DNA from: a virus
Virus record (IMG/VR): IMGVR_UViG_3300045988_117710
Strand: one strand, 5' to 3'
Length of the DNA stretch: 64,000 nt
Shown: one piece after another, positions 1-64,000 of the stretch
Numbering within the stretch: position 1 is the first letter of the stretch
How the letters are laid out: the number at the start of each line of letters is the position of its first letter
Notes under the pieces: model-generated
What the model saw: the letters and a program-made list of their open reading frames with translations, nothing else
The model's database searches: none
What the model was told of the DNA's origin: nothing
Made by a program: the position numbers and the translations under genes

Positions 1-725
1 ACTTTGGTAATCTTTATAGTACTAAACCTATGGGTGAGAAGTTTATCCAAGGTTCTCGTCATGTTTATCAAGGAACTCAATTACAATGTAAGGAAGATGA
101 TTTAGGTATGTATGATTCTGCTGTATATAATCTTCTTACAACTCTTAAGGGAGCATCAATTACTATTGATGATTCTGATATGAGAGAAAAGATTGAGTTT
201 AAAGATGCTTTTGGTCAGTATATTCGATTTACTAATTTAGGAGAATTGCTTTATTATGGAAGAACTCCTAATAAAGATAATTGTGAGATTGAGATTGCAA
301 GTGGCAATTCTAGTTTAGTTGTAAAGAATAGTGGAATACAATTGAAAGGTAAATTACCTTATCAGACTTATTATTTTGTTGATGTTTCAAAGGTTTCTGA
401 TGATTTGTTATTTGTAGTATCTAAAGATTCTTTATTTACTGATAAGAATTTAACAACTGTTTCTGATTCTATTCTTAATGGTGCTAGAATAGTATATATT
501 AATTCAGATAGAGATATTGTAGGATTTGGTGTTATTACTAATATTACTTCAGAAGGAGTTTTCATTAGTAATGGTATAGTTCTAGATTCTATTATATCTA
601 GAAATCCATATCCTGTTGGTTCTTATTACTATTGTTCAGCAGATGTGGACCCTAACAAAGAATTTGGTGGTGTTTGGGAGAAAACTAATTCTACTGAACC
701 TATTTGTTGGAAGAGAGTTTCATAG
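1..725 (+). CDS. tail fibre / receptor-binding-like protein, 5'-truncated at window edge
   Basis: The frame of track ORF 30..725 stays open back to nt 3, and the ATG at 30 has no RBS, so the gene starts upstream of the window. Ser/Asn/Gly/Val-rich composition; lies immediately upstream of the baseplate genes. Confidence 0.4.
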   Translation, partial: FGNLYSTKPMGEKFIQGSRHVYQGTQLQCKEDDLGMYDSAVYNLLTTLKGASITIDDSDMREKIEFKDAFGQYIRFTNLGELLYYGRTPNKDNCEIEIASGNSSLVVKNSGIQLKGKLPYQTYYFVDVSKVSDDLLFVVSKDSLFTDKNLTTVSDSILNGARIVYINSDRDIVGFGVITNITSEGVFISNGIVLDSIISRNPYPVGSYYYCSADVDPNKEFGGVWEKTNSTEPICWKRVS

Positions 726-733
726 GAGGTTAT

Positions 734-1105
734 ATGAATACAGATATTCTTTCTATGTGGTATACTTGGTATGATGTTAAGGTTAAGTCTGTTACTGTTC
801 CTTCAGTTTCTTTAAATGATTCTAGTAGATATAGAAAGATTGCTACAATACATTCTAGTAGAGGTAGTCATCTTAAGTTTATGAGAAAGGGTTTCTATAA
901 CTTTAGTGATAGTGAGGTTACTTATTACATTACTAAGGCCACAGAGTTCAGACCTGATATTGTTTCAGTTGAGATGTATGGTGATCCAAGATATGCTTGG
1001 GCAATTCTTTGTGCCAATGGTATGAAGTCTTTCTTCGAGTTTACTTGTGATCAGTATATTATGGTTCCTACTCTTTCTGATGTTACTAGAGAGTTAGGAG
1101 TGTAG
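734..1105 (+). CDS. hypothetical protein (tail/baseplate module)
   Basis: ATG at 734 preceded by AGGAGG at 724-729. The track ORF starts earlier at 704, without an RBS. Confidence 0.5.
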   Translation: MNTDILSMWYTWYDVKVKSVTVPSVSLNDSSRYRKIATIHSSRGSHLKFMRKGFYNFSDSEVTYYITKATEFRPDIVSVEMYGDPRYAWAILCANGMKSFFEFTCDQYIMVPTLSDVTRELGV

Positions 1106-1108
1106 TGT

Positions 1109-1492
1109 ATGAATATTCAAGTTTTAGGTGGTTTAGCTTCACCGAAGTTTATAGATGATAATGGTAAGACTATTGTAACACATCAAGTTGCGAAGTTGGT
1201 AGAGGATTTGAAATTATATTTATCAACTCCTGTTGGTACTTTATTTGGTAGACCTGATTATGGTACTAATCTTCAGAACTTTTTGTTTCAACCAACTACT
1301 GAAGAAACTGGTCATGAGATTAGAGAAGATATAAGTCGTGCTTTAAGAGTTAGTTATCCTAATATATCTTTTGCTAAAGTTGATGTGAAGTTCATTCCAG
1401 ATGGTATAAACCTTAATATATCGTATTACATTAATAATGAATCTTATTTAATAGATTTAAGTTTTGATATACTTAAGGAAAGGAGTAAATAA
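1109..1492 (+). CDS. baseplate wedge protein, T4 gp25 / P2 GpW-like
   Basis: 127 aa. Matches the gp25 pattern L-T-x-GE-(F)-x-P-x-(Y/F)G-x-L-x-x-F-L-F-Q-P...I-x-Y-Y. Immediately precedes a baseplate-J-like gene. RBS GGAGTG. Confidence 0.7.
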   Translation: MNIQVLGGLASPKFIDDNGKTIVTHQVAKLVEDLKLYLSTPVGTLFGRPDYGTNLQNFLFQPTTEETGHEIREDISRALRVSYPNISFAKVDVKFIPDGINLNISYYINNESYLIDLSFDILKERSK

Positions 1493-3519
1493 TGATTGAT
1501 AGTACTGCAAGAGATTATGAAAAGATTTTTGAAGAGTTAAAGCGTTTAGCAAAAGAGTATTCAGCAGGTCGTTGGACTGATTTCACTGATGGTGATTTTG
1601 GTACTGTTATTATTCACTTACTTTCTTATGTTGGTGATTTATTATCGAATCAGATAGATACTACTGCTAATGAGTTGTTCTTGTTTACTGCAGAAGAACG
1701 TACAAGTTTAATGGAGATTGCAAAGCTTGTTGGTTATGAACCTAGACATTTTATGTCTGCTTTGGCAACTATTAAGTTTACAGCTTCTGAAGATATCACA
1801 ATTCCTAGATGGGCAACTTGGAAAGGTGCAGGATTTGAATTTCATAATATTAAACCACAAAGTTTCTTAAAGGGTGAAAATACTATTTATGTTTATGAGG
1901 GTACTCTTACTACACGTACTTTTACTTATAATGATATAGATGAGAATGGGTGTATTAATCTTCAAGATTATTATGTAGCATTTAATACAGTTCATTTAGA
2001 TTTAACTAATGGTACTTTATCTGGTGAAGTACCACAAGTGGAAGATGCTAGATTTAATACTGGTGATAGTTTTACTTTCTCTTGTCATTTAGGTTTAGAT
2101 GGTTTTGTTTATATTCAACTTCCATCATTCTGGCAAGATACATTAAGTCAATCATCTAAATTGGTTTTCTCTTATTTAAGATGTCATGGTGAGTCTGGTA
2201 ATATTGAGAATAATATTATTACTACTTTAGATCATAGTGTAGGTAATTATATCACTATTGATGAACAGCTTCCAGCTATTGGTGGTTTATCACCAGAGAC
2301 TGTTTCTGAAATGAAACTTAATACTATGGTGTTTGCAAGAACAATGCATACAATTGTTACGAAGAAGGATTTTGAAGATTTATCTAGATTTGTTCCTTCA
2401 GTAGCTACTTTAAGAGCATTAGATTATTTAGATAAAGAGTCTGGTTATGTTCAACCAAGTCCTCCTAATGGATATCCTAATGATGCTTATAAGACTAAGT
2501 TAGTTGTAGTTCCTGCTAATGCAAATGAGAGTTCTATTTGGTATACAGATTCTGCTACTGGTGAGAAAGAGTTAACTGAAGTTGGTGTAGCTCTTAAAGA
2601 GTTTGTTGATGATAAGAGATTAGCAACTCTTTACATTGAGTATGAAGATCCTACTTATATAGTTCCAGATATTATTCTTTATCTTTATATGGATGATTTT
2701 GCAATTCGTAAGAATGCTATTTCATCTGCTGTAGTTGATTTTATTAAAACTACTTTTGGTAGATATGAAACTAAGATTGGTCAATCAATTCGTGGTTCTG
2801 TTATTGGTAAACAAATACTTAATTACTTTGAAGATATTGATTATGTTAACATAGATACTACTATTGTTGGTGAACAAGAAGGTGAGGAAGAAGGATTTGA
2901 GTTTGATATTAAAGCTGGTCCTTTAGAATTCATTGATATGGCAAATGCTAAATATACAGTATATGTTAATGATACACTTCAATATGTTCCAGATGGTAAC
3001 TCTATTGTTAGGTTAGGTTTAGCCGAAAGTACAAATCTTAATTTAAATTCTCAATATAACTTCTTGCAATTTTATGTAACTAAAGAAGATTATGAGAAGA
3101 ATAAGAGTTTAGTAGCATCTGGAGTTAAACCTTTATGGGAAGAAGATGGTCGTAAGTTAGTTCTTACAATTCCTAATGATATGATGGTTTCTGTTAATAA
3201 TTCTAGTGCTGTATTCTATCAAGGTTTATGGGATATTGAAACATCTTATGGTCAAGATGATTATGTTGTTTACTTTGGTGATGAAGAATTAGTATTTAGT
3301 GGTATGTATAATTCAGCTGTTTCTTATGGTAAGAAGAATTATGTATTCAATGATGGATACTATTATGAATCATTAATAGATGAGAATAATAAAGCGTTGA
3401 CAGATGGCTCTGCTTGGAGTAAGATGAGTTGTTACTATCGTTCAACTTCTGATTATAATAAAGAGAATGTTCCAAGTATTTCAGATAATTGGGTAACATT
3501 TGACCCATATACAGAGTAA
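1492..3519 (+). CDS. baseplate J-like protein (T4 gp6 / P2 GpJ family)
   Basis: 675 aa. N-terminal region FTDGDFGTVIIHLLSYVGDLL...LFLFTAEERTSLMEIAKLVGYEPR resembles the Baseplate_J N-terminal domain. Start overlaps the stop of the gp25-like gene (TAATG). Conserved gp25-gp6 order. Confidence 0.65.
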   Translation: MIDSTARDYEKIFEELKRLAKEYSAGRWTDFTDGDFGTVIIHLLSYVGDLLSNQIDTTANELFLFTAEERTSLMEIAKLVGYEPRHFMSALATIKFTASEDITIPRWATWKGAGFEFHNIKPQSFLKGENTIYVYEGTLTTRTFTYNDIDENGCINLQDYYVAFNTVHLDLTNGTLSGEVPQVEDARFNTGDSFTFSCHLGLDGFVYIQLPSFWQDTLSQSSKLVFSYLRCHGESGNIENNIITTLDHSVGNYITIDEQLPAIGGLSPETVSEMKLNTMVFARTMHTIVTKKDFEDLSRFVPSVATLRALDYLDKESGYVQPSPPNGYPNDAYKTKLVVVPANANESSIWYTDSATGEKELTEVGVALKEFVDDKRLATLYIEYEDPTYIVPDIILYLYMDDFAIRKNAISSAVVDFIKTTFGRYETKIGQSIRGSVIGKQILNYFEDIDYVNIDTTIVGEQEGEEEGFEFDIKAGPLEFIDMANAKYTVYVNDTLQYVPDGNSIVRLGLAESTNLNLNSQYNFLQFYVTKEDYEKNKSLVASGVKPLWEEDGRKLVLTIPNDMMVSVNNSSAVFYQGLWDIETSYGQDDYVVYFGDEELVFSGMYNSAVSYGKKNYVFNDGYYYESLIDENNKALTDGSAWSKMSCYYRSTSDYNKENVPSISDNWVTFDPYTE

Positions 3520-3531
3520 TAGGAGTTGATT

Positions 3532-4122
3532 ATGAAGGCGATTAATAGATTGTTAGAAGCTACTAATTTTAAGAAATACAGAAAGTATATTGAAAGAGAT
3601 TTATTACCAGCTATTGAGAGATATTTAGGATTTAAGTTAAGTCCTGTTATTGGTTCTGATTCTTCTTATGGTCGTGCTTATAAAGCAGTTACTAGTCTAG
3701 ATGGTAAGTATCTTAATTTCGTTTTAAACTTTACTACTAATGATATTGGTATTAAGGATGATAAAGCATTGGTAGCTGATTTAATTGTTAATGGTAGAAG
3801 TTATCCTTCTTATATTACTTGTACTAGTGTAGAGGATGATATAGATTCTTGTGCAGTTGCTTTTGAGAAAGCAAGTAGAGATTTTGATGTTGATCTTGCA
3901 TTAGATGATTATAAGTTAGAAGAGTCTGATGGGTTAGATATTGCAGGTAAAGCAATTGATGAATTCAATGATTCTGAAAAGACTTTAGATGATTATAATA
4001 AGGTTCTTAATATTATTTCTAAGTTAGAATGGTATAATAAGATAAGTCGTTCACAGTATGATGAATATCTTGAACGAGTTAAGAAGATTCTAGCAAGTAG
4101 AGATGTTAAGGTTGAGAAGTAA
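3532..4122 (+). CDS. hypothetical protein, possibly baseplate/tail-fibre associated
   Basis: ATG at 3532 with AGGAG RBS at 3521-3525. Follows baseplate J. Acidic. Confidence 0.4.
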   Translation: MKAINRLLEATNFKKYRKYIERDLLPAIERYLGFKLSPVIGSDSSYGRAYKAVTSLDGKYLNFVLNFTTNDIGIKDDKALVADLIVNGRSYPSYITCTSVEDDIDSCAVAFEKASRDFDVDLALDDYKLEESDGLDIAGKAIDEFNDSEKTLDDYNKVLNIISKLEWYNKISRSQYDEYLERVKKILASRDVKVEK

Positions 4123-4146
4123 CAGTTTAGAAACTGTTACTTTTTT
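4119..4146. terminator. intrinsic terminator
   Basis: Perfect 10-bp stem (gtaacagttt / aaactgttac), then T6. Confidence 0.6.
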
Positions 4147-4154
4147 CGTATAAT
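4145..4154 (+). promoter_or_regulatory. class-A promoter-like motif TTCGTATAAT
   Basis: Conserved 10-mer directly after a terminator T-tract. No clear -35 element. Confidence 0.45.
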
Positions 4155-4177
4155 ATTCTAGGAATCATCGAGTTGAT

Positions 4178-4187
4178 GTCGTATAAT
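4178..4187 (+). promoter_or_regulatory. class-A promoter-like motif, second copy (GTCGTATAAT)
   Basis: Tandem copy about 20 nt upstream of the gene that starts at 4206. Confidence 0.4.
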
Positions 4188-4205
4188 TGATTGAGAGGTG
4201 ATATT

Positions 4206-4706
4206 ATGGAAGCTTCTACAGAGACTAAGCAATTGTATAATTATTTACAACCTTTGGGGTTGAGTAATATGAATAGAGCTTTGCTTGCGAAGTTAAATTT
4301 TGATAAGTTTGATTTAGATACAGATTTAGTATTTTGTTGCAAAAGAAGTTGTGCTAATGAAGTTTTCTTAAAGTTATTATTTGCTTTGAAGACAAGTGAT
4401 TCTTATAAGGTTATTCCTTTATCAAGATTGTGTGCAATTAATGATGCCTATAAGACAGGTTATGTTGATCCTGATTATGGAGCATTGGCAGGTATTACTG
4501 ATACTAAGATTTTGTTTATTACTTCTGGAGGGTTTGAAGTTCCTAGTTATGTTGGTAACATTTTAGATGTTTTGATTCAGACTCGTAGACCTGCTGGGTT
4601 AAAGACTTTTGTATTCCATCTAGGAGATAAGACTGAGTTCTTATCATACAAGAGTACTTCTTTAACTAGATTACATTCATTGAGTGTTGGAGGTAGTAAG
4701 GTATGA
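4206..4706 (+). CDS. hypothetical protein, possible helicase loader/accessory
   Basis: ATG at 4206 after GAGAGGTG. Stop overlaps the DnaB-like start (ATGA). Function inferred from position only. Confidence 0.4.
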   Translation: MEASTETKQLYNYLQPLGLSNMNRALLAKLNFDKFDLDTDLVFCCKRSCANEVFLKLLFALKTSDSYKVIPLSRLCAINDAYKTGYVDPDYGALAGITDTKILFITSGGFEVPSYVGNILDVLIQTRRPAGLKTFVFHLGDKTEFLSYKSTSLTRLHSLSVGGSKV

Positions 4707-6220
4707 CGAATAAGGGTAAAGAGAGTCAAGTTGTTGCTAGAAAGTATGAGTTCAAGGATATCTTTGTTAACTTATTTGATAGTGATGAGACTCGAATTAA
4801 TGATTTTATAGGAGCATTAGAATCTAATGAAGTTCTGTATTGGAATGAAGTAGCTGCTTTGAATGGTTTCAAGCAATTACTAAAGGATTCTGGTGGAATT
4901 CCTACTATTGATTTATTTATGACAACTTTTCCAGATTCTAGTGCTGAGTGTGATTCTAGTTTTAAGACTAATGATTTGTTAGGTACTATTCGATTATTCA
5001 TTAGACAAAGAAAGAATATTTTAGCTGCTAATGCTTTAAGTTCATGTGTTAGTGTTGTCATGAGGGATGGAGTTACACCAGAGATTAGTGATGAGATTAG
5101 TAATATTCTTAAATCTGATGTTGTTGAAATTAAGTATGAAAATATCATAGACAGGATTGAAGAAAGATATGAAATGTCTGTTGAGAATTCTGGCATCAAG
5201 ACAGGTATTGAACAAGTAGACCAAGTTATTGGTGGTCTTAAAGCTGGTCAAGTGTCAGTTGTAGCAGGATTCACAGGAATGGGTAAATCTATTTGTTCTG
5301 TTAGTATTATGCATGCGGCTGTTGAACAAGGATATAATGTTTGTTATATTTCTCTTGAACTTAGTGCTGACCATTTAATGTATAATATGATTTCGAGACA
5401 TTCTCTTGAGACTAAGTTCTCAAAGAAGATTGAGCACAGACATCTTAAATCAAAGACTTTAAGTAGAACTGATTGGGATTATGTTAAGTCTGATATTCTA
5501 CCTGATTTGAGAAATATGCCTGGTAAGTTCTATATCCTAGATGAACAAGATATTGAAGGTTATAATTATTATTCCTTTGATAATAAGTTACAAGAGATTG
5601 AGAATTTATGTTTTAAGGAAACTGGTAAAGGTCTTGATTTAATAATTGTTGACCACATTCAGATGTTAGCTTTCTCTGATCAGGGTTCTAAACTTTCAGA
5701 GAATACTGTTATTAATAGATGGTGTAACTATTTCAGAAGTCAGTGTCTAGACTTTCTGAAATCAAAGAGACAGATTCATGTTATTCTGGTTGCTCAGATT
5801 AACCGTCAAGGTTATTTGAAAGCTGCAAGAAATAATGGGATGTATGATATGACTGCTCTTAAGGAAGCAAATGAAATTGAAACTTGTGCATCTGTTATAT
5901 TGGGTATTTATTCTGATACTTCTCTGATTACTTCTAATCAGACTAAGGTTGGTATTCTGAAGAACAGGGATGGTAGTCGTGTTGGAGATGCATATCAAGT
6001 ACCTGCTAACTATCCATATCAATTAATTGGTGGTGTTGGTTCTACTATTAAGACGGTTATGGCAAATGCAACTAGTGATACTCTTAATAATATGTTTGAT
6101 ACTATTGATGCATTTGGTGGAGAGGAAGCTTTCCAAGAAAGTGGTGGCTTTATGCCAGTTGAACAAGAAGATGTTGATTTCGTTGCTGATGATGGTTTTG
6201 GAATCAATGGTTTAATATAG
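4703..6220 (+). CDS. DnaB-like replicative DNA helicase
   Basis: Walker A GFTGMGKS, Walker B IIVDHIQM. RecA-like C-terminal domain with SLELS...ILVAQINRQ motifs and an N-terminal helical domain. 505 aa. Confidence 0.8.
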   Translation: MTNKGKESQVVARKYEFKDIFVNLFDSDETRINDFIGALESNEVLYWNEVAALNGFKQLLKDSGGIPTIDLFMTTFPDSSAECDSSFKTNDLLGTIRLFIRQRKNILAANALSSCVSVVMRDGVTPEISDEISNILKSDVVEIKYENIIDRIEERYEMSVENSGIKTGIEQVDQVIGGLKAGQVSVVAGFTGMGKSICSVSIMHAAVEQGYNVCYISLELSADHLMYNMISRHSLETKFSKKIEHRHLKSKTLSRTDWDYVKSDILPDLRNMPGKFYILDEQDIEGYNYYSFDNKLQEIENLCFKETGKGLDLIIVDHIQMLAFSDQGSKLSENTVINRWCNYFRSQCLDFLKSKRQIHVILVAQINRQGYLKAARNNGMYDMTALKEANEIETCASVILGIYSDTSLITSNQTKVGILKNRDGSRVGDAYQVPANYPYQLIGGVGSTIKTVMANATSDTLNNMFDTIDAFGGEEAFQESGGFMPVEQEDVDFVADDGFGINGLI

Positions 6221-6232
6221 AAGGAGGATTTT

Positions 6233-6610
6233 ATGGAATTAGAAAATAAGAATGGAGTTAAATTTAATTTAACTGAAGAAGAGTTTCTAGATGTTAGTGC
6301 TGCTGGATTACTTTTGGAACAAAGTTTTGTTGATTTTGAAGGAGAACCTAAAGACTTCATAGAATTAGCAAAGCTTCAAGTTCCACAACCAATGTTTTTA
6401 GATAGAACTGAGGAATCTTTATTACTTGGTAATTCTATCTTTATTGGTATTTGCACTTATGGTAAGGATTTTATAGACAAGATGCTTAAGGTTGATGATC
6501 CAACTACTGTAGTATTTAGTTTATTTAATTATTCTTTACAAATGATTGATTCTTTGACTAAAGATTCGTATAACAATGTAGAAAGTGAGGATGATAGTCA
6601 TGTTCAATAA
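6233..6610 (+). CDS. hypothetical acidic protein
   Basis: ORF with RBS AAGGAGG at 6222-6228. Confidence 0.5.
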
Positions 6611-7649
6611 TGATGATTTTAATTTTGATCCGTTTGCAACTGATTTTGAGTTTAGTGAAACAGTTCAACCTGCACAACCTCAAAAACCAATGCAACCAGT
6701 TCAACCAACTCAACAAGTACAACCTGTAAGACCAGTTCAACAAGCTCAACCTACGAGACCTGTTCAACCGGTACAACCAACACAGCCAGTTAGACCAGTA
6801 GCTCCAGTACAACCTGTAGCACCAGTTCAACCAGTAACTCCAGTTCAACAACCTATAGTTGAACCTGTTCAAGGAGGAACTGTGTTTGGTTCAAGAACTA
6901 ATAAGGAGACAGTAGGATTTAATGAACAAATAGTTTCAAAATGGATTGAGTGGAAGAGTTCACTTAAATCATTCTGCTATTATGATTCTAATGCTAAACA
7001 ATTAGTTCCTGTTGATCCTAATTTAGAGTTTATTCCTTTAACTGCTACTTTATCAATTAAGGGAACTCATCAAGTTGGTAAGAAAGGTACTCCATCATTA
7101 CATTGGAATAATGTTTATTCAAATGAATTTACTAATTATAATAGCGATTATATTGTAGTTCGTGAGAAAGATTCTTATAATGGGACTACTGAAGATATCG
7201 CTCAAGGAACTTATACTAAAGACATTAAACCAGTTATTAGTGAATTACCTTATGCTAACTTTACTATCAATGTATATTGTTTAGTTCGTGGTACAGAAGA
7301 AGTTGTTAAGTTCATGTTCTATAAATCAAGTCGTGATGTAGGTTTCGACATTAGTAATAATAGAATGCAAGGACAATGCTTTAAGTTAGATGCTTATGAA
7401 GAAGCTGGTTCTGCTATTAAGTATAACATTCCAGTATTAGCTTTCAGTAGAATTACTATTGAAGAAGATTCTAAAGCAACTGATTTAGCGAAAGAAATTG
7501 AAGCAAAATTATCAGCAAGAAATAAAGCATTTCTTGGAAACTTGATGAAGCAACAACCTGTTCAACCAGTTCAACAAAATGTTCAGTTAACTCCAGACCA
7601 AGTTGATTACTATAATTCAAGTTATGATGATTTTAACTATATGGGATAG
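6600..7649 (+). CDS. Pro/Gln-rich repeat protein with C-terminal globular domain
   Basis: Start is probably ATG 6600 (MFNNDD...). About 70 aa of (P-V-Q-P)-type repeats are followed by a roughly 250-aa non-repetitive domain. Confidence 0.5.
6660..6875 (+). repeat. imperfect tandem 9-12-nt repeats encoding PVQP/PVRP units
   Basis: Repeated ccagttcaacc / cctgttcaacc / ccagtacaacc units are visible in the sequence. Confidence 0.7.
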
Positions 7650-7671
7650 AGCTCTGTGAGCTCTTTTTCTT
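7648..7671. terminator. intrinsic terminator
   Basis: agagctc-tgtg-agctct hairpin, then a T-tract. Confidence 0.55.
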
Positions 7672-7681
7672 TTCGTATTAT
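7672..7681 (+). promoter_or_regulatory. class-A-like promoter motif TTCGTATTAT, fused to a class-B-like TATATAAGTATAGTA
   Basis: Hybrid of the two motif classes, upstream of the gene at 7707. Confidence 0.35.
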
Positions 7682-7706
7682 ATAAGTATAGTATGGAGAT
7701 GTGATT

Positions 7707-8222
7707 ATGAAGATTGATTATTATGATGTGTTGTTATTTATATTTCTTTATGCTGTTGGGTGTATTATAATTTATATTTGGCAACATAGAGATACTTTAT
7801 TTAAAGATGATTATGAAGTAGATAGTGACACTGCTGTTAAGGGTAAGATTTCAAAGACAGATATTTTAAATGACAAGATGGTTGCTACTAGCAAGAATTT
7901 TCTTTTAGTAAATTCTTTGTTCTTTACTGATAACTATTTTGATTTTAAGAAGTATTTAGAGTTTGCATCGAATGTTGAGGATGAAGTTAGTTTTTCTGAT
8001 GCCATTCAAGCTCTTTCTTTGCTTAGTTTATTGGTGAAGGTTAGTTCCGCTCTTAATGAGGATTTTTACCACCAATTATTCTTTAGTAATCGTGAGGTTA
8101 TTCCTATTAAGGATGTTAGGGAGAAGATATCTAATGGAGTGTACTCTGGTACTGTAGCAGACTTTTATGAGATAACTATTTCTCTAATATTTCATTTCAA
8201 GAAGTTCTTAATTTATAAGTAA
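7707..8222 (+). CDS. membrane protein (single N-terminal TM helix)
   Basis: Hydrophobic segment VLLFIFLYAVGCIIIYIW near the N-terminus. An alternative start is at 7701. Confidence 0.45.
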   Translation: MKIDYYDVLLFIFLYAVGCIIIYIWQHRDTLFKDDYEVDSDTAVKGKISKTDILNDKMVATSKNFLLVNSLFFTDNYFDFKKYLEFASNVEDEVSFSDAIQALSLLSLLVKVSSALNEDFYHQLFFSNREVIPIKDVREKISNGVYSGTVADFYEITISLIFHFKKFLIYK

Positions 8223-8261
8223 CTTTTATATATTATCATAGAACGTTAGGAGATTATAATT

Positions 8262-8534
8262 TTGAAGGATTTAGTTATTAAGTGCTGTAGCTGCAACGAA
8301 GAATTTACATTTGATGTTGGAGAACAAGATTATTACAAGAAGAATAATCTATATTTTCCTAAGAGATGTAAAGCTTGTCGTAAAGCGAAGCGAGATCAAG
8401 TTAATGAACTTGAGAAAGATGAAATCACTTCTAGAGGTGATAGTGTTAGTTTAGACAATGTTGAGAAATATATTTCTAAACAAGATACTAGTTCTGATAC
8501 GATAGATTATCGTATCTACGGTTATTATATTTAG
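8262..8534 (+). CDS. zinc-ribbon protein
   Basis: TTG start with AGGAGAT RBS. CxxC...CxxC (CCSCNEE...CKAC). Confidence 0.45.
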   Translation: MKDLVIKCCSCNEEFTFDVGEQDYYKKNNLYFPKRCKACRKAKRDQVNELEKDEITSRGDSVSLDNVEKYISKQDTSSDTIDYRIYGYYI

Positions 8535-8549
8535 TTTAAGGAGAACTGT

Positions 8550-8798
8550 ATGCAAAACTTTAGAATGTTATTAATGACATCAAAACCAAATCCAACTAGT
8601 ACAGGAGTTTATACTTTCTACTCTGAAGCTGGTGATGGACTTACATGGTCAACTACTAATGTTGATGAAGCTCTAGAAATGTATAAGAATTTATTAAGTG
8701 TTTATACAACTACTGAAATGTTTTTAGTGGATATGGTAGACATTGAAGTAATTATTCGTGATAGAGATACTCTTACTGAAGAGACAATTTCTGAATAA
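8550..8798 (+). CDS. hypothetical protein
   Basis: RBS AAGGAG at 8538-8543. Confidence 0.45.
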   Translation: MQNFRMLLMTSKPNPTSTGVYTFYSEAGDGLTWSTTNVDEALEMYKNLLSVYTTTEMFLVDMVDIEVIIRDRDTLTEETISE

Positions 8799-8814
8799 TT
8801 CGTATTGTTATTAA

Positions 8815-8840
8815 GGTCAACTATTTAGTTGACTTTTTCT
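8815..8840. terminator. intrinsic terminator
   Basis: gtcaact-attt-agttgac hairpin, then T5. Confidence 0.55.
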
Positions 8841-8848
8841 TTTGTTTC

Positions 8849-8856
8849 TATATATT
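8849..8856 (+). promoter_or_regulatory. class-B promoter-like motif TATATATT
   Basis: Followed by a second GTATATTATTATAGAATAGG copy at 8874-8893 before the RBS of the gene at 8903. Confidence 0.35.
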
Positions 8857-8902
8857 TTAAAGAACAATAAGTTGTATATTATTATAGAATAGGAGGGCTA
8901 TT

Positions 8903-9172
8903 ATGAAGTTAGTTGTAGAAAGAAAAGCATTAGATAAGGACAATATTAGTTTTTTATTTGAGTTGTCATCTGTCAATAATGTAATTTTCTCTACGAAGGT
9001 TAAGAAACTTTTAGACAAAGGTTTTGTTCCTGATTCAAAAGGATATTTACACAGAGGTACTACTTACATTACCGAAAGTAATGGGTTTTATCATTTAACA
9101 AAGTTTAGTTCTATTTGGCATAATGGTGTACCTGTTAGAGAGGATATAAATGTGTTACATATTTTAGATTGA
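8903..9172 (+). CDS. hypothetical protein
   Basis: RBS AGGAGGG. Confidence 0.45.
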   Translation: MKLVVERKALDKDNISFLFELSSVNNVIFSTKVKKLLDKGFVPDSKGYLHRGTTYITESNGFYHLTKFSSIWHNGVPVREDINVLHILD

Positions 9173-9200
9173 AATGCATTTGTAGATAGTAGGAGAAATT

Positions 9201-10544
9201 ATGAATAATTTAGTGATTGCAAATCCCGAAAGGTTGGATGATCAGTCTTTTAAAATTACTATTGCTGGAAAAGACTATGAATATGAAATTTCAGAAGATA
9301 AGGATATTGATAAAGTAATAGCCAAGTTAGTTCAATGGATTTCAAGAGGAGATGATTCTTTTGGAGGGTTATATGATTATATTAAACGTAGTTTCCAATT
9401 AGTTGGTGAGTACGAGGAACCTGTTGTTGAAGATGAGCTTCCTGAAGAACCAAAATCTATCTTACCATCTGACGGTCAAGATTTAGATGATGTTCAATCT
9501 AATGAACTAGAATTCAAAGTAGATATACTTTCTAGTAGTGAAGTTAGTGTTTCTCTTGGAGAATTTTCTGCAGTATTTAATCTAGCTGGTAATGCAGATA
9601 ATTTTGAGACTGAGTTGAGAGAATTAATTAAAGATGAAATGACTCTTAAAGATAGAATTGATTTAAATACTTTTCTTGTTAAAGAACTCGATACTGATAA
9701 TTCAGTAGATGTTTATAATCTATCTGGTTTGGTTCTTGATCCAAACTTTGAGATAGTTTCTAGTGTTGAAGGTGAAGAACTTACAGATTTAGCTGTGGAT
9801 GGAGAACATGAAGTTCCAGATATTGTTATCGGTGATACAACAGATGAGGTTGATATTCCTAGTGATGATGCCGAGGTTGTTGATACTGAAGAAGTTGTGT
9901 CTGATGAAGATACAGAAGATGATTTAGAAGATGAAGCTCTTAATGCTGAAGAAGATTTAACAGATGATTATGAACCTAGTGAGGATGAAGAGTCTGAAGA
10001 GGATGATTCAGATGAAGAGGATGATGAAGATTCTAAATCAAAGAAGAAATCAAAGAAGAAATCTAAGAAGTCAAAGAAGAAATCGAAGAAGAAATCCAAG
10101 AAAGAATCTTATGATGCTTTTGGTAATCTCTTAACTGAAGATGAGGTGTTTGATGGTGTAATTGATTTACCTGTTGAACCAACTGAAATAGATTTTACAG
10201 ACGAAGAAGTCGAAGATAAGTTTACTCTTGAAGATTTAATTGTTTCTGAAGATTTCCTAAGTAGTTTAAGAGATTTAGGTTTATCTTTATTCAAATTTAC
10301 TAATAAGGATAATAATTTAGAGAATTTATACTTTGTTGGTGGTATTAATAGTAATGATGGTACTCTTTACACTTTAACCTACCAAATGGGAGATTCGTAT
10401 AGTACATTAGATGGAGAATTTGAAGATCTATCTACTAATGAATATGAACTATCTAATATTGAGGACTTAACTATTGTTACTAACTATTTAAGTAAGTTAT
10501 TAGATTTGGTTTATAATAGAGAGTTAGGAGAGGACAATGAGTAA
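9201..10544 (+). CDS. highly acidic protein with a central Lys/Ser (KSKKK) tandem repeat
   Basis: 447 aa, rich in Asp/Glu. A KSKKKSKKKSKKSKKKSKKKSKK block is flanked by DDSDEEDDED. Confidence 0.55.
   Translation: MNNLVIANPERLDDQSFKITIAGKDYEYEISEDKDIDKVIAKLVQWISRGDDSFGGLYDYIKRSFQLVGEYEEPVVEDELPEEPKSILPSDGQDLDDVQSNELEFKVDILSSSEVSVSLGEFSAVFNLAGNADNFETELRELIKDEMTLKDRIDLNTFLVKELDTDNSVDVYNLSGLVLDPNFEIVSSVEGEELTDLAVDGEHEVPDIVIGDTTDEVDIPSDDAEVVDTEEVVSDEDTEDDLEDEALNAEEDLTDDYEPSEDEESEEDDSDEEDDEDSKSKKKSKKKSKKSKKKSKKKSKKESYDAFGNLLTEDEVFDGVIDLPVEPTEIDFTDEEVEDKFTLEDLIVSEDFLSSLRDLGLSLFKFTNKDNNLENLYFVGGINSNDGTLYTLTYQMGDSYSTLDGEFEDLSTNEYELSNIEDLTIVTNYLSKLLDLVYNRELGEDNE
10034..10106 (+). repeat. 12-nt tandem repeat (aagaagaaatca)n encoding the KSKK units
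   Basis: Direct tandem repeats with synonymous third-position variation. Confidence 0.7.
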
Positions 10545-11400
10545 GAAGGTAATTAAGTCTGTTGATGTTTTAGACGATATAAGAGTAAATCCTGAAGAAG
10601 GTAAGAAGACAATTCTTAAGGTTATTGATAAGGATGAGAACAGAGAAGATAGAATGAAGTCAGCTGATTCTGCTGAAGTATTTCCAACTCCTGCTGAACC
10701 AGTTATTAATGAAGCTGTTAGTTCTACATTAAATCAAAATGTTAAGGATTATTTAATTCAAGATTTAACTAAAGAAGATTTTGTTGGTGATGAGGATGTT
10801 AAAGATGTTTTAGATAAGGTTGATATCTTTAAGATTCTTAATTCAGTTGATGGTGATTTAACTGAATCTTATGGTACTAACTATGGAGATATTAATATTC
10901 TATTCTCTAGAAGTTCTAAAGATTGTATCCGTGAGTCAGCTCTTATTGAATACTCTACTTCTGGTAATAAGTCATATGTTTTAGGACTTAATATTTTAGA
11001 AGCGGAAGATAATAAAGTTAACTTTATAGTTAAATCTAGTTATGGTGTTGATATTTATTCTAAAGTTTGTACACCAAATCAAATTGCTAATACTGTTTAC
11101 AGATTCTTGGAAGCAGTTTATTTAAGAGATAAGTTTGCAAGTATTCTTAATGAATCAGTTGATTCTGATAGATGGGGTGAAATCATTAGTGATGTTAATG
11201 AGTTTGCAAAGAATATAGATGCTGGTAAAGATGTTCTTAAGATTAGTTATTCTGAAGATAACTCTAAACCTTTAGAAGTTACTATTGCTAGAGGAACTAA
11301 TAATCAGGTATTCGATGATGTTAGAAAATATATAGAAGATACTTACAGAGATGAAGTTGAAATAACTGATATCGATGATTCAAGTTTCTTACTAAAGTAG
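10537..11400 (+). CDS. hypothetical protein
   Basis: Overlaps the upstream stop. 287 aa. Confidence 0.5.
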   Translation: MSKKVIKSVDVLDDIRVNPEEGKKTILKVIDKDENREDRMKSADSAEVFPTPAEPVINEAVSSTLNQNVKDYLIQDLTKEDFVGDEDVKDVLDKVDIFKILNSVDGDLTESYGTNYGDINILFSRSSKDCIRESALIEYSTSGNKSYVLGLNILEAEDNKVNFIVKSSYGVDIYSKVCTPNQIANTVYRFLEAVYLRDKFASILNESVDSDRWGEIISDVNEFAKNIDAGKDVLKISYSEDNSKPLEVTIARGTNNQVFDDVRKYIEDTYRDEVEITDIDDSSFLLK

Positions 11401-11415
11401 TTTAAGGAGTTAGAT

Positions 11416-14400
11416 ATGAATGGTAATCAATTAATTACAAAGCATTCTGCTAAATTTGATACTGTTGAGAAATCTAAAAGACCTGGAGTTCTAGCTACTT
11501 TGAGAGGTCCTGTTACTGGATGGAAACCTAATCGTAATGGTAGAACTTATTCTAGGGATTTATGGGTTAAAGCATTAAATTCTGATTATGTTAAGGAACA
11601 AGTTGCTCTTAATCATTTTGTTGGTGAAGCAGATCACCCAGAAGAAAGACTTGAACCAGTAATTCAAAATATGTCACACGCTATGAGAGATTTTGAATTT
11701 GATGATGCTAATCAAGAAGTTATTGCTACTATTGATATTCTAGATACTCCATGTGGAAATATGCTTAAGACTTTATATGATTATTCTGGAGCTTTAAGTT
11801 TTTCTACTAGAGGTTCTGGAGATGTTTTAGAAGATGGTGAAGTTGATCCAGAAACATATCAATTATTTGCCATTGATGCTGTTTTAAGACCAAGTTATGC
11901 AACAGCTACTGTTAGAAATCTTTTAACTGAAAGTGAATCTTTACATAAGAATAAAGATGTTAAGAAGGTTCTTGAATCTTATTCTGGTGAGAAAGAATTA
12001 GATGAGTCTGTTGATTGGGATTATTTTAATATATTCCATGATATTAACGATAAATATTTACCTGATTCTGGTGAAGGTGATAATATGGCCACTCAAACTG
12101 TAACAGCTGTTAATAAGTTAGTTTATAAGTGGTATAATGATGGTGATGTATATGATAATTCAACTGCTTCTGGTCTAGATGGTTGGGGAAATGATTTATC
12201 TGATTATGCTAACTGGCTTGCAAAGAATATAGATGGTTGTAAGGATATTCTAGATAGAATTTTTGAAATCCATTATGGTGATAATGGTGCTTATGAAGAT
12301 TTACTTAAGGATTTAGCAAATAATTGTTTAGATGAAAATTTACTTTCTGGTTTAGCTACTCAACCTAAGGAAGGTTCTGTTTATGAATGTTCTGGTGATT
12401 ATTCTTTTGATGAGAGTAGAAACTATGATGAAGAATATGATGAGTCTGAAAACTTAGAAGAGGTTGTTCGTGTATACGATGATGAGAAAGATTATAGTTC
12501 TGAATTAGAGGAAGTATTCAATATTGTTGGTGGTTTTATTAATAATGATTTCAAATCTAATACCAAGGATTATTTAAGATATTCTGGTTCTACTGATCGT
12601 GTAGATAGTAGTAAAGTATTTGATGGTTTAGCTAGTGCATTAGGAGCTGCTGGTTATATTGTTTCTAAAGATCGTGTTTCTCATGCACATAATATTGGTA
12701 ACAATAATGCCTATGAAATATTCAAGGATTCTGAATGTATTGGATTCTTAAATGTTAATAGTGGTATGTATGGTGAAGCATATGTATATGTTGAGAACCT
12801 ATCTAATGGTAGAGTTGGTGGTGCTTGGGAATTACATTCTAGAGGTACTTCTACTTTCAAAGAAGGTGAAGAATTAGGTAAGGTTAATACTAAAACTGAT
12901 TTATCAAAGAAATATATCTTTAATGACAAGGGTGTTGAAAGAACTGTAACTGAAGTTGAACCACTTGCTTATAGAGATGGATATAAGTTTAGAGAGATTC
13001 TAGATAATGGTTCAGTAGGTAAAGTTGTTCATACTATGAGTAAAGCTGATTTTGATTCTTTAAAGGAATTAACTGAAGATGCTGATAGTGTTGTAGCAAT
13101 TCCTGATGATGTTAAGGAAGCTGTTGAAACTGAAGTTTATGATGATAGAAACATTGATGTTAGAAGTTCTATGTTCAAAGGTAATGATTTTGTAGTTGAA
13201 GCTAGAAATGAGTTATCTGAAGATGAATTTACTAAGATTGTTGATAGAATTCAATATCATTTCAATAATTATGGTATTGTTTATGACTCTATTGAAGATG
13301 ATGACAATAATGTAATTGCTATTGATTGTGGTATGTCTGCTAGTGCTTATGAAGAGTACAAAGCAAATTCTGATGATTATACTCTTAATGATGAATCATT
13401 TACTATGTATAATGCTGATACAGATAAAACTGTTAGAGTTTACAAAGATGGTGGTAAATGGGTAGATGAAGATGGTAATCGTTATATGAGTTACCTAACT
13501 AAGTCTGATATTAAGAAGTATTTCAAAGGTAATTGGGTTGAATTAGATGAGTCTGAACAATTAAATGAGTATGGTGATACTAAAGATTATTCAGAAGATA
13601 TTCAAAAGTTATTTAAGAAATGGTTTAAGGATAATGCTGATTTAGGTATTCGTGCTTGGCAGGCAATGACTGATTCATATCATTTAGATATTGAAACTAT
13701 GGATAAGGGTGAAGGTTCTGAAAGAAGAAAACTTTACAAGGTTGTTAATAATTCACCATTTGTTGAAGTTGAAGATTGGGCTGATGAGATTGGTGAGTAC
13801 ATTGCAGATAATTTACATTCATTAAAGTATATCAAACATACTTTCAATGATAAGTCATTCTTTAGTGATGATGAAACTGCTGGTGATATTACTTGGTACT
13901 TTGTTCAACAAATTGGTATGCCAGATTTTGGTGATAATATATTTGATTCAGAGAAGTTATCTGAAGACAATGAACCTAAGACTACTAAAGAGTTTAGAAT
14001 TATAGATACTGAAACTGGTAAGATTCTTAAGGTATTTAAAGATGATGAAGAATCTAAAGGTTATGAAGAAATGAGAGCCATGGGTGAAGAACTTAAGAAG
14101 GCAGGTAAAGAAGATAACTTAATCTATAAAGAGTTTAAGGTTAAGAACAAACCTGAAAGACTTAAGGAAGATTCTACTTGGGCTGAGATTATGATTGATA
14201 GAGCTTTAGAGTCTGGTGTTAGAAAGACACAATATCAAGATGTTGATGGTGTTAAGGATCAGTATTATGTAGTTGCTAATTTCCAAGACGTTGGAACTAG
14301 AGCAGATGCAAGAAAGTATTGTAAAGCTCAAGGATGGAGTGCTGTTAATGATTCTACTTTAGATAAGGGAGTTATGTATAGATATCCTTTAGTTATTTAT

Positions 14401-15249
14401 ATTCCTGCTGATAAGCTTCCAGATGGTGTTCAAGTAATTAATGAAGCTGGTGTTAATTTAGATGTTAGTGCTGGTGTTGATTTACCAGATGATGCTGTTA
14501 GTGGTATTATAAGTGCTCTACCTGCATTACTTGCTTCTGATAAACCAGATTTTGATACATTCTGTGAAGAGAATTATGAAGCAATTAATAATGCTTATGA
14601 TGAATGTAAGGCAAGTGATTTAGGTATTTCAGTAGAAGAGTATTGGGCTATGGATGAACCTGTAGATCCTAAATACTGGGAGATGGTTGCTAGAGATATG
14701 TATGAAGATAGTAATAGTTTAGTTGAAGATGTTAATGATTCTCAAGAATACATTGATAAATTCAATGAACTATATAGCAAGTATTGTGTTGCTAGTAAAG
14801 AAGATGAAGAAGTTATTAAGTCTGAAGTGGTTGATTTACTTACTAATGCACCTGTAGGAACTGCTTTATATAGACTTTATAAAGATACTTCTAGTGGATG
14901 GACTAGTCGTGGTTCTTATTCTAATACTAGAACTGAAATTCATGAATATCTAAAGTCAGGTGAAAATGAATGGACAATTAATGGTCGTAAGAAAAATGAC
15001 ATGAGAGATGCTATGTTATCAATCTTATATAATCCTGGAGAGTTCATGACTAAGGAAGAAGCAGAAGCTCAAAAGAAAGAGCAATCTAAGAATGATACTT
15101 CTTCTCGTAGAGAGATTGTAAATGTTGGTACTGATTCAGCTGGCAATCCTGTAGGTAAGTCTACTAATACTGTAACTTATCCAAATAGAGAAGTTGAGTC
15201 TGTTGATTTCTTGGATGATTACTTTGCATATCATAAAGGTAACTTCTAG
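11416..15249 (+). CDS. putative prohead protease fusion protein: N-terminal HK97-family (S78/U35-like) prohead serine protease domain plus a ~1100-aa acidic extension
   Basis: Residues ~20-135 fit the prohead-protease pattern: G-x-(A/V)-x-x-W...R-x-G-x-x-x-x-x-x-W-x-K-x-L, then L-N-H (candidate catalytic His67), then G-A-L-S-F-S-T-R-G (candidate catalytic Ser). The remainder is Asp/Glu-rich and scaffold-like. C-terminus DDYFAYHKGNF. Confidence 0.45.
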   Translation: MNGNQLITKHSAKFDTVEKSKRPGVLATLRGPVTGWKPNRNGRTYSRDLWVKALNSDYVKEQVALNHFVGEADHPEERLEPVIQNMSHAMRDFEFDDANQEVIATIDILDTPCGNMLKTLYDYSGALSFSTRGSGDVLEDGEVDPETYQLFAIDAVLRPSYATATVRNLLTESESLHKNKDVKKVLESYSGEKELDESVDWDYFNIFHDINDKYLPDSGEGDNMATQTVTAVNKLVYKWYNDGDVYDNSTASGLDGWGNDLSDYANWLAKNIDGCKDILDRIFEIHYGDNGAYEDLLKDLANNCLDENLLSGLATQPKEGSVYECSGDYSFDESRNYDEEYDESENLEEVVRVYDDEKDYSSELEEVFNIVGGFINNDFKSNTKDYLRYSGSTDRVDSSKVFDGLASALGAAGYIVSKDRVSHAHNIGNNNAYEIFKDSECIGFLNVNSGMYGEAYVYVENLSNGRVGGAWELHSRGTSTFKEGEELGKVNTKTDLSKKYIFNDKGVERTVTEVEPLAYRDGYKFREILDNGSVGKVVHTMSKADFDSLKELTEDADSVVAIPDDVKEAVETEVYDDRNIDVRSSMFKGNDFVVEARNELSEDEFTKIVDRIQYHFNNYGIVYDSIEDDDNNVIAIDCGMSASAYEEYKANSDDYTLNDESFTMYNADTDKTVRVYKDGGKWVDEDGNRYMSYLTKSDIKKYFKGNWVELDESEQLNEYGDTKDYSEDIQKLFKKWFKDNADLGIRAWQAMTDSYHLDIETMDKGEGSERRKLYKVVNNSPFVEVEDWADEIGEYIADNLHSLKYIKHTFNDKSFFSDDETAGDITWYFVQQIGMPDFGDNIFDSEKLSEDNEPKTTKEFRIIDTETGKILKVFKDDEESKGYEEMRAMGEELKKAGKEDNLIYKEFKVKNKPERLKEDSTWAEIMIDRALESGVRKTQYQDVDGVKDQYYVVANFQDVGTRADARKYCKAQGWSAVNDSTLDKGVMYRYPLVIYIPADKLPDGVQVINEAGVNLDVSAGVDLPDDAVSGIISALPALLASDKPDFDTFCEENYEAINNAYDECKASDLGISVEEYWAMDEPVDPKYWEMVARDMYEDSNSLVEDVNDSQEYIDKFNELYSKYCVASKEDEEVIKSEVVDLLTNAPVGTALYRLYKDTSSGWTSRGSYSNTRTEIHEYLKSGENEWTINGRKKNDMRDAMLSILYNPGEFMTKEEAEAQKKEQSKNDTSSRREIVNVGTDSAGNPVGKSTNTVTYPNREVESVDFLDDYFAYHKGNF

Positions 15250-15270
15250 GAGTTGCCTTTTTCTTTATTA

Positions 15271-15280
15271 TTCGTATAAT
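15271..15280 (+). promoter_or_regulatory. class-A promoter-like motif TTCGTATAAT
   Basis: Follows a T-rich tract after the stop of 11416..15249; 23 nt upstream of the AGGAGGAG RBS. Confidence 0.45.
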
Positions 15281-15302
15281 ATAGTAATTAGGAGGAGATT
15301 AT

Positions 15303-16388
15303 ATGAGTACTCATTGTGGTATAGGAATTAAACGTAAGAATGGTGCTGTTGATGCTACTTATTGTCATTTTGATGGATATCTTGATGGTGTTGGTGAGAA
15401 TCTTAAGAATTTCTTTAGAGATGCTGATAAGGTAAGTAATCTAGTTAGTATGGGTGATTTAAGAGGTATTAGTGATTCTGGTGAAGTTGAAGCTTTCGAT
15501 GATGAAGTTGGTTTTGATGACAAACATTTCAGATCTGTAGAAGAGTTTCTTCAAAGTGATTTAGGAACTTTAGAATATACTTATTTATTTGATGAAGATA
15601 CTAATAGATGGTATTTCCTAGGTGGAGAGGATCCAGAAACTGATATTTTTGATGGTTCTTTAGGAATGTATCATTTAGATAGAGAATCTTTAGAGGAAGA
15701 TGATAAGTCAACTTTCGAGATATTTAGAAGAACTTATCCTAGAGGACAAAATTCTTATGAAGTAGTTATTGATGAAACTATTTATAGAGATGGACGTGGT
15801 AGAAGACATAGTGACCATAAGACTTATAAGGTTTATAAGAATGGTGAACAAATTTTATTTACTTCAGTTCCTCAAACTTATAATAAGTGTTTAAGAAATA
15901 TTGAAGCTGGTAAGTATGATTTTATGTCTGTTAAAGAGATTTCTAATTCTCTTACTGGTGTTAATGAAAGTGAGTTCTATGTTAAGGAATTCAATCAAGA
16001 TGGAACTAATATAGATTATGTTGAGTTTGATAGTCAACATGAAGCAGAAGATTATGCAAGTTCTTTAAATAAGAAGACAGGACATGAAGTTGCTGTTTAT
16101 ATGAGTTCTAATGATGAATGTATTTCTCTTTATGATAAGTTAGATGAACATTCTTTAAAAGACTTAGTTGCTGATAATGATAGTGAGGCAATGAGAAAGT
16201 TAATTAGTTATTGTGAAAATTTTGGTACTAATGAAGTTTGGGAAGAAACTTTAAAACAATTACTAAAATATGTTTCTGAAGATGTTATTGAAAATTATAT
16301 TCATTATGAATTGAATGATTTAGTTTCTGATGAAGTTCCAGAAAGTATTACTGATGACTATTTTGATTTCCATAATGGAAATTATTAA
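15303..16388 (+). CDS. hypothetical protein sharing a C-terminal DDYF-x-FH-x-GN-[FY] motif with the upstream protease-fusion protein
   Basis: C-terminus DDYFDFHNGNY, compared with DDYFAYHKGNF in the previous gene. Confidence 0.5.
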   Translation: MSTHCGIGIKRKNGAVDATYCHFDGYLDGVGENLKNFFRDADKVSNLVSMGDLRGISDSGEVEAFDDEVGFDDKHFRSVEEFLQSDLGTLEYTYLFDEDTNRWYFLGGEDPETDIFDGSLGMYHLDRESLEEDDKSTFEIFRRTYPRGQNSYEVVIDETIYRDGRGRRHSDHKTYKVYKNGEQILFTSVPQTYNKCLRNIEAGKYDFMSVKEISNSLTGVNESEFYVKEFNQDGTNIDYVEFDSQHEAEDYASSLNKKTGHEVAVYMSSNDECISLYDKLDEHSLKDLVADNDSEAMRKLISYCENFGTNEVWEETLKQLLKYVSEDVIENYIHYELNDLVSDEVPESITDDYFDFHNGNY

Positions 16389-16414
16389 TTCTAATTAAGA
16401 AAGAAGGTAGATTT

Positions 16415-17887
16415 ATGAAATTATTAAGTAATGACAGACCCTTTGATGTTTGGTCTAAAGCAACTAGTATTCTCTATAGAGCTGTGGCGCATACTTTAGG
16501 TCCTAATGGTGCTAATACAGCTGTTGTATATGGAGATAGATTAGAATCTAATGCTAAGTTTAATATTATTAATGATGGTAAATCTATTATTGATAATTTA
16601 ACTAGTGAAGAAGCTGTTGTGGCTTGTGCTTTACAAACATTGAAAGAGTCTGTTCTTTCAACTAACAATAATGCAGGTGATGGTACTACTAGTACTATTG
16701 TTATGTTGCATGGTTTAGTTTCTGATTTGAATAATTATTTTGATGTTGATAAGGATTCTATTAAGTTATGTTCATTGGTTAGAAGAATCAAGAAAGAGTT
16801 ACTTGATATTCTTCCAAGTATTACTGAAGATGTGTCTATTGATGATGTTTTCAATATTGCAACTACCAGTTTAGGTTCTGATGAGTATTCTTCTTTGTTT
16901 GATGAAGCTTTCAGATTTGTTGGGGAGAATGGTAAGGTTCTTCTTGAGAGAACTACTGGTGATGAGTGTGTTGTTGAGAAGTTAGATGGTGTTTCTTTTG
17001 ATCGTGTTGGTCTTGTTGCAGAGTTACTTCTTGATGATATTGGAACTATTAATAAGACAGTTGATGCTAGGTCAATTATTCTAGATGGAGATATTTCTTC
17101 ATTCAGTCAGATATCAAAGATTCTTTTAGCAGGTAAGACATCTGATGTTCCTATTGTAATGTACTTTACGAAGATGACTCAAGAGGTTTTCCAATTGATG
17201 CTTCAGAATATTGTTAAGTCTGATATGAAGATAATTCCTGTTTCTCTTGAAGGTTATGGTCAAGAGAAAGTAAGATATATTAAGTTACTTGAATCTGTAA
17301 TTGGTCATGATGCTGTTAAGATTGGTGACTTGGCTGGGGTTCAAGATTTATCTGATGTGAATCATTATATTTTTAATTCTGATGCGATGATGGTTCGTCC
17401 ATTGGATATGGAGAAATTTGAGGAAGTAAAAGACCAATTAAGGTTGAATATTTCTTCAAAGACTGCTATTATTAAAGTAGGTGCTGGTAATGCTGTACTC
17501 CAAGAGGAATTATTCAAGAGATTTGAAGATGCTGTGTATTCAGTGTCAAATTCTCTTAAATTTGGTCGTTGTTTAGGGGGAGGGGTTAGTTATATTACTT
17601 TGGCAGATAAGTTTGCTGAAGGGGCTGATTCTTCGGTTTCTAGTTGGATTAAGAATGCTATGCGATGTGTATACAAGTTGTTACTTGAAAATTGTGATTT
17701 GACTTTTGAGGATAATGGTACTTATTTATTACCTAAGTTTGATGCTGAAACTGATTCTTGGTCTTTGAGTGATGAATTGGTTGTATATGATTCTTATAAG
17801 GTAATTGAGCAAGTAGTTTCCAATAGTTTTGATATGTTATACTCAATTCTATCGGTAAAAGCATTTATTCTTGATCCAAAACGTTAA
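16415..17887 (+). CDS. GroEL-like group I chaperonin (phage-encoded Cpn60 homolog)
   Basis: 490 aa. Aligns with GroEL at TLGPNGANTAVV (GroEL VTLGPKGRNVVL), NDGKSI (KDGVSV) and AGDGTTSTIVML (AGDGTTTATVLA), with a later GGGV motif. No GroES-like gene adjacent. Confidence 0.7.
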   Translation: MKLLSNDRPFDVWSKATSILYRAVAHTLGPNGANTAVVYGDRLESNAKFNIINDGKSIIDNLTSEEAVVACALQTLKESVLSTNNNAGDGTTSTIVMLHGLVSDLNNYFDVDKDSIKLCSLVRRIKKELLDILPSITEDVSIDDVFNIATTSLGSDEYSSLFDEAFRFVGENGKVLLERTTGDECVVEKLDGVSFDRVGLVAELLLDDIGTINKTVDARSIILDGDISSFSQISKILLAGKTSDVPIVMYFTKMTQEVFQLMLQNIVKSDMKIIPVSLEGYGQEKVRYIKLLESVIGHDAVKIGDLAGVQDLSDVNHYIFNSDAMMVRPLDMEKFEEVKDQLRLNISSKTAIIKVGAGNAVLQEELFKRFEDAVYSVSNSLKFGRCLGGGVSYITLADKFAEGADSSVSSWIKNAMRCVYKLLLENCDLTFEDNGTYLLPKFDAETDSWSLSDELVVYDSYKVIEQVVSNSFDMLYSILSVKAFILDPKR

Positions 17888-17904
17888 TTTTTCAAAAAGT
17901 TTAC

Positions 17905-17945
17905 ACTGAACAAAGTCTTATTTCACTGGGCTTTGTTCTCTTTTA
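17905..17945. terminator. intrinsic terminator
   Basis: gaacaaag...ctttgttc stem with a long loop, then TCTTTT. Confidence 0.45.
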
Positions 17946-17997
17946 TGAAAAGTTTTCTAAATTTTTTGCAAAATTTAGTTCACTTTTTTAGAGTTCT

Positions 17998-18007
17998 AGT
18001 GTATAAT
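17998..18007 (+). promoter_or_regulatory. class-A variant promoter (AGTGTATAAT) in the 173-nt regulatory region
   Basis: GTGTATAAT is the -10-like element. Downstream hairpin ggttata-N11-tataacc (18008-18033) sits in the leader of the gene at 18062. Confidence 0.3.
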
Positions 18008-18061
18008 GGTTATAGTTGGAGGCAGGTATAACCACTGCACTAACGAGAAAGGTGGTATATT

Positions 18062-18934
18062 ATGAATACAAATGAACAATTCGGTTATGACAAATTATTG
18101 ACAAAGGAGGAATTCTACTTAGATGTGATTTATCCCAATATTGTGAAGTCTGCTGGTATCTTTTATTTCAAAGAGGAGTATGCAAGAGCCAGAAGAAATG
18201 GTAATACTATTGAGGATGTAATCCAACAAACTTTCTTCTATGCTTATAAGCCATTAGTACGTGGTGGTAAGTATGGCAAAGCTGGAGGAACTATTTATGA
18301 TTATTATGTGGATAATTATTTCCATGTAAAGAACGGGGATGTTGCACAAGTTCCTATTTATGAAAAGGATGAGAATGGTAAGAAGGTTGAGACAGGTGAG
18401 TATCGTGAAGTTCCTATAACACCTTGCCTTAATACAATTCGTGCTTATATGAATACCTTTGTTAGAAATGTTTTGGTTGATATGTGTAAGGTAGCAGAGA
18501 ATCAAAAGACTTTAGTTTCTTTTGATACACCTATTGGTGATGAAGAGGATGGTAGAACTCTTCTAGATGTTTTCTCTGATACTGAAGATAGCTCTATTAA
18601 TGAAACTATTGATGATTTTCATATCACTGTTAAGGATACGTTTTTGATTAACACTTATGGTAAAAAGATTAATATTCTTGATGTTTTATATTCTTTAGAG
18701 AGTGGTTCTTCTGTTAAGGATGTATGCAATCAATTTAATTTAAGTACTTATGATGTTCTTAACTTCTTTAAAGAGAATTTTAATCTAATGCAAGATAGTT
18801 TTGATGCTGTTACAGATGTTAGTAGAGTTAAGCTAGAACAAAAGTTACGTCGTGCCAAGAAAGAATTGTCTAAAGTTGAAGAAGTAATTTCTGATTATAC
18901 TTTAGATGCCATCAGGGAGTTTATGTTAAGTTAG
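18062..18934 (+). CDS. hypothetical protein, possibly a sigma-factor-like transcription regulator
   Basis: Weak resemblance to sigma region 2.2 (IEDVIQQTFFYAYKPL, compared with EDLIQEGNIGLMKAV). Possible C-terminal HTH (SVKDVCNQFNLSTYDVLNFF). Long regulatory leader. Confidence 0.25.
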   Translation: MNTNEQFGYDKLLTKEEFYLDVIYPNIVKSAGIFYFKEEYARARRNGNTIEDVIQQTFFYAYKPLVRGGKYGKAGGTIYDYYVDNYFHVKNGDVAQVPIYEKDENGKKVETGEYREVPITPCLNTIRAYMNTFVRNVLVDMCKVAENQKTLVSFDTPIGDEEDGRTLLDVFSDTEDSSINETIDDFHITVKDTFLINTYGKKINILDVLYSLESGSSVKDVCNQFNLSTYDVLNFFKENFNLMQDSFDAVTDVSRVKLEQKLRRAKKELSKVEEVISDYTLDAIREFMLS

Positions 18935-18961
18935 CAATGATTCATTCATTGCTTTCTTTTT
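18934..18961. terminator. intrinsic terminator
   Basis: gcaatg-attcatt-cattgc hairpin, then TTTCTTTTT. Confidence 0.55.
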
Positions 18962-18969
18962 CGTATAAT
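18960..18969 (+). promoter_or_regulatory. class-A promoter-like motif TTCGTATAAT
   Basis: Directly after the terminator; 20 nt before the RBS of the clamp-loader gene. Confidence 0.45.
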
Positions 18970-18989
18970 ACATTGAAAGAGGTGAATTT

Positions 18990-19979
18990 ATGTTATCAAT
19001 TGAGAAAAGACCTAAGACTTGGGATGAAGTAGTTGGTCAAGATTCTGCTGTTCGTCTTTTGAAATCGGTTGTCAAGAATGCCAAGGAAGCTCCTAGGTGT
19101 ATTATTTTACAAGGTCCTTTTGGTACTGGTAAGACAACTTTAGGTAGAATATTTGCTTCTGCTCTTAACAAGAATTTATTTACTGGTCCAGTGGATGCTT
19201 CACCATTCTATAGTGAGTTTGACTCGAGTGCAGTTGGTAATGTAGCAACTATTAGGGAATTAAGAGATAGTTTTCATTGGTCTGGTGAGGGGTATCGTGT
19301 ATTTCTATTCGATGAGATGCAACTTTCTTCTAAACAAGCTCAATCAGCTTTGCTTAAAGTTATTGAGGAAGTAGAAGATAATTGTTTCTTTATGTTTGCA
19401 ACTACTGATCCACAGGATTTACTTCCTACTATTATTTCTAGATCTTTGGTTGTACCACTTAATCTTATTTCTGATGAAGCTTTAAGGGAAAGATTAGATG
19501 TTGTTATTGGTGAGCTTAATGTTAATGTTTCTGAAGATGTAAGAAAGTTAATCGTTGAGAAGGCACATGGTCATGGTCGTAACCTTATGATGTTATTAGA
19601 TAATTATCTATTGTTGGGTGAAGAACATTTTCATGAGTTTCTTAAGTCTTCAGTAGATATATTTGTGGAGTTATTTGTTTCTATATTCAATCATGATTTA
19701 ACTACTTTTAAGAAGTGTATAGATGATTTACAAACTTTTAGTTTATCTGATTTAAATTCAGATTATAATGTTTGTGTTAGTGATATTCTTAAGGGTTGTG
19801 TTGGTGCAGAGGTTTCCCATCCTGAAGTTAATAGGATTGTTAATACTTGTAAACCACATTTTGTTAGATTAGCAAGATTGTTAAGAGATAATGTTGTAAC
19901 TTCTTGTTTTACAGATCCTGTATCTTTTATGTCAGGAATGTATTTTATTTATGGTTCTATAGCAGGTGTTTCACGTTAG
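18990..19979 (+). CDS. AAA+ clamp-loader ATPase (T4 gp44 / RFC small-subunit / DnaX-like)
   Basis: RFC-box-like KTWDEVVGQ, Walker A GPFGTGKTT, Walker B LFDEMQ, sensor-1 FMFATT and an SRS motif (IISRSLVV). Confidence 0.75.
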   Translation: MLSIEKRPKTWDEVVGQDSAVRLLKSVVKNAKEAPRCIILQGPFGTGKTTLGRIFASALNKNLFTGPVDASPFYSEFDSSAVGNVATIRELRDSFHWSGEGYRVFLFDEMQLSSKQAQSALLKVIEEVEDNCFFMFATTDPQDLLPTIISRSLVVPLNLISDEALRERLDVVIGELNVNVSEDVRKLIVEKAHGHGRNLMMLLDNYLLLGEEHFHEFLKSSVDIFVELFVSIFNHDLTTFKKCIDDLQTFSLSDLNSDYNVCVSDILKGCVGAEVSHPEVNRIVNTCKPHFVRLARLLRDNVVTSCFTDPVSFMSGMYFIYGSIAGVSR

Positions 19980-19991
19980 AAAGGAGTGTCG

Positions 19992-20528
19992 ATGATTAAT
20001 TGGAAGAAATTACATGAGTCATCTTATGCAGATATTTTGTATAATGTTTCAGAGGTAATATTTAATATGTATTACAGTAATTATCCTCGAACTCTTTTCG
20101 AAGATATGCAACAATTTATGATTTATAAGATGGTGAATGTAATTAGTACAACTGGTGTTGATACTATGAGGTCTTTAAGAAATTATTTAATGATGATTTC
20201 TAGAAATGGTGGTTCTATGTATTTGTATCATGATAATAAGACTTCTAATTTAGTTGAGTTGACTGATTTGAATGCTCCGTCAGTTGATTTTGCATATGTA
20301 GATGAGTTATCTAGTAAGGATGTATATTCTATTACTTCTAGATATCTTGATTTAGGAGATTACACTATACTTATTATGGATACTCTTAAGGATTATGGTG
20401 TTACTTTTGATTCTTGGTATTCTGATAATGTAGTTAGTGAACCGTTAACTGATGTGGATATGGATATTTTCTATATGCTCAGAGGTATGGTTATTTGGAA
20501 ATTAGCAAAGGTAGGTGATTTATCGTGA
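19992..20528 (+). CDS. hypothetical protein in the position of the clamp-loader small subunit (T4 gp62)
   Basis: ATG at 19992 after AAGGAG. Function inferred from position only. Confidence 0.35.
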   Translation: MINWKKLHESSYADILYNVSEVIFNMYYSNYPRTLFEDMQQFMIYKMVNVISTTGVDTMRSLRNYLMMISRNGGSMYLYHDNKTSNLVELTDLNAPSVDFAYVDELSSKDVYSITSRYLDLGDYTILIMDTLKDYGVTFDSWYSDNVVSEPLTDVDMDIFYMLRGMVIWKLAKVGDLS

Positions 20529-21010
20529 ATGATTCAAATTTTAAAATAGAGAATGCTGGGTTACTAGTTAGCTACAGAGATTTGACTAAGGAAGATTTAG
20601 ATGTCTTTATTCAACAGTTCTCTAGTGATAAGGGTGTTATTTATAGATTTATTGCAGATTTGTTAGAGTCTCCTGATAACTTTTTACAATTTATAGATGT
20701 TCTATCTTCGAAGTCTATTAAAGTTCCTTCTATTAATCAATCTTTAAAGATTTTAGAGGAAATTAGGATTTGGAGATATTTAAGAAATAGAGAGATTACT
20801 TACAATGTTCTTAAAGCATGTTCTAATGCTTTTAAGGATAGTGAGTCTATTATTAAAGCTACTCCTAAGAGATGTTATGACATCTTTATTAAGATGGAGA
20901 GTTTATATGGTGATAAGTCTTTAGTAGAGAAGTATCAAGAGTATCCAAAGTCTAAAGGTGTTAAAGAAGTTTCTGATGAAGATGATTCAGAAGAGTCTGA
21001 AAACCTTTAG
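20525..21010 (+). CDS. hypothetical protein with an acidic C-terminus
   Basis: GTG start overlapping the upstream TGA. Confidence 0.4.
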   Translation: MNDSNFKIENAGLLVSYRDLTKEDLDVFIQQFSSDKGVIYRFIADLLESPDNFLQFIDVLSSKSIKVPSINQSLKILEEIRIWRYLRNREITYNVLKACSNAFKDSESIIKATPKRCYDIFIKMESLYGDKSLVEKYQEYPKSKGVKEVSDEDDSEESENL

Positions 21011-21016
21011 ACTTTC

Positions 21017-21026
21017 TTCGTATAAA
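21017..21026 (+). promoter_or_regulatory. class-A variant promoter TTCGTATAAA
   Basis: Upstream of the DNA polymerase gene. Confidence 0.35.
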
Positions 21027-21090
21027 TATTTAGTTGGTATAGGTTTATGTAACTTTAGCCGAAAAGTTATAGAGGGAAGAGGTGTATATT

Positions 21091-23580
21091 ATGGCTCAAA
21101 ATAGTCAAGCATATCAACATTATATTCATGATGTTCCTGTGGATCCTGGTTTTCCTAGGGATTTTAAATTTATACTTGTAGAGAGTATAGAACAACTTCG
21201 TGAGTTGTTGTCTGAACCAGTTAATTTATTTGGTTTCGATATTGAAACTACAGGTCTTAATTCAGAGACTGATGATATAGTTTCATTTAGTTTTTGTAAG
21301 GAATCTCATGTTGGTTACAATGTTCCTGTTGACCACGATCCTGTTGTTAATGGTGGTAATCCTGGTCTTGGTGAGGAAGCATTGGATTTAGTTTATGAAT
21401 TTATGAGAGATAAAGCAAGATGGGTTGCAATTCACAATTTTGCTTTCGAATCTAGAATGATGGAGTGGCATGGGTTTACTTCACTAGATGATTATCATAA
21501 GAGAATGTGGTTAGGTTTGGAACCTTATGTAGAGAATGAATTCTTTACTCAAGACCAAGTTAGTCATTGTTTTAAGTATGATATGGGTAAGATTAATTAT
21601 TTTGATACTATGGTGTCATGTTGGTTGTCTGATACTAATGACCAAAAGACAGGGTTAAAGAAATATGAAGAGAAGTTTCTTGGTTGGCGTTCTAGTTCTT
21701 TCGAAGATACTTTAGGAGATAATGTCAATTTTAAGTTTACCAATTATCGTGATCCTTCAATTATTGAGTATACTTGTTTGGATGCCATTGGAGCTTTCAA
21801 TTTGGCAGTTAAAACTAAGAGATTTTATGATGAAGCAAAGACTTCTGGTAAGATTGATATGAAGTTTATTTATACTATTATGAGAGGTTCTACTTTATTA
21901 CAGAGATTAGACCCAGTGGTTCTTAAGAATTATGAGGATGAACTTTCTGAACATTTATATAAGTTAGAGCAAGAGTGTTGGTCTATTGCAGGTCAACCAT
22001 TTAATCTTAAGTCTCCAAAGGACAAGGCAAGAATCTTTGAATTGTTAGGTTTGAATACTGGTGAGGTTGGTAAAGCTGGTGTTATGAAGACTGGTAAGGA
22101 GTTACTTAACAAACTTAAGAAATCTTTGGATAAGAGTGATCCTAATTACAAGTTATTAGATAACATTACACAGTTTGGTATCTTATCAACTGTTAAGAAT
22201 ACATTTGTTAAGAATTTACTTAATGCTTGTGAGTCTGGTGGTTATCGTGAGAACTTTACTAGATTCAATTATAAGACTACTCATGTTCCTACTGGTAGAC
22301 TTTCAGCTGCTGGTGATAAGAAGAGTTTAGGTTTCTTCTCTGATTTAAATATTCAAAATATTCCTAAACCACATCCTGCAGATTATCATGCAATTTCTAT
22401 TCAAGATGCAATGAGATTGAATCCTGAATTAGTTGAGTTAGGTCGTGGAGATGAACCTGGTACATTTAAAGATGTTTGGTATTATCAAACATCTAAACGT
22501 AATTGTAAGATTGTTAGAATTATGGGTTGGTTGTTTACTCAAGTTTATTGGAAGAATATTGTTGTTGATGCTGATGGTCGTACAGAGAAGTGGCCTGATG
22601 ACTTTCCATTCAATAATGAGTTTGAGAATCCGATGATTGAAGAAGGAGCAGACCAACATTTAAATATTCGTTCTGCAATGTTACCTTTTGATGACGATGA
22701 TTATATTTTATCTCTAGACTATTCTGGTCAAGAGTTAAAAGCGGCGGCAATGCTTTCTAGGGAACCTGTATGGTTCGATGCTTTCGCTAATGGTGATGAT
22801 GCTCATAAGCAAACTGCCTATGCAATCTTTGGTAAAGAGAATTATGACAAAGAGAAGAGAAAGCTTGCTAAGGGATTAAACTTTGGTATTATTTATGGTA
22901 TGGAAGCATATTCTATTTATTCTAGGGGAATGGCAAAGACTCCAGAGGAAGCAGAAGATTTCTATACGAAGTTTAAGGATGGACTTCCTGTACTATTCAA
23001 TTGGCTTGATTCAGTTGTTCAGGATGGTAAGAATAATGGTACAGTTTATACTATGTTTGGTCGTCCTAGAAGAGTTAAGTATTGGCTTGATAATGATAAC
23101 TTTAAGTTTAAAGCATTTGGTGCTCGTACTTGTAAGAATACAGTAGTTCAAGGAACTGGAGCGGATATTACAAAGACAGCTCTTAATAGAGTATTTGATA
23201 ATGTTCTGAATGTTCCTAAGAATAAGACTATTGTTAGATTTATGTCTACAGTTCACGATGAAGTTAACTATTCTGTTAAGAAGAAGTATTTCTCTAGTGT
23301 AGCCAAGACTATCAATAAATTGATGACCATTTGGATTGGTTCTAATGATAGATTCCCATTTGATACTGGTCTAGGTATTGGTTTACGTTGGGGTGAGTTA
23401 TTTGACTTTGATTATGATAAGAAGACGTTTGATATCCTTCATCCTAAATGGGATCCACTTCCACCTAAACCTGTTGAGTATGTAGTTGAGAATTCTGAAG
23501 AGGAAGTTGTTGAAGAGATTACTTACGATTTCTCTAAAATGTTTGAAGGATTAGATGAGGAAGGTTCTAATGAATTCTAG
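21091..23580 (+). CDS. DNA polymerase, family A (Pol I-like), with N-terminal 3'-5' exonuclease domain
   Basis: Exo I FGFDIETTGL. Polymerase motif A LSLDYSGQELKAAA, motif B RKLAKGLNFGIIYGM, motif C VHDEV. ATG at 21091 after GAGGGAAGAGGTG. Confidence 0.85.
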   Translation: MAQNSQAYQHYIHDVPVDPGFPRDFKFILVESIEQLRELLSEPVNLFGFDIETTGLNSETDDIVSFSFCKESHVGYNVPVDHDPVVNGGNPGLGEEALDLVYEFMRDKARWVAIHNFAFESRMMEWHGFTSLDDYHKRMWLGLEPYVENEFFTQDQVSHCFKYDMGKINYFDTMVSCWLSDTNDQKTGLKKYEEKFLGWRSSSFEDTLGDNVNFKFTNYRDPSIIEYTCLDAIGAFNLAVKTKRFYDEAKTSGKIDMKFIYTIMRGSTLLQRLDPVVLKNYEDELSEHLYKLEQECWSIAGQPFNLKSPKDKARIFELLGLNTGEVGKAGVMKTGKELLNKLKKSLDKSDPNYKLLDNITQFGILSTVKNTFVKNLLNACESGGYRENFTRFNYKTTHVPTGRLSAAGDKKSLGFFSDLNIQNIPKPHPADYHAISIQDAMRLNPELVELGRGDEPGTFKDVWYYQTSKRNCKIVRIMGWLFTQVYWKNIVVDADGRTEKWPDDFPFNNEFENPMIEEGADQHLNIRSAMLPFDDDDYILSLDYSGQELKAAAMLSREPVWFDAFANGDDAHKQTAYAIFGKENYDKEKRKLAKGLNFGIIYGMEAYSIYSRGMAKTPEEAEDFYTKFKDGLPVLFNWLDSVVQDGKNNGTVYTMFGRPRRVKYWLDNDNFKFKAFGARTCKNTVVQGTGADITKTALNRVFDNVLNVPKNKTIVRFMSTVHDEVNYSVKKKYFSSVAKTINKLMTIWIGSNDRFPFDTGLGIGLRWGELFDFDYDKKTFDILHPKWDPLPPKPVEYVVENSEEEVVEEITYDFSKMFEGLDEEGSNEF

Positions 23581-23935
23581 TCTTGAAGAGATGGTATATG
23601 CAAAGATTAAGTCTATTCTAGGTACTAGGATTAAGGTAGTAGATAGGAATAGAACTAATTGTAGAGGTAAAACTTATATTGGTTTACATCCTAGAGATGG
23701 TGAGTATATTCAAGGTTTCAATTATGAAGACTTTTGGGCAGGTTATGGTACTATAGATTGTGTAGCTTCTAATGAAGGAGTATATGTTAACTTCTATGAT
23801 GGTCATGGGAAGTGTCACTATGGTCCTTATATAACCAAGTTTACTTTATCTGGTAATATTGATTATTTATTGAAAGATTTCTGCAATGAGATATTTAGAA
23901 ATTTACATATTGTAGCAATTCCAAAGAAGAAGTAA
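23570..23935 (+). CDS. hypothetical protein
   Basis: Probable start ATG 23570 (MNSSLEEMVYAK), overlapping the polymerase stop. Contains Cys/His pairs. Confidence 0.4.
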   Translation: MNSSLEEMVYAKIKSILGTRIKVVDRNRTNCRGKTYIGLHPRDGEYIQGFNYEDFWAGYGTIDCVASNEGVYVNFYDGHGKCHYGPYITKFTLSGNIDYLLKDFCNEIFRNLHIVAIPKKK

Positions 23936-23940
23936 AGTTG

Positions 23941-23968
23941 TTGACATTTAATTTCATTATGGTATAAT
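23941..23968 (+). promoter_or_regulatory. host sigma-A/sigma-70 consensus promoter (TTGACA-16 nt-TGgTATAAT)
   Basis: Perfect -35 TTGACA at 23941-23946. Extended -10 TGGTATAAT at 23960-23968. The only perfect-consensus host-type promoter seen in the window. Confidence 0.6.
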
Positions 23969-24016
23969 GATATTAGAATATAAGAGAGATATTCTGATAG
24001 GGTATAAAGGATTGTT

Positions 24017-24292
24017 ATGAATGAGAATGTAATTTATAATTTACCTGTAACTGTTGATAATTCCAAAGAGCGAGGAAGTTTCATGGGACTTTGTCGCTCT
24101 TTTTATTGGAAACTTTCAAGAGATTATAGAGAGGTAAGAAGTTGTTTTACTGGCTGTGATGAGGGTTTTGAGTTAAGAACTAGTGATAAGGATTTATTTG
24201 TTAGGGTTTTATTGATTTTGGATTTATCACTTACTTCTTTTACACATTATAGATTTATGAATACTTATGTGGTTGTAGTTAACGGATTTTAG
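24017..24292 (+). CDS. hypothetical small protein behind the consensus host promoter
   Basis: 91 aa. No recognisable domain. Confidence 0.4.
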   Translation: MNENVIYNLPVTVDNSKERGSFMGLCRSFYWKLSRDYREVRSCFTGCDEGFELRTSDKDLFVRVLLILDLSLTSFTHYRFMNTYVVVVNGF

Positions 24293-24302
24293 TTCGTATA
24301 AT
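24293..24302 (+). promoter_or_regulatory. class-A promoter-like motif TTCGTATAAT
   Basis: Overlaps the stop of the previous gene; 10 nt before the RBS (GAAGGTG) of the primase gene. Confidence 0.45.
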
Positions 24303-24321
24303 ATTGTAAAGAAGGTGTCAT

Positions 24322-25449
24322 ATGAATCAAGGTAGAGAAGAGTTCACTAATTATCAAATTAAGAAGTATTTAACTTATATGGTTAGTTTTGAGTCTGTTT
24401 ATAATAAGTATATGGATGATGAGATGCCTGTATCTGGTTCTTGTATGTGTCCGTTTCATGATAATGAAAATACGGAAGCTGCCAAGTTTTATCGTGAGAG
24501 TAATACTTTGTGGTGTTTTTCTGAAACTCAGTTGTATACTGTTTATGATTTACTTGTAGAGTTTAATTTAGATCCTGTAGATATTTTTTATAGTCTTTGG
24601 GATTCTTATTCAGATGATAGGAAAGAGTTTATTAAGAAACAAGTAGATCAACCATTTACTACAAAGTGTATGTTTAAGGATTCTCTGATTTCTTTTGAGA
24701 AAGATTTAATTTCTTATGATGAGTTATGTTATGATATATTTAATTCTATTGATGGTTTGAGAGACCCATTAAATGTTTTGTATAATATATCTAGACCTAT
24801 TACAGAGAAGAATTTAGATAAGGTCTCTGATTATATTTATTTGGGAGCTTATCCACAGAATGTACATATTAGAAATATTACTTCTGGTGAAATTATTAAT
24901 TATACAAAGTCTTTGTCTAAGGTTATGGTTTCATTTATTAAAGAACAGAATGATGTTACTATTATTTTCAATATGTATAAGGACCAACCTATTGGTGCAA
25001 CGATGCGTGGGAATAGGAAGAAGGAATTTAGAGATATAGGTAATACTGGAGGTATCTTCTATAACTTACTTAATTTGAAAGATTTCAAGAGAGGAGATCC
25101 AATATTCCTTGTTGAAGGGCCTAAAGATTGTGAAGCATTCAATGTTTTCTTTAAAGGGTATCATTGTTTGTCTTTGATGACTTCGAATCTCACAACGGCT
25201 CAACAATTGGTTTTAAGGGCTCTTACAGATAAGATTGTGTTGTGTTTGGATAATGATAGTGTTGGTATTGAATCAACGACAAAGTTTATTAAGAAGAATT
25301 CAGTGTATTTTGATATCAGACCAATAACATTTCCACCTGGGGTTAAGGATTTTGGAGATTTGATTACTTTATATAGAAAGAATAAAGATTCTTTTAAAAC
25401 TGTGTATAAGAATATCAAATCTCAATTGTCTAGAATAGATTTCGTATAG
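24322..25449 (+). CDS. DnaG-type DNA primase (CHC2 zinc finger plus TOPRIM)
   Basis: N-terminal CxC...C..H zinc-finger-like (GSCMCPFHDNE). TOPRIM-like EGPKDCEAF...LCLDNDSVG. Confidence 0.7.
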   Translation: MNQGREEFTNYQIKKYLTYMVSFESVYNKYMDDEMPVSGSCMCPFHDNENTEAAKFYRESNTLWCFSETQLYTVYDLLVEFNLDPVDIFYSLWDSYSDDRKEFIKKQVDQPFTTKCMFKDSLISFEKDLISYDELCYDIFNSIDGLRDPLNVLYNISRPITEKNLDKVSDYIYLGAYPQNVHIRNITSGEIINYTKSLSKVMVSFIKEQNDVTIIFNMYKDQPIGATMRGNRKKEFRDIGNTGGIFYNLLNLKDFKRGDPIFLVEGPKDCEAFNVFFKGYHCLSLMTSNLTTAQQLVLRALTDKIVLCLDNDSVGIESTTKFIKKNSVYFDIRPITFPPGVKDFGDLITLYRKNKDSFKTVYKNIKSQLSRIDFV

Positions 25450-25474
25450 TATATGTGAAAGGAGAGATAGTATC

Positions 25475-25723
25475 ATGAATGAAGTTGTAGAGAAAATTGT
25501 TTCAACTACTGAAGTCAATGCAAACGATGTTAAAGTAGTTATCAAAGCTTTTCTTGATGAAGTTCAAAAAGGAGTTTCATTAACAGGATACTTCACTAGT
25601 TCAATTGTTGAAGTACCTGCCAAGAGTGGAGTTACTAAACTAGGTGGAACTGAGAAAGCTTGGTCTAAACCTGCTCATAAAGAATTAAAGATTAAACTTG
25701 CTAAAAGTTATAAGAATCTATAA
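25475..25723 (+). CDS. HU/IHF-family DNA-binding protein
   Basis: 82 aa. HU-like N-terminal helix (MNEVVEKIVSTTEVNANDVKVVIKAFLDEV) and arm region (G.FTSS...P...G). Followed by two tandem terminators. Confidence 0.5.
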   Translation: MNEVVEKIVSTTEVNANDVKVVIKAFLDEVQKGVSLTGYFTSSIVEVPAKSGVTKLGGTEKAWSKPAHKELKIKLAKSYKNL

Positions 25724-25749
25724 TTCTGATTAATCATTTGTATTCATTT

Positions 25750-25780
25750 AAGAGAGTCTAACCAACTCTCTTTTCTTTTT
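25750..25780. terminator. intrinsic terminator 1 of a tandem pair
   Basis: agagagt-ctaaccaa-ctctct hairpin, then TTTCTTTTT. Confidence 0.6.
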
Positions 25781-25795
25781 ATGATTTTTATGAAA

Positions 25796-25827
25796 GAAAA
25801 TCAATATAACTGTTGATTTTCTTTTTT
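25796..25827. terminator. intrinsic terminator 2 of a tandem pair
   Basis: gaaaatcaa-tataactg-ttgattttc hairpin, then T6. Confidence 0.6.
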
Positions 25828-25831
25828 CTTT

Positions 25832-25841
25832 ATCGTATAAT
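25832..25841 (+). promoter_or_regulatory. class-A promoter-like motif ATCGTATAAT
   Basis: Directly after the tandem terminators. Confidence 0.45.
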
Positions 25842-25859
25842 ACTAATATGAAAGGAGAC

Positions 25860-26195
25860 ATGACCCATATGAATTTTATCAAGAAGTTGTTAGGGATGGA
25901 GTATTTTGTTCCATTAGTAGGTGTTAAGGATGTAGCTGATGATCAGTATATGATCTCATCTGCTGGTAGAATCAAAAGACTTTATTCTAATAAGAGCTCG
26001 AAGGAATCAGTTAGTTTTCTTAAAGGTTCTTTAAATGCAGGTGGGAAGAGAGTTGTTACTTTAGGTAAGAGTACTTATCTAGTAGGTTCTCTTATGTTAT
26101 ATGCATTTGGTAAAGCTGACAGTCCTAGAGTTAAGTACAATGTTAGAGACAACGATAACTCTAACTTAACACTATCTAACCTAGAGGTTATGTAG
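25860..26195 (+). CDS. hypothetical protein (start ambiguous: 25848, 25860 or 25869)
   Basis: RBS AAAGGAGA at 25850-25857. Several in-frame ATGs. Confidence 0.4.
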   Translation: MTHMNFIKKLLGMEYFVPLVGVKDVADDQYMISSAGRIKRLYSNKSSKESVSFLKGSLNAGGKRVVTLGKSTYLVGSLMLYAFGKADSPRVKYNVRDNDNSNLTLSNLEVM

Positions 26196-26204
26196 TTAAC
26201 TGTG

Positions 26205-26234
26205 AAAGGGACTGGTTCTAGTCCCTTTATTTAT
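26205..26234. terminator. intrinsic terminator
   Basis: aagggact-ggttct-agtccctt hairpin, then T-tract. Confidence 0.6.
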
Positions 26235-26239
26235 ATATT
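26232..26239 (+). promoter_or_regulatory. class-B promoter-like motif TATATATT(ATTTTAGTTAA)
   Basis: Immediately upstream of the first MNKLFES-family gene. Confidence 0.4.
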
Positions 26240-26267
26240 ATTTTAGTTAATATTGAGGAGGATTTCA

Positions 26268-26576
26268 ATGAATAAGTTATTTGAATCTGTAGAAGGTTGT
26301 GACAAATATATTCTTTTAGAAAATGAATATCCTACTTCTATGAGTAGAGAGGAATATATTAGTACTTTAAAATCTAAAGTAAACAAGCTTGCAGATGAAT
26401 TTGCTAGTTTAGCTAATTTCTTTAATTCTTATATTGAAGATTCTGCTACTGGTGAAAGTATTGATTGTAATGAGTTTATTTGTATAGCTCAAGAAGAGTA
26501 CCCATTTGAAAATAGTTTTGATGAGAAAGCATATGAGTTTTCAAACTGGGCTGATAAGATTAATGAAATTAAGTAG
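26268..26576 (+). CDS. MNKLFES-leader family protein 1 (103 aa)
   Basis: True start is ATG 26268 after GAGGAGG (the track ORF begins at TTG 26253). N-terminus MNKLFESVEGCDKY. Confidence 0.6.
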   Translation: MNKLFESVEGCDKYILLENEYPTSMSREEYISTLKSKVNKLADEFASLANFFNSYIEDSATGESIDCNEFICIAQEEYPFENSFDEKAYEFSNWADKINEIK

Positions 26577-26585
26577 GAGGTAAAT

Positions 26586-29500
26586 ATGAACAAGTTATTT
26601 GAATCTGTTGATAATTTATTTGATTCTGGTAAGAGTCTTATTAATGAAGATTATCGTGATGATGTTATTAATGATTTAGGTATTGAACCTGGTTCTGATG
26701 AAGAAGCACAAGTTGATGAAATCCTTAATACAGTTCCAACTGTTTATGATGTTTTCACTTTATCTCAAGTTGATGTTAATGAGTATAAGTCAGATCTTTA
26801 TACTACTGTAGAAGATGAAGACCAAGCTTATGATATAGTTGCTGAACTTGGAGCTCAAGGTATTAATGCTTTTGTAGAAAGTAGAGATGCTAATGAAGAT
26901 GTTATAGTTCCTAACAATTTCTTATCTGGTCTTTATGCTAGGGATTTGAATGAATCTACTGAAGGGTTAAGTAAAGAAGATAAGATTTGTCGTTTAGAAG
27001 ATAAGATTAAGGAATGTAAAGATAGAATTGAAGAGATTGGTAATACTGAATTCTTCGATGATGGTTCTTATGAAGCAGGTTTAGAGTTAGAAGATAGAGC
27101 AATGGAAAGAGCTTCTCTTGAGTATGCTATTTCTGAATATCAAAAGGAAATAGATGAACTTAAAGGTGAAACTATTAATGAAGGTAGTAAGTTTGATTTA
27201 TATTCTATCAGAGGAGAAATCAGAGATGATGAAACTGGTAGATTAATGCTTCATACTAAGAATAAGAATAATGGGTTAGTTGGTTGTGCAAATTTCTTTG
27301 GTGATGGTTCAGATATGGTTACTGTTTACGAAGGTAATGGTGATGGTTCTGATGACAAGAGTATGGGATTCGATGAGTTCCTAGCAAACTATGATTATGT
27401 TCTTGCTGATGAAGATGAACAACCATTTGGTGTTACTGAAGCTTCTGAAGAGAAAGTATTTGTTAAGAAAGTTAAAGGTCCTAATGGTCAATTCTTTGAT
27501 GTTTATAAGAAAGATGGTAAGTTTGTGGATGAATATAATAATGAACTTACTGCAGAAGAATTAAAAGATTATAAGTTAGTTGAAGATGAATCTAATGGTT
27601 CTACTGCTATTTTATATCAAGTTACTCCTGGTAAGACTAGAGAATATGGTTTTGAATCTTTAAAGATGTTAGATAAGTTTGGTATTGAGCTTAGTTTAGA
27701 TAATTATACTGAAGTTGCTAATATTGATTATAGTAAGTATACAGATGCTACTGATACTAATGCAATTCTAGAAGCAATATTCAGAGAAGGTAATACTAAT
27801 CAAGATATGAGAGTTGAATTCCCTACTATGAGATCTGTTTCTATGTCTGATATTGTTTTATTAGATGGTAGATATTACTATTGTGATGACTTTGGTTGGA
27901 CAGATGTTACTGATCGTTTAACTGGTGTTAATGAGTCTGAAGGTGGAGATTTAAAATCTCAAGTTGTTGAGTATTTAACTTCTAAATATGGTGAAGGTTT
28001 TGAATTAGAAGACAATGTTAATGGTTTTACTAATCAAGATGAAATTATTGATTCTATTGTTAATTCTTATGAAGGAAATGAAAATTTAACTGTTGCTGAG
28101 TTTATAGATTCTTTAATTGAACCTCATGGTTTAATTGTTGTTAAGTCTAAAGGTTTATCTGAAGGTACTTCTGCTAAACGTATAGCAAGATATAATGAAT
28201 TTGATAATGGTAGAGTTTTACATTCTTGGAAAGATATGACAGATGAAGAAGCTGAAGAGCTTGCTAAACAAAAGTCAATTGAAGATCCAAATAATGTTTA
28301 TTATGTATGTAATGATAATGTTATGAATCCTACTTCTGATAAGGTTTGGTATAATGGTAAGTCTTATGATTTCAGTGATGTTAAGTTTAGTGAAACTGGT
28401 ACTTACTGTGAATCTGAAGAAACTGATCCTAGATTAGATACTTTTGCTGAGTTATATTATAAGTATCAAGATGGTGAATCTCATGAATGGACAAGAGAAG
28501 AAGTTATTGATTGGATTAATGATGAAATTAAGTTAGGTGATACTTCATTTACTTTAGATGATGAAACTATTGATTTATTATTAGGTTTCCAACATGATTT
28601 ACATCAAGCTGATATAGAAGATTTAGATGAAGCTTCTAAACCTTTAGTTAAAGATAAGTTCTATATTGATGGTGTTGGTCCAGAGTTTGATGGTTACCAC
28701 GATCCTAGTGTTCTTTGGAATGGTTGGGAATGTCCATTCTTTACTAAAGAGGTAGCAGATGAGATAACTAAAACTTTTACTGATGAGTCTGTTACTTTTG
28801 AATATGATGAAGCTGGTAAGAAATATATAATTACTTGGAATGGTGAAGATACTGAAGAAGTTCCTATGACACGTCGTGAAACTGTTGATGGTGAGTTAGA
28901 TTTATTCCCATTAGGTTATTATGGTTGGTGTTGGAATAAAGCTTCTGATGATTTAGAAGAGTCTAATAAATTAGATGAAACAGCTTGGAAGGGTACTCTT
29001 AAGTCTGGTTCTGCTTTAAGAGCCCTAATTAATAATCCAGATGATACTATTGAATATTATCAAGCTGTATTAGATAAGATTAAAGATGTTTGTAATGAAG
29101 CAATTCCAATGTGTGATGATGAATATTATGCTAATGGATTCCAATCTTTAATAGATGATATTGAATGTATTTATTATGATGAAGAATTAGATGAAGGTAA
29201 TGTTGATTATATTCTAGATGGTCTTTGGGATTGGGCTGATGGTGCTAAGTTATTCGTTGCCTTAGGTGAATCTGAAGTAGTTATGGAAGAAGATTCTAAT
29301 TATACTAATAAATATCGTTGTGTTACTGCAGGATATGATACTGTAGAAACATTTGATTCAAAGGATGATGCAATTGCATTTGCTAAAGAGAATGACAGGG
29401 TGTATTCAGTAATGTCTGATATTTATCAAGGTGATATGTTAATTAGTGTTGGATTAAATGATATTTGGTCTAAGTATGATGAAGATTTAACTGAAGCTTC

Positions 29501-29816
29501 TAGTGTAGATGGTTTAGTTACTAAGTTTGTTGAGTTACCATATGGTGATTTCAAAGCAAATAATGCCATTGGTGTTCTTAATGATGGTACAGTGTTTTGG
29601 GTAGATAGTGAGAATGAAGCTTATTCAGTTCCTTGTTCTTACGATGAGTTAAAGAGAGCAATGTATGGTAAAGAACAAGATGATTGGATGGAATTTTCTC
29701 AAAGTTTCACTAGAATAGAAGACCCACTAGAAACTAAGATTATGGTTGCTATTGGACGTTACTCTGAAGATGTTCTAGATTATCATGAAACTTTTAAAGA
29801 TGGGTTACCATTCTAA
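26586..29816 (+). CDS. MNKLFES-leader family protein 2, giant member (1076 aa)
   Basis: N-terminus MNKLFESVDNLFDSGKSLINEDYRDDVINDLG. Acidic, with a coiled-coil segment (ICRLEDKIKECKDRIEEI...). No recognisable catalytic motif. Confidence 0.6.
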   Translation: MNKLFESVDNLFDSGKSLINEDYRDDVINDLGIEPGSDEEAQVDEILNTVPTVYDVFTLSQVDVNEYKSDLYTTVEDEDQAYDIVAELGAQGINAFVESRDANEDVIVPNNFLSGLYARDLNESTEGLSKEDKICRLEDKIKECKDRIEEIGNTEFFDDGSYEAGLELEDRAMERASLEYAISEYQKEIDELKGETINEGSKFDLYSIRGEIRDDETGRLMLHTKNKNNGLVGCANFFGDGSDMVTVYEGNGDGSDDKSMGFDEFLANYDYVLADEDEQPFGVTEASEEKVFVKKVKGPNGQFFDVYKKDGKFVDEYNNELTAEELKDYKLVEDESNGSTAILYQVTPGKTREYGFESLKMLDKFGIELSLDNYTEVANIDYSKYTDATDTNAILEAIFREGNTNQDMRVEFPTMRSVSMSDIVLLDGRYYYCDDFGWTDVTDRLTGVNESEGGDLKSQVVEYLTSKYGEGFELEDNVNGFTNQDEIIDSIVNSYEGNENLTVAEFIDSLIEPHGLIVVKSKGLSEGTSAKRIARYNEFDNGRVLHSWKDMTDEEAEELAKQKSIEDPNNVYYVCNDNVMNPTSDKVWYNGKSYDFSDVKFSETGTYCESEETDPRLDTFAELYYKYQDGESHEWTREEVIDWINDEIKLGDTSFTLDDETIDLLLGFQHDLHQADIEDLDEASKPLVKDKFYIDGVGPEFDGYHDPSVLWNGWECPFFTKEVADEITKTFTDESVTFEYDEAGKKYIITWNGEDTEEVPMTRRETVDGELDLFPLGYYGWCWNKASDDLEESNKLDETAWKGTLKSGSALRALINNPDDTIEYYQAVLDKIKDVCNEAIPMCDDEYYANGFQSLIDDIECIYYDEELDEGNVDYILDGLWDWADGAKLFVALGESEVVMEEDSNYTNKYRCVTAGYDTVETFDSKDDAIAFAKENDRVYSVMSDIYQGDMLISVGLNDIWSKYDEDLTEASSVDGLVTKFVELPYGDFKANNAIGVLNDGTVFWVDSENEAYSVPCSYDELKRAMYGKEQDDWMEFSQSFTRIEDPLETKIMVAIGRYSEDVLDYHETFKDGLPF

Positions 29817-29829
29817 TTAGGAGGTTAGT

Positions 29830-30162
29830 ATGAATAGTTTATTTGAAAGTGTTGACGCTTGTTTTGAATCTGATGTTATAGTTGAATCAGATTCAAAACT
29901 TGGTTCTATTTTTGTTGCTGAGGTTGGTTACAATGGTGTAGTCGGTACTTGTAGAGGTGCTGGTTCTACTCCTGAAGAAGCCAAAGCAAATGTTATTAAA
30001 TTCTTCAAGCAAGTTTATCCTAGTGTATTAGAAGATTTATTAACTAAAGAAGATTATCAAGATGTTTCTGAAGATAAAGCTCTTGAAGATTGGTATGGTA
30101 TCAATGTATTCGATTTAAGTTCTGGAGCTACTTGTGAGAGTGGAGAAACTTTAAAAGGATAA
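29830..30162 (+). CDS. MNKLFES-leader family protein 3 (110 aa)
   Basis: N-terminus MNSLFESVDACFESD. RBS TAGGAGG. Confidence 0.6.
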   Translation: MNSLFESVDACFESDVIVESDSKLGSIFVAEVGYNGVVGTCRGAGSTPEEAKANVIKFFKQVYPSVLEDLLTKEDYQDVSEDKALEDWYGINVFDLSSGATCESGETLKG

Positions 30163-30165
30163 TTT

Positions 30166-30495
30166 ATGAATAAGTTATTTGAAAGTATAGATAATTTATT
30201 TGAATCTGATATTCTAACTCTAGATGACTTCCTTAGTCATCTAGATGCCTATATGGCAGAGCAATCTATTTTCTTTGAACCATTAGGTGGTTATATTGTC
30301 TATGATGGAGAGTATAGGTTTGTTTATTATGAATTATTAGATACTAATACAACTTATAGTCGTGATGCAAAGAGAAAGCATTATCGTATATTAAGTTATG
30401 ATGGTTCTACTTTTGTTGAGAATCGAATTACAGCTCCTATGTATAATGACTATATTAGATTAGGCATGGTTAGGGAGTATAGTAGAGAGGTATAG
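30166..30495 (+). CDS. MNKLFES-leader family protein 4 (109 aa)
   Basis: N-terminus MNKLFESIDNLFESD. Confidence 0.6.
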   Translation: MNKLFESIDNLFESDILTLDDFLSHLDAYMAEQSIFFEPLGGYIVYDGEYRFVYYELLDTNTTYSRDAKRKHYRILSYDGSTFVENRITAPMYNDYIRLGMVREYSREV

Positions 30496-30504
30496 GAGAT
30501 TATT

Positions 30505-31002
30505 ATGAATAAGTTATTTGAGTCTGTTGATGACTTATATGAATCTGGAAGAAGTTTAGTTGTTGAAGATACTGAAGATTTTGTAGATGATGTTATTACT
30601 GATCCTTATGATTTAGGGTTTACTGAAGAAGATTTACAAAATAATCTTAATGTAAAGTTTACTGAATATGGTGAATTAGATAGTGCTGAACAAGAAGACT
30701 TTCCAGAATGTGATGCAGTATTATATTTTGATGTTTACTATGGAGATTCTAAAGTTGGTGAAACTCAATGTTATGGTGCTAAAGAAGATAATGTTGAAGA
30801 GTATTTTCCTCAAGTAATTGAAAATCTTGTTGGTAATACTTTTGGGTTAGACTTTAGTGAAATTAAGAAAGAAGAAAAACCTTTAGGTGAATCTATTGAA
30901 TATTGTTTAGTTTTACCAGAAGTAAAATCTGATGAAGAAATGAATAAGGTAATTGAAGCTCTTAAGGATTTAGGTTACGAAGCTTATTCTTGGACTCGTT
31001 AA
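30505..31002 (+). CDS. MNKLFES-leader family protein 5 (165 aa)
   Basis: N-terminus MNKLFESVDDLYESGRSLVVEDTEDFVDDVITD. The leader homology with member 2 extends to about 35 aa. Confidence 0.6.
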   Translation: MNKLFESVDDLYESGRSLVVEDTEDFVDDVITDPYDLGFTEEDLQNNLNVKFTEYGELDSAEQEDFPECDAVLYFDVYYGDSKVGETQCYGAKEDNVEEYFPQVIENLVGNTFGLDFSEIKKEEKPLGESIEYCLVLPEVKSDEEMNKVIEALKDLGYEAYSWTR

Positions 31003-31005
31003 TAT

Positions 31006-31035
31006 AAGACTAGTTAATCTAGTCTTTTTCTTTTG
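31006..31035. terminator. intrinsic terminator
   Basis: aagactag-ttaat-ctagtctt hairpin, then TTTTCTTTT. Confidence 0.6.
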
Positions 31036-31044
31036 TCTTTCTAT

Positions 31045-31052
31045 TATATATT
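31045..31052 (+). promoter_or_regulatory. class-B promoter-like motif TATATATT(TATTATAGTAGAG)
   Basis: Upstream of the terminase gene RBS. Confidence 0.4.
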
Positions 31053-31074
31053 TATTATAGTAGAGAGGTGGCCT

Positions 31075-32883
31075 ATGGATAATACTAATTTCCTAGATAA
31101 GATTATTGATTATAACAAATCTCAATATATTTCGAAAGCTACTAAGATTAGAGAGATAGTAGCACCAGAAGTTTGGATTAACGATCCTTACTATTGTGGT
31201 GAGGATGGTAAGTTTTTATATCCATTCTGGAAGAAACACTTTGTTGAGATTTTTTCTCGTCCAAATGAGAAGAGAATTAATGAGATTATAATTACTGGTT
31301 CTTTAGGAACTGGTAAGACTACATTCATGACTTTCTGCTTCTTAAGACTTTTATATGAGCTTAGTTGTTATGATTGTCCACAGATTCTTTATAATTTGAT
31401 GTCAAGTACTTCTATTGTTCTTATGTATTTGTCTATCAATAAGGATATAGCAGAGAATACTGGTTATGGGGATTTGAGACAGAGAATTGATACTATTCCA
31501 TACTTCATTGAGAATTATCCTAGAAATCAAAGATTGTCTAATGATATTGAGTTCCCACAATCTAATATTCGTGTAGGTTCTGGTTCTAGAGCTTCTCATG
31601 CAATTGGTACTAACTTAATTGCTGCGGCTCTTGACGAATCTAACTTCAAAGGTACGGGTGAAGCTGCTACTGATGTCAACTCAATGTCTAAAGCACAACA
31701 AGTTTATAATGCTTTACGTAGACGTGGAGAAAACCGTTTTACCGTTGGTGGTATTGATTATTCATTGTCTATCTTACTTTCTTCTGCAACTACTTCAAAC
31801 TCTTTTACAGAGGCACGTATTGCTCATACTGCTTCTAATGAGCATGTTTATCATATTAATGCTAAGGTTTATGAAGTTAAACCTGCAGGAACTTATAGTA
31901 GTGAGAAGTTTATAGTATTTATGGGTAATGACCAATTGGATCCTACTCTTGTTGAGACTGTTCCAGCTCTTAATAATATTATGGATTCGGTTGGATTACC
32001 AAGATTTGCAGATACAGTCAATCTCGTAGATAGTATTAACTCATTGAGAGAAGATATTAGGGCAATGTTTGAACTTGTTCCTATGAATTTTATTGAGTCT
32101 TTTAGAACAGATGTTGTTAAGTCTTTACAAGATATTTGTGGTGTTCCTGTTAACCCTATTGGTAGATTGTTTACAGCAAAGAGATATTATAATGAGTGTA
32201 TTGACAATCAAGTTACACATCCATTTATTCAAGATGAGTTTATTCTTTCTACTGGTTCATCTGTTACTGGTATTGAGTATTTAAGGTCTGATTGGAAACC
32301 TTTAGAACCACATAAGACTAGATTTGTTCATATCGACCAATCTACAGCATCCGATAAGACTGGTATTTGTATGGGATTTATAGACCATTTTGAGAATATT
32401 AATGGTGAGAATAGACCGGTTATTTATGTAGATTTTATGTTAGCTGTTAATCCACCATTGGCACCAGAAAAGATTCATATTGCCAAGTGTCGTCAGTTAG
32501 TTTTAGATATAGCCAAGAAGTTTAATCTTAAGATTGGTAAATTCACTTACGATACCTTTGCATCTCAAGAGTCTGTTCAACAGCTTCAACAAGAAGGTAT
32601 TAATGCTGATTTTCAATCAGTGGATAGAACAGTTGATGCTTATCTTGAGTTGTGTGATTTATTTTATGAGAAGAGAATTCATATCTATTCTTATCCGAAG
32701 TTTGAGAAGGAGTTCTTTAATTTACAATACTATCGTGATAGGAAGAAGATAGACCACTTACCAGAGTTTTCAAAGGACGTTTCTGATGCTGTTGCAGGAA
32801 TGATTCATAATTGTACTCATAATGATGCTCAGTTGGATGCACTTCGTAAGATGGATGCTGAAAACATTCTTAAGTGGTTATAA
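31075..32883 (+). CDS. terminase large subunit
   Basis: Start ATG 31075 after AGAGAGGTGG (the track ORF begins inside the terminator). ATPase Walker A GSLGTGKTT and Walker B-like AAALDESN. C-terminal RNase-H-like nuclease region with conserved acidic residues (HIDQSTASDKTG...DTFASQ...DAV). Confidence 0.7.
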   Translation: MDNTNFLDKIIDYNKSQYISKATKIREIVAPEVWINDPYYCGEDGKFLYPFWKKHFVEIFSRPNEKRINEIIITGSLGTGKTTFMTFCFLRLLYELSCYDCPQILYNLMSSTSIVLMYLSINKDIAENTGYGDLRQRIDTIPYFIENYPRNQRLSNDIEFPQSNIRVGSGSRASHAIGTNLIAAALDESNFKGTGEAATDVNSMSKAQQVYNALRRRGENRFTVGGIDYSLSILLSSATTSNSFTEARIAHTASNEHVYHINAKVYEVKPAGTYSSEKFIVFMGNDQLDPTLVETVPALNNIMDSVGLPRFADTVNLVDSINSLREDIRAMFELVPMNFIESFRTDVVKSLQDICGVPVNPIGRLFTAKRYYNECIDNQVTHPFIQDEFILSTGSSVTGIEYLRSDWKPLEPHKTRFVHIDQSTASDKTGICMGFIDHFENINGENRPVIYVDFMLAVNPPLAPEKIHIAKCRQLVLDIAKKFNLKIGKFTYDTFASQESVQQLQQEGINADFQSVDRTVDAYLELCDLFYEKRIHIYSYPKFEKEFFNLQYYRDRKKIDHLPEFSKDVSDAVAGMIHNCTHNDAQLDALRKMDAENILKWL

Positions 32884-32891
32884 TTTTGTTT

Positions 32892-32901
32892 TTCGTATTA
32901 T
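32892..32901 (+). promoter_or_regulatory. class-A-like motif TTCGTATTAT overlapping TATATATT
   Basis: Hybrid A/B motif upstream of the gene at 32933. Confidence 0.35.
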
Positions 32902-32932
32902 ATATTATGAATGAAGAAAGGATTGGTTTAAT

Positions 32933-33208
32933 ATGTATGTAATTATTATTGAACACTCATTATCTGATGAACATGATAATGATATTGCTTTTATATCAGT
33001 TAAAGAAGTAGGAGCTCCTGGTACTCCTATATCTGGTCAATATTCTGCTGATAATGAATGTTATTATGAATGGTATGAAACTTATGAAGATTATCAAGTT
33101 GCTCTTGATGTTAAGAATGAGTTAGTTGATAGATTCAAACCATATATGATGGTTAAGAAAAATAAGAAGAATCATAAAAATGTAACTAAAGTTGTGACTT
33201 CTGAATAG
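32933..33208 (+). CDS. hypothetical small protein
   Basis: 91 aa. RBS AAAGGATTGG. Confidence 0.45.
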   Translation: MYVIIIEHSLSDEHDNDIAFISVKEVGAPGTPISGQYSADNECYYEWYETYEDYQVALDVKNELVDRFKPYMMVKKNKKNHKNVTKVVTSE

Positions 33209-33225
33209 TAAATTAGGGAGGAGTT

Positions 33226-34989
33226 ATGTCTGGACCTTTAAACGATAAATTATTGGACGAGGCAGTCAACAAGACTCTTAATGAAAAGAGTTATGAGACT
33301 AACAAGTCTTTTATTGCTGGTATGTCTTTATCACAATTTAGTGACTTTATTCACTCTGACCAAATGTCAGATTTAAATGATAAGGCACTTTATGATGAGA
33401 TGTTACTAGATGCCACAGTTCGTAATGTAATTGATGCTTATGTTGCTGAGATTGTAATTCGTGATACTAATACAAATCATATTTGTACTGTTTTATCTGA
33501 AGATGCTAAACTTGTCGAAGAGTTAAACTCTTTTCTATTTGATAATATCAATATAGATGCTTTAGCAAATAATATTGTATTAAGAATGTTAGCTTATGGA
33601 TGTGCTCCATGTGAGTTAGCTTATATTGATTCAACTACAGATTCTCAATGGCAATTATTCTCTGAAAGTGAGAAGTTAAAAGATATGACTTCTGAAAACT
33701 TATTAGAGAGTTTATCCAAGAAGGATGTTAAAGAGTTTCTTGTTGAAGGTAAGAAACTACGAGTTGTTTCTAATAAGAAAGCTCTTAAGGAAGATGTTCT
33801 TGAGTTAAGAAAGAAACAGTTCCCTGTTAGATGGTATTTAAATCAATTACCTATTTGGTCTTTGAAGGTTTTAAATTCTAAGGGTAAAGATATCGCTTAT
33901 TTAGATCCAACTGTAACTGATAGAGTTTATGATGGAAGAACTCTTGTTCCTTTTATGAACATTTCTTCTAATGATTCAACTAGTATTAGTTCAACAGATG
34001 GTTCTGATAGTTATACTATATCAGCATCTGAAAGTTTTCTTAAACCTGCTAGAAAAGCGTATAGAGTTTTAAGTTCTTTTGAGGATTTATTATTAATCCA
34101 TGCACTTACTACTTCAATTAACTATCGTATTTTTAGTGTTGAAGTTGGTAATTTAGATGAGAAACAAACTCCAGCTCTTTTAGGAGATATTAAGAAGAGA
34201 ATTAATGAGAATGAATCATTCAATTTAGAGACTTCATTCTATAATGCTTCTATGACAGGTGTTCCTCTAGGAGCGTCAATCCTTATTCCAACAAGAAATG
34301 GGGTTGGAACTATTTCAGTTCAACAAATTGATAATAGTTTTGGTACTAGTGAATTAGGTGATTTTAATTATTTCAAGAATAAATTAGCAACTGCTTTACA
34401 TAGTAATTCACTTTTAACTGGTTCTACTGATAATGCAGGTGGACTTGATTCTGGTGGTTCTATGTCTGTTCTTGATGATAGAGCATCACAATATATAGAG
34501 TTATATAGAAATATATTTGCTTCTGGTATTGAATCTTTATGTGATTATTATTTAAGATTAACTAGAACAGAGTCTGCTTATTCAAAGTTAACTACTTTTA
34601 GTATTAGACTTGCTAGAAATATAGATGCTGAACAAGTTAATTTCTTAAAGGGACAATCTGAAGCTGCAAGTTCTCTACAACAAGTTGTTAGAGCACTTAA
34701 AGATTTAGGTTTAGATATGAAGAATTTCTCTGATACTCAATTATTACTAGTTCGTAAATTCTTGGGTAATGAGATTGCAGATTCTTTAGCTCTTGAGATG
34801 GAGAGTGCTAGTTCATTGTCTAGTCGCAAACCTCCTATTGTAGGAGATGATTCTACTGGTGGTGAGTTAGGTTCTACTGGTGATGATTCATTTGATTCAT
34901 TCGAAGTAAGTGATGAAGAAGTTGACAATGCAGTTTCTGGTTCTGATGAAGAACAATTAACTGTTGAAGAACCTGGTATTGAATTATAA
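33226..34989 (+). CDS. putative portal protein
   Basis: 587 aa. Downstream of the terminase. Acidic C-terminal tail. Assignment is by position and size only. Confidence 0.4.
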   Translation: MSGPLNDKLLDEAVNKTLNEKSYETNKSFIAGMSLSQFSDFIHSDQMSDLNDKALYDEMLLDATVRNVIDAYVAEIVIRDTNTNHICTVLSEDAKLVEELNSFLFDNINIDALANNIVLRMLAYGCAPCELAYIDSTTDSQWQLFSESEKLKDMTSENLLESLSKKDVKEFLVEGKKLRVVSNKKALKEDVLELRKKQFPVRWYLNQLPIWSLKVLNSKGKDIAYLDPTVTDRVYDGRTLVPFMNISSNDSTSISSTDGSDSYTISASESFLKPARKAYRVLSSFEDLLLIHALTTSINYRIFSVEVGNLDEKQTPALLGDIKKRINENESFNLETSFYNASMTGVPLGASILIPTRNGVGTISVQQIDNSFGTSELGDFNYFKNKLATALHSNSLLTGSTDNAGGLDSGGSMSVLDDRASQYIELYRNIFASGIESLCDYYLRLTRTESAYSKLTTFSIRLARNIDAEQVNFLKGQSEAASSLQQVVRALKDLGLDMKNFSDTQLLLVRKFLGNEIADSLALEMESASSLSSRKPPIVGDDSTGGELGSTGDDSFDSFEVSDEEVDNAVSGSDEEQLTVEEPGIEL

Positions 34990-35004
34990 ATTTCGTAGAA
35001 TAAG

Positions 35005-35034
35005 TAGAGAATTTAATTATTCTCTACTTTTTTA
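35005..35034. terminator. intrinsic terminator
   Basis: gtagagaat-ttaat-attctctac hairpin, then T7. Confidence 0.65.
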
Positions 35035-35044
35035 TTCGTATAAT
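35035..35044 (+). promoter_or_regulatory. class-A promoter-like motif TTCGTATAAT
   Basis: Before the SSB gene. Confidence 0.45.
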
Positions 35045-35069
35045 TTATTATGAAAGAGAGGTTAAGTAT

Positions 35070-35540
35070 ATGAATACAGTTATTATGTGTGGAAATCTAA
35101 CAGCAGATCCTGAATTACGTCAGGGAGCATCTGGAGTTAATTATACTCAGTTTACTGTTGCTGTTCAACGTTCTAATTTAGAGAAAGATGGAACAAGAAA
35201 AGCAGATTTTATTCCTACTACAGCATTTGGAAACAATGCAATCAATATTTGTAAGTATTTTAAGAAGGGTTCAAAGATACTTCTAAATGGTGAGTGGAGA
35301 ACTGATTCTTATGACCAAAATGGTGTAAGAGTTTATACTCATAAGTTTATAGTTACTCGTTTCTTCTTTACTGGAGGTTCTAGTAATAATAACAGTACAA
35401 CTGCAAATCAATCGTTAGGTGTTCCATATCAACAAGCTCAACAAAATGCACAAATTCGTCAAGATTTTGAAGTACCAACTATAGCAGATGTACCTCAAGA
35501 AGATTTCGGGTTTAGTACAGAAGATGATTTTGGTTTCTAG
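35070..35540 (+). CDS. ssb: single-stranded DNA-binding protein (OB-fold SSB)
   Basis: Typical SSB N-terminus (MNTVIMCGNLTADPELRQ...V.YT.FTVAV.R) and an acidic C-terminal tail ending DDFGF. Confidence 0.75.
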   Translation: MNTVIMCGNLTADPELRQGASGVNYTQFTVAVQRSNLEKDGTRKADFIPTTAFGNNAINICKYFKKGSKILLNGEWRTDSYDQNGVRVYTHKFIVTRFFFTGGSSNNNSTTANQSLGVPYQQAQQNAQIRQDFEVPTIADVPQEDFGFSTEDDFGF

Positions 35541-35549
35541 GAGGTTAAT

Positions 35550-35756
35550 ATGATAAGAGTTAATGATAATTTATATCCAAAAGAAAATATTAAGAATGTT
35601 TCAATTACTTCTGATAATGGTTCTTTTATACTAACTTATTATTTTAAGGAAGATACTAGATTAAGACCTGTTTCTGAATCATTTACTTCTTCTAAAGATA
35701 TGGAGAAGAAGATTACAGAATTACAAGGTAAGAAGGGTAAGACACTTCTTGGCTAG
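35550..35756 (+). CDS. hypothetical small protein
   Basis: RBS TAGGAGG. Confidence 0.4.
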   Translation: MIRVNDNLYPKENIKNVSITSDNGSFILTYYFKEDTRLRPVSESFTSSKDMEKKITELQGKKGKTLLG

Positions 35757-36090
35757 TATGAAAGAGTTTTCTATCTTTTTAGATGAGATAACTCCTTGTT
35801 TGGAGAGTCGTGAGGAGATAGATATTATAACTATAAGGGATAAAGTTAATAATCTCATTTCCTATTATAATTTAAATAAGTCGAATTTGATTACCAAGTG
35901 GATTGAGATTAATGGCAATGATGCTTTTAAGATTCTTCAAGTAACTGATGTGGATTCTTATTTTAAGGTTTTGAGTGTTGTTTTGATGAGTTCTATTGAG
36001 TATTTGTCTGTTCGCAATGATCCTTTATATCTTTTAGCACAATTATCAATTATGTCGGATTGGTATTCGTATAATTCTTTGGATATTTAA
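35749..36090 (+). CDS. hypothetical protein
   Basis: Overlaps the upstream stop. Confidence 0.4.
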   Translation: MASMKEFSIFLDEITPCLESREEIDIITIRDKVNNLISYYNLNKSNLITKWIEINGNDAFKILQVTDVDSYFKVLSVVLMSSIEYLSVRNDPLYLLAQLSIMSDWYSYNSLDI

Positions 36091-36107
36091 TGATTTGAGG
36101 TGATTAA

Positions 36108-37076
36108 GTGTTAAAGCTTTATTTTGTAGGAGATTTACATTTACATGATGTAAGTCCTAGTTCGAGAATAGATGATTATTCTCAAGCAATTTTAGATAAG
36201 CTTTCTCAAGTATTTACTAAGGCGAAGGAAAGTAATGTTGATGCAATTATATTTGAAGGAGATATTTTCCATAAGCCATCTGGTATTTCAGTTAGATACT
36301 TGAATAAGGTTATTGATGTGTTTAAGGAAGCACATTGTCCATGTTATTCTGTTATAGGAAATCATGATGTTCAGTATGGTCGAATAGATGATATTGGTGG
36401 CACTTCTTTAGGAGTTCTATTTAAAGCTGGTTTACTGAAACCATTCTTTGCTGGAGCTTTCTCAATTCCTTTTATGGATGGTAAGGTTTTAGTTGAAGGA
36501 TATAACTATGGTGAGGATATTTCTCAAGCAAGTCCAAGTAGACAAGCAAATTTAACTATTTGTGTTGCTCATAGTTATGGTGAAGATGTTTCATTTGGTG
36601 CTGCAGATACACCAGAGTACTTTAAGTTTAATTCTATAGCTCCTGAAGTTCCATATAATGTTTATGTTTTAGGACATGACCATTCATATCATGATACTAT
36701 GGATTTGTTTGGTGGTCTTTCTAAACTTTATCGTTTAGGAGCTTTGTCTAGAGCAACTTCTAGTGTTACTGATACTAGTAGAGATGTTCAAGTTCTAGAG
36801 TTAGATATTAATGAGGATGGTTCTTATATTCCAATTCCTGTTCACATTGATATTAATCCTGCAGAAGATTGTTTCTCTGCTTTAGCTCTTGATAAGGATA
36901 TGATGTCAAAGAGAGATAGAGAGTTGATTAATAAGTCTTTAGAGGAAGTTTTAGCAAATCTAGATTTTTCAGTTAAGAGTTCTATTTATGATATTCTTGA
37001 TGCTATGGATTTAGATGATAATGTCAAAGCAACTGTAGAACGATATTTGAATAATGCGTTCATTGTAAGGAAGTAG
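36108..37076 (+). CDS. Mre11/SbcD-like DNA repair nuclease (T4 gp47-like metallophosphoesterase)
   Basis: Calcineurin-like motifs GDLHL, GDIFH and GNHD in the order seen in gp47/SbcD. GTG start after GAGGTGA. No adjacent Rad50/SbcC-like gene. Confidence 0.65.
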   Translation: MLKLYFVGDLHLHDVSPSSRIDDYSQAILDKLSQVFTKAKESNVDAIIFEGDIFHKPSGISVRYLNKVIDVFKEAHCPCYSVIGNHDVQYGRIDDIGGTSLGVLFKAGLLKPFFAGAFSIPFMDGKVLVEGYNYGEDISQASPSRQANLTICVAHSYGEDVSFGAADTPEYFKFNSIAPEVPYNVYVLGHDHSYHDTMDLFGGLSKLYRLGALSRATSSVTDTSRDVQVLELDINEDGSYIPIPVHIDINPAEDCFSALALDKDMMSKRDRELINKSLEEVLANLDFSVKSSIYDILDAMDLDDNVKATVERYLNNAFIVRK

Positions 37077-37091
37077 TATACTTCCTTTTTT
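37069..37091. terminator. intrinsic terminator
   Basis: ggaagta-gta-tacttcc hairpin, then T6. Confidence 0.55.
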
Positions 37092-37099
37092 CGTATAAT
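37090..37099 (+). promoter_or_regulatory. class-A promoter-like motif TTCGTATAAT
   Basis: 12 nt before the AGGAGG RBS of the gene at 37123. Confidence 0.45.
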
Positions 37100-37122
37100 A
37101 ATTAGATGATAGGAGGTATATT

Positions 37123-37356
37123 ATGCTTTGTATGAATGGTGTTAGTACAGGTAAGATTCCAATGACTTATACTTGGGTTCCTTGTTTTGTTTGTAATCAT
37201 TGTAGAAAGATAGTATCTGGTGGTGAGTATATTCAAGGAGTTTTCTATTGTCCTATGTGTGCAAGTATAATTCATAGGAATAATAGAGAGTCTAGGGAAG
37301 TTGTTCCTGTGGTAGTTCCTATTAGTATTCCAATGGATAGACAAATTACTTATTAG
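37123..37356 (+). CDS. zinc-ribbon protein
   Basis: CFVCNHC...CPMC. Confidence 0.45.
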   Translation: MLCMNGVSTGKIPMTYTWVPCFVCNHCRKIVSGGEYIQGVFYCPMCASIIHRNNRESREVVPVVVPISIPMDRQITY

Positions 37357-37365
37357 GAGGTATTT

Positions 37366-37683
37366 ATGGAGAAGTTTGAGTTTTGTATTCCAGAAGGGAT
37401 TTCGATTCCCACTGATTTGAAGGTTAAGAAAGGTAAGATTATAGTTAATTATCATAGAGATTCTGATGATTCTATGACTTGGCATTTTACTGTTTATAAT
37501 GCAGGTTCTTTGTCTGAAGCTGATAATGTTGTTCATGAGATTATTCAATTAATGTGTGATCAGTCTTTTGATCATGGTGCTGAGTGGAGAATGACTTCTT
37601 GTGAGATGGGTGATTCTTGTTTTAATAACTTTCTTGACTATGCTGATTTTAAGGTATCATTTAGAATAAAGGATAGTTGGTAA
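37366..37683 (+). CDS. hypothetical protein
   Basis: RBS TAGGAGG. 105 aa. Confidence 0.45.
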   Translation: MEKFEFCIPEGISIPTDLKVKKGKIIVNYHRDSDDSMTWHFTVYNAGSLSEADNVVHEIIQLMCDQSFDHGAEWRMTSCEMGDSCFNNFLDYADFKVSFRIKDSW

Positions 37684-37684
37684 T

Positions 37685-38146
37685 ATGGAGAAGATTGCAA
37701 GTTTTACTGTAGATCATACAGTTTTGTTACCTGGAGTGTATATTAGTAGGGTTGATGAAGATATTGTTACTTATGATATTAGAATTAAGCGACCTAATAC
37801 TGATGATTTGATGTCTAATGAGGAGATGCATTCGGTTGAGCATTTATTGGCTACGGCATTGAGGAATTCTTATCTTAAGGATGATGTTATTTACTTTGGT
37901 CCTATGGGTTGCCAAACGGGTTATTATTGTCTTATGAGAGTGGATTCTGGGTTTAATTTTATGAAGTTTCTGAAGGATGTTATGATTTATGCTCTTTCTT
38001 TTGATTCTATGCCAGGTCAATCTGCTGTTGAGTGTGGTAATTATAAGAATTTAGATTTAGAATTAGGTAAGTCTTGTATTAAGAATTACTTGAATTTACT
38101 TGATTCTTTTGAGGATATTTGTGAATATCCAAAGAAACTTGATTAA
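37685..38146 (+). CDS. luxS: S-ribosylhomocysteine lyase (LuxS) homolog
   Basis: SFTVDHT matches the LuxS N-terminus. Metal-binding HxxEH is present as HSVEH. The catalytic-Cys context GPMGCQTGYY matches SPMGCRTGFY. CGNY matches CGTY. 153 aa. Confidence 0.8.
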   Translation: MEKIASFTVDHTVLLPGVYISRVDEDIVTYDIRIKRPNTDDLMSNEEMHSVEHLLATALRNSYLKDDVIYFGPMGCQTGYYCLMRVDSGFNFMKFLKDVMIYALSFDSMPGQSAVECGNYKNLDLELGKSCIKNYLNLLDSFEDICEYPKKLD

Positions 38147-38173
38147 GTTATCAGTTTAAGATTAATTTATTTT

Positions 38174-38190
38174 ATATTAATATAGTAGAT
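38174..38190 (+). promoter_or_regulatory. class-B promoter-like motif TATATTAATATAGTAGA
   Basis: Upstream of the strongly RBS-ed gene at 38214. Confidence 0.35.
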
Positions 38191-38213
38191 TTTAGTATTT
38201 AAAAGGAGAATTT

Positions 38214-38663
38214 ATGGCTGTTAGAACAGGTATCGCTACAAGCGAAACTATTAAAGAAACTCTTGAAAATGCAGGAGTTGAATTATCTTATGGAGCTACT
38301 GCCGAAACTTGGAAAGAAGCATTAACTACTATTAGTGGTACAGATACTACTATTGCTCCTAGAGAAGTTGAAGGTGTTACTGGTTTCATGAGTACTAACG
38401 AAACAGTTTTAAAAACTTTTAATAATGAAGTTTCTGGTTCAGCATTCACTGTTGATTTAGTTTTCATTAAAGATGGTAAAGCTGTTGAAGTTGAAAATCC
38501 TACATTAGGTGGTCAAGTAGGAGTTAAAGAAGATGACCATTATGAATTTGCAAATATTAGTGCAGAACTAGTTGATGCAGAATTAACATTTAGTTTCGAT
38601 GGAGAAGATTATAGCTTAACTAAATCTTATTCAACATTTACTGATGATATTGTAATATTATAA
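38214..38663 (+). CDS. probable abundant virion structural protein (function unknown)
   Basis: Strong RBS AAAAGGAGAA. Ala/Thr/Gly/Val-rich 149-aa protein behind a late-type motif. Confidence 0.45.
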   Translation: MAVRTGIATSETIKETLENAGVELSYGATAETWKEALTTISGTDTTIAPREVEGVTGFMSTNETVLKTFNNEVSGSAFTVDLVFIKDGKAVEVENPTLGGQVGVKEDDHYEFANISAELVDAELTFSFDGEDYSLTKSYSTFTDDIVIL

Positions 38664-38683
38664 TTTAATAGAAGGAGGAAAAT

Positions 38684-40336
38684 ATGAATAATTTTTATGA
38701 TTCAATTGATAAAGTAGATTTCACTTCTATTTTTGAGGAAGACAACAATATTTCTCTTGATGATGTAAAGTTTTGTAAAAATTGTTTTAATGAGTTTAGT
38801 GGCGAAGGTGACATATGTCCATCTTGTAGCAAACTAAATGAAGAAATTCCTGCAGAAACAAAATTGATTCTAGATGCAGTTAGAGAATTTGAAAACCAAT
38901 TACCAATGTTTGGTTATTCAGATCCTACTGAACTTAGTTATGAAGAACAAGAAGAACTTCTTACTGATACAATGAATTTTGTATATGGTGAAAACAATTG
39001 GTCAAAGAAAGAATTCAATGATGTTGCTAGAGAGTTAGGAATTCCTGGAATCATTAAAGAGAATGTAGAAGAAGATATTTCTGATTTACAATCTGCTTTA
39101 TCTGAACTTAAACAAGGTATTGAAGGTTTAGAAAAGACTGATGATGTTTCTGATGAAGATACTTTCGAGTTCAGAGGACAAAAGTATACTAAAGAGAAAG
39201 CACAAAAGGAAATCGACAAGATTGAGAAAGATTTAGATAATCTTAATCAAGAAAAGGTTGATGACTTAGATAATGCATTCAATGATAATACAATCACTGA
39301 ACCTGTTGCTTCTGAACCTGTTGAGGAACCTGCTGCACCTGAACCAGTTGAAGTTGTAGATGGTGTTATTGATCCAACTAATGGTGATGCTGGTCAAGCT
39401 ACTGATGTTGATGTTATTGATGGTGTTGATCCATTAAGTGATATTGAATTAGCTGCTGAAGAACCTAAGGAAGAACCTAAAGAAGATACTGAAGATTCTA
39501 AAGAAGATTCTAAAGAAGATGAAGGTTTAAATGAAGCAATTCAAGCCCATGTAACAGTTGATAATATTGACCAAGAATCTAAAGACAAAGCAACTATTGA
39601 AAAGGCAATTGCTTTAGCTGGTGATAAGAATGTTATCGATAATGATACTTTCAGAGCTTTACGTTTAGCTCTTGCTAATAAAGATTATGACTTAATTGAT
39701 AGACTTAAAGATTATGCATTAGTTCGTGGTGAAGATGTAGTTTACACTTGGTTACGTGCTGAAGATTCTAATCTTAAGGAATCTGCTAGTAGCAAGAAGT
39801 TCTGCTTAGTTGAAGGTGTTGATTGTGGTACTTGTAAAGAAGAAGTTCTTGAAGAACCTGAAGATGATGAAGTTGTTGAAGATGGTGCTTTACAAGTTGA
39901 TGATGTTCCTGCCAAGGTTGATCAAGGTAAACCTGGTAAACGTCTTGAATTAGCAAGACTTGAAAATGAAGGTGTTGTTTCTTACAGAGTTTCTTATCTT
40001 AAAGAAGATGATGAAATTATGGGTTGGGATATAGAAGCTGATTCTGATGAAGAAGCTTTAGATGCCTTAGACAAGTTTGATGCTGCAAGTGATACAATAG
40101 ATGGTGTTTCTAATTTAGAGTTTAATGATACTCCTATTGCTGGAATTAGTTCTACAAGTTACAATGGTGTTGATTTAGCATTATCTACTGCTGAAGATGG
40201 AAACGCTTTATTAACTATTACTACTCAAGAAGGAATTCCTGTACTTTTAAAAGGTGAAAACCTAGACGATATATTGACTAAGTTAATTTATTGGTTTATA
40301 ATGGGTGCAGAGAGTACTTGCAAGGAGGTAATGTAA
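38684..40336 (+). CDS. acidic protein with N-terminal zinc ribbon and Pro/Glu-rich linkers
   Basis: CKNCFNE...CPSC, EPVEEPAAPEPVE and KEEPKEDTEDSKEDSKEDEG. Confidence 0.5.
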   Translation: MNNFYDSIDKVDFTSIFEEDNNISLDDVKFCKNCFNEFSGEGDICPSCSKLNEEIPAETKLILDAVREFENQLPMFGYSDPTELSYEEQEELLTDTMNFVYGENNWSKKEFNDVARELGIPGIIKENVEEDISDLQSALSELKQGIEGLEKTDDVSDEDTFEFRGQKYTKEKAQKEIDKIEKDLDNLNQEKVDDLDNAFNDNTITEPVASEPVEEPAAPEPVEVVDGVIDPTNGDAGQATDVDVIDGVDPLSDIELAAEEPKEEPKEDTEDSKEDSKEDEGLNEAIQAHVTVDNIDQESKDKATIEKAIALAGDKNVIDNDTFRALRLALANKDYDLIDRLKDYALVRGEDVVYTWLRAEDSNLKESASSKKFCLVEGVDCGTCKEEVLEEPEDDEVVEDGALQVDDVPAKVDQGKPGKRLELARLENEGVVSYRVSYLKEDDEIMGWDIEADSDEEALDALDKFDAASDTIDGVSNLEFNDTPIAGISSTSYNGVDLALSTAEDGNALLTITTQEGIPVLLKGENLDDILTKLIYWFIMGAESTCKEVM

Positions 40337-42288
40337 TGAAAGTTAAAGTAAATAAACTTGTTAAGGAAGCTGACATCGCTGTTGATACAAATTTAATAGA
40401 TATGGGTGAAGGTTCTAGTTTTATTACTGGAACCGAAGCTCTTACTAAACTTAAATCTTTAGAAGTTGGTATGCCTGTAGTTGTTAAGTGGGGTACTGAA
40501 AGTAATTCACCTGCTAAACAATCTATTTTTGTTGGTATTGCTGAAGGTCCTTATGGAAACGTTTTCGATTTCTATGATGGTGAAGGTGTTACTGGTATTT
40601 CTTCTGCTTCTGAAGGATTTATTAAGAATGGTAAGGTGTCATTTGATTTTGATAATAATGACGCTACTGAAGTTACTAGATTAACTAATGAAGTTAAGAG
40701 TCAATCAGGAATAGTTGAAGAATCTGCTGAAGGTTCTGAAAAGACTTTCTCTCAATGGTTTGATGAAACTTATCCAGAAACTCATGATGTTAGTAGTGGT
40801 GAATTCTATCCATTTACTAATTATATTAAAGCATTTCCAAATGCTGCTTGTCTTAAAGATGCAACTGCTAAAGACATAAGAGCAAATGCTAGTAAGTTCT
40901 ATGATGTTTATGATGTAGACTCTGATGATAGAGAATATGCATTTATTTTTGCTAGTGAAGAACTAGGTATAGATTATGATGAATTATACTATGCTTGGTT
41001 ACATGGTGAAGATTCTGAATCTCTTAATGAAGGTGAAGCTTTCTATAAGATTCCAGAAGATTTACAAAAGATTATTGATGGTTTCTCTACTAATGTAGAT
41101 GATCCTATGTATGATAATGGTTATGAAGTTCCAGATGAACTTTTAGATCTTGCAAATAATCCACCTAAGAATATGAGAGTTAAAGATTGGATGAGAATTA
41201 TAGCTCCATTTGAATATCAATTAGATCGTATTCCATCAGATATTACTTTCGAAAACCTATATAATGGTATTGATGATGGATTCTTAACTAATATTGATTC
41301 TGATCCTAGAAATGAAGTTTTAGATAAGCTTTATGATATCTATGATTTAGATAAGGATAAAGAATTAGCCAATAAGATTTGGACTAGTTTAGGATTTGAA
41401 AGATGGTTTGAATCTGAAGAACCTAAAGTTTCTGAAACTGCAGTTGAAAGTAGATTATTAGATTTAGTTAAAACTGTTAATTCAGAGTATTCTTTAGACA
41501 ATGTTCAATTATATACTACTGATAAAGGTAATTATAATATTAGAACTAAAGCTGATGAATCTAATCCAATTGGTAAGGATATTGTTACAGTTTCTTATAG
41601 TGCTTTAATTAAAGATGAAGATGATGAAATTGCTTTACGTGATTTAGGTTACTTTGATGATTATATTAATAATATGATTAATGGTTCTGAAGGATTAACT
41701 GAAAGTGTTATTCCTGCTAGTAACTTAGATTTTGCTCATCAAGAGTTAGCAATTATTCAAAGTGAGATTGAAAAGATTGCTGGTCTTAAGTCTGAAGATA
41801 CTGCAAATGATTTATATACTGATTTACTTGAAGTATTAGACAAAGCTGTTGAAGTTCTATCTGACCATATAGCAGAACAACCTATAGGAACTGTTGTTGG
41901 TGATGAACCAGCTCCTACTCCTGTAGAACCAACTCCAGAATTACCAATGGATATGCCTATGGGTGAATCTGAAACTCTTACTGAGGATGAAGATACTTTA
42001 GAGGCAATGTGGACTGCTGTATGTAGTGGTGATGCTGATACTATTAAGAGTATGTATGATAATGGTGTAATTCAACCAAACACTAGATATGAACGTTTTG
42101 GACATAATAATTCATTTATAATGGGTGCTTTAAGAAATGGTGATTTTGATACTGCAGAGTTATTAAAGAACTACGGTGAAACTATTTTAAAAGCAGAGTT
42201 AGATGAATATAAGTCAATTATGGCAAAGCGTAATTATGAAGATGAAACTACTAAGTCAGCATTAGATGAAAATAAGAGTGCTGAATAA
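40336..42288 (+). CDS. large hypothetical virion-associated protein with possible C-terminal ankyrin-like repeats
   Basis: Start ATG 40336 overlaps the upstream TAA. C-terminus (GHNNSFIMGALRNGDFDTAELLKNYG) resembles an ankyrin repeat. PT-rich linker EPAPTPVEPTPELP. Confidence 0.45.
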   Translation: MKVKVNKLVKEADIAVDTNLIDMGEGSSFITGTEALTKLKSLEVGMPVVVKWGTESNSPAKQSIFVGIAEGPYGNVFDFYDGEGVTGISSASEGFIKNGKVSFDFDNNDATEVTRLTNEVKSQSGIVEESAEGSEKTFSQWFDETYPETHDVSSGEFYPFTNYIKAFPNAACLKDATAKDIRANASKFYDVYDVDSDDREYAFIFASEELGIDYDELYYAWLHGEDSESLNEGEAFYKIPEDLQKIIDGFSTNVDDPMYDNGYEVPDELLDLANNPPKNMRVKDWMRIIAPFEYQLDRIPSDITFENLYNGIDDGFLTNIDSDPRNEVLDKLYDIYDLDKDKELANKIWTSLGFERWFESEEPKVSETAVESRLLDLVKTVNSEYSLDNVQLYTTDKGNYNIRTKADESNPIGKDIVTVSYSALIKDEDDEIALRDLGYFDDYINNMINGSEGLTESVIPASNLDFAHQELAIIQSEIEKIAGLKSEDTANDLYTDLLEVLDKAVEVLSDHIAEQPIGTVVGDEPAPTPVEPTPELPMDMPMGESETLTEDEDTLEAMWTAVCSGDADTIKSMYDNGVIQPNTRYERFGHNNSFIMGALRNGDFDTAELLKNYGETILKAELDEYKSIMAKRNYEDETTKSALDENKSAE

Positions 42289-42298
42289 TAGATTTTAC

Positions 42299-42306
42299 TA
42301 TATATT
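42299..42306 (+). promoter_or_regulatory. class-B promoter-like motif TATATATT(AGTATAGAA)
   Basis: 18 nt before the RBS AAGGAG of the gene at 42331. Confidence 0.4.
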
Positions 42307-42330
42307 AGTATAGAATATAAGGAGATTGAA

Positions 42331-42585
42331 ATGTTTAGTTTAGACGTAATGAAAGCTGAAATTTTAGAAGTTATCAAAGAAGTTAATCCTGAAACAGTTG
42401 TAACTGAAGCTGATATCACAGTTGATTTTACAAGAAATGTATTCGAAGTTACTATTGCTAACTTAGATGTTGAAACAAAGACATTCTTTGTTAGAGGTTC
42501 TGATGTTATCGGAAGATATGTAGTTAGAACTATTGGATTTATAGCTCCAACTGAAGAAGGATTTGTTACTTTCTTTAGAGGGTAA
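42331..42585 (+). CDS. hypothetical protein
   Basis: 84 aa. Confidence 0.45.
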   Translation: MFSLDVMKAEILEVIKEVNPETVVTEADITVDFTRNVFEVTIANLDVETKTFFVRGSDVIGRYVVRTIGFIAPTEEGFVTFFRG

Positions 42586-42605
42586 TTACTAATTAGTCTT
42601 TCTTA

Positions 42606-42632
42606 AGAGTCACATATGTGGCTCTTTTTATA
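42606..42632. terminator. intrinsic terminator
   Basis: agagtcacat/atgtggctct stem (one G-U pair), then T5. Confidence 0.6.
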
Positions 42633-42636
42633 TATT
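42629..42636 (+). promoter_or_regulatory. class-B promoter-like motif TATATATT(AGAATAGTT)
   Basis: Overlaps the terminator T-tract, upstream of the lysis operon. Confidence 0.4.
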
Positions 42637-42664
42637 AGAATAGTTTAGATATGAAAGGATTTTT

Positions 42665-42841
42665 ATGGCAAAGAAAAAGAAGAACTTAGTAGATAAAGTT
42701 AAAGAAGCTTTTTCTAAAGAAGTTAAGGAAGAAGTAGAAGTTGTTGATGAGGTTGAAGAATTAGAACCTGAATTACGTTCTGCTGATTTTGGTATTCCTG
42801 CTGAAGATGAAGAGTTAGTTGTTTTAGAAGATGAGGAGTAG
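42665..42841 (+). CDS. small acidic protein (58 aa), not in the ORF track
   Basis: ATG 42665 after GAAAGGA. Translation MAKKKKNLVDKVKEAFSKEVKEEVEVVDEVEELEPELRSADFGIPAEDEELVVLEDEE. Stop lies 2 nt before the endolysin start. No TM helix, so probably not a holin. Confidence 0.35.
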   Translation: MAKKKKNLVDKVKEAFSKEVKEEVEVVDEVEELEPELRSADFGIPAEDEELVVLEDEE

Positions 42842-42843
42842 AG

Positions 42844-43803
42844 ATGAAAGTATTTGGTATTGATATAAGTACTTGGCAAAAGAATTATCCTTATGATAAA
42901 GCAAATAAGGAAGGTGTTAAGTTTGCTATTTTAAGAGCTGGGTTTTCTAGAACTAAAGACAATCAATTTGAAACACATTATTCTAATGCTAAAAGATTAG
43001 GATGGGGTGTTGGAGCTTATTGGTATATGTATGCTACTACTGTAGATGCTGCTAAAGCCGAAGCACAAGCTTTCCTAAATGCAATCAAAGGTAAACAATT
43101 TGATTATCCTGTTTATTTGGATATTGAAGATAAGACAGTTAGAGCAACAGGTAAGACTAACTGTAATAATATGATTAGAGCTTTCGGTGAAATTATTGAA
43201 GGTGCTGGTTATTATTTTGGTGTTTATACTAACTTAGATTGGTATAGAAATGTTATTAGTGGTGCTGAGTTAAATAAGAAATATGATTGGTGGATTGCTT
43301 GTTGGTCAACAGGAGCTCCTAAAGGAGTTAATTATGGTTTATGGCAATTTGGTGGTGAAACTAATTATATTAGAAGTAATAAAGTTGCTGGTGTAGTAAC
43401 TGACCAAAACTATGCAGTTAAGGATTATCCTTCTATTATTAAAGGTTTAGGTCTTAATGGATATCCAAAACCTGAACCAACTCCAGTTGTTCCAGAACCT
43501 GAACCAACTCCAGTTGTGCCAGAGCCAACTCCAGTTGTTCCTGAACCAGAACCTAAGCCAGAACCAACTCCAACTCCTGCACCTGTTGTTAAGAAGATTG
43601 GTGTAGGTGATACTGTTGTAGTTAATGGTGTTGGTAGATCTACTTCTTATGGAGAAGGAAATCATACTAGAAATTATACTAATCATACTGCTAAAGTTAT
43701 TTATGTAAGAGAAGGTCGTTCTCATCCATATGCTCTTAATTGTAACAACAATATGAATGGAGTTACTGGATGGTTTAAAGCGAATGATGTAACTAAGATT
43801 TAG
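42844..43803 (+). CDS. endolysin: GH25 muramidase, Pro/Thr linker, SH3b-like cell-wall-binding domain
   Basis: GH25 N-terminus MKVFGIDISTWQK...GVKFAILRAGFS...GAYWY. Linker (PEPTPVVPE)n. C-terminal KIGVGDTVVVNGVGRSTSYG...GWFKANDV resembles SH3b. Confidence 0.8.
   Translation: MKVFGIDISTWQKNYPYDKANKEGVKFAILRAGFSRTKDNQFETHYSNAKRLGWGVGAYWYMYATTVDAAKAEAQAFLNAIKGKQFDYPVYLDIEDKTVRATGKTNCNNMIRAFGEIIEGAGYYFGVYTNLDWYRNVISGAELNKKYDWWIACWSTGAPKGVNYGLWQFGGETNYIRSNKVAGVVTDQNYAVKDYPSIIKGLGLNGYPKPEPTPVVPEPEPTPVVPEPTPVVPEPEPKPEPTPTPAPVVKKIGVGDTVVVNGVGRSTSYGEGNHTRNYTNHTAKVIYVREGRSHPYALNCNNNMNGVTGWFKANDVTKI
43471..43591 (+). repeat. imperfect tandem repeats encoding the PEPTPVVPEPEP linker
   Basis: cctgaaccaactccagttgttccagaa units repeated. 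Confidence 0.65.
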
Positions 43804-43827
43804 TCATTTTGTTATATATTACTATGA

Positions 43828-43917
43828 GTGATACTTCGGTATTGCTCTAGGACTACCTCCTTTCTGTGGTGTGTTTTTCACACGAAGAAGAGCTGTTTAT
43901 CAGTTCTTCTTTTTTGT
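43828..43917 (+). ncRNA. candidate small RNA: a class-B motif drives about 90 nt ending at an intrinsic terminator, with a 16S-3'-end-like CCUCCUUUCU core
   Basis: TATATATT at 43813-43820 directly after the lysin stop. Contains tacctcctttct (43854-43865) and the small hairpin gtgtg-ttttt-cacac. Ends at terminator 43884-43917. No ORF. Confidence 0.2.
43884..43917. terminator. intrinsic terminator
   Basis: 11-bp stem aagaagagctg/cagttcttctt with loop tttat, then T6. Confidence 0.65.
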
Positions 43918-43925
43918 TATATATT
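43918..43925 (+). promoter_or_regulatory. class-B promoter-like motif TATATATT(TAATTAGTATAGAA)
   Basis: Upstream of the phosphoesterase gene. Confidence 0.4.
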
Positions 43926-43949
43926 TAATTAGTATAGAAAGAAGATGGT

Positions 43950-44735
43950 ATGCAATATTTTGTTTGTTCAGATACTCATGGTTATCATTTAGAGTTTCTT
44001 TCTGGGTTATATGCTAGTGGGTTCGATGTTAATAATGACAATCACAAGTTAATTGTTTGTGGTGATATTTGTGATGGTGGTATCTGGTTTAAGGAGCATT
44101 TGTTGTTCCTATATGATTTGTGGAAGAATTGTAAAGCAATTATTCTTCATGGCAATCATGATTATATTTTGATAGGTTTTCTTAAGAATTTATATTCTTA
44201 TGATCATTTTCTTAATGATAGGTTAGAAGAGACTTTGAGTAGTTTATTAGATTTTGAGTTTTCTTTTGAAGTTTTCAAGAGAGGTTTCACTAATAAGAGT
44301 GATTCTGAAATATTCAGTATTTGGCAAAGTATTGTAGCAAAGAAGATTAAGAAGAAGTATCCATTTCTTCTTAAGTTTTTATCAGGATTGCCACATTACT
44401 TTGAAACAGAGCATTATATCTTTACTCATGGTGCAATTGATTATCAATGTTCTGATTGGCATAATCCTACTATTCAAGGTAATAAGTGTTATGGTTGGGT
44501 TGCTCTTCATTTTGTAGGCCCTGATTATTATCGTACATTTATAAATAGTACGGGTAAGACATTGGTTGTTGGACATTTGAATGCAGATTTGATGAGATTT
44601 CATTTAGAAGGTATTGCTTCAAATGGTGTATATCAACAAAATAGTATATATTATAATGAGTTTTTAGATGTTTATTTTCTTGATGCTCTAACTTCCTATA
44701 GTAGGAGAGTAAACTTTTTAGTATTAAATGATTAG
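43950..44735 (+). CDS. calcineurin-like metallophosphoesterase (Ser/Thr phosphatase / ApaH-like)
   Basis: Motifs DTHG, GDICDGG and GNHD. Confidence 0.65.
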   Translation: MQYFVCSDTHGYHLEFLSGLYASGFDVNNDNHKLIVCGDICDGGIWFKEHLLFLYDLWKNCKAIILHGNHDYILIGFLKNLYSYDHFLNDRLEETLSSLLDFEFSFEVFKRGFTNKSDSEIFSIWQSIVAKKIKKKYPFLLKFLSGLPHYFETEHYIFTHGAIDYQCSDWHNPTIQGNKCYGWVALHFVGPDYYRTFINSTGKTLVVGHLNADLMRFHLEGIASNGVYQQNSIYYNEFLDVYFLDALTSYSRRVNFLVLND

Positions 44736-44746
44736 GAGGAGTTAGT

Positions 44747-47320
44747 ATGAATAAGAAAGAGTTTCTAGATAATTATATTAAGTCTTATGCTGCTTTAGTT
44801 GAGGATATAGAGAATACTGTTAATTGTTTAGGGAAGAAGCAAGTTCTTATTGATTTAATAAAGGATGCCAAGAGGGTTAATTTATGGGATATTTGGTATC
44901 ATTTATGTCAAGTAGGGTATTATTCCGAAGATAAGAGAAAGCTTCGTGATTTTGCCTTAAATGTGGTAAATAACTGTTATGTTGATAGTCCTTCAACTCT
45001 TGATGAGAAACGTAACAATCATGAGATTGAGAATGCAATATTTAATGCTTTACGTAAGGATAAAGAAGAGTATTTTCAAGGTCTTGAGAGTCAATTGTTA
45101 GCTACGGATTCAGCTATTCTAGATAGAGTTGAAGAAGCTGTTTTGTCTGATAATTATCAACTTATCAAGAATGAGATAGTTCAGCTTGAGTCTATTGAGT
45201 CTTTGTCTGATTATTTAGAGAGTACAAAGATTCTTGAAAAGATGTCTGATAGATATTCTGAACTTAAGGTTCTTAAGGAATATGAAGATTATATGAATCT
45301 TAATCCTAAGATTGAGTTTGATGATTCTGATATGGCTTCAGTTAATTATTGGAAGGAGCAAATTAAACAAGGTAATCACAGACCAATTCTTATTAATGAT
45401 GAATTAGAAATTTTAGATGGTAATCATACTATGGTTGCTTATCAAGAGTTAGGTGTAGAACCTCCTTATGTTTACAAGGGTACTAGGTCTGATTTCTTTA
45501 AGCATGTAGCAAATACTAAACCTATTGATGCTTTAGTAGCTGTTAGAGATATGGTTGCTGATGGTTCTGCTACTTTAGTTGAGTGGGCAAACTATAGAGA
45601 TGTTACTGTTGAGGAGTTGAATAACAATAAGTGTTTGTTTATTGTTATTGATCCTACAACTGGTTATATGTCAGAGAATGAATTTGACAATCTTAAAGAA
45701 GTTTTCACTTATGTTAAACAATGTGGTGGGTTTGGTGATTTCAAGGATTTCCGTTGGTATATCAAGTCTACTTATAAAGATGGTGAATTCTATTATGTTC
45801 GTGATAGATTTGCTAAAGGTGGATGGCATTGGGAAGATTGTAATGGTGATATAGTTGGTGGATTCCAACCTAAGTCATTTAGACATACTTATACAGAGGA
45901 TTTAAAGTCTTATCCTATTACTTCTGATGCTGTTGTTAAGTTACTTACTGATGCTTTAAGAGGTTTTAATTGGTTTGTTGAGTTATATCCTGGTAATAAG
46001 AAGAAACTTAATATTATTACTCTTAAGAGTAGACGAGAAGGTAATGATAAGATTGTTGGTACTGTTAATATAGATAATCGCAATAGAAAGATTTATATTC
46101 ATTATCGTGGTGAACAATTAGAATTCCATATTCCTGATAGTTATGATAATAGTGATTACGAATATGAAGCTACTTGTAGAAGTATTGATAGGTCTATGGT
46201 AGATTTGGTTCGTGGTGCTAATGAGAAGAGAGTTTCATCTAATGAGATAGAACCAGAGGAAGAAGTTGATGATTTCACAGGTATTCGTCAAGATGAAGAT
46301 GGTGTTTATTATCACTATCAAGATGGTGTTCGTGGGGAAGTTGCTAGTGATGATGATTTGAAGGAAGCTCAAAGACTTAATGAAGCTGACTTATTAGATA
46401 TTCTTAATAAAGCAAAGTCAGAAACTCCAAAGAGAGTTAGACGTTCTCAATCTTTATATTCTGAATATTCTGGTCTTGATTCTGATGGTACTATTATGTT
46501 CCATACAGATTCTCAAACTAGATCTGTTCATGATGGTCATGATGAGTTTATATTCTATGAAGGTTTCTTTGATTTATTAGATAAGGTTGATGCTGGTGAC
46601 CACATTACTCCAGAAGATGTACTAGAGATTATTACAGGTGATGTTATGATTCGTTGTACTTGTGAAGACTTCTTGTATGGTGGTTTTGCTTATATGTCTT
46701 GGAATAATGGTTATGGGCTTCAGAAAGAGTTGAGAGCTCCAGATGTTCGTAATCCTAATCGTGAGGGTAGTGCTTGTAAGCATTGTCTATCTGTTCTTAA
46801 TCTAATCAATCAGTCCAATACTTTATTTGATAAGATTGCTAAAGATTTAGATGCTTTATTTCAACGTTATAAGAAGTTAGCAAAGTCTAAACCTAAGAAG
46901 GAGTCACAAGTTCTTACTGAAGTTTCTGAACTTCATGGAGATTTAGATCCTTATGATTTGGCTGATAACTTACTTAGACTTTCTTCTGATATAGAGGTTC
47001 TTTATAGCAATTATGATAAAGACAATTCTGGTGTTAATGATAGAAATAGTATTATTCAATCTTTAGATGATATTAGAGATTTTGTAGTTAACAAGTTTGG
47101 TATGATGGGAGATACAACTGGTATGGTTTATGAATCAACTAGTGATGCAACTCCTCAAGGTGTTTTACAATCTTTAGATGATATTTATAAAGAGATTGAA
47201 GATTTATATAAGCAAGAGCAGGAAGTTGTTCCTACTGCGACTAAGAATGACCATTTAGCTTCTATTAAGAAGATTAAAGGTTTCTTTACAAAGAAGTTCA
47301 GTGAAAGTAAGAAAATATAG
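44747..47320 (+). CDS. large protein with ParB/Srx-like nuclease domain and SWIM-type zinc finger
   Basis: ParB-like ILINDELEILDGNHTMVAYQELG. SWIM CxC-Xn-CxH (RCTCEDF...ACKHC). 857 aa. Confidence 0.45.
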   Translation: MNKKEFLDNYIKSYAALVEDIENTVNCLGKKQVLIDLIKDAKRVNLWDIWYHLCQVGYYSEDKRKLRDFALNVVNNCYVDSPSTLDEKRNNHEIENAIFNALRKDKEEYFQGLESQLLATDSAILDRVEEAVLSDNYQLIKNEIVQLESIESLSDYLESTKILEKMSDRYSELKVLKEYEDYMNLNPKIEFDDSDMASVNYWKEQIKQGNHRPILINDELEILDGNHTMVAYQELGVEPPYVYKGTRSDFFKHVANTKPIDALVAVRDMVADGSATLVEWANYRDVTVEELNNNKCLFIVIDPTTGYMSENEFDNLKEVFTYVKQCGGFGDFKDFRWYIKSTYKDGEFYYVRDRFAKGGWHWEDCNGDIVGGFQPKSFRHTYTEDLKSYPITSDAVVKLLTDALRGFNWFVELYPGNKKKLNIITLKSRREGNDKIVGTVNIDNRNRKIYIHYRGEQLEFHIPDSYDNSDYEYEATCRSIDRSMVDLVRGANEKRVSSNEIEPEEEVDDFTGIRQDEDGVYYHYQDGVRGEVASDDDLKEAQRLNEADLLDILNKAKSETPKRVRRSQSLYSEYSGLDSDGTIMFHTDSQTRSVHDGHDEFIFYEGFFDLLDKVDAGDHITPEDVLEIITGDVMIRCTCEDFLYGGFAYMSWNNGYGLQKELRAPDVRNPNREGSACKHCLSVLNLINQSNTLFDKIAKDLDALFQRYKKLAKSKPKKESQVLTEVSELHGDLDPYDLADNLLRLSSDIEVLYSNYDKDNSGVNDRNSIIQSLDDIRDFVVNKFGMMGDTTGMVYESTSDATPQGVLQSLDDIYKEIEDLYKQEQEVVPTATKNDHLASIKKIKGFFTKKFSESKKI

Positions 47321-47342
47321 TTACTTTGTTGGAACTATTTGT

Positions 47343-47361
47343 ATATTATATTAGTAATAGA
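47343..47361 (+). promoter_or_regulatory. class-B promoter-like motif TATATTATATTAGTAATAG
   Basis: Before the RBS TAGGAG of the gene at 47377. Confidence 0.35.
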
Positions 47362-47376
47362 TTTTAGGAGATTAAA

Positions 47377-47907
47377 ATGAGAGCATTATTTAAACCTGAA
47401 GATGGTAATGTATTGCTTGTTAGAGATGCTGATATTAATGAGTCTACATTACTTCGTAATTTTTGTAACAAAGTTAAGAATGGTGCTGTTATAGAAGTTC
47501 AAGAAAGAAATACTGGAGTAAATGATTTACTTACTGGTTTAGTGTTTACTGTTACTGAAGCAGAAACTCCTGTTGATGTTCCTTCTTATATTTCTATTGT
47601 TAGTACTGTTGTAAATAAGACTACTGAGTTACCATTATTTAGTATTGATTTCAAACCTGAAAATGCAAACTATTTACAATTTAAAGTTGATATTAGTAAG
47701 TGGGCACTTCTTAAGTATGATTTAGAAGCATTAGGATTAACTAATGTAACTCTTACTTCAGAAGGAAATATTATTGCTAGTAACGATAGTTTAGATATTG
47801 TTAGAGGTGTTATCACTGTTCCTAAGGGATTATTCCAATATGTTAACAAGTTAGATGCAAGTGTTAATAACTTTAGTGATATAACTGAAATCGTGTTAGG
47901 AGACTAA
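47377..47907 (+). CDS. hypothetical protein
   Basis: 176 aa. Confidence 0.45.
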   Translation: MRALFKPEDGNVLLVRDADINESTLLRNFCNKVKNGAVIEVQERNTGVNDLLTGLVFTVTEAETPVDVPSYISIVSTVVNKTTELPLFSIDFKPENANYLQFKVDISKWALLKYDLEALGLTNVTLTSEGNIIASNDSLDIVRGVITVPKGLFQYVNKLDASVNNFSDITEIVLGD

Positions 47908-47908
47908 T

Positions 47909-48232
47909 ATGAATTATGTTAATGAGGTTTTTGAAGCAGTATCTGGTGTTGATGTAATAACTGAAGAAATCAATGAATCTTATTTAGAGTATATTGCTAC
48001 TAAGTTAAATACTCTTTATAGTGATAGTGGTATATCTGTAGTTTTAGAAGGTGATTCTATCTTCTTAAACTTCCAAGGTGTTGATTTATTTGATTTAGAA
48101 CAATGTCTAATTTGGTTATTCAAATATAGAGATGAAGCTGAAGAAAGAATAGAGGATATTGGTGATTATTCTGGTGACTTTGAAGTTAGAGGTTGCGAGA
48201 GTGGTCTTGAAGTAATTGCAAAGAGATTATAG
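47909..48232 (+). CDS. hypothetical acidic protein
   Basis: 107 aa. Start overlaps the upstream stop. Confidence 0.45.
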   Translation: MNYVNEVFEAVSGVDVITEEINESYLEYIATKLNTLYSDSGISVVLEGDSIFLNFQGVDLFDLEQCLIWLFKYRDEAEERIEDIGDYSGDFEVRGCESGLEVIAKRL

Positions 48233-48254
48233 TATCTCAATAATGTGTGATTCT

Positions 48255-48291
48255 TATGCTAAGGATTTTGTATTAATCCTTAGCATTTTTT
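48255..48291. terminator. intrinsic terminator
   Basis: 12-bp stem atgctaaggatt/aatccttagcat, then T6. Confidence 0.65.
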
Positions 48292-48292
48292 G

Positions 48293-48310
48293 TATATTTA
48301 TATAGTAAGA
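48293..48310 (+). promoter_or_regulatory. class-B promoter-like motif TATATTTATATAGTAAGA
   Basis: Directly after the terminator; upstream of the gene at 48323. Confidence 0.35.
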
Positions 48311-48322
48311 CAGGAGTGGATT

Positions 48323-48859
48323 ATGCATTCAGATTTTGAAAATTTGGTAGTACATAATGACACTGAAATATTTAGAGATGTTTCACCGGAAGGTCGTAAT
48401 GTAGTTATCAAGATAATAAAGATTATACAAAGTGTTTATGGTGAAGATGGTGTTTATCCTTTGAGTGAGTTTTCATTCGGGTTTATTGAAGATGATTTCC
48501 TAATATTTGATAGAAATTCAGTTTATATAAAAGATGTTCCTGTTAGTACTTTTTCTGAAAGTGAGATTGAGTGGATTCTTTCCAATTTGAATATATTTAA
48601 TCCAGAAGCAGGTTTTATACCAACTAATTATCCTGTTGTTAGTTTTACTCATTTACGTGATGAGGAGTATTTAGTTTGGAGAGTTCCTAATTCTACTCCA
48701 GTATTGTTAGGTTCTATTCTTTATAATATTTCTAGTGATATTGAGGACTTGTTTGTGTTTCATCCTAGAACAGATGGTTTAATTATTACAGATGATGAGT
48801 TAGAAGAAATTCAAGCTTTTATTAAGGAGGTAAGTAATGAAAAGATTAATGGAGAATAG
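48323..48859 (+). CDS. hypothetical protein
   Basis: Start ATG 48323 after CAGGAGTGG (the track ORF starts inside the promoter). Confidence 0.45.
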   Translation: MHSDFENLVVHNDTEIFRDVSPEGRNVVIKIIKIIQSVYGEDGVYPLSEFSFGFIEDDFLIFDRNSVYIKDVPVSTFSESEIEWILSNLNIFNPEAGFIPTNYPVVSFTHLRDEEYLVWRVPNSTPVLLGSILYNISSDIEDLFVFHPRTDGLIITDDELEEIQAFIKEVSNEKINGE

Positions 48860-49658
48860 TGCATATCTTCCTGGTGAGAAGGAAGCAATGGATGCTTTAG
48901 ACCATTTTGAACGTGAGTCTCTTCCTACAGCTCTTGAGAATGCAATACCTGGTTCTGCTGAGCAATTGTTTATATCAGGTGTAATTACTTTTGAAAGTGA
49001 TGTTCCTGTTATAACTGGTGAAGAGAATATTGAGAAGGCAAAGAAGGTCTTAGTAGATGCTTTTAAGGTTGCACCTGATAAGGTTACTTTCAAAGGTTTA
49101 GAGAGAAACAAATTAAGAAAGACTAGTTATGATAGAGTTTATTCTGATGGATATCAACCTTACAGAACTGTTGATGTTCTAGTATTTCATGTAGATTGGC
49201 ATGATACTACTGAACCTGATTTAGTTACTTATAGGGATTATATTAGAGATCATATGAAGAGTCAGGGAATTGTTTGGGAGAGGGTTGTTCTAGAGAGTCT
49301 TTATAGTAAGACTAGAGATAGAACTGAACAATTCTTATTTGATGTTTTTGTTGGTAATAAGTATGGTACAATGAAATGGCCATGTATTGCTGATTGGGAT
49401 ATGACTAAGGATTCTATTGAGTTAGCTTTTGATTATCGTCAAGATATTGATAATAAGGTAGCTTATACTACACGTCAGTCTGTAGAGAAGAGATTAGATA
49501 ATTTCATGATGAATGAGTTTACTAAACTTTATAATAAGGAGTTGAATACTAAAGCTTGGTATACTATTACTCCTGCTGGAGTAGATGACGATGGTTCTGG
49601 TATTGTTATTTATTCATATGATATTAATAGTTTCAATAGTAAGAGAAAGGATTTGTAA
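48837..49658 (+). CDS. hypothetical protein (273 aa)
   Basis: Overlaps the upstream gene. Confidence 0.45.
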   Translation: MKRLMENSAYLPGEKEAMDALDHFERESLPTALENAIPGSAEQLFISGVITFESDVPVITGEENIEKAKKVLVDAFKVAPDKVTFKGLERNKLRKTSYDRVYSDGYQPYRTVDVLVFHVDWHDTTEPDLVTYRDYIRDHMKSQGIVWERVVLESLYSKTRDRTEQFLFDVFVGNKYGTMKWPCIADWDMTKDSIELAFDYRQDIDNKVAYTTRQSVEKRLDNFMMNEFTKLYNKELNTKAWYTITPAGVDDDGSGIVIYSYDINSFNSKRKDL

Positions 49659-49659
49659 T

Positions 49660-49669
49660 TTCGTATAAT
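49660..49669 (+). promoter_or_regulatory. class-A promoter-like motif TTCGTATAAT
   Basis: 2 nt after the stop of 48837..49658. Confidence 0.45.
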
Positions 49670-49691
49670 ATGAGAAAGAGAGGTGGCTTAT

Positions 49692-49901
49692 ATGAAATTT
49701 ACTTTATATACTCAATTTACCAATCTAGAGGATTTTAAGAATGGTTTACCTATTAACTGTTCCCCATCACCTCGTTCAGATCATGATGTTTTATTTACAG
49801 TTGATTTGAAGAAGGTTAATATTCTGACCAATCAGTCAGGAATCTATATTGAAAGGATGACCTTTAAGAAGAAGTTGAAAAGGTTATTTAAGAAGAGGTG
49901 A
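49692..49901 (+). CDS. hypothetical small basic protein
   Basis: ATG 49692 after GAGAGGTGG. Confidence 0.4.
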   Translation: MKFTLYTQFTNLEDFKNGLPINCSPSPRSDHDVLFTVDLKKVNILTNQSGIYIERMTFKKKLKRLFKKR

Positions 49902-49908
49902 GATTTAG

Positions 49909-50337
49909 ATGGATAATAATCAAGATTTAATTATTGGTTTAGTTGAGAAATTAGTTAATCATTGTTCTGATATTTATAAGGATTTAGAGAGTTATATTGA
50001 TAGTATTGATAATATTTCTTTACCTTCTTATGAAGATTTGATAGATGCAGAGTTCTTTTTCAAGGAGTATTCAAAGTATACTACTAGGTCTGATAAGAAT
50101 CATGTTTATAAGGTCAGATGTTCTAAGGTGATAGTAGATATTAATTCTCTATTGTTTGAGTTATCTAAACACAAGTTGTCTACTTTACTTAAGAAGTATA
50201 CAGATACTCTTAAGTTTCATAAAGATAAGTGTGGTGCTTATGTTAAGATTTTAGATTCTTATCAAAAGGATTTAACAGATACTCTTAATTATTTCAGTGC
50301 TGTTCATTATGCTATCACAACTCCTTATAGAGATTAG
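49909..50337 (+). CDS. hypothetical protein
   Basis: 142 aa. Confidence 0.45.
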   Translation: MDNNQDLIIGLVEKLVNHCSDIYKDLESYIDSIDNISLPSYEDLIDAEFFFKEYSKYTTRSDKNHVYKVRCSKVIVDINSLLFELSKHKLSTLLKKYTDTLKFHKDKCGAYVKILDSYQKDLTDTLNYFSAVHYAITTPYRD

Positions 50338-50339
50338 TT

Positions 50340-50347
50340 TATATATT
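50340..50347 (+). promoter_or_regulatory. class-B promoter-like motif TATATATT(TAATAGAAAG)
   Basis: Before the RBS GTGAGG of the gene at 50367. Confidence 0.4.
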
Positions 50348-50366
50348 TAATAGAAAGTGAGGTTTT

Positions 50367-50825
50367 ATGAAAACAAGTTTCGATGTAGCTGTGTCTGCTA
50401 CACATTTTATTCAAGTTAGTGTTCCTGGTATGGGAGATGTTACTTTTCCTGCAGGAGGAACTTTACAGTTATTTAATGCAAGTAAGCAAACAATTGAGTA
50501 TTTCAGAAGTTTATATGATTTAGGTTTCAAGGTTGAGATTGGTAAGGTTGTTTCTAAACCATTCATGACTTATAACTATGATGTTGGTGGTTCTTCTAAA
50601 GATTCTTTTGATAAGAAGGTTGAGGAAGAAAGAGCAAAAGCCGAAGCTCAAAAGACAACTCCTTTACAGAAAGTTTCTAATTATATAATTTCTAGAGGAG
50701 CAAACAAGGGTAAGAGAGTTTGTGATGTTCCTGTTAAGAATTTAAAAGCTGTTATGAATAGTACTACTGATGAAACTCTTAAGTCAGTAATTAATACTTA
50801 TTTGAATCTTACTAATCAGAACTAA
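50367..50825 (+). CDS. hypothetical protein, possibly head-tail joining/neck module
   Basis: Inferred only from position upstream of the sheath. Confidence 0.35.
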   Translation: MKTSFDVAVSATHFIQVSVPGMGDVTFPAGGTLQLFNASKQTIEYFRSLYDLGFKVEIGKVVSKPFMTYNYDVGGSSKDSFDKKVEEERAKAEAQKTTPLQKVSNYIISRGANKGKRVCDVPVKNLKAVMNSTTDETLKSVINTYLNLTNQN

Positions 50826-50834
50826 GGAGTTAGT

Positions 50835-51497
50835 ATGTTGACTAAGGATATGATTTCCAAGTATATAACTACTATGCTTGGTGGTAATACTGTTAAGGTT
50901 GAGTTAGATGAAGAAGACTTAGACCAAGTTATTCAACAAGCTCTAGATAAGATGAGAGCTTACTATTATGGTGTTAGATATATTCAAGTTAATGGTGTTA
51001 ATCCTATTGATTTATCTTCTCATAATATTATTGATATTGTTGGTATTTATCAAACTGGTTCTAATGGTATTACTCAATTACAATCACAAATGTTTCTGAA
51101 TCCTGGAGTGTTTGTGTACAATAGTGATTATAAAGATAATTATATAGCTTATTTAGAGTATGCGAAGTTAGCAAGTACTTATCAAGCAACAAACAATTTA
51201 ACTTGGAAGTATGATTCACTAACTGGTTTACTTTATTTAAGTAAAGCACAAGAGTGTGTTCTTAAGTGTAGAGTTAAGGTTATGACTCCTTCTGATATTG
51301 AAGAGGATTCTAAATGGTATGCTTGGATGAAGGATTATTCTTTAGCTTTAGCAAAAGTTTTAGTTGGTAGAAAGAGAAGTAAGTATACTTTATCTAATGC
51401 ACAATATCAATTAGATGGTGATCGTTTGGTTCAAGAAGGTTTAGCTGATATTGCTAGATTAGAAGAGGGTATGGCTGGTTCTTTCCCAATATTCTAG
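50835..51497 (+). CDS. hypothetical protein, possibly neck/tail completion module
   Basis: Position only. Confidence 0.35.
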   Translation: MLTKDMISKYITTMLGGNTVKVELDEEDLDQVIQQALDKMRAYYYGVRYIQVNGVNPIDLSSHNIIDIVGIYQTGSNGITQLQSQMFLNPGVFVYNSDYKDNYIAYLEYAKLASTYQATNNLTWKYDSLTGLLYLSKAQECVLKCRVKVMTPSDIEEDSKWYAWMKDYSLALAKVLVGRKRSKYTLSNAQYQLDGDRLVQEGLADIARLEEGMAGSFPIF

Positions 51498-51506
51498 GAG
51501 GATAAT

Positions 51507-51899
51507 ATGAAGTCATTTGTTTTAGCTGATTTAAGTAGGGATTTTACAATTACTATTGCAAAGAAAGAATTCTCTTTAAAGAAGGGAATGTCTTATCGTT
51601 TTAACTTTGCTAGTAAGAGTGATGTAAAAGAAGTTCTTAAATGTTTAGCAAAGAATAAAGGTTTATTTAGATATTTAGAAACTACTTCTTTTGTTAATTG
51701 TGTTCAAACATTTAGTTTGGCAAAGGAGAGAGCTGCTGTTGAAAGTACTAAGCTTTCTACTAATTTCAAGAGTGGTAAGAAGAAGTCTAGTTTAGAGAAA
51801 GTTAAGGTTGATAAAGAAGAGTCTGAAGAAGTTGAAGAGGGTAGAGGTTTCTCACCTGAAGATGTTTCTTTAGATGTTGTTGAGGATCTTTCAGAGTAG
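51507..51899 (+). CDS. hypothetical protein
   Basis: RBS TAGGAGG. Confidence 0.4.
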   Translation: MKSFVLADLSRDFTITIAKKEFSLKKGMSYRFNFASKSDVKEVLKCLAKNKGLFRYLETTSFVNCVQTFSLAKERAAVESTKLSTNFKSGKKKSSLEKVKVDKEESEEVEEGRGFSPEDVSLDVVEDLSE

Positions 51900-51911
51900 T
51901 AAGGAGGTCTT

Positions 51912-52439
51912 ATGATTCCATCTGTAGATGAATTAAGTTTCTTAAGAGAACAATTTGTTGAAGCTACTACTTTACATGGAAGATTGGCAGATTTTTATCA
52001 GATTGACCATAGTAAGTGGATAAGAACTGATCCAGATATTATTTATAAGGATCCTGTTAAGGTTTCTTATACTTTGGATGCCAATCCATCTATTAATACT
52101 ATTTCTAGATTTGGTTGGTTTACAGAGGACCAAGAGTCTTTACCTATTCTTGCTTATATTACTTTTACTGATGTCAATAATAAGCCAATTAATATTGAAG
52201 AGCAATGTTTGATAGATATTATTTCTATGATAGATGTTGCAGGTAATACTAAGGTTAATAAGTTTAAGGTTCAAAAGGTTGCAACAGATTTAGAACTTAA
52301 TCAAGCTGTTTTAAATCTTATTCCTTATCGTGAGACTCTTAAGTCTGGTGTTAGACAGTTAGAGACTGATGCTGATCCACAACTTGAGCATAAATTTACT
52401 AAACGTGATGAAGTTTGGTGTAGAGAAGTGGAGGGATAG
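51912..52439 (+). CDS. hypothetical protein
   Basis: RBS AAGGAGG. Confidence 0.4.
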   Translation: MIPSVDELSFLREQFVEATTLHGRLADFYQIDHSKWIRTDPDIIYKDPVKVSYTLDANPSINTISRFGWFTEDQESLPILAYITFTDVNNKPINIEEQCLIDIISMIDVAGNTKVNKFKVQKVATDLELNQAVLNLIPYRETLKSGVRQLETDADPQLEHKFTKRDEVWCREVEG

Positions 52440-52441
52440 TT

Positions 52442-53122
52442 ATGTGGGATGTAAATAATAACAAGATTACATTACCTCTTGCTAATGAAGATGTTAAACT
52501 TGTGCAAGAGCAAACTGGTATTCCTCATTTAGAGAGATATGATTTAGGATTACAGGATTTTCTTAAGAATTTCTTTGTTGGGGATGTAGTTATTACTCCT
52601 GTAGATAACTTTTGGGGTTTATACATTAAGACCACAGAGAATGATATTAAGTTTCCTGCAGTAAGTTTTTATCCAGTTGATTATTCTATTCCTAATACGA
52701 ATAGTTTCTCAATGCAACAGAAGGGTTTTATTATGGATAAAGCTCTTACTGTTAAGGATCCATTAACACATGATGATAAGGGTTCGACTATTCTTATGTC
52801 GAAGTTTGCAAGGTCTCTTAATGTTGATATTTCATATAATATCAATGTTTGGGCTCTTAATCGTTCTGATGCACTTCAACTTACTCAAGAGTTAATGTTT
52901 CCATTGTTTAATCATAGGGAGTTCCCTATTTCTTATTATGATGAGATTCATAATGTTTCTTTTGATATAAGAGACTCTGTAACAGATAATTCTCGTTTTG
53001 GTATGACACAGAGTTCAGATGTTGTTTATAGATATTCTTTTGATATTGTTGTCCATGCTGCTATTTATGATAGTAAGAATTACCAAAATGTTGTTAAACC
53101 TAAATCTTCAGTTATAGAATAA
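52442..53122 (+). CDS. hypothetical protein
   Basis: Coupled to the upstream gene. Confidence 0.4.
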   Translation: MWDVNNNKITLPLANEDVKLVQEQTGIPHLERYDLGLQDFLKNFFVGDVVITPVDNFWGLYIKTTENDIKFPAVSFYPVDYSIPNTNSFSMQQKGFIMDKALTVKDPLTHDDKGSTILMSKFARSLNVDISYNINVWALNRSDALQLTQELMFPLFNHREFPISYYDEIHNVSFDIRDSVTDNSRFGMTQSSDVVYRYSFDIVVHAAIYDSKNYQNVVKPKSSVIE

Positions 53123-53151
53123 TAGGTTTTATGTTATAATAGGTGTGAGGT

Positions 53152-53868
53152 ATGGTAGTTGTATATGGTGTTAATAACAAGTGGAGTGATTATGTACTTG
53201 TTTCGATTAAGTCTTTAGTTACTAATAATGATGTCAGTAAGATTTATCTTTTAGTTGAAGACTTTATTGATACTAGTATGTTTTCTTCTATTGATATTGA
53301 ACAGATTAGATATGTTGATGCCTTGTCAACATATATCAATTCTACCAATAAGAATACTTTCTTTAGTGAAGCTTGTATGGTTCGTTTATTGCTTCCAAAG
53401 CTTCTGAAGGAAGATAAGGTTCTATGGTTAGATTCTGATACTATTGTTGATGGAAGTATTGAGGGGTTGTGGAATATAGATTTGAGTAACTATTATGTAG
53501 CAGGTTATCCAGATTCTGGTATGGATAGTTATTCTGGTTATAGTCGTGAGGGTGAGTCATTAGATTTGTATATTAATAGTGGAGTGTTACTTATGAATCT
53601 TTCATTGATTAGAGAGTGTTCTGTTGATGATGAGATGTTTAGGTTGATTAACTCTTATGAGTATTTATATCCAGATCAGGATGTTATTAATGTTTCTTGT
53701 AGAGACAAGATTTATCCGATTTCGATTATTTACAATTATTTTGATTTCAATAGAAATATTGATAATATAGTCATTTATCATTGGGCTGCTCAAGATAAGA
53801 GTAATTGGGTATATGATTTACCTTTTGGTGATAAATGGATTAAGTATAAGGAGATGTTATATGAATAG
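53152..53868 (+). CDS. family GT8 glycosyltransferase (LPS alpha-1,3-galactosyl/glucosyltransferase-like)
   Basis: GT8 N-terminal Rossmann region, DxD motif LWLDSDTIV, and YINSGVLLMNL. Confidence 0.65.
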   Translation: MVVVYGVNNKWSDYVLVSIKSLVTNNDVSKIYLLVEDFIDTSMFSSIDIEQIRYVDALSTYINSTNKNTFFSEACMVRLLLPKLLKEDKVLWLDSDTIVDGSIEGLWNIDLSNYYVAGYPDSGMDSYSGYSREGESLDLYINSGVLLMNLSLIRECSVDDEMFRLINSYEYLYPDQDVINVSCRDKIYPISIIYNYFDFNRNIDNIVIYHWAAQDKSNWVYDLPFGDKWIKYKEMLYE

Positions 53869-55309
53869 GTTATTTGAGTCTGTTAATAGTTTCTTTGAAT
53901 CTGATGGTTTAGACAAGATTAGTGAAGATTTTATTCCTAATTCTCTTAATATTTGTTGTCCTGAATGTGGTTCTAATGAATATTATGAAATAGATGGTGC
54001 TGAGTATGATGATTATCAAGAAGTTATCTACAGATGTGAGAAATGTGGTCATGAAGAGAAAGATGAGATTTCTTTTGATGAGTTAGAAGAGTCAGATAAT
54101 TCTCAAGCCACTATTTTAGATTTTGAAGAAACTGGTGGTGGTTGTCTTAATTATGTAGGTGAAGTTGGTGATTACAACTTTGTTGGTGAAATTGATGGTA
54201 TTTTAGAGTTCTTTGATAAGAAGTTTGGTATTACTTCTTGGGAAGCTTATTCTAATATTGAAGATGAAGCTTACGGTGCTTACTCAGATTATGTTGAGAC
54301 TGGAGAATATAATGGTAAGTATGATAAAGATATTCAAGGTACTTATGATTTTGAACAAAAGTATGCTGAGTATAAACCAGAATATGTTTCTGCTGTTGCT
54401 GATGCTCTTAAGTCTTATGCTGATAGTAATATAAGTAATTTCGTTTATTCTTCTTTAGTTTATGACGAAGTTGAGAGATTAAAAGGTTCTTTAGAAGAGT
54501 CTACTCTTGTTGAAGCTGGTTCAAAGATAGATCCTGCCAAAGCATATGTAACTATTTATACTAATTATTATGATGGTATGGGTGATTTTAGTGATAGTTA
54601 TGAGTATATCACAAGTCTTGCTGATGATTGTGGTATTGAGTTTGATGAAGATTCTATTGATTCTTTTAGAGAGTTAAATTCTTTAGCAAATAAGGTTATC
54701 GCTTTTATTTATAATAATCATCCAGATATGTTTAGAGATATTTGTTCTGATTTAATTGATTCTATTGATGTTGACTATCTTGCTGATACTTTAGAACATA
54801 AACAAGGTGTAGTTGAATGCTTTAATGTTCTTAAAGATTTTGTTCCTGATTCAAGTAAGGTTGATGAAATACTTTCTAAATTACAAAGTGTTAATGTTGA
54901 TATTAGATTAATTGCTCAAGAATTTCAAAGATATTTCCATGATAATTATGAACCATGGACTTTCCTAGGAACTACTACTGGACCTAGAGTTTATAATGGT
55001 TTATTCGAATGTCCTACAGATTATGAAGTTGTTTCTGCTGATTATTTTAACTATGCTGGTAGACCTTCTGATATGTTAGATCATATTGGTTATGGATGGA
55101 AACAAACTGATAATGGTGTTCAAGCTGATTTAATTGGATTTAGACATAGTAGTAATGGTCATGCTGCTGTATATGACCAACCTCCTGTTGCTTATGGATA
55201 TTCTACTGTTGTTAATAATTCTAACAAGGAAGAGAAGTTCAAAGAAATGGCTGATACTCTAACTTCTAAAGCAAAAGAAATCAAGAGTCAATATAATTTA
55301 GGTAAATAA
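53861..55309 (+). CDS. MNKLFES-leader family protein 6 (482 aa) with zinc ribbon
   Basis: True start ATG 53861 (MNRLFESVNSFFESDG) after AAGGAG, overlapping the GT8 stop. Zinc ribbon CCPECGSNEYY...RCEKCGHEE. Confidence 0.6.
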   Translation: MNRLFESVNSFFESDGLDKISEDFIPNSLNICCPECGSNEYYEIDGAEYDDYQEVIYRCEKCGHEEKDEISFDELEESDNSQATILDFEETGGGCLNYVGEVGDYNFVGEIDGILEFFDKKFGITSWEAYSNIEDEAYGAYSDYVETGEYNGKYDKDIQGTYDFEQKYAEYKPEYVSAVADALKSYADSNISNFVYSSLVYDEVERLKGSLEESTLVEAGSKIDPAKAYVTIYTNYYDGMGDFSDSYEYITSLADDCGIEFDEDSIDSFRELNSLANKVIAFIYNNHPDMFRDICSDLIDSIDVDYLADTLEHKQGVVECFNVLKDFVPDSSKVDEILSKLQSVNVDIRLIAQEFQRYFHDNYEPWTFLGTTTGPRVYNGLFECPTDYEVVSADYFNYAGRPSDMLDHIGYGWKQTDNGVQADLIGFRHSSNGHAAVYDQPPVAYGYSTVVNNSNKEEKFKEMADTLTSKAKEIKSQYNLGK

Positions 55310-55310
55310 T

Positions 55311-55340
55311 AAGGAAGTTTTCTTCCTTTTTCTTTTGCTT
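55311..55340. terminator. intrinsic terminator
   Basis: aaggaag-ttttc-cttcctt hairpin, then TTTTCTTTT. Confidence 0.55.
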
Positions 55341-55354
55341 TTATAATGTTTTAT

Positions 55355-55362
55355 TATATATT
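55355..55362 (+). promoter_or_regulatory. class-B promoter-like motif TATATATT(ATTTTAGTAAG)
   Basis: Upstream of family member 7. Confidence 0.4.
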
Positions 55363-55388
55363 ATTTTAGTAAGTATTGAGGAGATTAT

Positions 55389-56153
55389 ATGAATAAGTTA
55401 TTCGAGTCTGTTGATAATCTTTTCTCAAGTGATTCTAACCTTATTCTTGATGCTGAAAAGGAAAGAAAAGATAGAGTCGCTAAGTTAAGAGAATCTGTTA
55501 AATTAAGAAAGTTAGAAGAATCTGAAGATAAGAAATCTCTAAAAGAGCATAGTTTTGATACAGATTCAGATCCTGTTGAAGTGTTAAAAGCAATTCATGA
55601 ACAATATATGGATTTAGGTATGAACGATGAGTTCTATAATGATGTTCTTAATAGATCTGATTTAGGTATTGAAGATTTAATTAGTTGGTTAGAGATGGGT
55701 GAATCAGATAAGTGTGCTAAACCTGAAAAGAAAGATGTTCTAAAAGAAAGTTCTGAAATGTGTGTTGCTATGGAATGTAGTAGAACAGGATATGGTCCAG
55801 ACCAAGTAGTTGGTGATTCTATGACAGTTAATGAACTTATTGATGTTCTAAATGGTTTCGATGGAGATATGAAGATAGTTACTAGTCATGATGGTGGTTA
55901 TACTTATGGACCTATAAGTTATGGTGATTTCGAAGAAATCAATGTTAGTGACGATGAAGAATCTGAAGATGAGGATTATAATGAATCTGAAAAAGTTTCT
56001 CATAGAGTTAAGGAAAATGAAGAAACTAGATTATTCAATAAAGTAGCAAGAATTTGTGAGTCTAGAAAAGCAACAAATAATGTTGTTAAAGAATCAAATG
56101 CTAATATATTAAAGAGAGCTGGTAAGAAGCCAGTTAATAAGAAAAGTTTATAG
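55389..56153 (+). CDS. MNKLFES-leader family protein 7 (254 aa), highly charged and helical
   Basis: N-terminus MNKLFESVDNLFSSDSNLILDAEKERKDRVAKLRESVKLRKLEESEDKK. Composition is charged, coiled-coil-like and scaffold-like. Confidence 0.6.
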   Translation: MNKLFESVDNLFSSDSNLILDAEKERKDRVAKLRESVKLRKLEESEDKKSLKEHSFDTDSDPVEVLKAIHEQYMDLGMNDEFYNDVLNRSDLGIEDLISWLEMGESDKCAKPEKKDVLKESSEMCVAMECSRTGYGPDQVVGDSMTVNELIDVLNGFDGDMKIVTSHDGGYTYGPISYGDFEEINVSDDEESEDEDYNESEKVSHRVKENEETRLFNKVARICESRKATNNVVKESNANILKRAGKKPVNKKSL

Positions 56154-56163
56154 GAGGTAACAG

Positions 56164-57669
56164 ATGGCAAATAAGTTAGCTAGTGTTAATGTTAATGTAA
56201 GAGAAGTCAGAACTGTTTCTAATGTTCCTATTAATTATGTTCCTGCCATTTTAGGTAAAGCTGTTGATGGACCTGTTGGTGAAGTTACTTGGGTTCAAAA
56301 CAATAAGAATAATCCATTTGGTTATTCTGCTGATACTCCTGTTGCATATGGTGTTCATGATTACTTAGAACAATATGACGGTGTTTACTTCACAAGAATA
56401 GTTTCTGAAGATGCTATTGAAGGTACTGGTGAAGTATTAGTTAAAGATGTTGATGGTGTTGAAGTTTTAGATGCTATAACTAATGAAGCAATTAGTTTAT
56501 TTACAATTAAGACTCAATATCCTACAGATATCTATAATGGTATTGAAGTTAGTGTTTTAAATGATGCTGATGCAAATACTATTAGAATTCACGCTATTAT
56601 AGGTGAACAAGTATATGAATCAATAAGAGCAAGTTTTGTATTTGGTACAGATGATGCTTTAAGATATCAAGCTGCTTTAGAAGCTTGTATCCAATCATTC
56701 AACGAACAAAATCCTGGATTTGTATTAACTCAAACTTACCTAGATAAGACTGTTGATAGTACAGTTCCAAGAGTTACAGATGTTTGTGTTGCTGCTATTG
56801 AGAATGGTAATGCTGGTTTAGGTGATGTTGATGAAGAAGTTGTTCAAAAGGCAATTCATTTATATGATAATACTGAGATTTCAATCAATTCTATTCAATT
56901 CCCTGAATTCCAAACTCTTAACAATATTAAGTATGCATTAACTGCTGCAGCTGTTGAAGATAATTTATTCAGAGTTTTAGTTACTGCTTATGGTGATACT
57001 GTTGTTGATGTTCAAAACCAAATCGGTGAATATCCTCAAGATAGACAATTATCTATTTACTTAGATACATTCCATTTAATGGGTGATGTTGATAATCATG
57101 AAGTTCCTGCTACTATTGTAGTTCTTCCTGGTTTTGCTAAATCTTATGTTACTGGTGAGTATTCAGTACCAGCTGGTGTAAGAAGAACTACATTACCTAG
57201 AATTAAAGAATCTAGAATTAAATGGTCAGTTACTGATTTAGGTACTTTAAGTAATTACTTAGTTCCTGTTAATCCAATTCTTTATAAGACTGGTATTGGT
57301 TATGTTATCTGGGATGAAAAGACAACAAGTCCTGAAAAGGAAAATCCTTATTCAGCATTCATCGATGGTGCAGACTTAATTAATTACTTAGTTAAACAAT
57401 TAAGAATTATAGGTAATAATTATATATTCGAACCTATTACATTTAGTACATTTGGAAGTTGGCAATTAGATGTTGAAAATCTATTAGCTCCATTAGTTGC
57501 TAATTCAGTTATCACTTCTGATTACTCTATTGTAATGGATTCTACTAATAATACTCCTGAAACATTAGCAGAACATAAATTGATTGGTGATATAACTATC
57601 CGTAAGGTTGGTGTAACTAGAGAAATAACTATTAATCTAGATGTATATAACCAAGTGGATTTAGTATAG
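56164..57669 (+). CDS. contractile tail sheath protein
   Basis: 501 aa, immediately upstream of a gp19-like tube gene. N-terminal region resembles sheath/pyocin-sheath strands (VNVNVREVRTVSNVPINYVPAILG). Confidence 0.55.
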   Translation: MANKLASVNVNVREVRTVSNVPINYVPAILGKAVDGPVGEVTWVQNNKNNPFGYSADTPVAYGVHDYLEQYDGVYFTRIVSEDAIEGTGEVLVKDVDGVEVLDAITNEAISLFTIKTQYPTDIYNGIEVSVLNDADANTIRIHAIIGEQVYESIRASFVFGTDDALRYQAALEACIQSFNEQNPGFVLTQTYLDKTVDSTVPRVTDVCVAAIENGNAGLGDVDEEVVQKAIHLYDNTEISINSIQFPEFQTLNNIKYALTAAAVEDNLFRVLVTAYGDTVVDVQNQIGEYPQDRQLSIYLDTFHLMGDVDNHEVPATIVVLPGFAKSYVTGEYSVPAGVRRTTLPRIKESRIKWSVTDLGTLSNYLVPVNPILYKTGIGYVIWDEKTTSPEKENPYSAFIDGADLINYLVKQLRIIGNNYIFEPITFSTFGSWQLDVENLLAPLVANSVITSDYSIVMDSTNNTPETLAEHKLIGDITIRKVGVTREITINLDVYNQVDLV

Positions 57670-57681
57670 GTTAGGAGGTAA

Positions 57682-58296
57682 ATGATGAATAATACTTTTG
57701 ATATTAACAATAATAAGAAAGTTGCTACTGGTGCTGAACCTAAGTTAACAGCAGATCATTTTAACCTAAGACAAAACCAAGTTCAAGGTTCTGAACACTT
57801 TATAGTTACATTTGGTAAGTTATTAGATGGAACTGAAATATTTGATGAGAACTTTGCTCTATGTGTAGATAGTTGGCAATTACCAAGTAAGACTACTAAT
57901 GTAGAGAATATGTCTTGGTTCAATGGTGTTGTTAAGTTAGCAGGTAGAACAACATTTGGTGATTTAACTGCTAGTTTCAAAGACTTCATTGATTATGATA
58001 CTGCTTCTAGACTTGAGTTATGGGCTGCTAAAGTTAATAACTTAAAGACTGGTATGAGAGGATTCAAAGATGCTTATGCTTGTACAGCTTATGTTGATGT
58101 TTACTCTCCAAATGGTTCTCAATATCGTAGATGGAAATACACAGGTTTATGGCCTTCAGCAATTAGTTATCCTGCTATGAGTTATAGCCAACCTGGTTAT
58201 GTAATGGTATCTGTTACATTCCAATATGATTATGCTTATCCAGAATCAATTGAAAATATATCTAAAGATATCTTAACTACAGATATCAATGGATAG
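57682..58296 (+). CDS. tail tube protein, T4 gp19-like
   Basis: Aligns with T4 gp19: C-x4-LP-x9-V-x4-F-x4-K-x-AG-R-TF-x-D (ours CVDSWQLPSKTT...KLAGRTTFGD) and C-terminal GLWP...DY..E. Confidence 0.7.
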   Translation: MMNNTFDINNNKKVATGAEPKLTADHFNLRQNQVQGSEHFIVTFGKLLDGTEIFDENFALCVDSWQLPSKTTNVENMSWFNGVVKLAGRTTFGDLTASFKDFIDYDTASRLELWAAKVNNLKTGMRGFKDAYACTAYVDVYSPNGSQYRRWKYTGLWPSAISYPAMSYSQPGYVMVSVTFQYDYAYPESIENISKDILTTDING

Positions 58297-58317
58297 TTCT
58301 AATTTAGAATTTATTTT

Positions 58318-58346
58318 AAAGACACAGCAATGTGTCTTTTTATTTT
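58318..58346. terminator. intrinsic terminator
   Basis: aaagacaca-gcaa-tgtgtcttt hairpin, then TTATTTTT. Confidence 0.65.
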
Positions 58347-58355
58347 TCGTATAAC
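58346..58355 (+). promoter_or_regulatory. class-A variant promoter TTCGTATAAC
   Basis: Heads a roughly 230-nt untranslated region containing the hairpin ctaggt-gttacaa-acctag (58358-58376). Confidence 0.35.
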
Positions 58356-58580
58356 AATCTAGGTGTTACAAACCTAGACATTGGTTGGTTCTATTAATAC
58401 TAATACTAACAATCAAAACATTAATTTTAATAAGGATATTATTAAACAAGAGAAAGACAAAGAGATAGTATTCAGTAATCAAGACGGTATCTGTGATTTA
58501 GAGGGTATTTATTAATCTAGATGATAATTATTATTTAACTTTTCAAAATTCATTCGTATTAAGATATAGGAGGCGAGATT

Positions 58581-59402
58581 ATGAATGAAGAAGTTCAAGC
58601 AGGAGTAGAGATGAAAGTTAAAACTCCTCAAGAGATGATTGAAGATGTTCAATCTATGGATGAAGTTCCTCATGGAGGAGAGCGTCCAGTATTTAAGTTT
58701 AAGAGATCGGATAAGGGATTAATCTTTTCGAGCGATGATGACGCCAAAGAGGTGAGTTCACCATTCGAACTGTTAGAACCGGGAGATGATGTGAATCATC
58801 AAATCGTTGAAGCGGTAGAACAAGATGAGCAAGGAAACTATAAGGTTCACTTAGATTATTTTGGTGTGAAGACCGTGTTAGACAGCCCAGATGATGTGTT
58901 CAGTATATTCTTGAAAGAGCAAAGAGATTTATTCAAGCGTACAATAACTGATTACGTAGAAAGCTTCGAAGGTAAGTTCTTACCAGAGTATTTGTTGAGT
59001 AACATCGATGTTTTATTGATGGCGATGGAGCTTCTATGTGCGAGAGTAGACATGAATACAATAGATGGCTTTATTGTTGGAAATGAGGGTGTGGATTTGG
59101 CGATTGCGTCCCTATTAGGTCTTACTCTACGTAAGCCGGTTTATATCGTTGAGAGGGGCAAGAAGTTCGAACCAGACCATCAGATGAATGTTATCCTATT
59201 TACTGAAAGTTATGTTCGTAGAGCAGTTGATGATGCCTTAGAAATTCTAGGTAACGAAACTCAATTCTATATTAGTTATCAATTATCATTATTTGATACA
59301 GATTATATCAATGGTCAAACTGAAGCCAAGATTATAGATGACCCTGTCAGAGATGATCTTGAACGTTCTAACGACCAAATAATTATAGGAGGTAATATTT
59401 AA
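58581..59402 (+). CDS. hypothetical protein with atypical codon usage; weak phosphoribosyltransferase-like motif
   Basis: Many GCG/CCG/CGT/GAC/ATC codons, unlike the rest of the window. FIVGNEGVDLAIASLLGLTLRKPVYIVERGKK resembles the PRTase type-I core, but no DD-TGGT-like PRPP-binding loop was found. Confidence 0.45.
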   Translation: MNEEVQAGVEMKVKTPQEMIEDVQSMDEVPHGGERPVFKFKRSDKGLIFSSDDDAKEVSSPFELLEPGDDVNHQIVEAVEQDEQGNYKVHLDYFGVKTVLDSPDDVFSIFLKEQRDLFKRTITDYVESFEGKFLPEYLLSNIDVLLMAMELLCARVDMNTIDGFIVGNEGVDLAIASLLGLTLRKPVYIVERGKKFEPDHQMNVILFTESYVRRAVDDALEILGNETQFYISYQLSLFDTDYINGQTEAKIIDDPVRDDLERSNDQIIIGGNI

Positions 59403-60634
59403 TGGCTACGAAGAAATCACCTGCTGAGCTTTCTACTGAAGAATGCTTAAGCAGATTATCGAAGAAGTATTCTGGTTATACACCAGATGAATTTGTTAAG
59501 ACTGGGTTATTGTCTGTGGACATAGTTCTAGGTGGTAAGGGAATCCCTATGGGTAAGCTTATCGATGTTAGTTCTGAATCTGGTCTTGGTAAGTCTACTC
59601 TATTGTTACATATAGCAAAGAGTTTATGTGATCAAGGTCACAAATGTGTGTGGATAGATTCTGAATGTGCTTTATCTGATTCTATTCTTAATGGTATCGA
59701 CAATGCGAACAATGCCCCTGTTGGTCCTTTAATGAAGTATAAGGATGAAGGTATGTTCGAGATATTCACAGTTTCATCTTATGCTGCTGTTGAAGAGATA
59801 TTAGATATGTTAATGCCACAAGGTGATTTTAAGTTCTATTTTATAGATAGTTTAACTAATATTACTTCTGAAGCATTCCTTAAGTCTACTGTTTATGATA
59901 AAGATGCGAAGTCTGTTGACAGTGTTACAGTAGCAGAGGATGCGAGAGTTCAAAGTAAGTTTATGAAGAAGGTTAAGGTGTTTGCTAAACAGTATATGGC
60001 TACTATCTTCTTTGTAAGTCAACAAAGAACTTATATCAACATGGGTTATGGTGGTAAACCATCTGGAGCTGTTAGAGCTGGTGGTAAAGCCATTAAGTAT
60101 AATATGGATGGTATGATTGATATTATCAATCTAGGTGAAATCAAAGAGAAGAAGACTACTCTTAATGGTGAAGAAGAGATTAAGGTTGGTCGTAATATTG
60201 CTCTATACATCCAAGAGAAGTGTAGATTTGGACCTGGTAATGTTAAGGTTCCTGCAGTAATTTATTATGGTAAGGGTTATTCTAATGCTTCTACTTTAAG
60301 AAGATTTATGGAGACTAAGCAAGTGGCTGATGGTAATAAGTTAGCTCCTATGTTATCTAACTCTGGTCGTTCTTATACTATTCGTTTAGGCGATGAGAAG
60401 ATTAAGTTAGATGGTGGTAATGCTGTTAAGGAGTATATCAAAGAGAATTTCGATAAGATTCTATCATTCTTTGATGCATCAGACTTTGCATTAGTACAAG
60501 AAGATTTCAATGAAGCTCTTCAGAATTCTACTGCTGATTCTTTAGGAGATGATTTTGATGTTGTTATCGATGATGGACCTGTCAATGATGACGAGTTTGA
60601 TTCTGGTGATGACTTTGAGGTTACAATCGACTAA
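59402..60634 (+). CDS. RecA/UvsX-like recombinase
   Basis: Matches RecA at LSVDIVLGGKGIPMGKLIDVSSESGLGKSTLLL...CVWIDSECALS (RecA [32 protein letters not shown]...CAFIDAEHALD). Acidic C-terminus. Confidence 0.75.
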   Translation: MATKKSPAELSTEECLSRLSKKYSGYTPDEFVKTGLLSVDIVLGGKGIPMGKLIDVSSESGLGKSTLLLHIAKSLCDQGHKCVWIDSECALSDSILNGIDNANNAPVGPLMKYKDEGMFEIFTVSSYAAVEEILDMLMPQGDFKFYFIDSLTNITSEAFLKSTVYDKDAKSVDSVTVAEDARVQSKFMKKVKVFAKQYMATIFFVSQQRTYINMGYGGKPSGAVRAGGKAIKYNMDGMIDIINLGEIKEKKTTLNGEEEIKVGRNIALYIQEKCRFGPGNVKVPAVIYYGKGYSNASTLRRFMETKQVADGNKLAPMLSNSGRSYTIRLGDEKIKLDGGNAVKEYIKENFDKILSFFDASDFALVQEDFNEALQNSTADSLGDDFDVVIDDGPVNDDEFDSGDDFEVTID

Positions 60635-61359
60635 TGACTGAGAATCAAGAGAAGCAAGATGTTAAAGAGAGAATCGAACCGATTTCTCTCTTGAAGCATA
60701 CTGTTAATGTACCAAGTCCTTATCTACTTCAATTCTTCTATCCTAATTTATCTATTGTTAACTCATTAGAGGAGTATGAACCTGGAATGAATAATATTAT
60801 TTATGATGGGAATTATAAGTTGGTTGCTAAGTTTAATCAACTTGGTATTGATTATATTGCAACTAAGACTCCTGTGTTTGAGTATGATCTTACTGATAAG
60901 AATGAGCTTATTAAGTTTGTCTATTCAAAGTATCGAAAGAATCCACCTAGTTATCTTCAGAATAAGTCTGTTGTAGAATCTATGAGTTATGAAGATTGTC
61001 TTACTTATTGTAAGATGTTCTGGGTGTCAGGTGTTTGGTATGGAGTTAAGGAAGAGAATGCGAAGAAGACATTTGATTTCTATTTATCAATGTGTAATGA
61101 TGCATATCTAACGGTTCTGAAGAAGTTCTATGAGTTAGATTTTGATATCTCTTTATCTCTATTGAGTTTTCTATTCAATATTGCTATTAAGGGAGATACA
61201 AAGGATGGTAAGTATAAGGAGTTGTTGGTTAGAGCCAATGGACAATTTGGTAATAGAATTAAGCCAGCAGTAAATAATTATCTGAATTCAAATATTACAG
61301 ATAAGAAACTTAGATGTTTCTATTTATTGTTTGATATTTATAATCCTCAAGCACAATAG
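60634..61359 (+). CDS. hypothetical protein
   Basis: 241 aa. Coupled ATGA. Confidence 0.45.
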   Translation: MTENQEKQDVKERIEPISLLKHTVNVPSPYLLQFFYPNLSIVNSLEEYEPGMNNIIYDGNYKLVAKFNQLGIDYIATKTPVFEYDLTDKNELIKFVYSKYRKNPPSYLQNKSVVESMSYEDCLTYCKMFWVSGVWYGVKEENAKKTFDFYLSMCNDAYLTVLKKFYELDFDISLSLLSFLFNIAIKGDTKDGKYKELLVRANGQFGNRIKPAVNNYLNSNITDKKLRCFYLLFDIYNPQAQ

Positions 61360-61368
61360 ATTATTTAT

Positions 61369-61378
61369 TTCGTATAAT
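61369..61378 (+). promoter_or_regulatory. class-A promoter-like motif TTCGTATAAT
   Basis: Between 61359 and 61405. Confidence 0.45.
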
Positions 61379-61404
61379 GTACTATAGAGGATTAAGGAGT
61401 AGTC

Positions 61405-61638
61405 ATGGCAATTCATTATTCATCTAAGGGTGCAAGAAATTTAAAGTTTAGGTTTTATCGCAAGTATGATAACTTCTATTGTTATCAATTGTTAGATAAA
61501 GATGACAATTTGCTTTTCAAAGAATGTTTTAGGACAAAGGAAGAATTTGCTGCAGAACATCCTGGAGTGGAGATAGATTATTCTAAACCACTTTATAATG
61601 AATTATATCCAGAGGAGGTTCAAGATGGCAAATGTTAG
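61405..61638 (+). CDS. hypothetical small protein
   Basis: 77 aa. Confidence 0.45.
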   Translation: MAIHYSSKGARNLKFRFYRKYDNFYCYQLLDKDDNLLFKECFRTKEEFAAEHPGVEIDYSKPLYNELYPEEVQDGKC

Positions 61639-62038
61639 AAAAGCAAAGGGTACAACTTATGAGACTGCATGTGTCAAGGAATTACAAGCAAGAGGTTTTA
61701 CTTCTAGAAGATTAGCTTTAGGAGGTTCTCTAGATACTGGTGATTTAGAGATTACAGAACCTTTTCTTGCAATTGTTGAATGCAAAGCTTATAAGGGTGA
61801 GCTTACTGAGAAGCAAGATAAAGAGTTTAGACAACAAACTGAAGTCGAAGCTCTTAATTATCAACGTAAGTTTGCAGAAGGTAAGGAAGTCAGAGGTTTA
61901 TTATTTGTTAAGACACCTGGTCAGTCTATTGCTAGAACTAAGGTACATTTCTATCATAAGACTTGGGGTTGTTGGATAAATATGAAACTTACTGAGTTTC
62001 TAGATAATTGGGAAACAATTATCAATGATGTAAGATAG
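61625..62038 (+). CDS. Holliday junction resolvase, archaeal Hjc-like PD-(D/E)xK nuclease
   Basis: Start ATG 61625 after GAGGAGG (the track ORF starts at 61598). KGTTYE...GF...R...GGS...GDLEI...AIVECK matches the Hjc catalytic core (E...D...E-x-K). Confidence 0.55.
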   Translation: MANVRKAKGTTYETACVKELQARGFTSRRLALGGSLDTGDLEITEPFLAIVECKAYKGELTEKQDKEFRQQTEVEALNYQRKFAEGKEVRGLLFVKTPGQSIARTKVHFYHKTWGCWINMKLTEFLDNWETIINDVR

Positions 62039-62085
62039 TCACAAAAAATGTTTCGGTGACTTAATGAAGGGAAGGAAAATATATT

Positions 62086-63258
62086 ATGTTGAAAAGTTTA
62101 AAAGGTAAAGTTATTACAGCTGAGTCAGTTTCAGTAGGACATCCAGATAGTTACATGGATTATGTTGTTAACAGTTGTTTGGATGCAGTTATGGGAGCAG
62201 ATCCTAGTGCCAGATTTGCTTGTGATGGTGTTGCGAAGGATAAGAAAGTAGTTCTTGCTGGTGAGATTACTACAACTAATGAAAATCTTAAAGAATTACT
62301 TAAGTCTACTGTTTTAGAAGCAACTAAAGAAGTAGGATATGAATGGGAACCAGAAGTTCAATTAGAAGTTTATCAACAATCACCTGATATTGCATTAGGT
62401 ACTAATGATGGTATGGGTGAACAACTTGGAGCTTCTGACCAAGGAACTCAATCTGGTTATGCTTGTAATGAAACTGATGAATACTATCCATTAGTTAAAG
62501 CAGTGGCTGATGAATTAGTTAGAGAATTATTCTTCAAGTTCAAACATGGAGAATTTAAAGATGCGAAAGCAGATATTAAAACTCAAGTTACTATTGATTA
62601 TACAGGAGATGTTCCTAAAGCAAAGACAGTTGTAGTTGCTGCAAGTCATGCTGAAGATTTCAATGAACCTGAATTCAAGATGTTTATTCAAAGAGAAGCA
62701 ATTACTATTCTAGAAAGATTTGGTGTAGATGCTTCTGATGTAAGATTTATTATTAATGGAACTGGTAAATTTACTATCTATGGTCCTATTGGAGATTCTG
62801 GTGAAGTTGGTCGTAAGATAGTTGTAGATGCTTATGGATTACATCCACTTGCTACTGTTGGTGGAGGTACATATAATGGTAAGTATGCTGGTCATGTTGA
62901 TCGTGTTGCTGCTTATGGATGTCGTTATCTAGCAAAGAATATAGTAGCTGCTGGGTTAGCTGATGAATGTCGTATTGATGTTGCTTATTGTATTGGTATT
63001 TCTGAACCAATGTCTGTAAGATTTGATTTCAATGGAACTGCTCATATAGATGAAGAAACAATTATTGCTAAGGCATTAGAATTATTTAGCTTTACTCCAT
63101 ATAACTTAAGAAAGATGTTCACAATGGGTGATTTTGCAACTGCTGGATTAATGTGTCACTTTGGTGAGACTAATAAGTTAAGTTTACACAATGGTGAACC
63201 TGTTGCAATTCCATGGGAGCAATTAGATTTAGTTGATGAATTAAAGAAACTTGTATAA
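62086..63258 (+). CDS. metK: S-adenosylmethionine synthetase (MetK) homolog
   Basis: ESVSVGHPD matches SESVSEGHPDK. GEITT is present. [12 protein letters not shown] matches [19 protein letters not shown] matches [42 protein letters not shown] matches [35 protein letters not shown]. Confidence 0.85.
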   Translation: [390 protein letters not shown]

Positions 63259-63271
63259 AGTTTCTTTTTTA
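63243..63271. terminator. intrinsic terminator
   Basis: aaagaaact-tgtataa-agtttcttt hairpin, which includes the metK stop, then T6. Confidence 0.6.
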
Positions 63272-63301
63272 TTGCAAAAGTGTTGTGTTTTTTATTTTGT
63301 T

Positions 63302-63311
63302 ATCGTATAAT
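63302..63311 (+). promoter_or_regulatory. class-A promoter-like motif ATCGTATAAT
   Basis: 12 nt before the GAGAGGAGG RBS. Confidence 0.45.
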
Positions 63312-63336
63312 ACTATCGAGAGGAGGATTGAACCCT

Positions 63337-63606
63337 ATGTATAAACATGATGATACTGTTAGAGATAAAGTTATGAGAGTTGTTGATAGTGTAACTCATC
63401 AAGGTATTGGTGGTCAGACTATTACTCTAGAGTTTGGGTTATCTTGTAATGAAGTATTCGATCAGTCTATGTCAGGGAACTGGGCTTGTTTGAATTTCAC
63501 AGATAGAAGAGAAGACTTTGATTGTAACTTCCCACATAAACTTTATTATGGTAAGGTTAATGGTTTAGGTTACGTTGTAGCCGAAGATGAATTGGAGGAA
63601 GTTTAA
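63337..63606 (+). CDS. hypothetical protein
   Basis: Start ATG 63337 (MYKHDD...) after GAGGAGG. The track ORF begins at 63280, inside the promoter. Confidence 0.4.
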   Translation: MYKHDDTVRDKVMRVVDSVTHQGIGGQTITLEFGLSCNEVFDQSMSGNWACLNFTDRREDFDCNFPHKLYYGKVNGLGYVVAEDELEEV

Positions 63607-64000
63607 TGGCAAAGAATTTTTATTTCAATGGTGATTTAGGTGACGCTATTGATGATTTTGTAAATAATATAATGAAAGATGTTGAGGATTTAGTTGACCA
63701 AGAGTCTGTTAATAATAAGGTTAGAGAATTTCAAGCCATTATAACAGATTCTGGACTATCTGCTGCTCAGAATTCTTATCGTAAGAAGAGAGAATCTAAT
63801 AAGAGTCAAGTTAAGAAGACTAAGAAACAAACTAATGTTATTAATAGTTCGTTTAGTTATTCTTCAAAATCTGATGATAAGGGAACTGATATTAATTTTA
63901 GAAAGAATACAGATATTAATTTGAGTATGTCTTTATTGAAATGGTTTCAGATAGTTCTTTTGGTTAATCTTATATTCTCTCTTAAAGAGGATTATGGGTT
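63606..64000 (+). CDS. hypothetical protein, 3'-truncated at window end
   Basis: ATG 63606 overlaps the upstream stop (TAATG). The frame is open to the last base. Begins MAKNFYFNGDLGDAIDDFVNN. Confidence 0.4.
   Translation, partial: MAKNFYFNGDLGDAIDDFVNNIMKDVEDLVDQESVNNKVREFQAIITDSGLSAAQNSYRKKRESNKSQVKKTKKQTNVINSSFSYSSKSDDKGTDINFRKNTDINLSMSLLKWFQIVLLVNLIFSLKEDYG

Follow-up and report, generated by a model that had tools for sequence, protein, structure and literature searches.

A leader-bearing phage protein of 1076 residues as a candidate capsid-targeted chain of small domains

Introduction

What use does a phage have for a protein of 1076 residues whose first residues recur on six otherwise dissimilar proteins of the same genome? 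The gene (26586-29816, plus strand) lies in the 64,000-nucleotide stretch of viral DNA analyzed here, which we call the window. An initial annotation regarded the product as a candidate injected effector with a suggested processed pro-region, analogous in concept to T4 Alt or the N4 virion RNA polymerase. In phage T4, a capsid-targeting sequence (CTS) of about 10 residues is found on the internal proteins (IPs) and on Alt (PMC9026906, PMC9958956), and gp53 and gp54 of phage SPN3US have an identical 15-residue N-terminus, MANFVKSKLARESVE, with protease motifs (PMC5694885). In both phages, then, unrelated cargo proteins are known to bear a short, conserved propeptide at the N-terminus that targets them to the capsid, which is a direct precedent (PMC9026906, PMC5694885). 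On computational grounds we favor, with modest confidence, a reading of the 1076-residue protein as a capsid-targeted, protease-processed "polyvalent" cargo protein; its packaging, cleavage, ejection and host targets are what we infer from sequence and structural models. The outline of the initial annotation is thus retained, on the sequence, and the specific likeness to Alt or to the N4 polymerase is not.

Results

The leader family

The ORF is ATG-initiated and is preceded by a GGAGG ribosome-binding site. Its leader, MNKLFESVDNLF(E/D)S, is common to the 1076-residue protein and six other ORFs of the window, with the family consensus MNKLFESV(D)NLFES. The stretch common to all seven is no longer than about 14 residues, and the bodies of the seven showed no significant similarity to one another. 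The 1076-residue protein is the largest of them, as had been noted initially. On either side of it, on the plus strand, lie members of 102 residues (26268..26576), 110 residues (29830..30162), 109 residues (30166..30495) and 165 residues (30505..31002); those of 110 and 109 residues are missing from the relatives L001-L003 and L006. Farther away on the same strand are a 482-residue member with an N-terminal zinc ribbon (53861..55309) and a motif-rich 254-residue member (55389..56153), the latter being the first gene of the sheath/tube operon.

In the 1076-residue protein the leader comprises residues 1-14, MNKLFESVDNLFDS (26586..26627, plus strand), with a helix predicted at residues 2-10 by AF2. 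The sequence LFE↓S (the arrow marks the putative cut) occupies residues 4-7 in all seven ORFs, and a second L(F/Y)E↓S is present at residues 11-14 in four of the seven. The 1076-residue protein has LFD-S at the second position, with Asp instead of Glu, and so possesses one canonical site (E6) and a degenerate second copy. A cut at E6 would strip merely six residues from it. The extended leader motif L-x-E-S-[VI]-[DEN] occurs 11 times in the window proteins, compared to 0.3 expected. The codons of the leader differ synonymously within the family, inclusive of TCT/AGT serine switches, and the DNA upstream is unrelated; the leader is therefore conserved as a peptide. The initial annotation described the first 35 or so residues as nearly identical to those of the 165-residue member. 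Unbroken identity covers the first 9 residues; the two proteins have a looser N-terminal stretch of about 35 residues in common, and the gapped alignment of the first 45 or so residues has identities in 25 of its 51 columns. The suggestion of a common processed pro-region holds in outline, in that a gp21-type site is discernible in the leader sequence and a candidate protease is encoded in the window.

The genomic setting

A terminator-like hairpin (26205-26228, plus strand) stands in front of the leader-gene cluster, followed by a class-B promoter-like element, TATATATTATTTTAGT (26232-26247, plus strand), and a second terminator-like hairpin (31006..31026, plus strand) closes the cluster. Another class-B element (55355, plus strand) precedes the 254-residue leader gene and the sheath/tube operon. 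The element has 12 copies on the plus strand of the window and none on the minus strand, and it is located 21-37 nucleotides before the leader cluster, the terminase gene, the lysin operon and the sheath/tube operon. The portal gene, however, lies behind a class-A element, and class B is only putatively a late class. The leader cluster ends 30 nucleotides before the terminase gene, with the portal gene next. The genome that encodes the leader family also has a portal of the gp20-like type and a gp19-like tube. The host is probably a Firmicute, considering the strong GGAGG ribosome-binding sites and the sporulation-type genes, as exemplified by SpoVS in a cousin phage.

The chain of domains

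The AF2 models depict the protein as a mosaic of about 12 compact domains, each of which maps to a separate set of homologs. Module 1 (residues ~22-101; 26649..26888; this and all following modules on the plus strand) is of the alpha/beta type (pLDDT 68-96) and leads into a linker with LNES(121); the relative P0022 has residues 1-133 in common with our protein. Module 2 (~130-192; 26973..27161) is a predicted helical hairpin or coiled coil (helices 130-153 and 162-192) with a weak CCDC-167 match, in keeping with the internal coiled coil of the initial annotation; INEG(197) lies in the linker behind it. Module 3 (~202-275; 27189..27410), a small beta-rich domain in the AF2 model, has distant homologs (P0062, P0132, P0148 and P0156) that span residues 201-285, and is followed by a linker with VTEAS(283). 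The small beta unit predicted as module 4 (~294-330; 27465..27575) is missing from P0015, P0016 and P0017 and is joined by the linker LVEDESNGS(331-339) to module 5 (~340-446; 27603..27923). Module 5 is YodL-like: Pfam PF14191 (YodL) matches residues 343-441 (E = 1.6e-8, 35.8 bits against a cut-off of 24), the AF2 pLDDT is 89-97, and VNESE(448) is in the linker that follows. Module 6 (~454-520; 27945..28145), delimited by AF2, has a homolog (P0075) spanning residues 446-524 and a linker with LSEG(524).

Module 7 (~531-608; 28176..28409) is the abundant "KRIARYxEFDNGxVLH" module, which accounts for about 100 of the best 150 matches in the exhaustive search; the linker CESEETD(608-614) connects it to module 8 (~615-674; 28428..28607), modeled as three helices (pLDDT 56-70), with a homolog (P0089) spanning residues 608-690 and a linker with LDEAS(680). 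Module 9 (~687-785; 28644..28940) is the phrog_9945 "WNGWxCPxFTK...WCW" module (PHROG E = 8e-12; AF2 pLDDT 86-97), with homologs in Bacillus and Xanthomonas phages. Its stand-alone homologs stop at WCW; here a linker with LEES(790) comes next. The homologs of module 10 (~808-892; 29007..29261), helical in the AF2 model and followed by a linker with LGESE(893), are P0023, P0066 and P0033; they stop at ...LFVAL, and P0033 goes on with LTEA. Module 11 (~906-961; 29301..29468) is predicted as beta-alpha-beta (pLDDT 63-78), is present in P0016, and precedes a linker with LTEAS(968). The C-terminal domain, module 12 (~978-1066; 29517..29783; pLDDT 85-96), has the homologs P0021, P0045, P0095 and P0124 and is kept in all variants.

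Aside from the exceptions mentioned above, most modules match no named family. Searches with Pfam, PHROGs, NCBIfam, PADLOC, PDB sequences and Foldseek gave no enzymatic signature, which agrees with the initial annotation, and the library and fold searches returned neither a built-in processing peptidase (zincin-like MPTase) nor any enzyme domain. AF2 models and Foldseek yielded modular domains and no enzyme fold. The initial picture of one giant effector with a cryptic activity is better replaced by that of a string of small modules without enzymatic character, about 12 in number, among them the YodL-like one. The protein is acidic, as had been stated (pI 4.07, with D+E at 23.3%), though the whole window proteome is also acidic (median pI 4.86).

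The linker motif

The motif [LIV]-x-E-[SAG] occurs 13 times in the 1076-residue protein, compared to 4.3 expected, and none of 5000 shuffles reached 13. Judged by its sequence, it is the I/L-x-E site type of the T4 gp21-family prohead proteases, the same type that is seen in the leader (LFE↓S). Nearly every inter-domain linker holds the motif. Eleven of the 12 internal copies fall in AF2 coil or low-pLDDT linkers, which make up 25% of the residues (P = 2.5e-6), the AF2 confidence being lower, and the definition of a linker generous, in the C-terminal third. When composition was controlled, the 11 copies in linkers compared with 1.8 expected. Among the other large proteins of the window there was no enrichment; it was seen only in the 254-residue leader member (6 motifs vs 1.2 expected) and in the ORF adjoining the protease. 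The initial annotation had overlooked both the mosaic build of the protein and the protease-type motifs of its linkers.

The candidate processing enzyme

An ORF at 11416..15249 (plus strand) encodes an S77/gp21-type domain at residues 3-210, followed by an extension of about 1080 residues. The domain matches Pfam PF03420 (S77) above the cut-off (E = 1e-6) and PHROG 207, "head maturation protease" (E = 9e-32). T4 gp21 (5JBL) is its only PDB match; the pairwise match is weak (E = 0.5), and the His of GEADHP in our ORF aligns with an Ala of the 5JBL chain at the position expected for the catalytic His. This is the presumed processing enzyme of the leader and linker sites, with a specificity extrapolated from distant homologs: T4 gp21 cuts preferentially at I/L-x-E (PMC12991175), and SPN3US gp245 cleaves at A-x-E and favors Ser at P1' (PMC10052503). 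Three motifs (LTES170, VLES185 and LDESVD195) are packed just after the catalytic domain, where the gp21-family enzymes auto-cleave, namely C-terminal to that domain (PMC5694885). Immediately upstream, an ORF of 287 residues (10537..11400, plus strand) has 5 motifs compared to 1.0 expected, LNESVD among them, and is a candidate core or scaffold substrate. No capsid protein, which would serve as a natural positive control among the substrates, turned up in the window or in the 10 kb beyond either end.

Module exchange among relatives and distant carriers

Whole modules are present or absent among relatives that are otherwise 90-99% identical. The variants of 686 residues are devoid of residues 615-965 of our protein, a block that starts with module 8 and includes module 11. 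The breakpoints of such indels fall inside the motifs: VTEAS↓KPL, LGESEVVEEASS and CESE↓DLDEAS (the arrow here denotes the breakpoint). In relatives at 41-85% identity the motif survives substitution, as in LSEG to ITEA, VNES to ITEA and LNES to LEES. Among 92 distant carriers of the module at residues 531-608, the motif is located 10 or fewer residues upstream in 54%, with a background of about 4.5% per 5-residue bin. Across 138 distant carriers, it is present in the first 13 or so residues of 29%, compared to 11% of control windows (P = 4e-9). Among 71 carrier proteins of the other modules, matches were seen to LPD11 (1e-32), ArdA, YodL (in 4) and Methyltransf_23 (in 8). A solo module homolog is encoded in Bacillus phage Bc431v3, among early genes with SigA promoters.

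Discussion

The placement of a cutting motif at the joints of the modules suggests that the chain is probably loaded into the head, cut there and delivered into the next host. The 1076-residue protein would be made late, alongside the virion proteins, and its leader of about 14 residues (helix plus LFE↓S) would draw it into the assembling prohead core, as the T4 capsid-targeting sequence does. The gp21-type (S77) prohead protease would cut the leader off and would also cut after the Glu of the linker motifs, to give folded acidic domains, some 8-12 in all and each of 6-18 kDa or so. The released domains would remain in the head until they enter the next host together with the ejected DNA, and would there bind or inhibit host factors as ready-made proteins. 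With its YodL-like module the chain may be directed at the MreB cytoskeleton, and modules other than that one occur as stand-alone early genes elsewhere among phages. A point against this reading is that co-packaging with DNA is less obviously compatible with a strongly acidic cargo.

Should this reading be correct, it would unite two ideas so far kept apart: T4-style capsid targeting plus prohead-protease processing, and the multi-domain polyvalent proteins sent ahead with DNA by mobile elements. The rule of a leader plus [LIV]-x-E-[SAG] linkers would predict the virion cargo of uncultured jumbo phages from sequence, and about a dozen small fold-novel domains would become candidate anti-host or anti-defense factors. 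Arsenals would diversify fast by the swapping of beads at protease-site junctions. YodL, with its link to MreB, would be extended from conjugative elements to phage-delivered proteins, and phage engineering would gain a useful tag of 14 residues for the loading of cargo into the capsid of a gut phage.

An alternative that we consider rather unlikely is a cytoplasmic, non-packaged, multi-domain accessory protein that serves as a polyvalent-style host-takeover factor in the producing cell. The leader would then be an N-terminal degron or tag for a chaperonin or a Clp/HslV-like unfoldase-protease, or an aid to translation initiation, and the linker motif would be a preferred flexible-linker sequence. 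The phage lineage does encode a GroEL-like chaperonin, as well as a Clp_N-AAA and proteasome-like pair, which could recognize N-terminal tags; its acidity sets the cargo apart from the internal proteins of T4; and for at least one module the solo homologs in a Bacillus phage belong to the early genes of cytoplasmic type. However, the fixed hydrophobic residue at P3 in polar, disordered linkers is unexpected for a passive linker, given the excess described above, and the same motif clusters after the S77 protease domain and in the neighboring ORF. The promoter-like element in common with the terminase, lysin and sheath/tube genes argues against this alternative as well, and so does the location beside the terminase and portal genes, where phage-type polyvalent proteins are encoded and which fits packaged ones (PMC5512222).

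We regard as improbable that the 1076-residue protein is a component of the prohead core or scaffold, degraded and cleared at maturation like T4 gp22, gp67 and gp68, with no role in the next host. This possibility has the same targeting and protease-site logic as the cargo reading, and the protein is acidic like the T4 scaffold proteins, has the predicted helical hairpin at residues 130-192 and appears from its gene arrangement to be co-expressed with head genes. The motif-rich 254-residue member and the 287-residue ORF may well be of the core or scaffold type. The 1076-residue chain, in contrast, is modeled mostly as compact globular domains (pLDDT 85-97), which after cutting would amount to 6-18 kDa, too large for the exit through capsid pores that T4 scaffold peptides take (PMC9958956). 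Its modules come and go among nearly identical phages and two members of its cluster are missing from relatives, which is the behavior of accessory rather than structural genes. The modules also recur with ArdA, LPD11 and YodL domains, against expectation for a scaffold.

There is a slim chance that the linker motifs are recombination scars only, whereby short DNA junctions (ACT GAA GCT TCT and the like) shuffle the modules. Three linkers exhibit 12-18 nucleotides of DNA identity among themselves and the breakpoints fall exactly there, so part of the recurrence of the motif could be due to shared descent or such scars. Yet the divergent relatives keep the motif with other residues and codons, and in unrelated phages, whose versions of the module are 30-60% identical and have lost all DNA homology, it still stands in front of the module. 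A role as a recombination junction and a role at the protein level can coexist. Removal of the leader by the host protease Prp, which in Firmicutes trims the conserved N-terminal leader of ribosomal protein L27 and some phage capsid and scaffold proteins (PMC9405229), is very improbable: the probable Firmicute host would suit it, as would the precedent of phage head proteins that begin with a short conserved leader (PMC9405229), but our leader has neither the LQ nor the F'A of the Prp motif MLxx(D/N)LQ(F/L)F'A(S/H)KK (PMC9405229), Phe is absent from all the internal linker motifs, and the phage has an S77 protease of its own.

If the cargo reading is extended to the lineage, we would tentatively propose a modular "cargo cassette" grammar, in which any small host-directed domain, once placed behind a hydrophobic-x-Glu-small tag, is loaded into the capsid and delivered. 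Equally speculative is its possible extension to many uncultured jumbo phages of Firmicutes, those with proteins that begin with tags of the MK..LNE(S/A/G) type. A cargo domain would be either a solo gene with a leader or a bead of a polyprotein, the prohead protease acting in trans would be the universal releasing enzyme, and the DNA encoding the tag would double as the recombination junction at which beads are shuffled. Such a grammar would amount to a general, evolvable protein-delivery system and to a trans-processed class of polyvalent proteins, with a practical handle for the packaging of foreign proteins in phages other than T4.

The similarities to known systems are partial. As with the T4 CTS proteins, a short N-terminal propeptide (about 10-20 residues) recurs within one phage on proteins that otherwise differ, a hydrophobic-x-Glu site closes the leader, and a gp21-family (S77) protease is encoded in the genome. 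The leader of this phage, MNKLFESVDNLFES, differs in sequence from that of T4, MKTYQEFIAE. The T4 cargo is non-essential and variable, and it is active in the next host, where IPI counters GmrSD and Alt acts on RNA polymerase; the cargo here appears non-essential and variable as well. At pI 4.1 this cargo is strongly acidic, in contrast to the basic internal proteins of T4, and one cargo protein is a 12-module chain with extra internal sites. Homology of the protein to T4 IPI/II/III or Alt was not found in Pfam, PHROGs, NCBIfam, PDB sequences or GenBank phages. The analogy drawn initially to Alt and to the N4 virion RNA polymerase is acceptable as a concept, but no ADP-ribosyltransferase domain was detected in the protein, nor a polymerase domain by Pfam, NCBIfam, PDB sequence search or Foldseek.

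The ejection (inner-body) proteins of phiKZ, 201phi2-1 and SPN3US, processed by gp175/gp245, likewise have propeptides cut after Glu, with several sites per protein, and the SPN3US-type protease auto-cleaves C-terminal to its catalytic domain, where the motifs of our protease are similarly placed. The phiKZ and SPN3US motifs have a small P3 residue ((S/A/G)-x-E or A-x-E), whereas P3 is hydrophobic here, as in T4, and the phiKZ-type propeptides are mostly long (111-254 residues) compared to the leader of about 14. Nothing here points to a phage nucleus or to a virion RNA polymerase, and no homology to the phiKZ-type ejection proteins was detected. The polyvalent proteins of phages and conjugative elements, described by Iyer, Burroughs, Anand, de Souza and Aravind in 2017, resemble our protein in their many unrelated small domains, freely shuffled among relatives. 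They are defined by 2-15 distinct, independently occurring domains (Iyer et al. 2017), of which AF2 delineates about 12 here, and domains of their network (Iyer et al. 2017) are found both in the protein (YodL) and in the carriers of its modules (LPD11, ArdA, methyltransferase). It is predicted of such proteins that they travel with the DNA and have to be processed into separate units. Unlike many of them, the 1076-residue protein has no MPTase or other built-in peptidase (frequent there, though not universal) and no enzymatic domain; it has an N-terminal targeting leader, and its processing would be in trans, by the prohead protease. In Bacillus subtilis, YodL (PF14191) is a cellular protein in its own right, small and genetically linked to MreB, whereas the YodL domain of our protein is one bead of a phage chain.

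A mosaic of small modules behind a shared leader

The ORF at 26586–29816 on the + strand encodes 1076 residues, and its ATG start and GGAGG ribosome-binding site bear out the gene call of the initial annotation. The protein is acidic (pI 4.07), as stated there, in a window proteome that is itself acidic (median pI 4.86). It is more structured than had been perceived. Two AlphaFold models (full length, pLDDT 69; residues 676–1076, pLDDT 74) contain ~12 compact domains split by coil or low-confidence linkers. The sole domain with a curated name is YodL-like (residues 343–441; Pfam E = 1.6e-8, above the cut-off), and residues 691–798 match PHROG 9945, a family of unknown function; stand-alone homologs of this region occur in SPO1-like phages of Bacillus and in one Xanthomonas phage. 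Fold searches against the PDB (twice) and BFVD returned no match at E ≤ 0.001, and weak matches to Tudor/SH3-like and small uncharacterised phage-protein folds were uninformative on function. That no enzymatic motif is recognisable holds across Pfam, PHROGs, NCBIfam, PADLOC, PDB sequences and Foldseek (PDB, BFVD), none of which produced an enzyme signature; PADLOC and NCBIfam gave no match to the protein.

Between close relatives, whose aligned parts are 90–99% identical, entire blocks are present or absent. A common 686-aa form is devoid of residues 615–965, the relatives' proteins P0015 and P0017 are devoid of 308–681 and 291–420, respectively, and a third, P0016, has an extra block of ~100 residues directly after the leader. 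A word-indexed search with the whole protein gave 20 matches, nearly all close relatives, and a query of 105 residues, taken for the most abundant module, gave a single match. The exhaustive HMMER search returned 736 proteins at E ≤ 0.001, with matches falling on discrete segments (1–133, 201–285, ~339–447, 446–524, ~520–610, 608–690, ~686–790, ~791–899 and ~966–1071); about 100 of the best 150 of the 736 fall on segment ~520–610. Carriers of modules other than the YodL-like one also contain LPD11 (1e-32), ArdA, YodL and methyltransferase domains. Polyvalent proteins combine many domains in one chain, occur in phages and conjugative elements and enter the cell along with the DNA; those of phages are encoded beside the portal–terminase module, and YodL, which has a genetic link to MreB, is a listed domain of those from Firmicute conjugative elements (Iyer et al., PMC5512222). 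The 1076-aa protein includes YodL, and its gene immediately precedes the terminase and portal; it has no built-in MPTase, a feature of many polyvalent proteins. In Bacillus phage Bc431v3 a solo homolog of module 687–785 lies among arrayed small genes behind SigA-type promoters, as early host-takeover genes typically do. Its architecture is very probably a mosaic of the polyvalent type.

A recurrent motif at the module joints

The joints carry the motif [LIV]-x-E-[SAG], the proposed cleavage site of the phage's own prohead protease: LNES(121), INEG(197), VTEAS(283), VNESE(448), LSEG(524), LDEAS(680), LEES(790), LGESE(893) and LTEAS(968). This a-priori pattern occurs 13 times in the protein against 4.3 expected, a count reached in 0 of 5000 shuffles, and 11 of the 12 internal copies lie in linkers, which make up 25% of the residues (P = 2.5e-6). 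Shuffling of residues within the linkers, which controls for their E/S/G-rich composition, gave 1.8 expected copies against 11 observed (0/5000). In relatives at 41–85% identity the motif survives substitutions (LSEG to ITEA, VNES to ITEA, LNES to LEES) while the flanking residues drift. In 54% of 92 distant carriers of module ~531–608 the motif stands no more than 10 residues ahead of the module, and it is almost never seen inside it; the upstream placement holds for internal modules and after an N-terminal Met tag (for example MKIKKLNEG/T). The first ~13 residues contain the motif in 29% of 138 distant carriers, compared to 11% of control windows (P = 4e-9), and at the end of module ~808–892 the LGES of the present protein is replaced by LTEA in an unrelated carrier.

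The leader family and its predicted expression

Seven ORFs, all on the + strand, begin MN(K/R/S)LFES(V/I)(D/E/N), mostly followed by xLFES. They start at 26268 (102 aa), 26586 (the 1076-aa protein), 29830 (110 aa), 30166 (109 aa), 30505 (165 aa), 53861 (482 aa) and 55389 (254 aa; m254). Conservation of the leader is at the peptide level: synonymous codon changes are present, TCT/AGT serine switches among them, and the DNA upstream of the ORFs is unrelated except for the ribosome-binding site. An origin as a DNA repeat was rejected on these grounds. Past ~14 residues, the bodies of the seven proteins have no significant similarity to one another. The near-exact sharing of ~35 residues with the 165-aa member, claimed earlier, was overstated: the first nine residues are identical, and an alignment of the first ~45 residues, with gaps, has 25 identical columns out of 51. 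The pattern L-x-E-S-[VI]-[DEN] occurs 11 times in the window proteins, compared to 0.3 expected. The first site of the leader is LFE-S; the second has Asp, not Glu, in the 1076-aa protein. A degenerate DNA pattern for the leader matched two loci in IMG/VR, one of them by chance. A 241-kb IMG/VR contig of 36% GC encodes a 272-aa protein (locus L005, 4191–5009, − strand) with an identical MNKLFESVDD start, and the leader therefore reaches at least one other jumbo phage. In another relative m254 (55389–56153) has a 415-aa version (L011, 2837–4084); a second member of the family thus also varies by whole blocks. The 482-aa member starts with a zinc ribbon, and a family-8 glycosyltransferase (53152–53868) lies directly upstream of it with slight overlap.

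Two classes of promoter-like elements, both on the + strand only, are present in the intergenic regions of the window (4146–61378). Class A (TCGTATAAT) lies in front of the portal operon and of replication-type genes (primase, SSB, clamp-loader-like). Class B (T[AG]TATATT-N2-7-TAG[TA][AT]) has 12 copies on the + strand and none on the − strand, ten of them 21–37 nt ahead of a start codon; among these ten are the copies at the leader cluster (26232), at the terminase (31045, its ATG being at 31075) and at the lysin and m254–sheath–tube operons. The five-gene leader cluster is flanked by terminator-like hairpins at 26205 and 31006. These elements suggest that the cluster may be expressed late, together with virion genes.

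The prohead protease and its candidate substrates

The ORF at 11416–15249 opens with a Peptidase_S77/T4 gp21-type prohead protease domain (residues 3–210; Pfam E = 1e-6; PHROG "head maturation protease" E = 9e-32), and its sole PDB sequence match is T4 gp21 (5JBL). The His of its GEADHP aligns with an Ala in the 5JBL chain, at the place where the catalytic His is expected; the catalytic residues are H85 and S140, and the preferred site of T4 gp21 is I/L-x-E, with the cut made after Glu (PMC12991175). The enzyme of phage SPN3US cuts A-x-E with Ser preferred at P1', strips N-terminal propeptides off ejection proteins and cleaves itself on the C-terminal side of the catalytic domain (PMC10052503, PMC5694885). 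LTES170, VLES185 and LDESVD195 are packed directly after the protease domain in the window. The motif of the 1076-aa protein would match the phage's own head protease, with a specificity extrapolated from distant homologs.

Besides the 1076-aa protein, the motif is significantly enriched only in m254 (6 against 1.2 expected) and in a 287-aa ORF directly upstream of the protease (10537–11400; 5 against 1.0, including LNESVD), which is a candidate scaffold or core protein; no such enrichment is seen in other large window proteins, among them the DNA polymerase, terminase and portal. A major capsid protein, sought as a substrate that could serve as positive control, was not recognisable in the window or in 10-kb extensions at both ends, and two candidate late ORFs had no PDB sequence match. 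A check of co-occurrence in the distant cousin L008 did not find the protease within that 22-kb locus. The 447-aa ORF preceding the 287-aa ORF (9201–10544) combines a hyper-acidic composition with a long basic (KKS)n tract. With a C-terminal extension of ~1080 residues, the protease ORF greatly exceeds the usual length of gp21-like proteases; the extension, in which a few [LIV]xE[SAG] motifs occur, matches no family and may be a further chain of cargo. The aromatic C-terminal tail of the protease ORF (FLDDYFAYHKGNF, 15190–15249) resembles that of the following 361-aa ORF (ITDDYFDFHNGNY, 16329–16388), and the two may share a C-terminal interaction motif. Extension of this motif to the 1076-aa protein was rejected, since its tail is only loosely similar and the likeness convinces solely for the protease ORF and its neighbour.

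A proposed capsid-targeted polyprotein and its alternatives

On balance, we lean towards a capsid-targeted polyprotein: the leader would bring it to the prohead, the prohead protease would process it in trans, and small host-directed modules would be delivered with the phage DNA. Such a protein would join T4/phiKZ-style protease-processed head cargo with a polyvalent-protein architecture. The diverged ejection-protein paralogs gp53 and gp54 of SPN3US have an identical 15-residue N-terminus (MANFVKSKLARESVE) with protease motifs, likened by the authors to the T4 CTS (PMC5694885); the leader, MNKLFE/SVD, has the same layout. Unlike the T4 internal proteins, the cargo is acidic. The leader is probably a signal for prohead targeting and processing, the case for cleavage at the linkers is close to evenly balanced, and an action of the modules on the host, for instance of YodL on MreB, is proposed tentatively.

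A cytoplasmic protein whose tag has some other meaning is unlikely. A disposable core or scaffold protein, the role for which the motif-rich 287-aa ORF is a candidate, is less likely still. As for the linkers, indel breakpoints of relatives fall within motifs (FGVTEAS/KPLVKDK, LGESEVVEEASSVDG, CESE/DLDEASSVD), and three linkers have 12–18 nt of DNA in common; the junctions may therefore also promote recombination, and part of the recurrence within the protein may reflect common descent of linkers. Recombination scars as the whole explanation are nevertheless very improbable beside a motif that survives while its flanks drift. Trimming of the leader by host Prp was rejected as most improbable, since the leader mismatches the Prp motif (PMC9405229).

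The phage and its relatives

The window is AT-rich (31% GC) with all genes on the + strand, and its genes are those of a myovirus whose morphogenesis core is T4-like, comprising a portal of the gp20 type (Pfam Portal_T4, E = 3e-26), a tail tube resembling gp19, a sheath, a baseplate wedge and a UvsX-like recombinase. The large terminase is only ~30% identical to its best cultured-phage match, and a near-identity DNA search of GenBank phages gave no match; the phage is distant from all cultured phages. Near-identical contigs of 179–185 kb come from human-associated metagenomes. The DNA polymerase A and large terminase of relatives hold inteins (Intein_splicing and LAGLIDADG; 1204 aa compared to 832 in the window, and 1353 or 879 aa compared to 616; L001/L002/L003, 1684–5298 and 12644–16705; L006, 3493–6132), of which the window copies are free. 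A GroEL/Cpn60-like chaperonin (16415–17887; Pfam E = 7.5e-25) lies near the protease gene, and the gene at 62086–63258 specifies a complete S-adenosylmethionine synthetase, in which all three Pfam domains are present; L008 has both. A 153-aa ORF (37685–38146) is syntenic with a relatives' gene annotated as a LuxS domain (autoinducer-2 synthesis). Just past the right end of the window, relatives encode TelA, a ribosomal protein L9 homolog, a Thg1-like enzyme and a Clp_N-AAA+ ATPase adjoining a proteasome/HslV-like protein (L010, 11331–18596).

Follow-up and report, generated by a model that had tools for sequence, protein, structure and literature searches.

The 64-kb window analysed here (the whole stretch of DNA headed above, 64,000 nucleotides) is coded on one strand throughout, with a GC content of 30–35% and a GC skew that is positive along its entire length. 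The gene under study, luxS, is located 37 kb into the window as an open reading frame (ORF) that begins with ATG, ends with TAA and occupies exactly positions 37685 to 38146 of the forward strand, encoding 153 amino acids. The features of this region, together with the metK gene found further downstream, are the following:

33226..34989, forward strand: T4-type portal gene, a viral hallmark (phrog_213; Portal_T4 in the orthologues)
35070..35540, forward strand: single-strand DNA-binding protein (SSB), a synteny anchor kept in the relatives (Pfam SSB, E=1.1e-23)
36108..37076, forward strand: SbcD-like metallophosphoesterase, the upstream synteny anchor (phrog_100, Pfam Metallophos)
37067..37087, forward strand: terminator-like hairpin and T-run at the end of the SbcD-like gene (consensus match only)
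37123..37356, forward strand: 77-aa ORF with two CxxC pairs (zinc-ribbon-like), the first gene past the hairpin (no Pfam match)
37366..37683, forward strand: conserved 105-aa ORF adjoining luxS (no Pfam and no PHROG match; dN/dS 0.4–0.5)
37685..38146, forward strand: luxS, predicted S-ribosylhomocysteine lyase, 153 aa (ORF, Pfam, PDB alignments, residue mapping, AF2/Foldseek, dN/dS)
38214..38663, forward strand: conserved 149-aa ORF directly downstream of luxS, with its own AAAGGAG ribosome-binding site
42844..43803, forward strand: endolysin of the glycoside hydrolase 25 type (phrog_291, E=4e-43; Glyco_hydro_25 in an orthologue)
62086..63258, forward strand: metK, S-adenosylmethionine synthetase, 390 aa (Pfam N, M and C domains; phrog_1569, E=1.4e-72)

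The start codon of luxS lies a single base past the stop codon of the preceding 105-aa ORF (TAA-T-ATG) and an AAGGA motif resembling a Shine-Dalgarno sequence is found 11 nt upstream of it. The hairpin at 37067..37087 may constitute the upstream boundary of a unit comprising the small genes and luxS. A search for promoters around luxS found 25, compared to 21.2±3.7 in shuffled sequence, and as this number is not above expectation no promoter is claimed near the gene.

The original prediction assigned this ORF to LuxS, and the assignment held up. The protein matched the Pfam LuxS family PF02664 with E=3.5e-42 and 144.2 bits (cut-off 27) over model positions 1–146 of 154, and solved LuxS proteins (B. 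subtilis, H. pylori, D. radiodurans and others) aligned to it with E values of 1e-15 to 1e-7. Judged by these sequence scores, the family match is far above chance level. The best NCBIfam equivalog model, NF002604, scored 155.2 bits, slightly below its cut-off of 158. Alignment to solved LuxS structures located the family motifs S6-F-T-V-D-H11-T, H49-S-V-E52-H53, G-P-M-G-C76-Q-T-G and E-C-G (C117), the first two of which had been read correctly from the sequence at the outset as the N-terminal motif and the HxxEH metal site. Functional residues were then mapped via the alignment to B. subtilis LuxS (1J98). The ligands of the metal (Fe2+) are H49, H53 and C117, equivalent to H54, H58 and C126 of B. 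subtilis, and the catalytic acid/base pair is E52 and C76, equivalent to E57 and C84. The substrate-binding residues S6, H11 and R33, which in LuxS are contributed across the dimer, correspond to S6, H11 and R39. The cysteine of the PMGC context had also been listed among the catalytic hallmarks; it is indeed conserved as C76, with the clarification that it is the catalytic base and that the third metal ligand is C117 of the E-C-G motif. Substitution of key residues had been named in advance as an outcome that would count against the assignment; on alignment, all eight functional residues were kept, and they were invariant in 42 sequences of the phage clade described below and in 77 other sequences.

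An AF2 model of the phage protein, calculated as a monomer with 22 homologues, had a mean pLDDT of 87.1 and a pTM of 0.84. Comparison of this model to the PDB with Foldseek resulted in 18 significant matches, all of them LuxS (E 1e-11 to 1e-8), with H. pylori LuxS (1j6x) as the closest structure at a TM score of 0.81. The modeling results indicate that the LuxS alpha/beta fold is retained in the phage protein. Compared to cellular LuxS (PF02664; B. subtilis 1J98, H. pylori 1J6X) the protein is of the same length class and shares the fold, the metal site and the catalytic and substrate residues, and it comes closest to the LuxS of gut Oscillospiraceae and other Clostridia (151–155 aa), with no indels against the Oscillospiraceae enzymes. 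It differs from cellular LuxS in being 50–63% identical to the nearest of these and approximately 30% identical to the solved structures, and in belonging to a clade of its own. The protein has no departure from the LuxS family. We assign the product of 37685..38146 to LuxS (S-ribosylhomocysteine lyase, EC 4.4.1.21) and consider it putatively catalytically competent, the enzyme activity being predicted from the sequence.

PHROG and Pfam searches of the window identified genes for a baseplate wedge/gp25 protein, a DnaB-like helicase, a prohead protease, a GroEL-like chaperonin, a DNA polymerase and a clamp-loader, followed in the list by the T4-type portal, SSB, SbcD-like phosphoesterase, endolysin, tail sheath, gp19-type tail tube and UvsX/RecA. 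Viral hallmark genes thereby flank luxS on both sides, with portal, SSB and the SbcD-like gene upstream and endolysin, tail sheath and tail tube downstream; the gene is positioned 2.7 kb past the portal gene and 4.7 kb ahead of the endolysin gene. Its GC content, 0.325, is that of the surrounding phage genes (0.30–0.35 across the window). No near-identical DNA was found among 50,697 GenBank phage records, and identity of the portal to its counterparts in large Firmicute myoviruses, among them Bacillus SP-15, Listeria LIS04 and Bacillus HSE3, does not exceed 30% over 30–42% of its length. Both observations indicate that the lineage is uncultured. Metagenomic contigs of 179–189 kb carry LuxS that is identical or 95–99% identical to that of the window, from which a genome of roughly 180 kb is deduced. 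One of these is an HMP-derived sister contig of 179,133 bp (ERZ28576703 HMPC12-1_SAMN00034694 scaffold_33) in which luxS is identical at the nucleotide level, MetK is identical and the 24-kb spacing between the two genes is the same. The source of the window is a T4-like, uncultured myovirus of approximately 180 kb with relatives in human and animal gut samples. Neither the window nor the 10 kb read beyond each of its ends, 84 kb in total, showed an integrase, and the phage, being T4-like, looks virulent.

The position of luxS was compared between phage relatives. The gene occupies the same slot in relatives whose LuxS is 99%, 80%, 77%, 72% and 66% identical to the window protein, the last four being contigs L003, L004, L098 and L100, respectively. 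In these four the order of the block is kept as SSB, small ORFs, Metallophos, small ORFs, LuxS and an ORF of about 150 aa, and in L003 and L004, whose contigs are longer, the block is preceded by the T4-type portal gene as well. The SbcD-like gene neighbours luxS in L003, L004, L009, L100 and L103–L112 as well. The small genes immediately upstream are more variable: the 105-aa ORF precedes luxS in four of the five diverged lineages and is missing from L003, where the orthologue of the 77-aa ORF is found directly upstream of luxS. When the downstream 149-aa ORF was used as a probe, an intact luxS of 153 aa was found upstream of it in all ten independent contigs, which came from different samples.

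Records of LuxS in other supposed phages were inspected for comparison. Within the GenBank phage collection 13 records had any LuxS match, and four were examined, namely MT835476, MT835487, OR846587 and, for its mtnN neighbour only, MT835691; the nine left out include Listeria and Staphylococcus "phage" contigs. Three were rejected as LuxS phages on the basis of their gene content. In MT835476 luxS lies in a chromosomal origin region with DnaA, GidA, ParB and RecF, in MT835487 it is placed among PTS, GH1, histidine-kinase and MatE genes of sugar utilisation and two-component signalling, and in OR846587 it belongs to a housekeeping region with RNase J, DapA, Asd, Rho and MurA. In MT835691 mtnN adjoins luxS. 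A scan of IMG/VR with LuxS gave a single distant match, L001, which was also rejected, as its luxS-mtnN pair is found at the contig end by PAP2 and transposase genes in a setting that resembles a host flank. PHROG contains no LuxS family. The five inspected "phage" contigs with LuxS, four from GenBank and one from IMG/VR, were bacterial or bacterial-looking, and surveys may overcount viral luxS as a result.

This outcome for the other inspected matches is what would favour regarding luxS in the window as host DNA too, brought in by chimeric assembly, as a prophage flank or as a transduced fragment. That explanation is refuted by synteny and divergence and has next to no probability: luxS is embedded 37 kb deep in a single-stranded array of phage genes that spans 64 kb, its GC content is phage-like, the same position recurs in five diverged lineages of phages and in over 12 independent assemblies, and its identity to any cellular LuxS is at most approximately 63%. 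The claim that the gene is phage-borne was borne out by the phage genes on both sides, the single coding strand and the shared slot in diverged relatives. luxS is a genuine phage gene and a bona fide viral auxiliary metabolic gene. Viral residence is supported here by synteny across diverged lineages, a check that the published surveys do not include for this lineage.

Selection on the gene was evaluated from close alleles and from pairwise dN/dS (Nei-Gojobori). All 12 close luxS alleles were intact, without frameshift or stop. Of their segregating sites 19 were synonymous and 13 nonsynonymous, and no functional residue was affected. The dN/dS of luxS spanned 0.05–0.19, compared to 0.06–0.19 for the portal, 0.02–0.13 for the SbcD-like gene and 0.18–0.36 for SSB, while that of the flanking small ORFs spanned 0.12–1.45 (0.42–0.52 in diverged comparisons). 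luxS is under purifying selection, with a constraint like that on core genes such as the portal.

In neighbour-joining analysis 42 LuxS sequences of the phage type formed one clade in 180 of 200 resamples. Within this clade identities go down to 0.63, close to the highest identity to any sequence outside it, 0.62. The nearest cellular LuxS, 50–63% identical, belong to Oscillibacter, Dysosmobacter, Oscillospiraceae and other gut Clostridia. Metagenomic contigs of Clostridia, which have SCIFF, SLH-domain and SpoIID genes aboard, encode LuxS that is 57–63% identical, and in species-representative genomes the identity is at most 60% (Oscillibacter, Dysosmobacter, Oscillospiraceae, Ruminococcus and other gut Clostridia). 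The presumed relatives of the host, gut Clostridia, carry LuxS. The nearest cellular copies of luxS sit in a purine-biosynthesis cluster, purL-[punA]-luxS-purE, whereas the phage gene is placed among replication and structural genes and its GC content has drifted to 32%. The PNP_UDP_1 gene beside the closest cellular luxS (contig L002) was considered as a candidate Pfs and rejected, since comparison to the PDB identified it as a PunA-type purine nucleoside phosphorylase. Based on the shared slot in diverged relatives, the separate clade and the core-like selection, we conclude that luxS was captured once, long ago, from an Oscillospirales-like (Clostridia) host lineage, and that it has since been retained through vertical inheritance.

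The same data bear on whether the protein still acts as LuxS. It could have kept the fold and be inactive or repurposed, for example to bind or inhibit a host protein or to provide DPD or homocysteine for a chemistry peculiar to the phage, such as a DNA modification. The equivalog score under its cut-off (155.2 vs 158) and the separate clade of the phage sequences are compatible with such a change, as is the distant relationship of the portal to that of Bacillus phage SP-15. SP-15 DNA contains 5-(4',5'-dihydroxypentyl)uracil, the side chain of which superficially recalls DPD. We nevertheless find loss or change of function very improbable, given that no member of the clade deviates at any of the eight functional residues, that selection equals that on core genes in strength and that the alignment to the closest cellular enzymes is free of indels. 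DPD as the precursor of a dihydroxypentyl-uracil DNA modification of the SP-15 type was rejected in particular, as SP-15 itself has no LuxS match in the phage collection, which leaves the idea unsupported.

In order to place LuxS in a metabolic context the remaining genes of the activated methyl cycle, and genes for sensing of AI-2, were searched for. Pfam scans covered 46+10 ORFs of the window at E<=1e-4/0.01 as well as 10 kb beyond each end of the window, for a total of approximately 84 kb. A MetK homologue had been predicted at 62086, and this was substantiated by the N, M and C domains of S-AdoMet synthetase (E 6e-17, 2e-22 and 1e-34, respectively) in the ORF at 62086..63258, which lies on the same strand 24.4 kb downstream of luxS. 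Apart from LuxS, MetK was the sole enzyme of small-molecule metabolism recognised in the region. The 10 kb past it encode TelA, a ClpB-like AAA protein, a proteasome-like protein, ribosomal protein L9 and Thg1, and the 10 kb upstream of the window encode baseplate genes. The reported lack of Pfs in the window was likewise reproduced. There was no PNP_UDP_1 match to indicate Pfs/MtnN among the window ORFs or in the 10-kb extensions, i.e. in approximately 84 kb out of some 180 kb of genome. A tblastn search with the Mtn protein of E. coli (E<=10) likewise gave no match, neither in the window nor in the sister contigs L007–L010. The probe itself works, as it found mtnN beside luxS in three other contigs (L001, L014 and L016). 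No Pfam family of methyltransferases, radical-SAM enzymes or MetE/MetH was matched in the approximately 84 kb, where many ORFs are unannotated and a divergent enzyme could escape detection. AI-2 receptor and Lsr components (periplasmic-binding, dCACHE and Lsr families) were absent from the Pfam and PHROG matches in the window. No Rfam family exceeded its gathering score anywhere in the window, and consequently neither luxS nor metK has a SAM or SAH riboswitch nearby. A complete activated methyl cycle module, comprising MetK, a methyltransferase, Pfs/MtnN, LuxS and MetE/H, was not found in the 84 kb; only MetK and LuxS are present.

We consider salvage of homocysteine and methionine/SAM by phage LuxS and MetK, with AI-2 as a by-product, to be the best explanation of these observations, and rate it as slightly better than an even chance. 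In such a scheme host Pfs/MtnN, on which the phage would presumably depend, would make S-ribosylhomocysteine from the S-adenosylhomocysteine left by methyl transfer. Phage LuxS would split S-ribosylhomocysteine into homocysteine and DPD during infection, host MetE/MetH would convert homocysteine to methionine and phage MetK would convert methionine to SAM, so that methionine units would be kept cycling. DPD would cyclise spontaneously to AI-2 and be released as an unavoidable by-product. This metabolic reading is placed first on three accounts: MetK, which performs the entry step of the same cycle, is the only other small-molecule metabolic enzyme in the region; luxS, metK, mtnN and dcm are reported to dominate the viral organosulfur genes of human samples; and no sensing component was found.

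The original prediction had offered manipulation of AI-2 signalling and, alternatively, support of the activated methyl cycle together with MetK, the second of which is ranked first here. One detail of its reasoning, in which LuxS clears S-ribosylhomocysteine while the phage consumes SAM heavily, is weak. The known inhibitory intermediate of the cycle is S-adenosylhomocysteine, which is removed by Pfs, and not S-ribosylhomocysteine. Since LuxS acts after the Pfs step that removes S-adenosylhomocysteine, LuxS alone would not relieve inhibition of methyltransferases, and with Pfs not found in the 84 kb its help would consist mainly of homocysteine regeneration. Heavy use of SAM by the phage is not demonstrated either, as no SAM-consuming enzyme was found in the window and 10 kb on each side.

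The same lack of a SAM-consuming enzyme that would justify a purely metabolic role lends some weight to signalling. Phage LuxS might raise AI-2 output from infected cells in order to alter uninfected bacteria or other phages, for example by induction of resident prophages, by altered biofilm or receptor expression or by reporting infection density, and the metabolic effect would then be secondary. DPD/AI-2 is an obligatory product of the LuxS reaction, so that the signal would be made in any case. In E. faecalis and E. coli T1, prophages or lytic development are induced by AI-2 (review PMC7790227), and prophage expression in C. difficile biofilms is raised by LuxS/AI-2 (PMC6616478). On the other hand no AI-2 receptor, Lsr component or sensing module was present among the scanned window ORFs, AI-2 sensing is known for few bacteria and the presumed host group has no established receptor. 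Signalling would also not need the co-occurrence of MetK, and for a phage that looks virulent a signal from a cell that soon lyses would be an indirect pay-off. We regard signalling as unlikely on this evidence. The stronger proposal, that LuxS of a virulent gut phage drives over-production of AI-2 as a deliberate interspecies signal that wakes competing prophages or changes the biofilm or receptor state of neighbours, is in our view a rather poor prospect. Methionine/SAM salvage is accordingly ranked above AI-2 signalling, with its benefit to the phage presumed; the two cannot be separated by sequence analysis.

Viral luxS has been described previously. luxS, metK, mtnN and dcm are the dominant viral organosulfur auxiliary metabolic genes in human samples (Kieft et al. 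2021, bioRxiv 10.1101/2021.01.05.425418), where viral luxS has dN/dS below 1 and co-occurs with mtnN; quorum sensing is not mentioned in that work. It is suggested in a 2026 anaerobic-digester study that reports phage LuxS (PMC13644194). The luxS of the window resembles the surveyed viral genes in residing on viral contigs from human-associated or anaerobic samples, in being under purifying selection and in having metK alongside. It differs in its partner gene: the surveys describe luxS with mtnN, whereas this phage has luxS with metK and mtnN was not found in 84 kb. The luxS-mtnN pairs that we inspected in "viral" records sit in bacterial-looking DNA. MetK is encoded by other phages as well, including Streptococcus Javan prophages, Faecalibacterium phage FP_Brigit and Staphylococcus phage UPMK_1, which contribute a different enzyme to the same cycle, and homologues of the window MetK were found in 129 phage records. 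In touching upon cell-cell signalling of bacteria the gene is comparable to phage quorum-sensing genes such as the VP882 VqmA receptor, LuxR-type receptors, the agr genes of C. difficile phage phiCDHM1 and arbitrium. Those systems are receptors or dedicated peptide signals with a sensing arm, whereas only the synthase, which is also a housekeeping enzyme, is present here and a receptor was not found.

An identical protein is already in nr as "S-Ribosylhomocysteinase (LuxS) [Caudoviricetes sp.]", a MAG record. As this annotation exists and viral luxS was published in 2021, the finding is already known, both as an annotation and as a class, and viral luxS is no surprise to the specialist. No enzymatic, expression or other experimental test of any phage LuxS was found in the literature searched. 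What is added here is that this lineage is a clean case of an anciently viral luxS.

As a practical caution, "phage" LuxS entries in public collections may be bacterial DNA. The present luxS is clearly viral, old and conserved, and the lineage therefore constitutes a clean test case for metabolism versus signalling. If a deliberate AI-2 signal proved to be true, this would be the first phage autoinducer synthase for a universal signal, as opposed to a receptor. AI-2 has been shown to affect both the induction of prophages and the behaviour of communities, and if the enzyme is active in infection, an abundant lineage of gut phages would reroute the methionine/SAM metabolism of its host and add AI-2 to the gut.

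The luxS gene of the window is flanked by two small ORFs, as follows:

37366..37683, + strand, 105-aa ORF adjoining luxS
38214..38663, + strand, 149-aa ORF directly after luxS, with a strong AAAGGAG ribosome-binding site

Across four diverged lineages the 105-aa ORF keeps the signature FDHGAEWR...FRIKD(S/T)W, and searches of Pfam and PHROG with this ORF returned no match. It is absent from the phage relative whose LuxS is 80% identical (L003), where a DUF5662 gene and an 83-aa ORF were found nearby in its place. For the 149-aa ORF a dN/dS of 1.45 was calculated between close variants, a value that results from unusually low synonymous divergence (dS of 0.01 vs 0.08-0.14 in neighbouring genes of the same pair).

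The closest cellular LuxS proteins are encoded on two Clostridia metagenomic contigs (L002 5448..14545 and L005 6174..18576), where luxS lies within a purine biosynthesis cluster ordered purL, [PunA-type PNP], luxS, purE, purM, purN, IMP cyclohydrolase and purH, with three SLH-domain genes inserted following luxS in L005. This is an unusual genomic setting for luxS.

All ORFs of plausible coding quality in window 1..64000 are on the + strand, and GC skew is positive (0.16-0.40) in all 2-kb bins over the full 64 kb. Neither tRNA genes nor Rfam families were detected in window 1..64000. Among its other genes are the following:

11416..15249, + strand, 1277-aa ORF
16415..17887, + strand, GroEL-like chaperonin (phrog_5725, E=4e-43), within the structural/replication region
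31033..32883, + strand, 616-aa gene upstream of portal, Pfam MJ0330_N (matched in orthologues)
53152..53868, + strand, glycosyltransferase family 8 (E=4e-25), among tail genes and immediately 5' of the sheath gene

The match of the 1277-aa ORF to prohead maturation protease (phrog_207) is limited to the first ~210 residues, the remaining ~1000 being without annotation; its orthologue matches Peptidase_S77. The MJ0330_N gene shows an intein presence/absence polymorphism inside a single phage group: the window version is intein-free, the orthologue in a 99%-related phage (L009 1146..5207) spans 1353 aa with two Intein_splicing matches and a LAGLIDADG homing endonuclease, and that in the 80%-related phage (L003 1086..4103) is intein-bearing at 1005 aa. 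Just past the window end at 64000, downstream of MetK, the sister contig of the same phage encodes in L007 11331..18596:

TelA
ClpB-like Clp_N/AAA protein, adjoining the proteasome-like protein
proteasome-like protein (HslV/ClpP-type), weak match
ribosomal protein L9 homologue, 147 aa
Thg1-family tRNA-His guanylyltransferase-like protein

Three LuxS-bearing GenBank records labelled "Bacteriophage sp." or "Enterococcus phage" are bacterial chromosome fragments, spanning a DnaA/GidA/ParB/RecF origin region (MT835476.1), a PTS/GH1/histidine-kinase region (MT835487.1) and an RNase J/Rho/MurA region (OR846587.1). The IMG/VR match IMGVR_UViG_2588253903_000007 carries luxS-mtnN at the extreme contig end, adjoining PAP2 and a DDE transposase. 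Counts of viral luxS taken from collections of this kind are probably inflated.

Follow-up and report, generated by a model that had tools for sequence, protein, structure and literature searches.

A common N-terminal leader on seven otherwise unrelated proteins of an uncultivated phage as a probable capsid-targeting propeptide of accessory head-packaged cargo

In an uncultivated phage of ~180 kb, known from human-associated metagenomes, seven genes begin with a common 14-residue peptide and are otherwise unrelated in their bodies; all lie in the 64,000-nucleotide stretch of DNA analysed here (the window). By analogy with the internal proteins of T4, this leader is probably a capsid-targeting propeptide on accessory cargo packaged in the head. 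Its consensus is MNKLFE|SVDNLFE|S; every member has LFE|S at residues 4-7, and four of the seven have a further [LF][FY]E|S site at residues 11-14. The N-terminal pattern MN[KRS]LFES[VI][DNE] was matched seven times as against 0.13 expected from shuffles, which bears out the preliminary description in that m6 and m7 (leader starts at 53861 and 55389) share the leader and belong to a family placed in two loci. The other five leaders start at 26268, 26586, 29830, 30166 and 30505 and mark the first locus (m1-m5; 102, 1076, 110, 109 and 165 aa; 26268..31002, + strand), which immediately precedes the gene for the large terminase; a YodL-like domain is present in m2 (E = 1.6e-8). All-vs-all BLAST revealed no similarity among the bodies of m1-m7, and the leaders are thus not ordinary divergent N-termini.

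The conservation of the leader lies at the protein level. Leader DNA has 26-36 of 42 nt in common across all pairs, with 19 nt as the longest exact run between any two; for m6 and m7, which had been credited with an identical 5' 40-nt sequence, the corresponding values are 31 of 42 nt and 11 nt, and that claim does not hold. The codon differences are synonymous (Ser TCT/AGT, GAA/GAG, TTT/TTC, TTA/CTT) and extend to the two serine codon sets, suggesting that selection acts on the leader peptide; a role as an RNA-level element was rejected on the same synonymous variation. A secretion signal was also rejected, the leader being acidic and amphipathic, and devoid of a hydrophobic core. The strict leader DNA pattern gave no match in IMG/VR, and the coding pattern MNKLFES[VI][DE] gave only two. 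A degenerate pattern scanned over JGI metagenomes and GTDB genomes retrieved little besides unrelated genes (PTS EIIC, MNKFFEWMEE..., and an internal motif ...NKLFETIDVV..., for example), together with two short true fragments (L046, L050), and never more than one match per contig. More distant phages carry homologous modules behind a different common leader, MNLYETIK..LKES, again in tandem genes; as read from these sequences, the leaders are lineage-specific. A 550-aa acidic protein (38684..40336, + strand) that starts MNNFYDSIDKVDFTSIFEED, contains a CxxC...CxxC ribbon and has an N-terminus invariant in five strains may be an eighth, degenerate member.

The m6 gene (53861..55309, + strand; RBS GGAG at 53850-53853) and the m7 gene (55389..56153, + strand; RBS GAGGAG at 55378-55383) were confirmed as ORFs of 482 and 254 aa, respectively, the former overlapping the stop codon of the upstream GT8 gene by 8 nt. 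The m6 protein opens with the leader MNRLFESVNSFFES (53861..53902, + strand), a putative propeptide for capsid targeting in which hydrophobic-x-E|S occurs twice, followed by a TFIIS-like Zn ribbon (~aa 30-67), a LEES linker, module B (~aa 81-209), another LEES linker and module C (~aa 223-482). The CxxC...CxxC pattern noticed earlier is present as CPEC...CEKC, its matches to zinc-ribbon families being weak and below the cut-off. Both linkers are putative prohead-protease sites, L75-E-E-S78 (54083..54094, + strand) joining the Zn ribbon to module B, and L211-E-E-S214 (54491..54502, + strand) joining module B to C. Homology of P0009, P0010 and P0011 to m6 begins just past the former and that of P0007 and P0008 at the latter, and in these proteins of relatives (P0007-P0011) modules B and C are found apart and in other orders. 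The low-confidence segments of the AF2 model of m6 (residues 1-31, 68-80 and 210-222) match the L-x-E-S positions, the model as a whole being moderate (pLDDT 67). Foldseek against BFVD and PDB returned nothing significant for m6 beyond the Zn ribbon, with local TFIIS-type matches only. NCBIfam, Pfam and PHROGs assigned no function to the modules of m6 and m7, and PDB sequence searches for module structure or function were negative. Among close strains, m6 is constant.

The m7 protein consists of the leader MNKLFESVDNLFSS (55389..55430, + strand), a charged, putatively helical segment with LRES and LEES, a module, LKES, a ~70-aa phrog_3939 core (aa ~125-195), and an acidic and basic tail. Its description as highly charged is correct (23% D+E and 15% K+R), while its helicity is uncertain, as the AlphaFold model (mean pLDDT 43) is unusable. 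Strains encode forms of 254, 265, 384 and 415 aa, the three longer ones carrying additional modules as insertions at LEES, near residue 41. The gene adjoins the sheath gene, 40 kb away from the protease gene. Scaffolds are conserved and essential proteins. The polymorphism of m7 among strains, the lack of a match to any scaffold family in Pfam and PHROGs profile searches, and a sole conserved core, the phrog_3939 domain, that is widespread as a stand-alone small protein make a scaffold role unlikely. Of the earlier proposal of a scaffolding or core protein, the scaffold part is thus disfavoured, and the core part is retained in the sense of the internal proteins of T4, which travel in the core of the prohead. 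The stretch 9201-11400, next to the protease gene and placed as T4 gp67, gp68 and gp22 are, holds better candidates for a scaffold or core.

The genomic context of m6 and m7 is as had been described, with the GT8 glycosyltransferase gene (Pfam E = 4e-25) upstream of m6, and the tail sheath and tube genes downstream of m7. The two genes are indeed separated by a terminator-like hairpin, AAGGAAG-TTTT-CTTCCTT (55311-55328), followed by a T-run (together 55311..55338, + strand), and by the class-B (putative late) promoter motif TTATATATTATTTTAGTAAGTATT (55354..55377, + strand), a 24-nt motif that fits the consensus TATATATT-N2-9-TAG[TA]A. This consensus has six matches on the + strand, all 27-35 nt ahead of a start codon, and is found ahead of the terminase gene and structural-module genes as well. 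The 24-nt motif recurs, with two degenerate positions, only before m1 (26231..26254, + strand), where it is preceded by a hairpin, GGGACT..AGTCCC. The promoter context of m1 and m7 is of the structural-gene type, which fits packaged cargo. A search for DNA similarity to cultured phages found none, and a search of IMG/VR with the sheath protein gave no match.

The L.ES motif occurs 35 times in the window as compared to 10.0 +/- 3.1 in shuffles, a 3.5-fold enrichment, and L.ES[VI][DEN] 11 times as compared to 0.3. Beyond the leaders, such sites lie just past the protease domain (ELDESVD), in a neighbouring 287-aa protein (ILNESVD) and at the inter-module linkers of m6, m7 and m2. Many BLAST homology blocks shared by m6 or m7 with P0001-P0011 begin or end a few residues from an L-x-E-S site; the boundary analysis is partly post hoc, and no more than two of the seven m2 junctions fall within 3 residues of the strict motif (p about 0.02). 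The L-x-E-S motif is short, and the proteins in which it occurs are rich in E, S and L.

The window encodes a prohead protease (11416..15249, + strand), in which a T4 gp21-like Peptidase_S77 domain (aa ~1-175) is fused to ~1100 aa of acidic modules. The N-terminal ~175 aa score 28.7 bits with PF03420 (cut-off 27), and the protein matches the PHROG 'head maturation protease' phrog_207 with E = 9e-32; the putative catalytic His (GEADHP) aligns weakly with the corresponding position of T4 gp21 (PDB 5JBL). Four x-E|S sites, including ELDESVD, are clustered at aa 170-198, and the length of the protease varies from 965 to 1277 aa among strains. The portal is T4-type and about 27% identical to portals of cultured phages. 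T4 gp21 cuts after Glu, its own N-terminal 'LIE-9' fitting the cleavage logo, and CTS propeptides of 10-20 aa are common to otherwise unrelated internal proteins (PMC9026906, PMC5694885, PMC7411985). With Asp at the cleavage position, processing in T4 is blocked while targeting persists (PMC9026906).

The view of the motif as a cleavage site is independently backed by one of the two IMG/VR matches, which falls within a 624-aa protein homologous to jumbo-phage major capsid proteins (...IPNMNKLFE96|SVDSPG). Conserved homology of this protein begins at residue 98 and its relatives read KNLFE|SVSxPG; the motif sits at the propeptide boundary. Encoded at these capsid loci are also a T4-type portal, an S77 protease and a scaffold-like protein in which D-x-LFE|[SA] and L-N-E|S sites occur. 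A search of the window and of 10 kb of flanking sequence at each end did not reveal the major capsid protein of the present lineage; the cleavage specificity of the lineage's protease is therefore read from distant relatives, the protease domains being only 26% identical. The L005-group capsid gene is too distant to serve as bait, with portals not alignable by BLASTP and proteases at that same identity.

The leader-bearing genes behave as accessory and hypervariable. Either m3 alone or both m3 and m4 are absent in strains L010/L016, L013 and L017, and two independent cassette-loss junctions lie inside the RBS-leader repeat. The length of m2 is 610, 686 or 1076 aa among strains, with in-frame deletions joined at VTEAS|, LDEAS| and LTEAS|, and relatives show deletion, insertion or a changed order of modules in m2, m6 and m7. 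The comparative genomics that the preliminary description had proposed as a check thus reveals cassette polymorphism, in the loss of m3 and m4 and in m7 at 254-415 aa. Its idea of cassette exchange stands as far as polymorphism among related strains is concerned, but not as a swap of the m7 body, since m7 varies by gain and loss of internal modules and the body behind the leader is retained. The two loci as recombination hotspots agree with the junctions inside the repeat; exchange between the loci was rejected, none being seen among related strains. Recombination at these repeats seems to be a side effect and not what keeps the leader conserved.

Taken as a capsid-targeting propeptide, the leader would bind the assembling prohead core, and the protein behind it would be enclosed in the head. 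The T4 gp21-type (S77) protease would then remove the leader by cutting after Glu in hydrophobic-x-Glu|Ser, leaving peptides that start at Ser7 or Ser14, for example SVDNLFSSDSNLILDAEK or SDSNLILDAEK. In this view, m6 and m7 would be late-expressed accessory cargo (ejection) proteins packaged in the head, built as strings of small modules with L-x-E-S linkers. These linkers, too, are probably cut by the S77 protease, whereby single domains would pass into the host along with the DNA. Repeats of the RBS-leader segment and of the linkers probably also provide short homologies for the loss, gain and reshuffling of cassettes and modules. Core binding, cleavage, packaging, ejection and an anti-defence role are steps that we infer. 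In a more tentative extension, leader and L-x-E|S linkers could together form a general system of address label and perforation that loads any module into the head, with the prohead protease doubling as a polyprotein processor. Cargo arranged as beads on a string would be cut into many small acidic effectors, which might mimic DNA or counter host defences, and injected with the genome; the protease itself would bear a further ~1100 aa of such cargo, and the short repeated label and linkers would make the cargo set quickly re-assortable between strains.

Parts of the prohead core or scaffold would follow the same logic of targeting and cleavage as cargo, and the leader proteins could instead be such parts, chopped at L-x-E sites and expelled rather than delivered to the host. 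T4 gp22, gp67 and gp68 offer a precedent as acidic core proteins cut to peptides by gp21 (PMC5694885, PMC7411985). The composition of m7, 38% charged with long predicted helices, and the many candidate sites per protein are also in line with it. This explanation is nevertheless unlikely, as some strains lack cassettes and differ in their modules, which is not expected of conserved and essential scaffolds; moreover, modules B and C of m6 and the widespread stand-alone core of m7 look like compact folded domains, no scaffold family is matched, and the region 9201-11400, beside the protease gene, holds better core candidates.

It is quite unlikely that the shared N-terminus is a tag with another purpose, such as a degron or recognition tag for the phage's own Clp_N-AAA plus HslV-like protease pair, an oligomerisation or localisation helix, or a neck or tail tag. 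A Clp_N/AAA protein and a proteasome-family protein are encoded just outside the window, and m6 and m7 lie within the neck/tail gene block beside the sheath gene. Such a tag, however, leaves unexplained the hydrophobic-x-E|S at a capsid propeptide boundary in another phage with an S77 protease, and the presence of the motif right after the protease domain and at module linkers; the neighbours of the first leader locus, besides, are genes for terminase and portal and not for the tail. Conservation for the sake of the nucleotides, as a translation-initiation or regulatory RNA element or a site of gene-conversion recombination with a peptide of no role, is highly improbable. The cassette deletions at RBS-leader repeats and the 24-nt upstream motif common to m1 and m7 would suit it, but pairs of leaders share only 26-36 of 42 nt with no run beyond 19 nt, their changes are mostly synonymous down to TCT/AGT serine, and the corresponding peptide of distant lineages differs in sequence but follows the same design.

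Capsid targeting of accessory cargo, if true, would extend the T4 principle to an uncultivated large-phage lineage recurrent in many human metagenome assemblies, and would furnish a sequence rule for packaged and injected proteins of metagenomic phages, namely a shared N-terminal label ending in hydrophobic-x-Glu along with an S77 protease. It would also point to a pool of unannotated small domains, including modules B and C of m6 and the phrog_3939 domain, as candidate early host-takeover or anti-defence effectors. Prohead proteases may then process multi-domain cargo at linkers, as an alternative to the built-in metallopeptidases of polyvalent proteins, and the leader might be usable as a tag to load foreign proteins into such phages.

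The closest likeness is to the T4 internal proteins Ip1, Ip2 and Ip3 and to Alt, in which the CTS is likewise a short N-terminal peptide on otherwise unrelated proteins, ending in a hydrophobic-x-Glu site of a gp21-family prohead protease (PMC9026906). Ip1-3 of T4 are placed in two loci, have only the N-terminal packaging leader in common and are hypervariable among T-even phages; the present genes resemble them in their two loci, accessory and hypervariable nature, and repeated regulatory sequences at cassette borders (PMC12373910, PMC2839356). What differs from the T4 case is that the cargo is large, acidic, multi-domain and polyprotein-like, with swappable modules. The T4 CTS, MKTYQEFIAE, is unrelated in sequence, and the present leader is longer and contains two LFE|S-type sites in tandem. 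In T4 the internal proteins are small, basic and single-domain, whereas those described here are acidic (17-27% D+E vs 7-15% K+R), reach 1076 aa, and consist of several modules joined by further L-x-E-S linkers; their promoter motif is of the class found ahead of structural genes, and the lineage is that of an uncultivated AT-rich ~180-kb myovirus, whose host would probably be an AT-rich Firmicute. Because of the unrelated leader sequence, and the acidity and size of the proteins, they are regarded as analogues and not as homologous members of the T4 Ip family.

The ejection and inner-body proteins of phiKZ, 201phi2-1 and SPN3US are similarly processed by a gp21-homologue protease that cuts after Glu at a short motif, with several sites per substrate and processing of the protease's own C-terminus, and the SPN3US paralogues gp53 and gp54 have an identical 15-aa N-terminus, MANFVKSKLARESVE, with cleavage motifs (PMC5694885, PMC7411985). 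In these giant phages the motif is S/A/G-x-E or A-x-E and the propeptides are mostly >100 aa, whereas the present leader is of about 14 aa, as in T4, and is common to 7-8 unrelated proteins, and ~1100 aa of variable modules are fused to the protease. The polyvalent proteins of Iyer et al. (2017) are also large and multi-domain with a freely reshuffled domain order, are predicted to be packaged and delivered at invasion, and have been suggested to release domains by proteolysis (PMC5512222). The YodL-like domain, present here in m2 only, has been described in polyvalent proteins encoded by conjugative elements of Firmicutes (PMC5512222). No polyvalent hallmark domain (MuF, ArdC-N, zincin-like metallopeptidase, YodL, LPDs) was detected by Pfam/NCBIfam in m6, m7 and their homologues. 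Unlike polyvalent proteins, the present proteins have no metallopeptidase or other built-in processing domain that could be found; their processing is proposed to proceed via the prohead protease at L-x-E-S linkers, and their targeting via an N-terminal CTS instead of a MuF/portal-associated domain.

The interval 53861-56153 contains two genes, both on the + strand: m6 (53861-55309; 482 aa), with GGAG 7 nt upstream of an ATG that overlaps the GT8 glycosyltransferase stop codon by 8 nt, and m7 (55389-56153; 254 aa), preceded by GAGGAG. Between the two genes lie a hairpin followed by a T-run (55311-55328) and, before m7, a 24-nt motif (55354-55377) whose only other copy precedes m1. The neighbours named in the preliminary description were confirmed, the gene 5' of m6 being Glyco_transf_8 (E = 4e-25) and those 3' of m7 encoding tail sheath and tube (phrog_23, phrog_45). 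Its statement that m6 and m7 both start with the leader is also correct. The degenerate leader pattern ATGAAYARRYTNTTYGA occurs 7 times in the 64 kb, where 0.13 would be expected, the remaining members being m1-m5, a tandem leader-headed block (locus 1, 26268-31002) immediately 5' of the genes for large terminase and portal. The peptide consensus is MN[KRS]LFES[VI][DNE]x[LFC][FY][EDS][ST]; all seven members have L-F-E|S (the bar marks the proposed cut) at residues 4-7, and four have a second site, [LF]-[FY]-E|S, at 11-14.

The leaders had been described as identical in DNA, which is not the case: m6 and m7 have 31 of 42 nt in common, all pairs 26-36 of 42, and the longest exact run in any comparison measures 19 nt. 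The leaders differ by synonymous changes (Ser TCT vs AGT, GAA/GAG, TTT/TTC, TTA/CTT, AAT/AAC), and selection therefore acts on the peptide, not on the nucleotides. Elsewhere in the window, a 550-aa acidic protein (38684-40336) starts with MNNFYDSIDKVDFTSIFEED, followed by a CxxC...CxxC ribbon, and its N-terminus is invariant in five strains. Judged from its residues, this start looks like a degenerate leader-like form with Asp replacing Glu, and the protein may be an eighth member of the family.

Comparison of strains revealed that locus 1 is polymorphic. Five strains are the same as the window, L010 and L016 are missing m3, and L013 and L017 are missing m3 and m4 and have a shortened m2. All three deletion junctions fall within the RBS-leader segment, so the repeats mediate cassette loss; the crossover points of L013 and L017 differ. 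Locus 2 is less variable, with m6 of 482-483 aa everywhere and m7 of 254, 265, 384 or 415 aa. The earlier proposal of cassette exchange thus holds as regards cassette loss at locus 1 and the length variants of m7, and fails as regards m6, which is constant, and exchange between the two loci, none of which was seen in this comparison. In the related contig L021 (between 1875 and 1980) the GT8 gene 5' of m6 is absent, the neighbourhood of locus 2 being variable as well. In distant lineages, homologous modules stand behind a different common leader (MNLYETIK..LKES, MKLYENIK..LKENE), the genes being in tandem there too; such lineage-specific leaders would be the behaviour of a targeting peptide co-evolving with its receptor.

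Both m6 and m7 are modular, with modules bounded by an L-x-E-S-type motif. Homologues divide m6 into a Zn ribbon (aa ~30-67), a module B (~81-209, starting ATILDFEETGGG) and a module C (~223-482), with junctions LEES at 75-78 and LEES at 211-214; its AlphaFold model (pLDDT 67) has low-confidence stretches at 1-31, 68-80 and 210-222. Modules B and C occur alone or reordered in the homologous proteins P0007-P0011, always flanked by L[KNE]ES. Close relatives of m7 retain the leader, a charged, putatively helical stretch and the last 210 residues, and carry differing 11-, 130- or 160-aa modules inserted at LEES near residue 41; in P0004 the modules of m7 relatives are in permuted order. Wide conservation within m7 is confined to a ~70-aa domain (phrog_3939), with 240 representative matches, mostly stand-alone proteins of 65-100 aa. 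The C-terminal ~90 aa (..AVCSGDADTIKSMYDNGVIQPNTRYERFG..) of a 650-aa protein (40336-42288) match the C-terminus of P0005, an m7 relative that has the leader, with 54% identity, so that leader and non-leader proteins have modules in common. The 1076-aa m2, which has a YodL-like domain, shows in-frame deletions in two strains, with junctions at VTEAS|, LDEAS| and LTEAS|. A strict L.E[SA] lies no more than 3 residues from two of seven junctions (p about 0.02), and a looser x-E-[SA] equally close to five of seven, an analysis that is partly post hoc and supportive rather than decisive.

The window has a G+C content of 31.7%, with almost all genes on the + strand, and encodes a T4-type portal (PF07230). 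A 1277-aa protein (11416-15249) carries in its first ~175 residues a T4 gp21-type prohead protease (PF03420, Peptidase_S77, above cut-off; phrog_207, E = 9e-32), and this domain is fused to an acidic, multi-module region of ~1100 aa. Among strains the whole protein measures 965, 1052, 1113, 1121, 1129, 1133 or 1277 aa, the window copy having a further module, of 136 aa, inserted behind ..YDESENLE. Directly 5' of the protease gene (9201-11400) are encoded two very acidic proteins, one of 447 aa (29% D+E, KSKKK repeat) and one of 287 aa with the sites DLTES and ILNESVD; the family search returned no matches for either, and both are candidates for a prohead core or scaffold role. The window also encodes a GroEL/Cpn60-like chaperonin, a LuxS-family protein and an S-adenosylmethionine synthetase (16415-17887; 37685-38146; 62086-63258).

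No close relative was found among cultured phages, with no DNA match in the search and a portal identity of at most about 27-30% to Bacillus, Listeria and cyanophage myoviruses. Dozens of near-identical contigs of 179-189 kb are present in ENA and Logan assemblies, and their sample names, which point to human metagenome studies, suggest the human gut as the source. In L017 (3422-6853) the large terminase gene contains an intein with a LAGLIDADG endonuclease (1143 aa vs 602 aa). Past the 3' end of the window, related contigs encode a Clp_N/AAA ATPase, its gene adjoining a proteasome-family (HslV-like) gene, together with a ribosomal protein L9 homologue and a Thg1-like protein (L021: 13205-15051, 16713-17156, 18022-18876).

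The T4 gp21 consensus is Leu/Ile-x-Glu. In the window proteins L.ES occurs 35 times, against 10.0 +/- 3.1 when each protein is shuffled, and L.ES[VI][DEN] 11 times against 0.3. Outside the leaders, four x-E|S sites including ELDESVD cluster just past the protease domain, at residues 170-198 of the 1277-aa protein, and ILNESVD is found in the 287-aa protein encoded just 5' of the protease gene. T4-like and giant-phage proteases self-process just after the protease domain (PMC5694885).

A scan of IMG/VR with the coding pattern for MNKLFES[VI][DE] served as an unplanned control and gave only two matches. One, an isolated ORF in a contig resembling a eukaryotic giant virus, is probably due to chance. 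The second match is internal to a gene located 3' of those for a T4-type portal, an S77 protease and a scaffold-like protein rich in Gln. This gene encodes a 624-aa protein with homology to annotated major capsid proteins of Chryseobacterium phage MA9V-2 and Tenacibaculum phages PTm1/PTm5, and also to gp156 of Sphingomonas phage PAU. Its motif is ...IPNMNKLFE96|S97VDSPG, family-profile homology starts at residue 98, and relatives carry KNLFE|SVSxPG at the same position. In the capsid homologues of PAU/Tenacibaculum-type jumbo phages (L005, 10001-11875; L006, 9989-11833; L008, 9986-11818), a ~96-aa N-terminal region ends in (K/N)(K/N)LFE|SV. Scaffold-like proteins beside capsid homologues carry D-x-LFE|[SA] and L-N-E|S, the Gln-rich ones adjacent to these three genes having LFE|[SA] and LNE|S. 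The same hexapeptide is therefore located at the expected capsid propeptide cut in another S77-protease phage lineage.

Two classes of upstream motif were recognized. TCGTATAAT (17 on the + strand, 3 on the - strand) precedes replication-type and small genes, lying 12-45 nt 5' of many non-structural genes (for example, intergenic sites at 4146, 15272, 18961, 24294, 35036 and 61370), and is probably an early or middle promoter class. TATATATT-N2-9-TAG[TA]A has six + strand matches, all 27-35 nt 5' of a start codon, before the terminase gene, several structural-block genes and m7; a near variant precedes m1. We infer this class to be 'late'.

In T4, a capsid targeting sequence forms the N-terminal 10-20 residues of the internal proteins and of Alt. 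It attaches to the prohead core and is cleaved off by gp21, a protease that recognizes a short motif and cuts behind its Glu; the 'LIE-9' of gp21 itself is cited as a fit to the cleavage logo (PMC9026906, PMC5694885, PMC7411985). The preliminary description had read m7 as scaffold-like, for which no support was obtained. The leader is probably a capsid-targeting propeptide similar to that of T4, borne by accessory cargo proteins: it would direct them to the capsid and be cut at the candidate site L-F-E|S, while further putative protease sites would separate the cargo modules. The architecture also fits the polyvalent-protein concept (PMC5512222), although the hallmark processing peptidase of such proteins was not found here. 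A close parallel is offered by T4 Ip1-3, which occupy two loci, have only the packaging leader in common and vary greatly among T-even phages, with more than 30 variants and repeated promoter/stem-loop elements at the cassette borders (PMC12373910, PMC2839356). The phage differs from T4 in its leader, which is unrelated in sequence, in its large, acidic, multi-domain cargo, with linkers that make it polyprotein-like, and in its protease, which is itself fused to ~1100 aa of variable modules.
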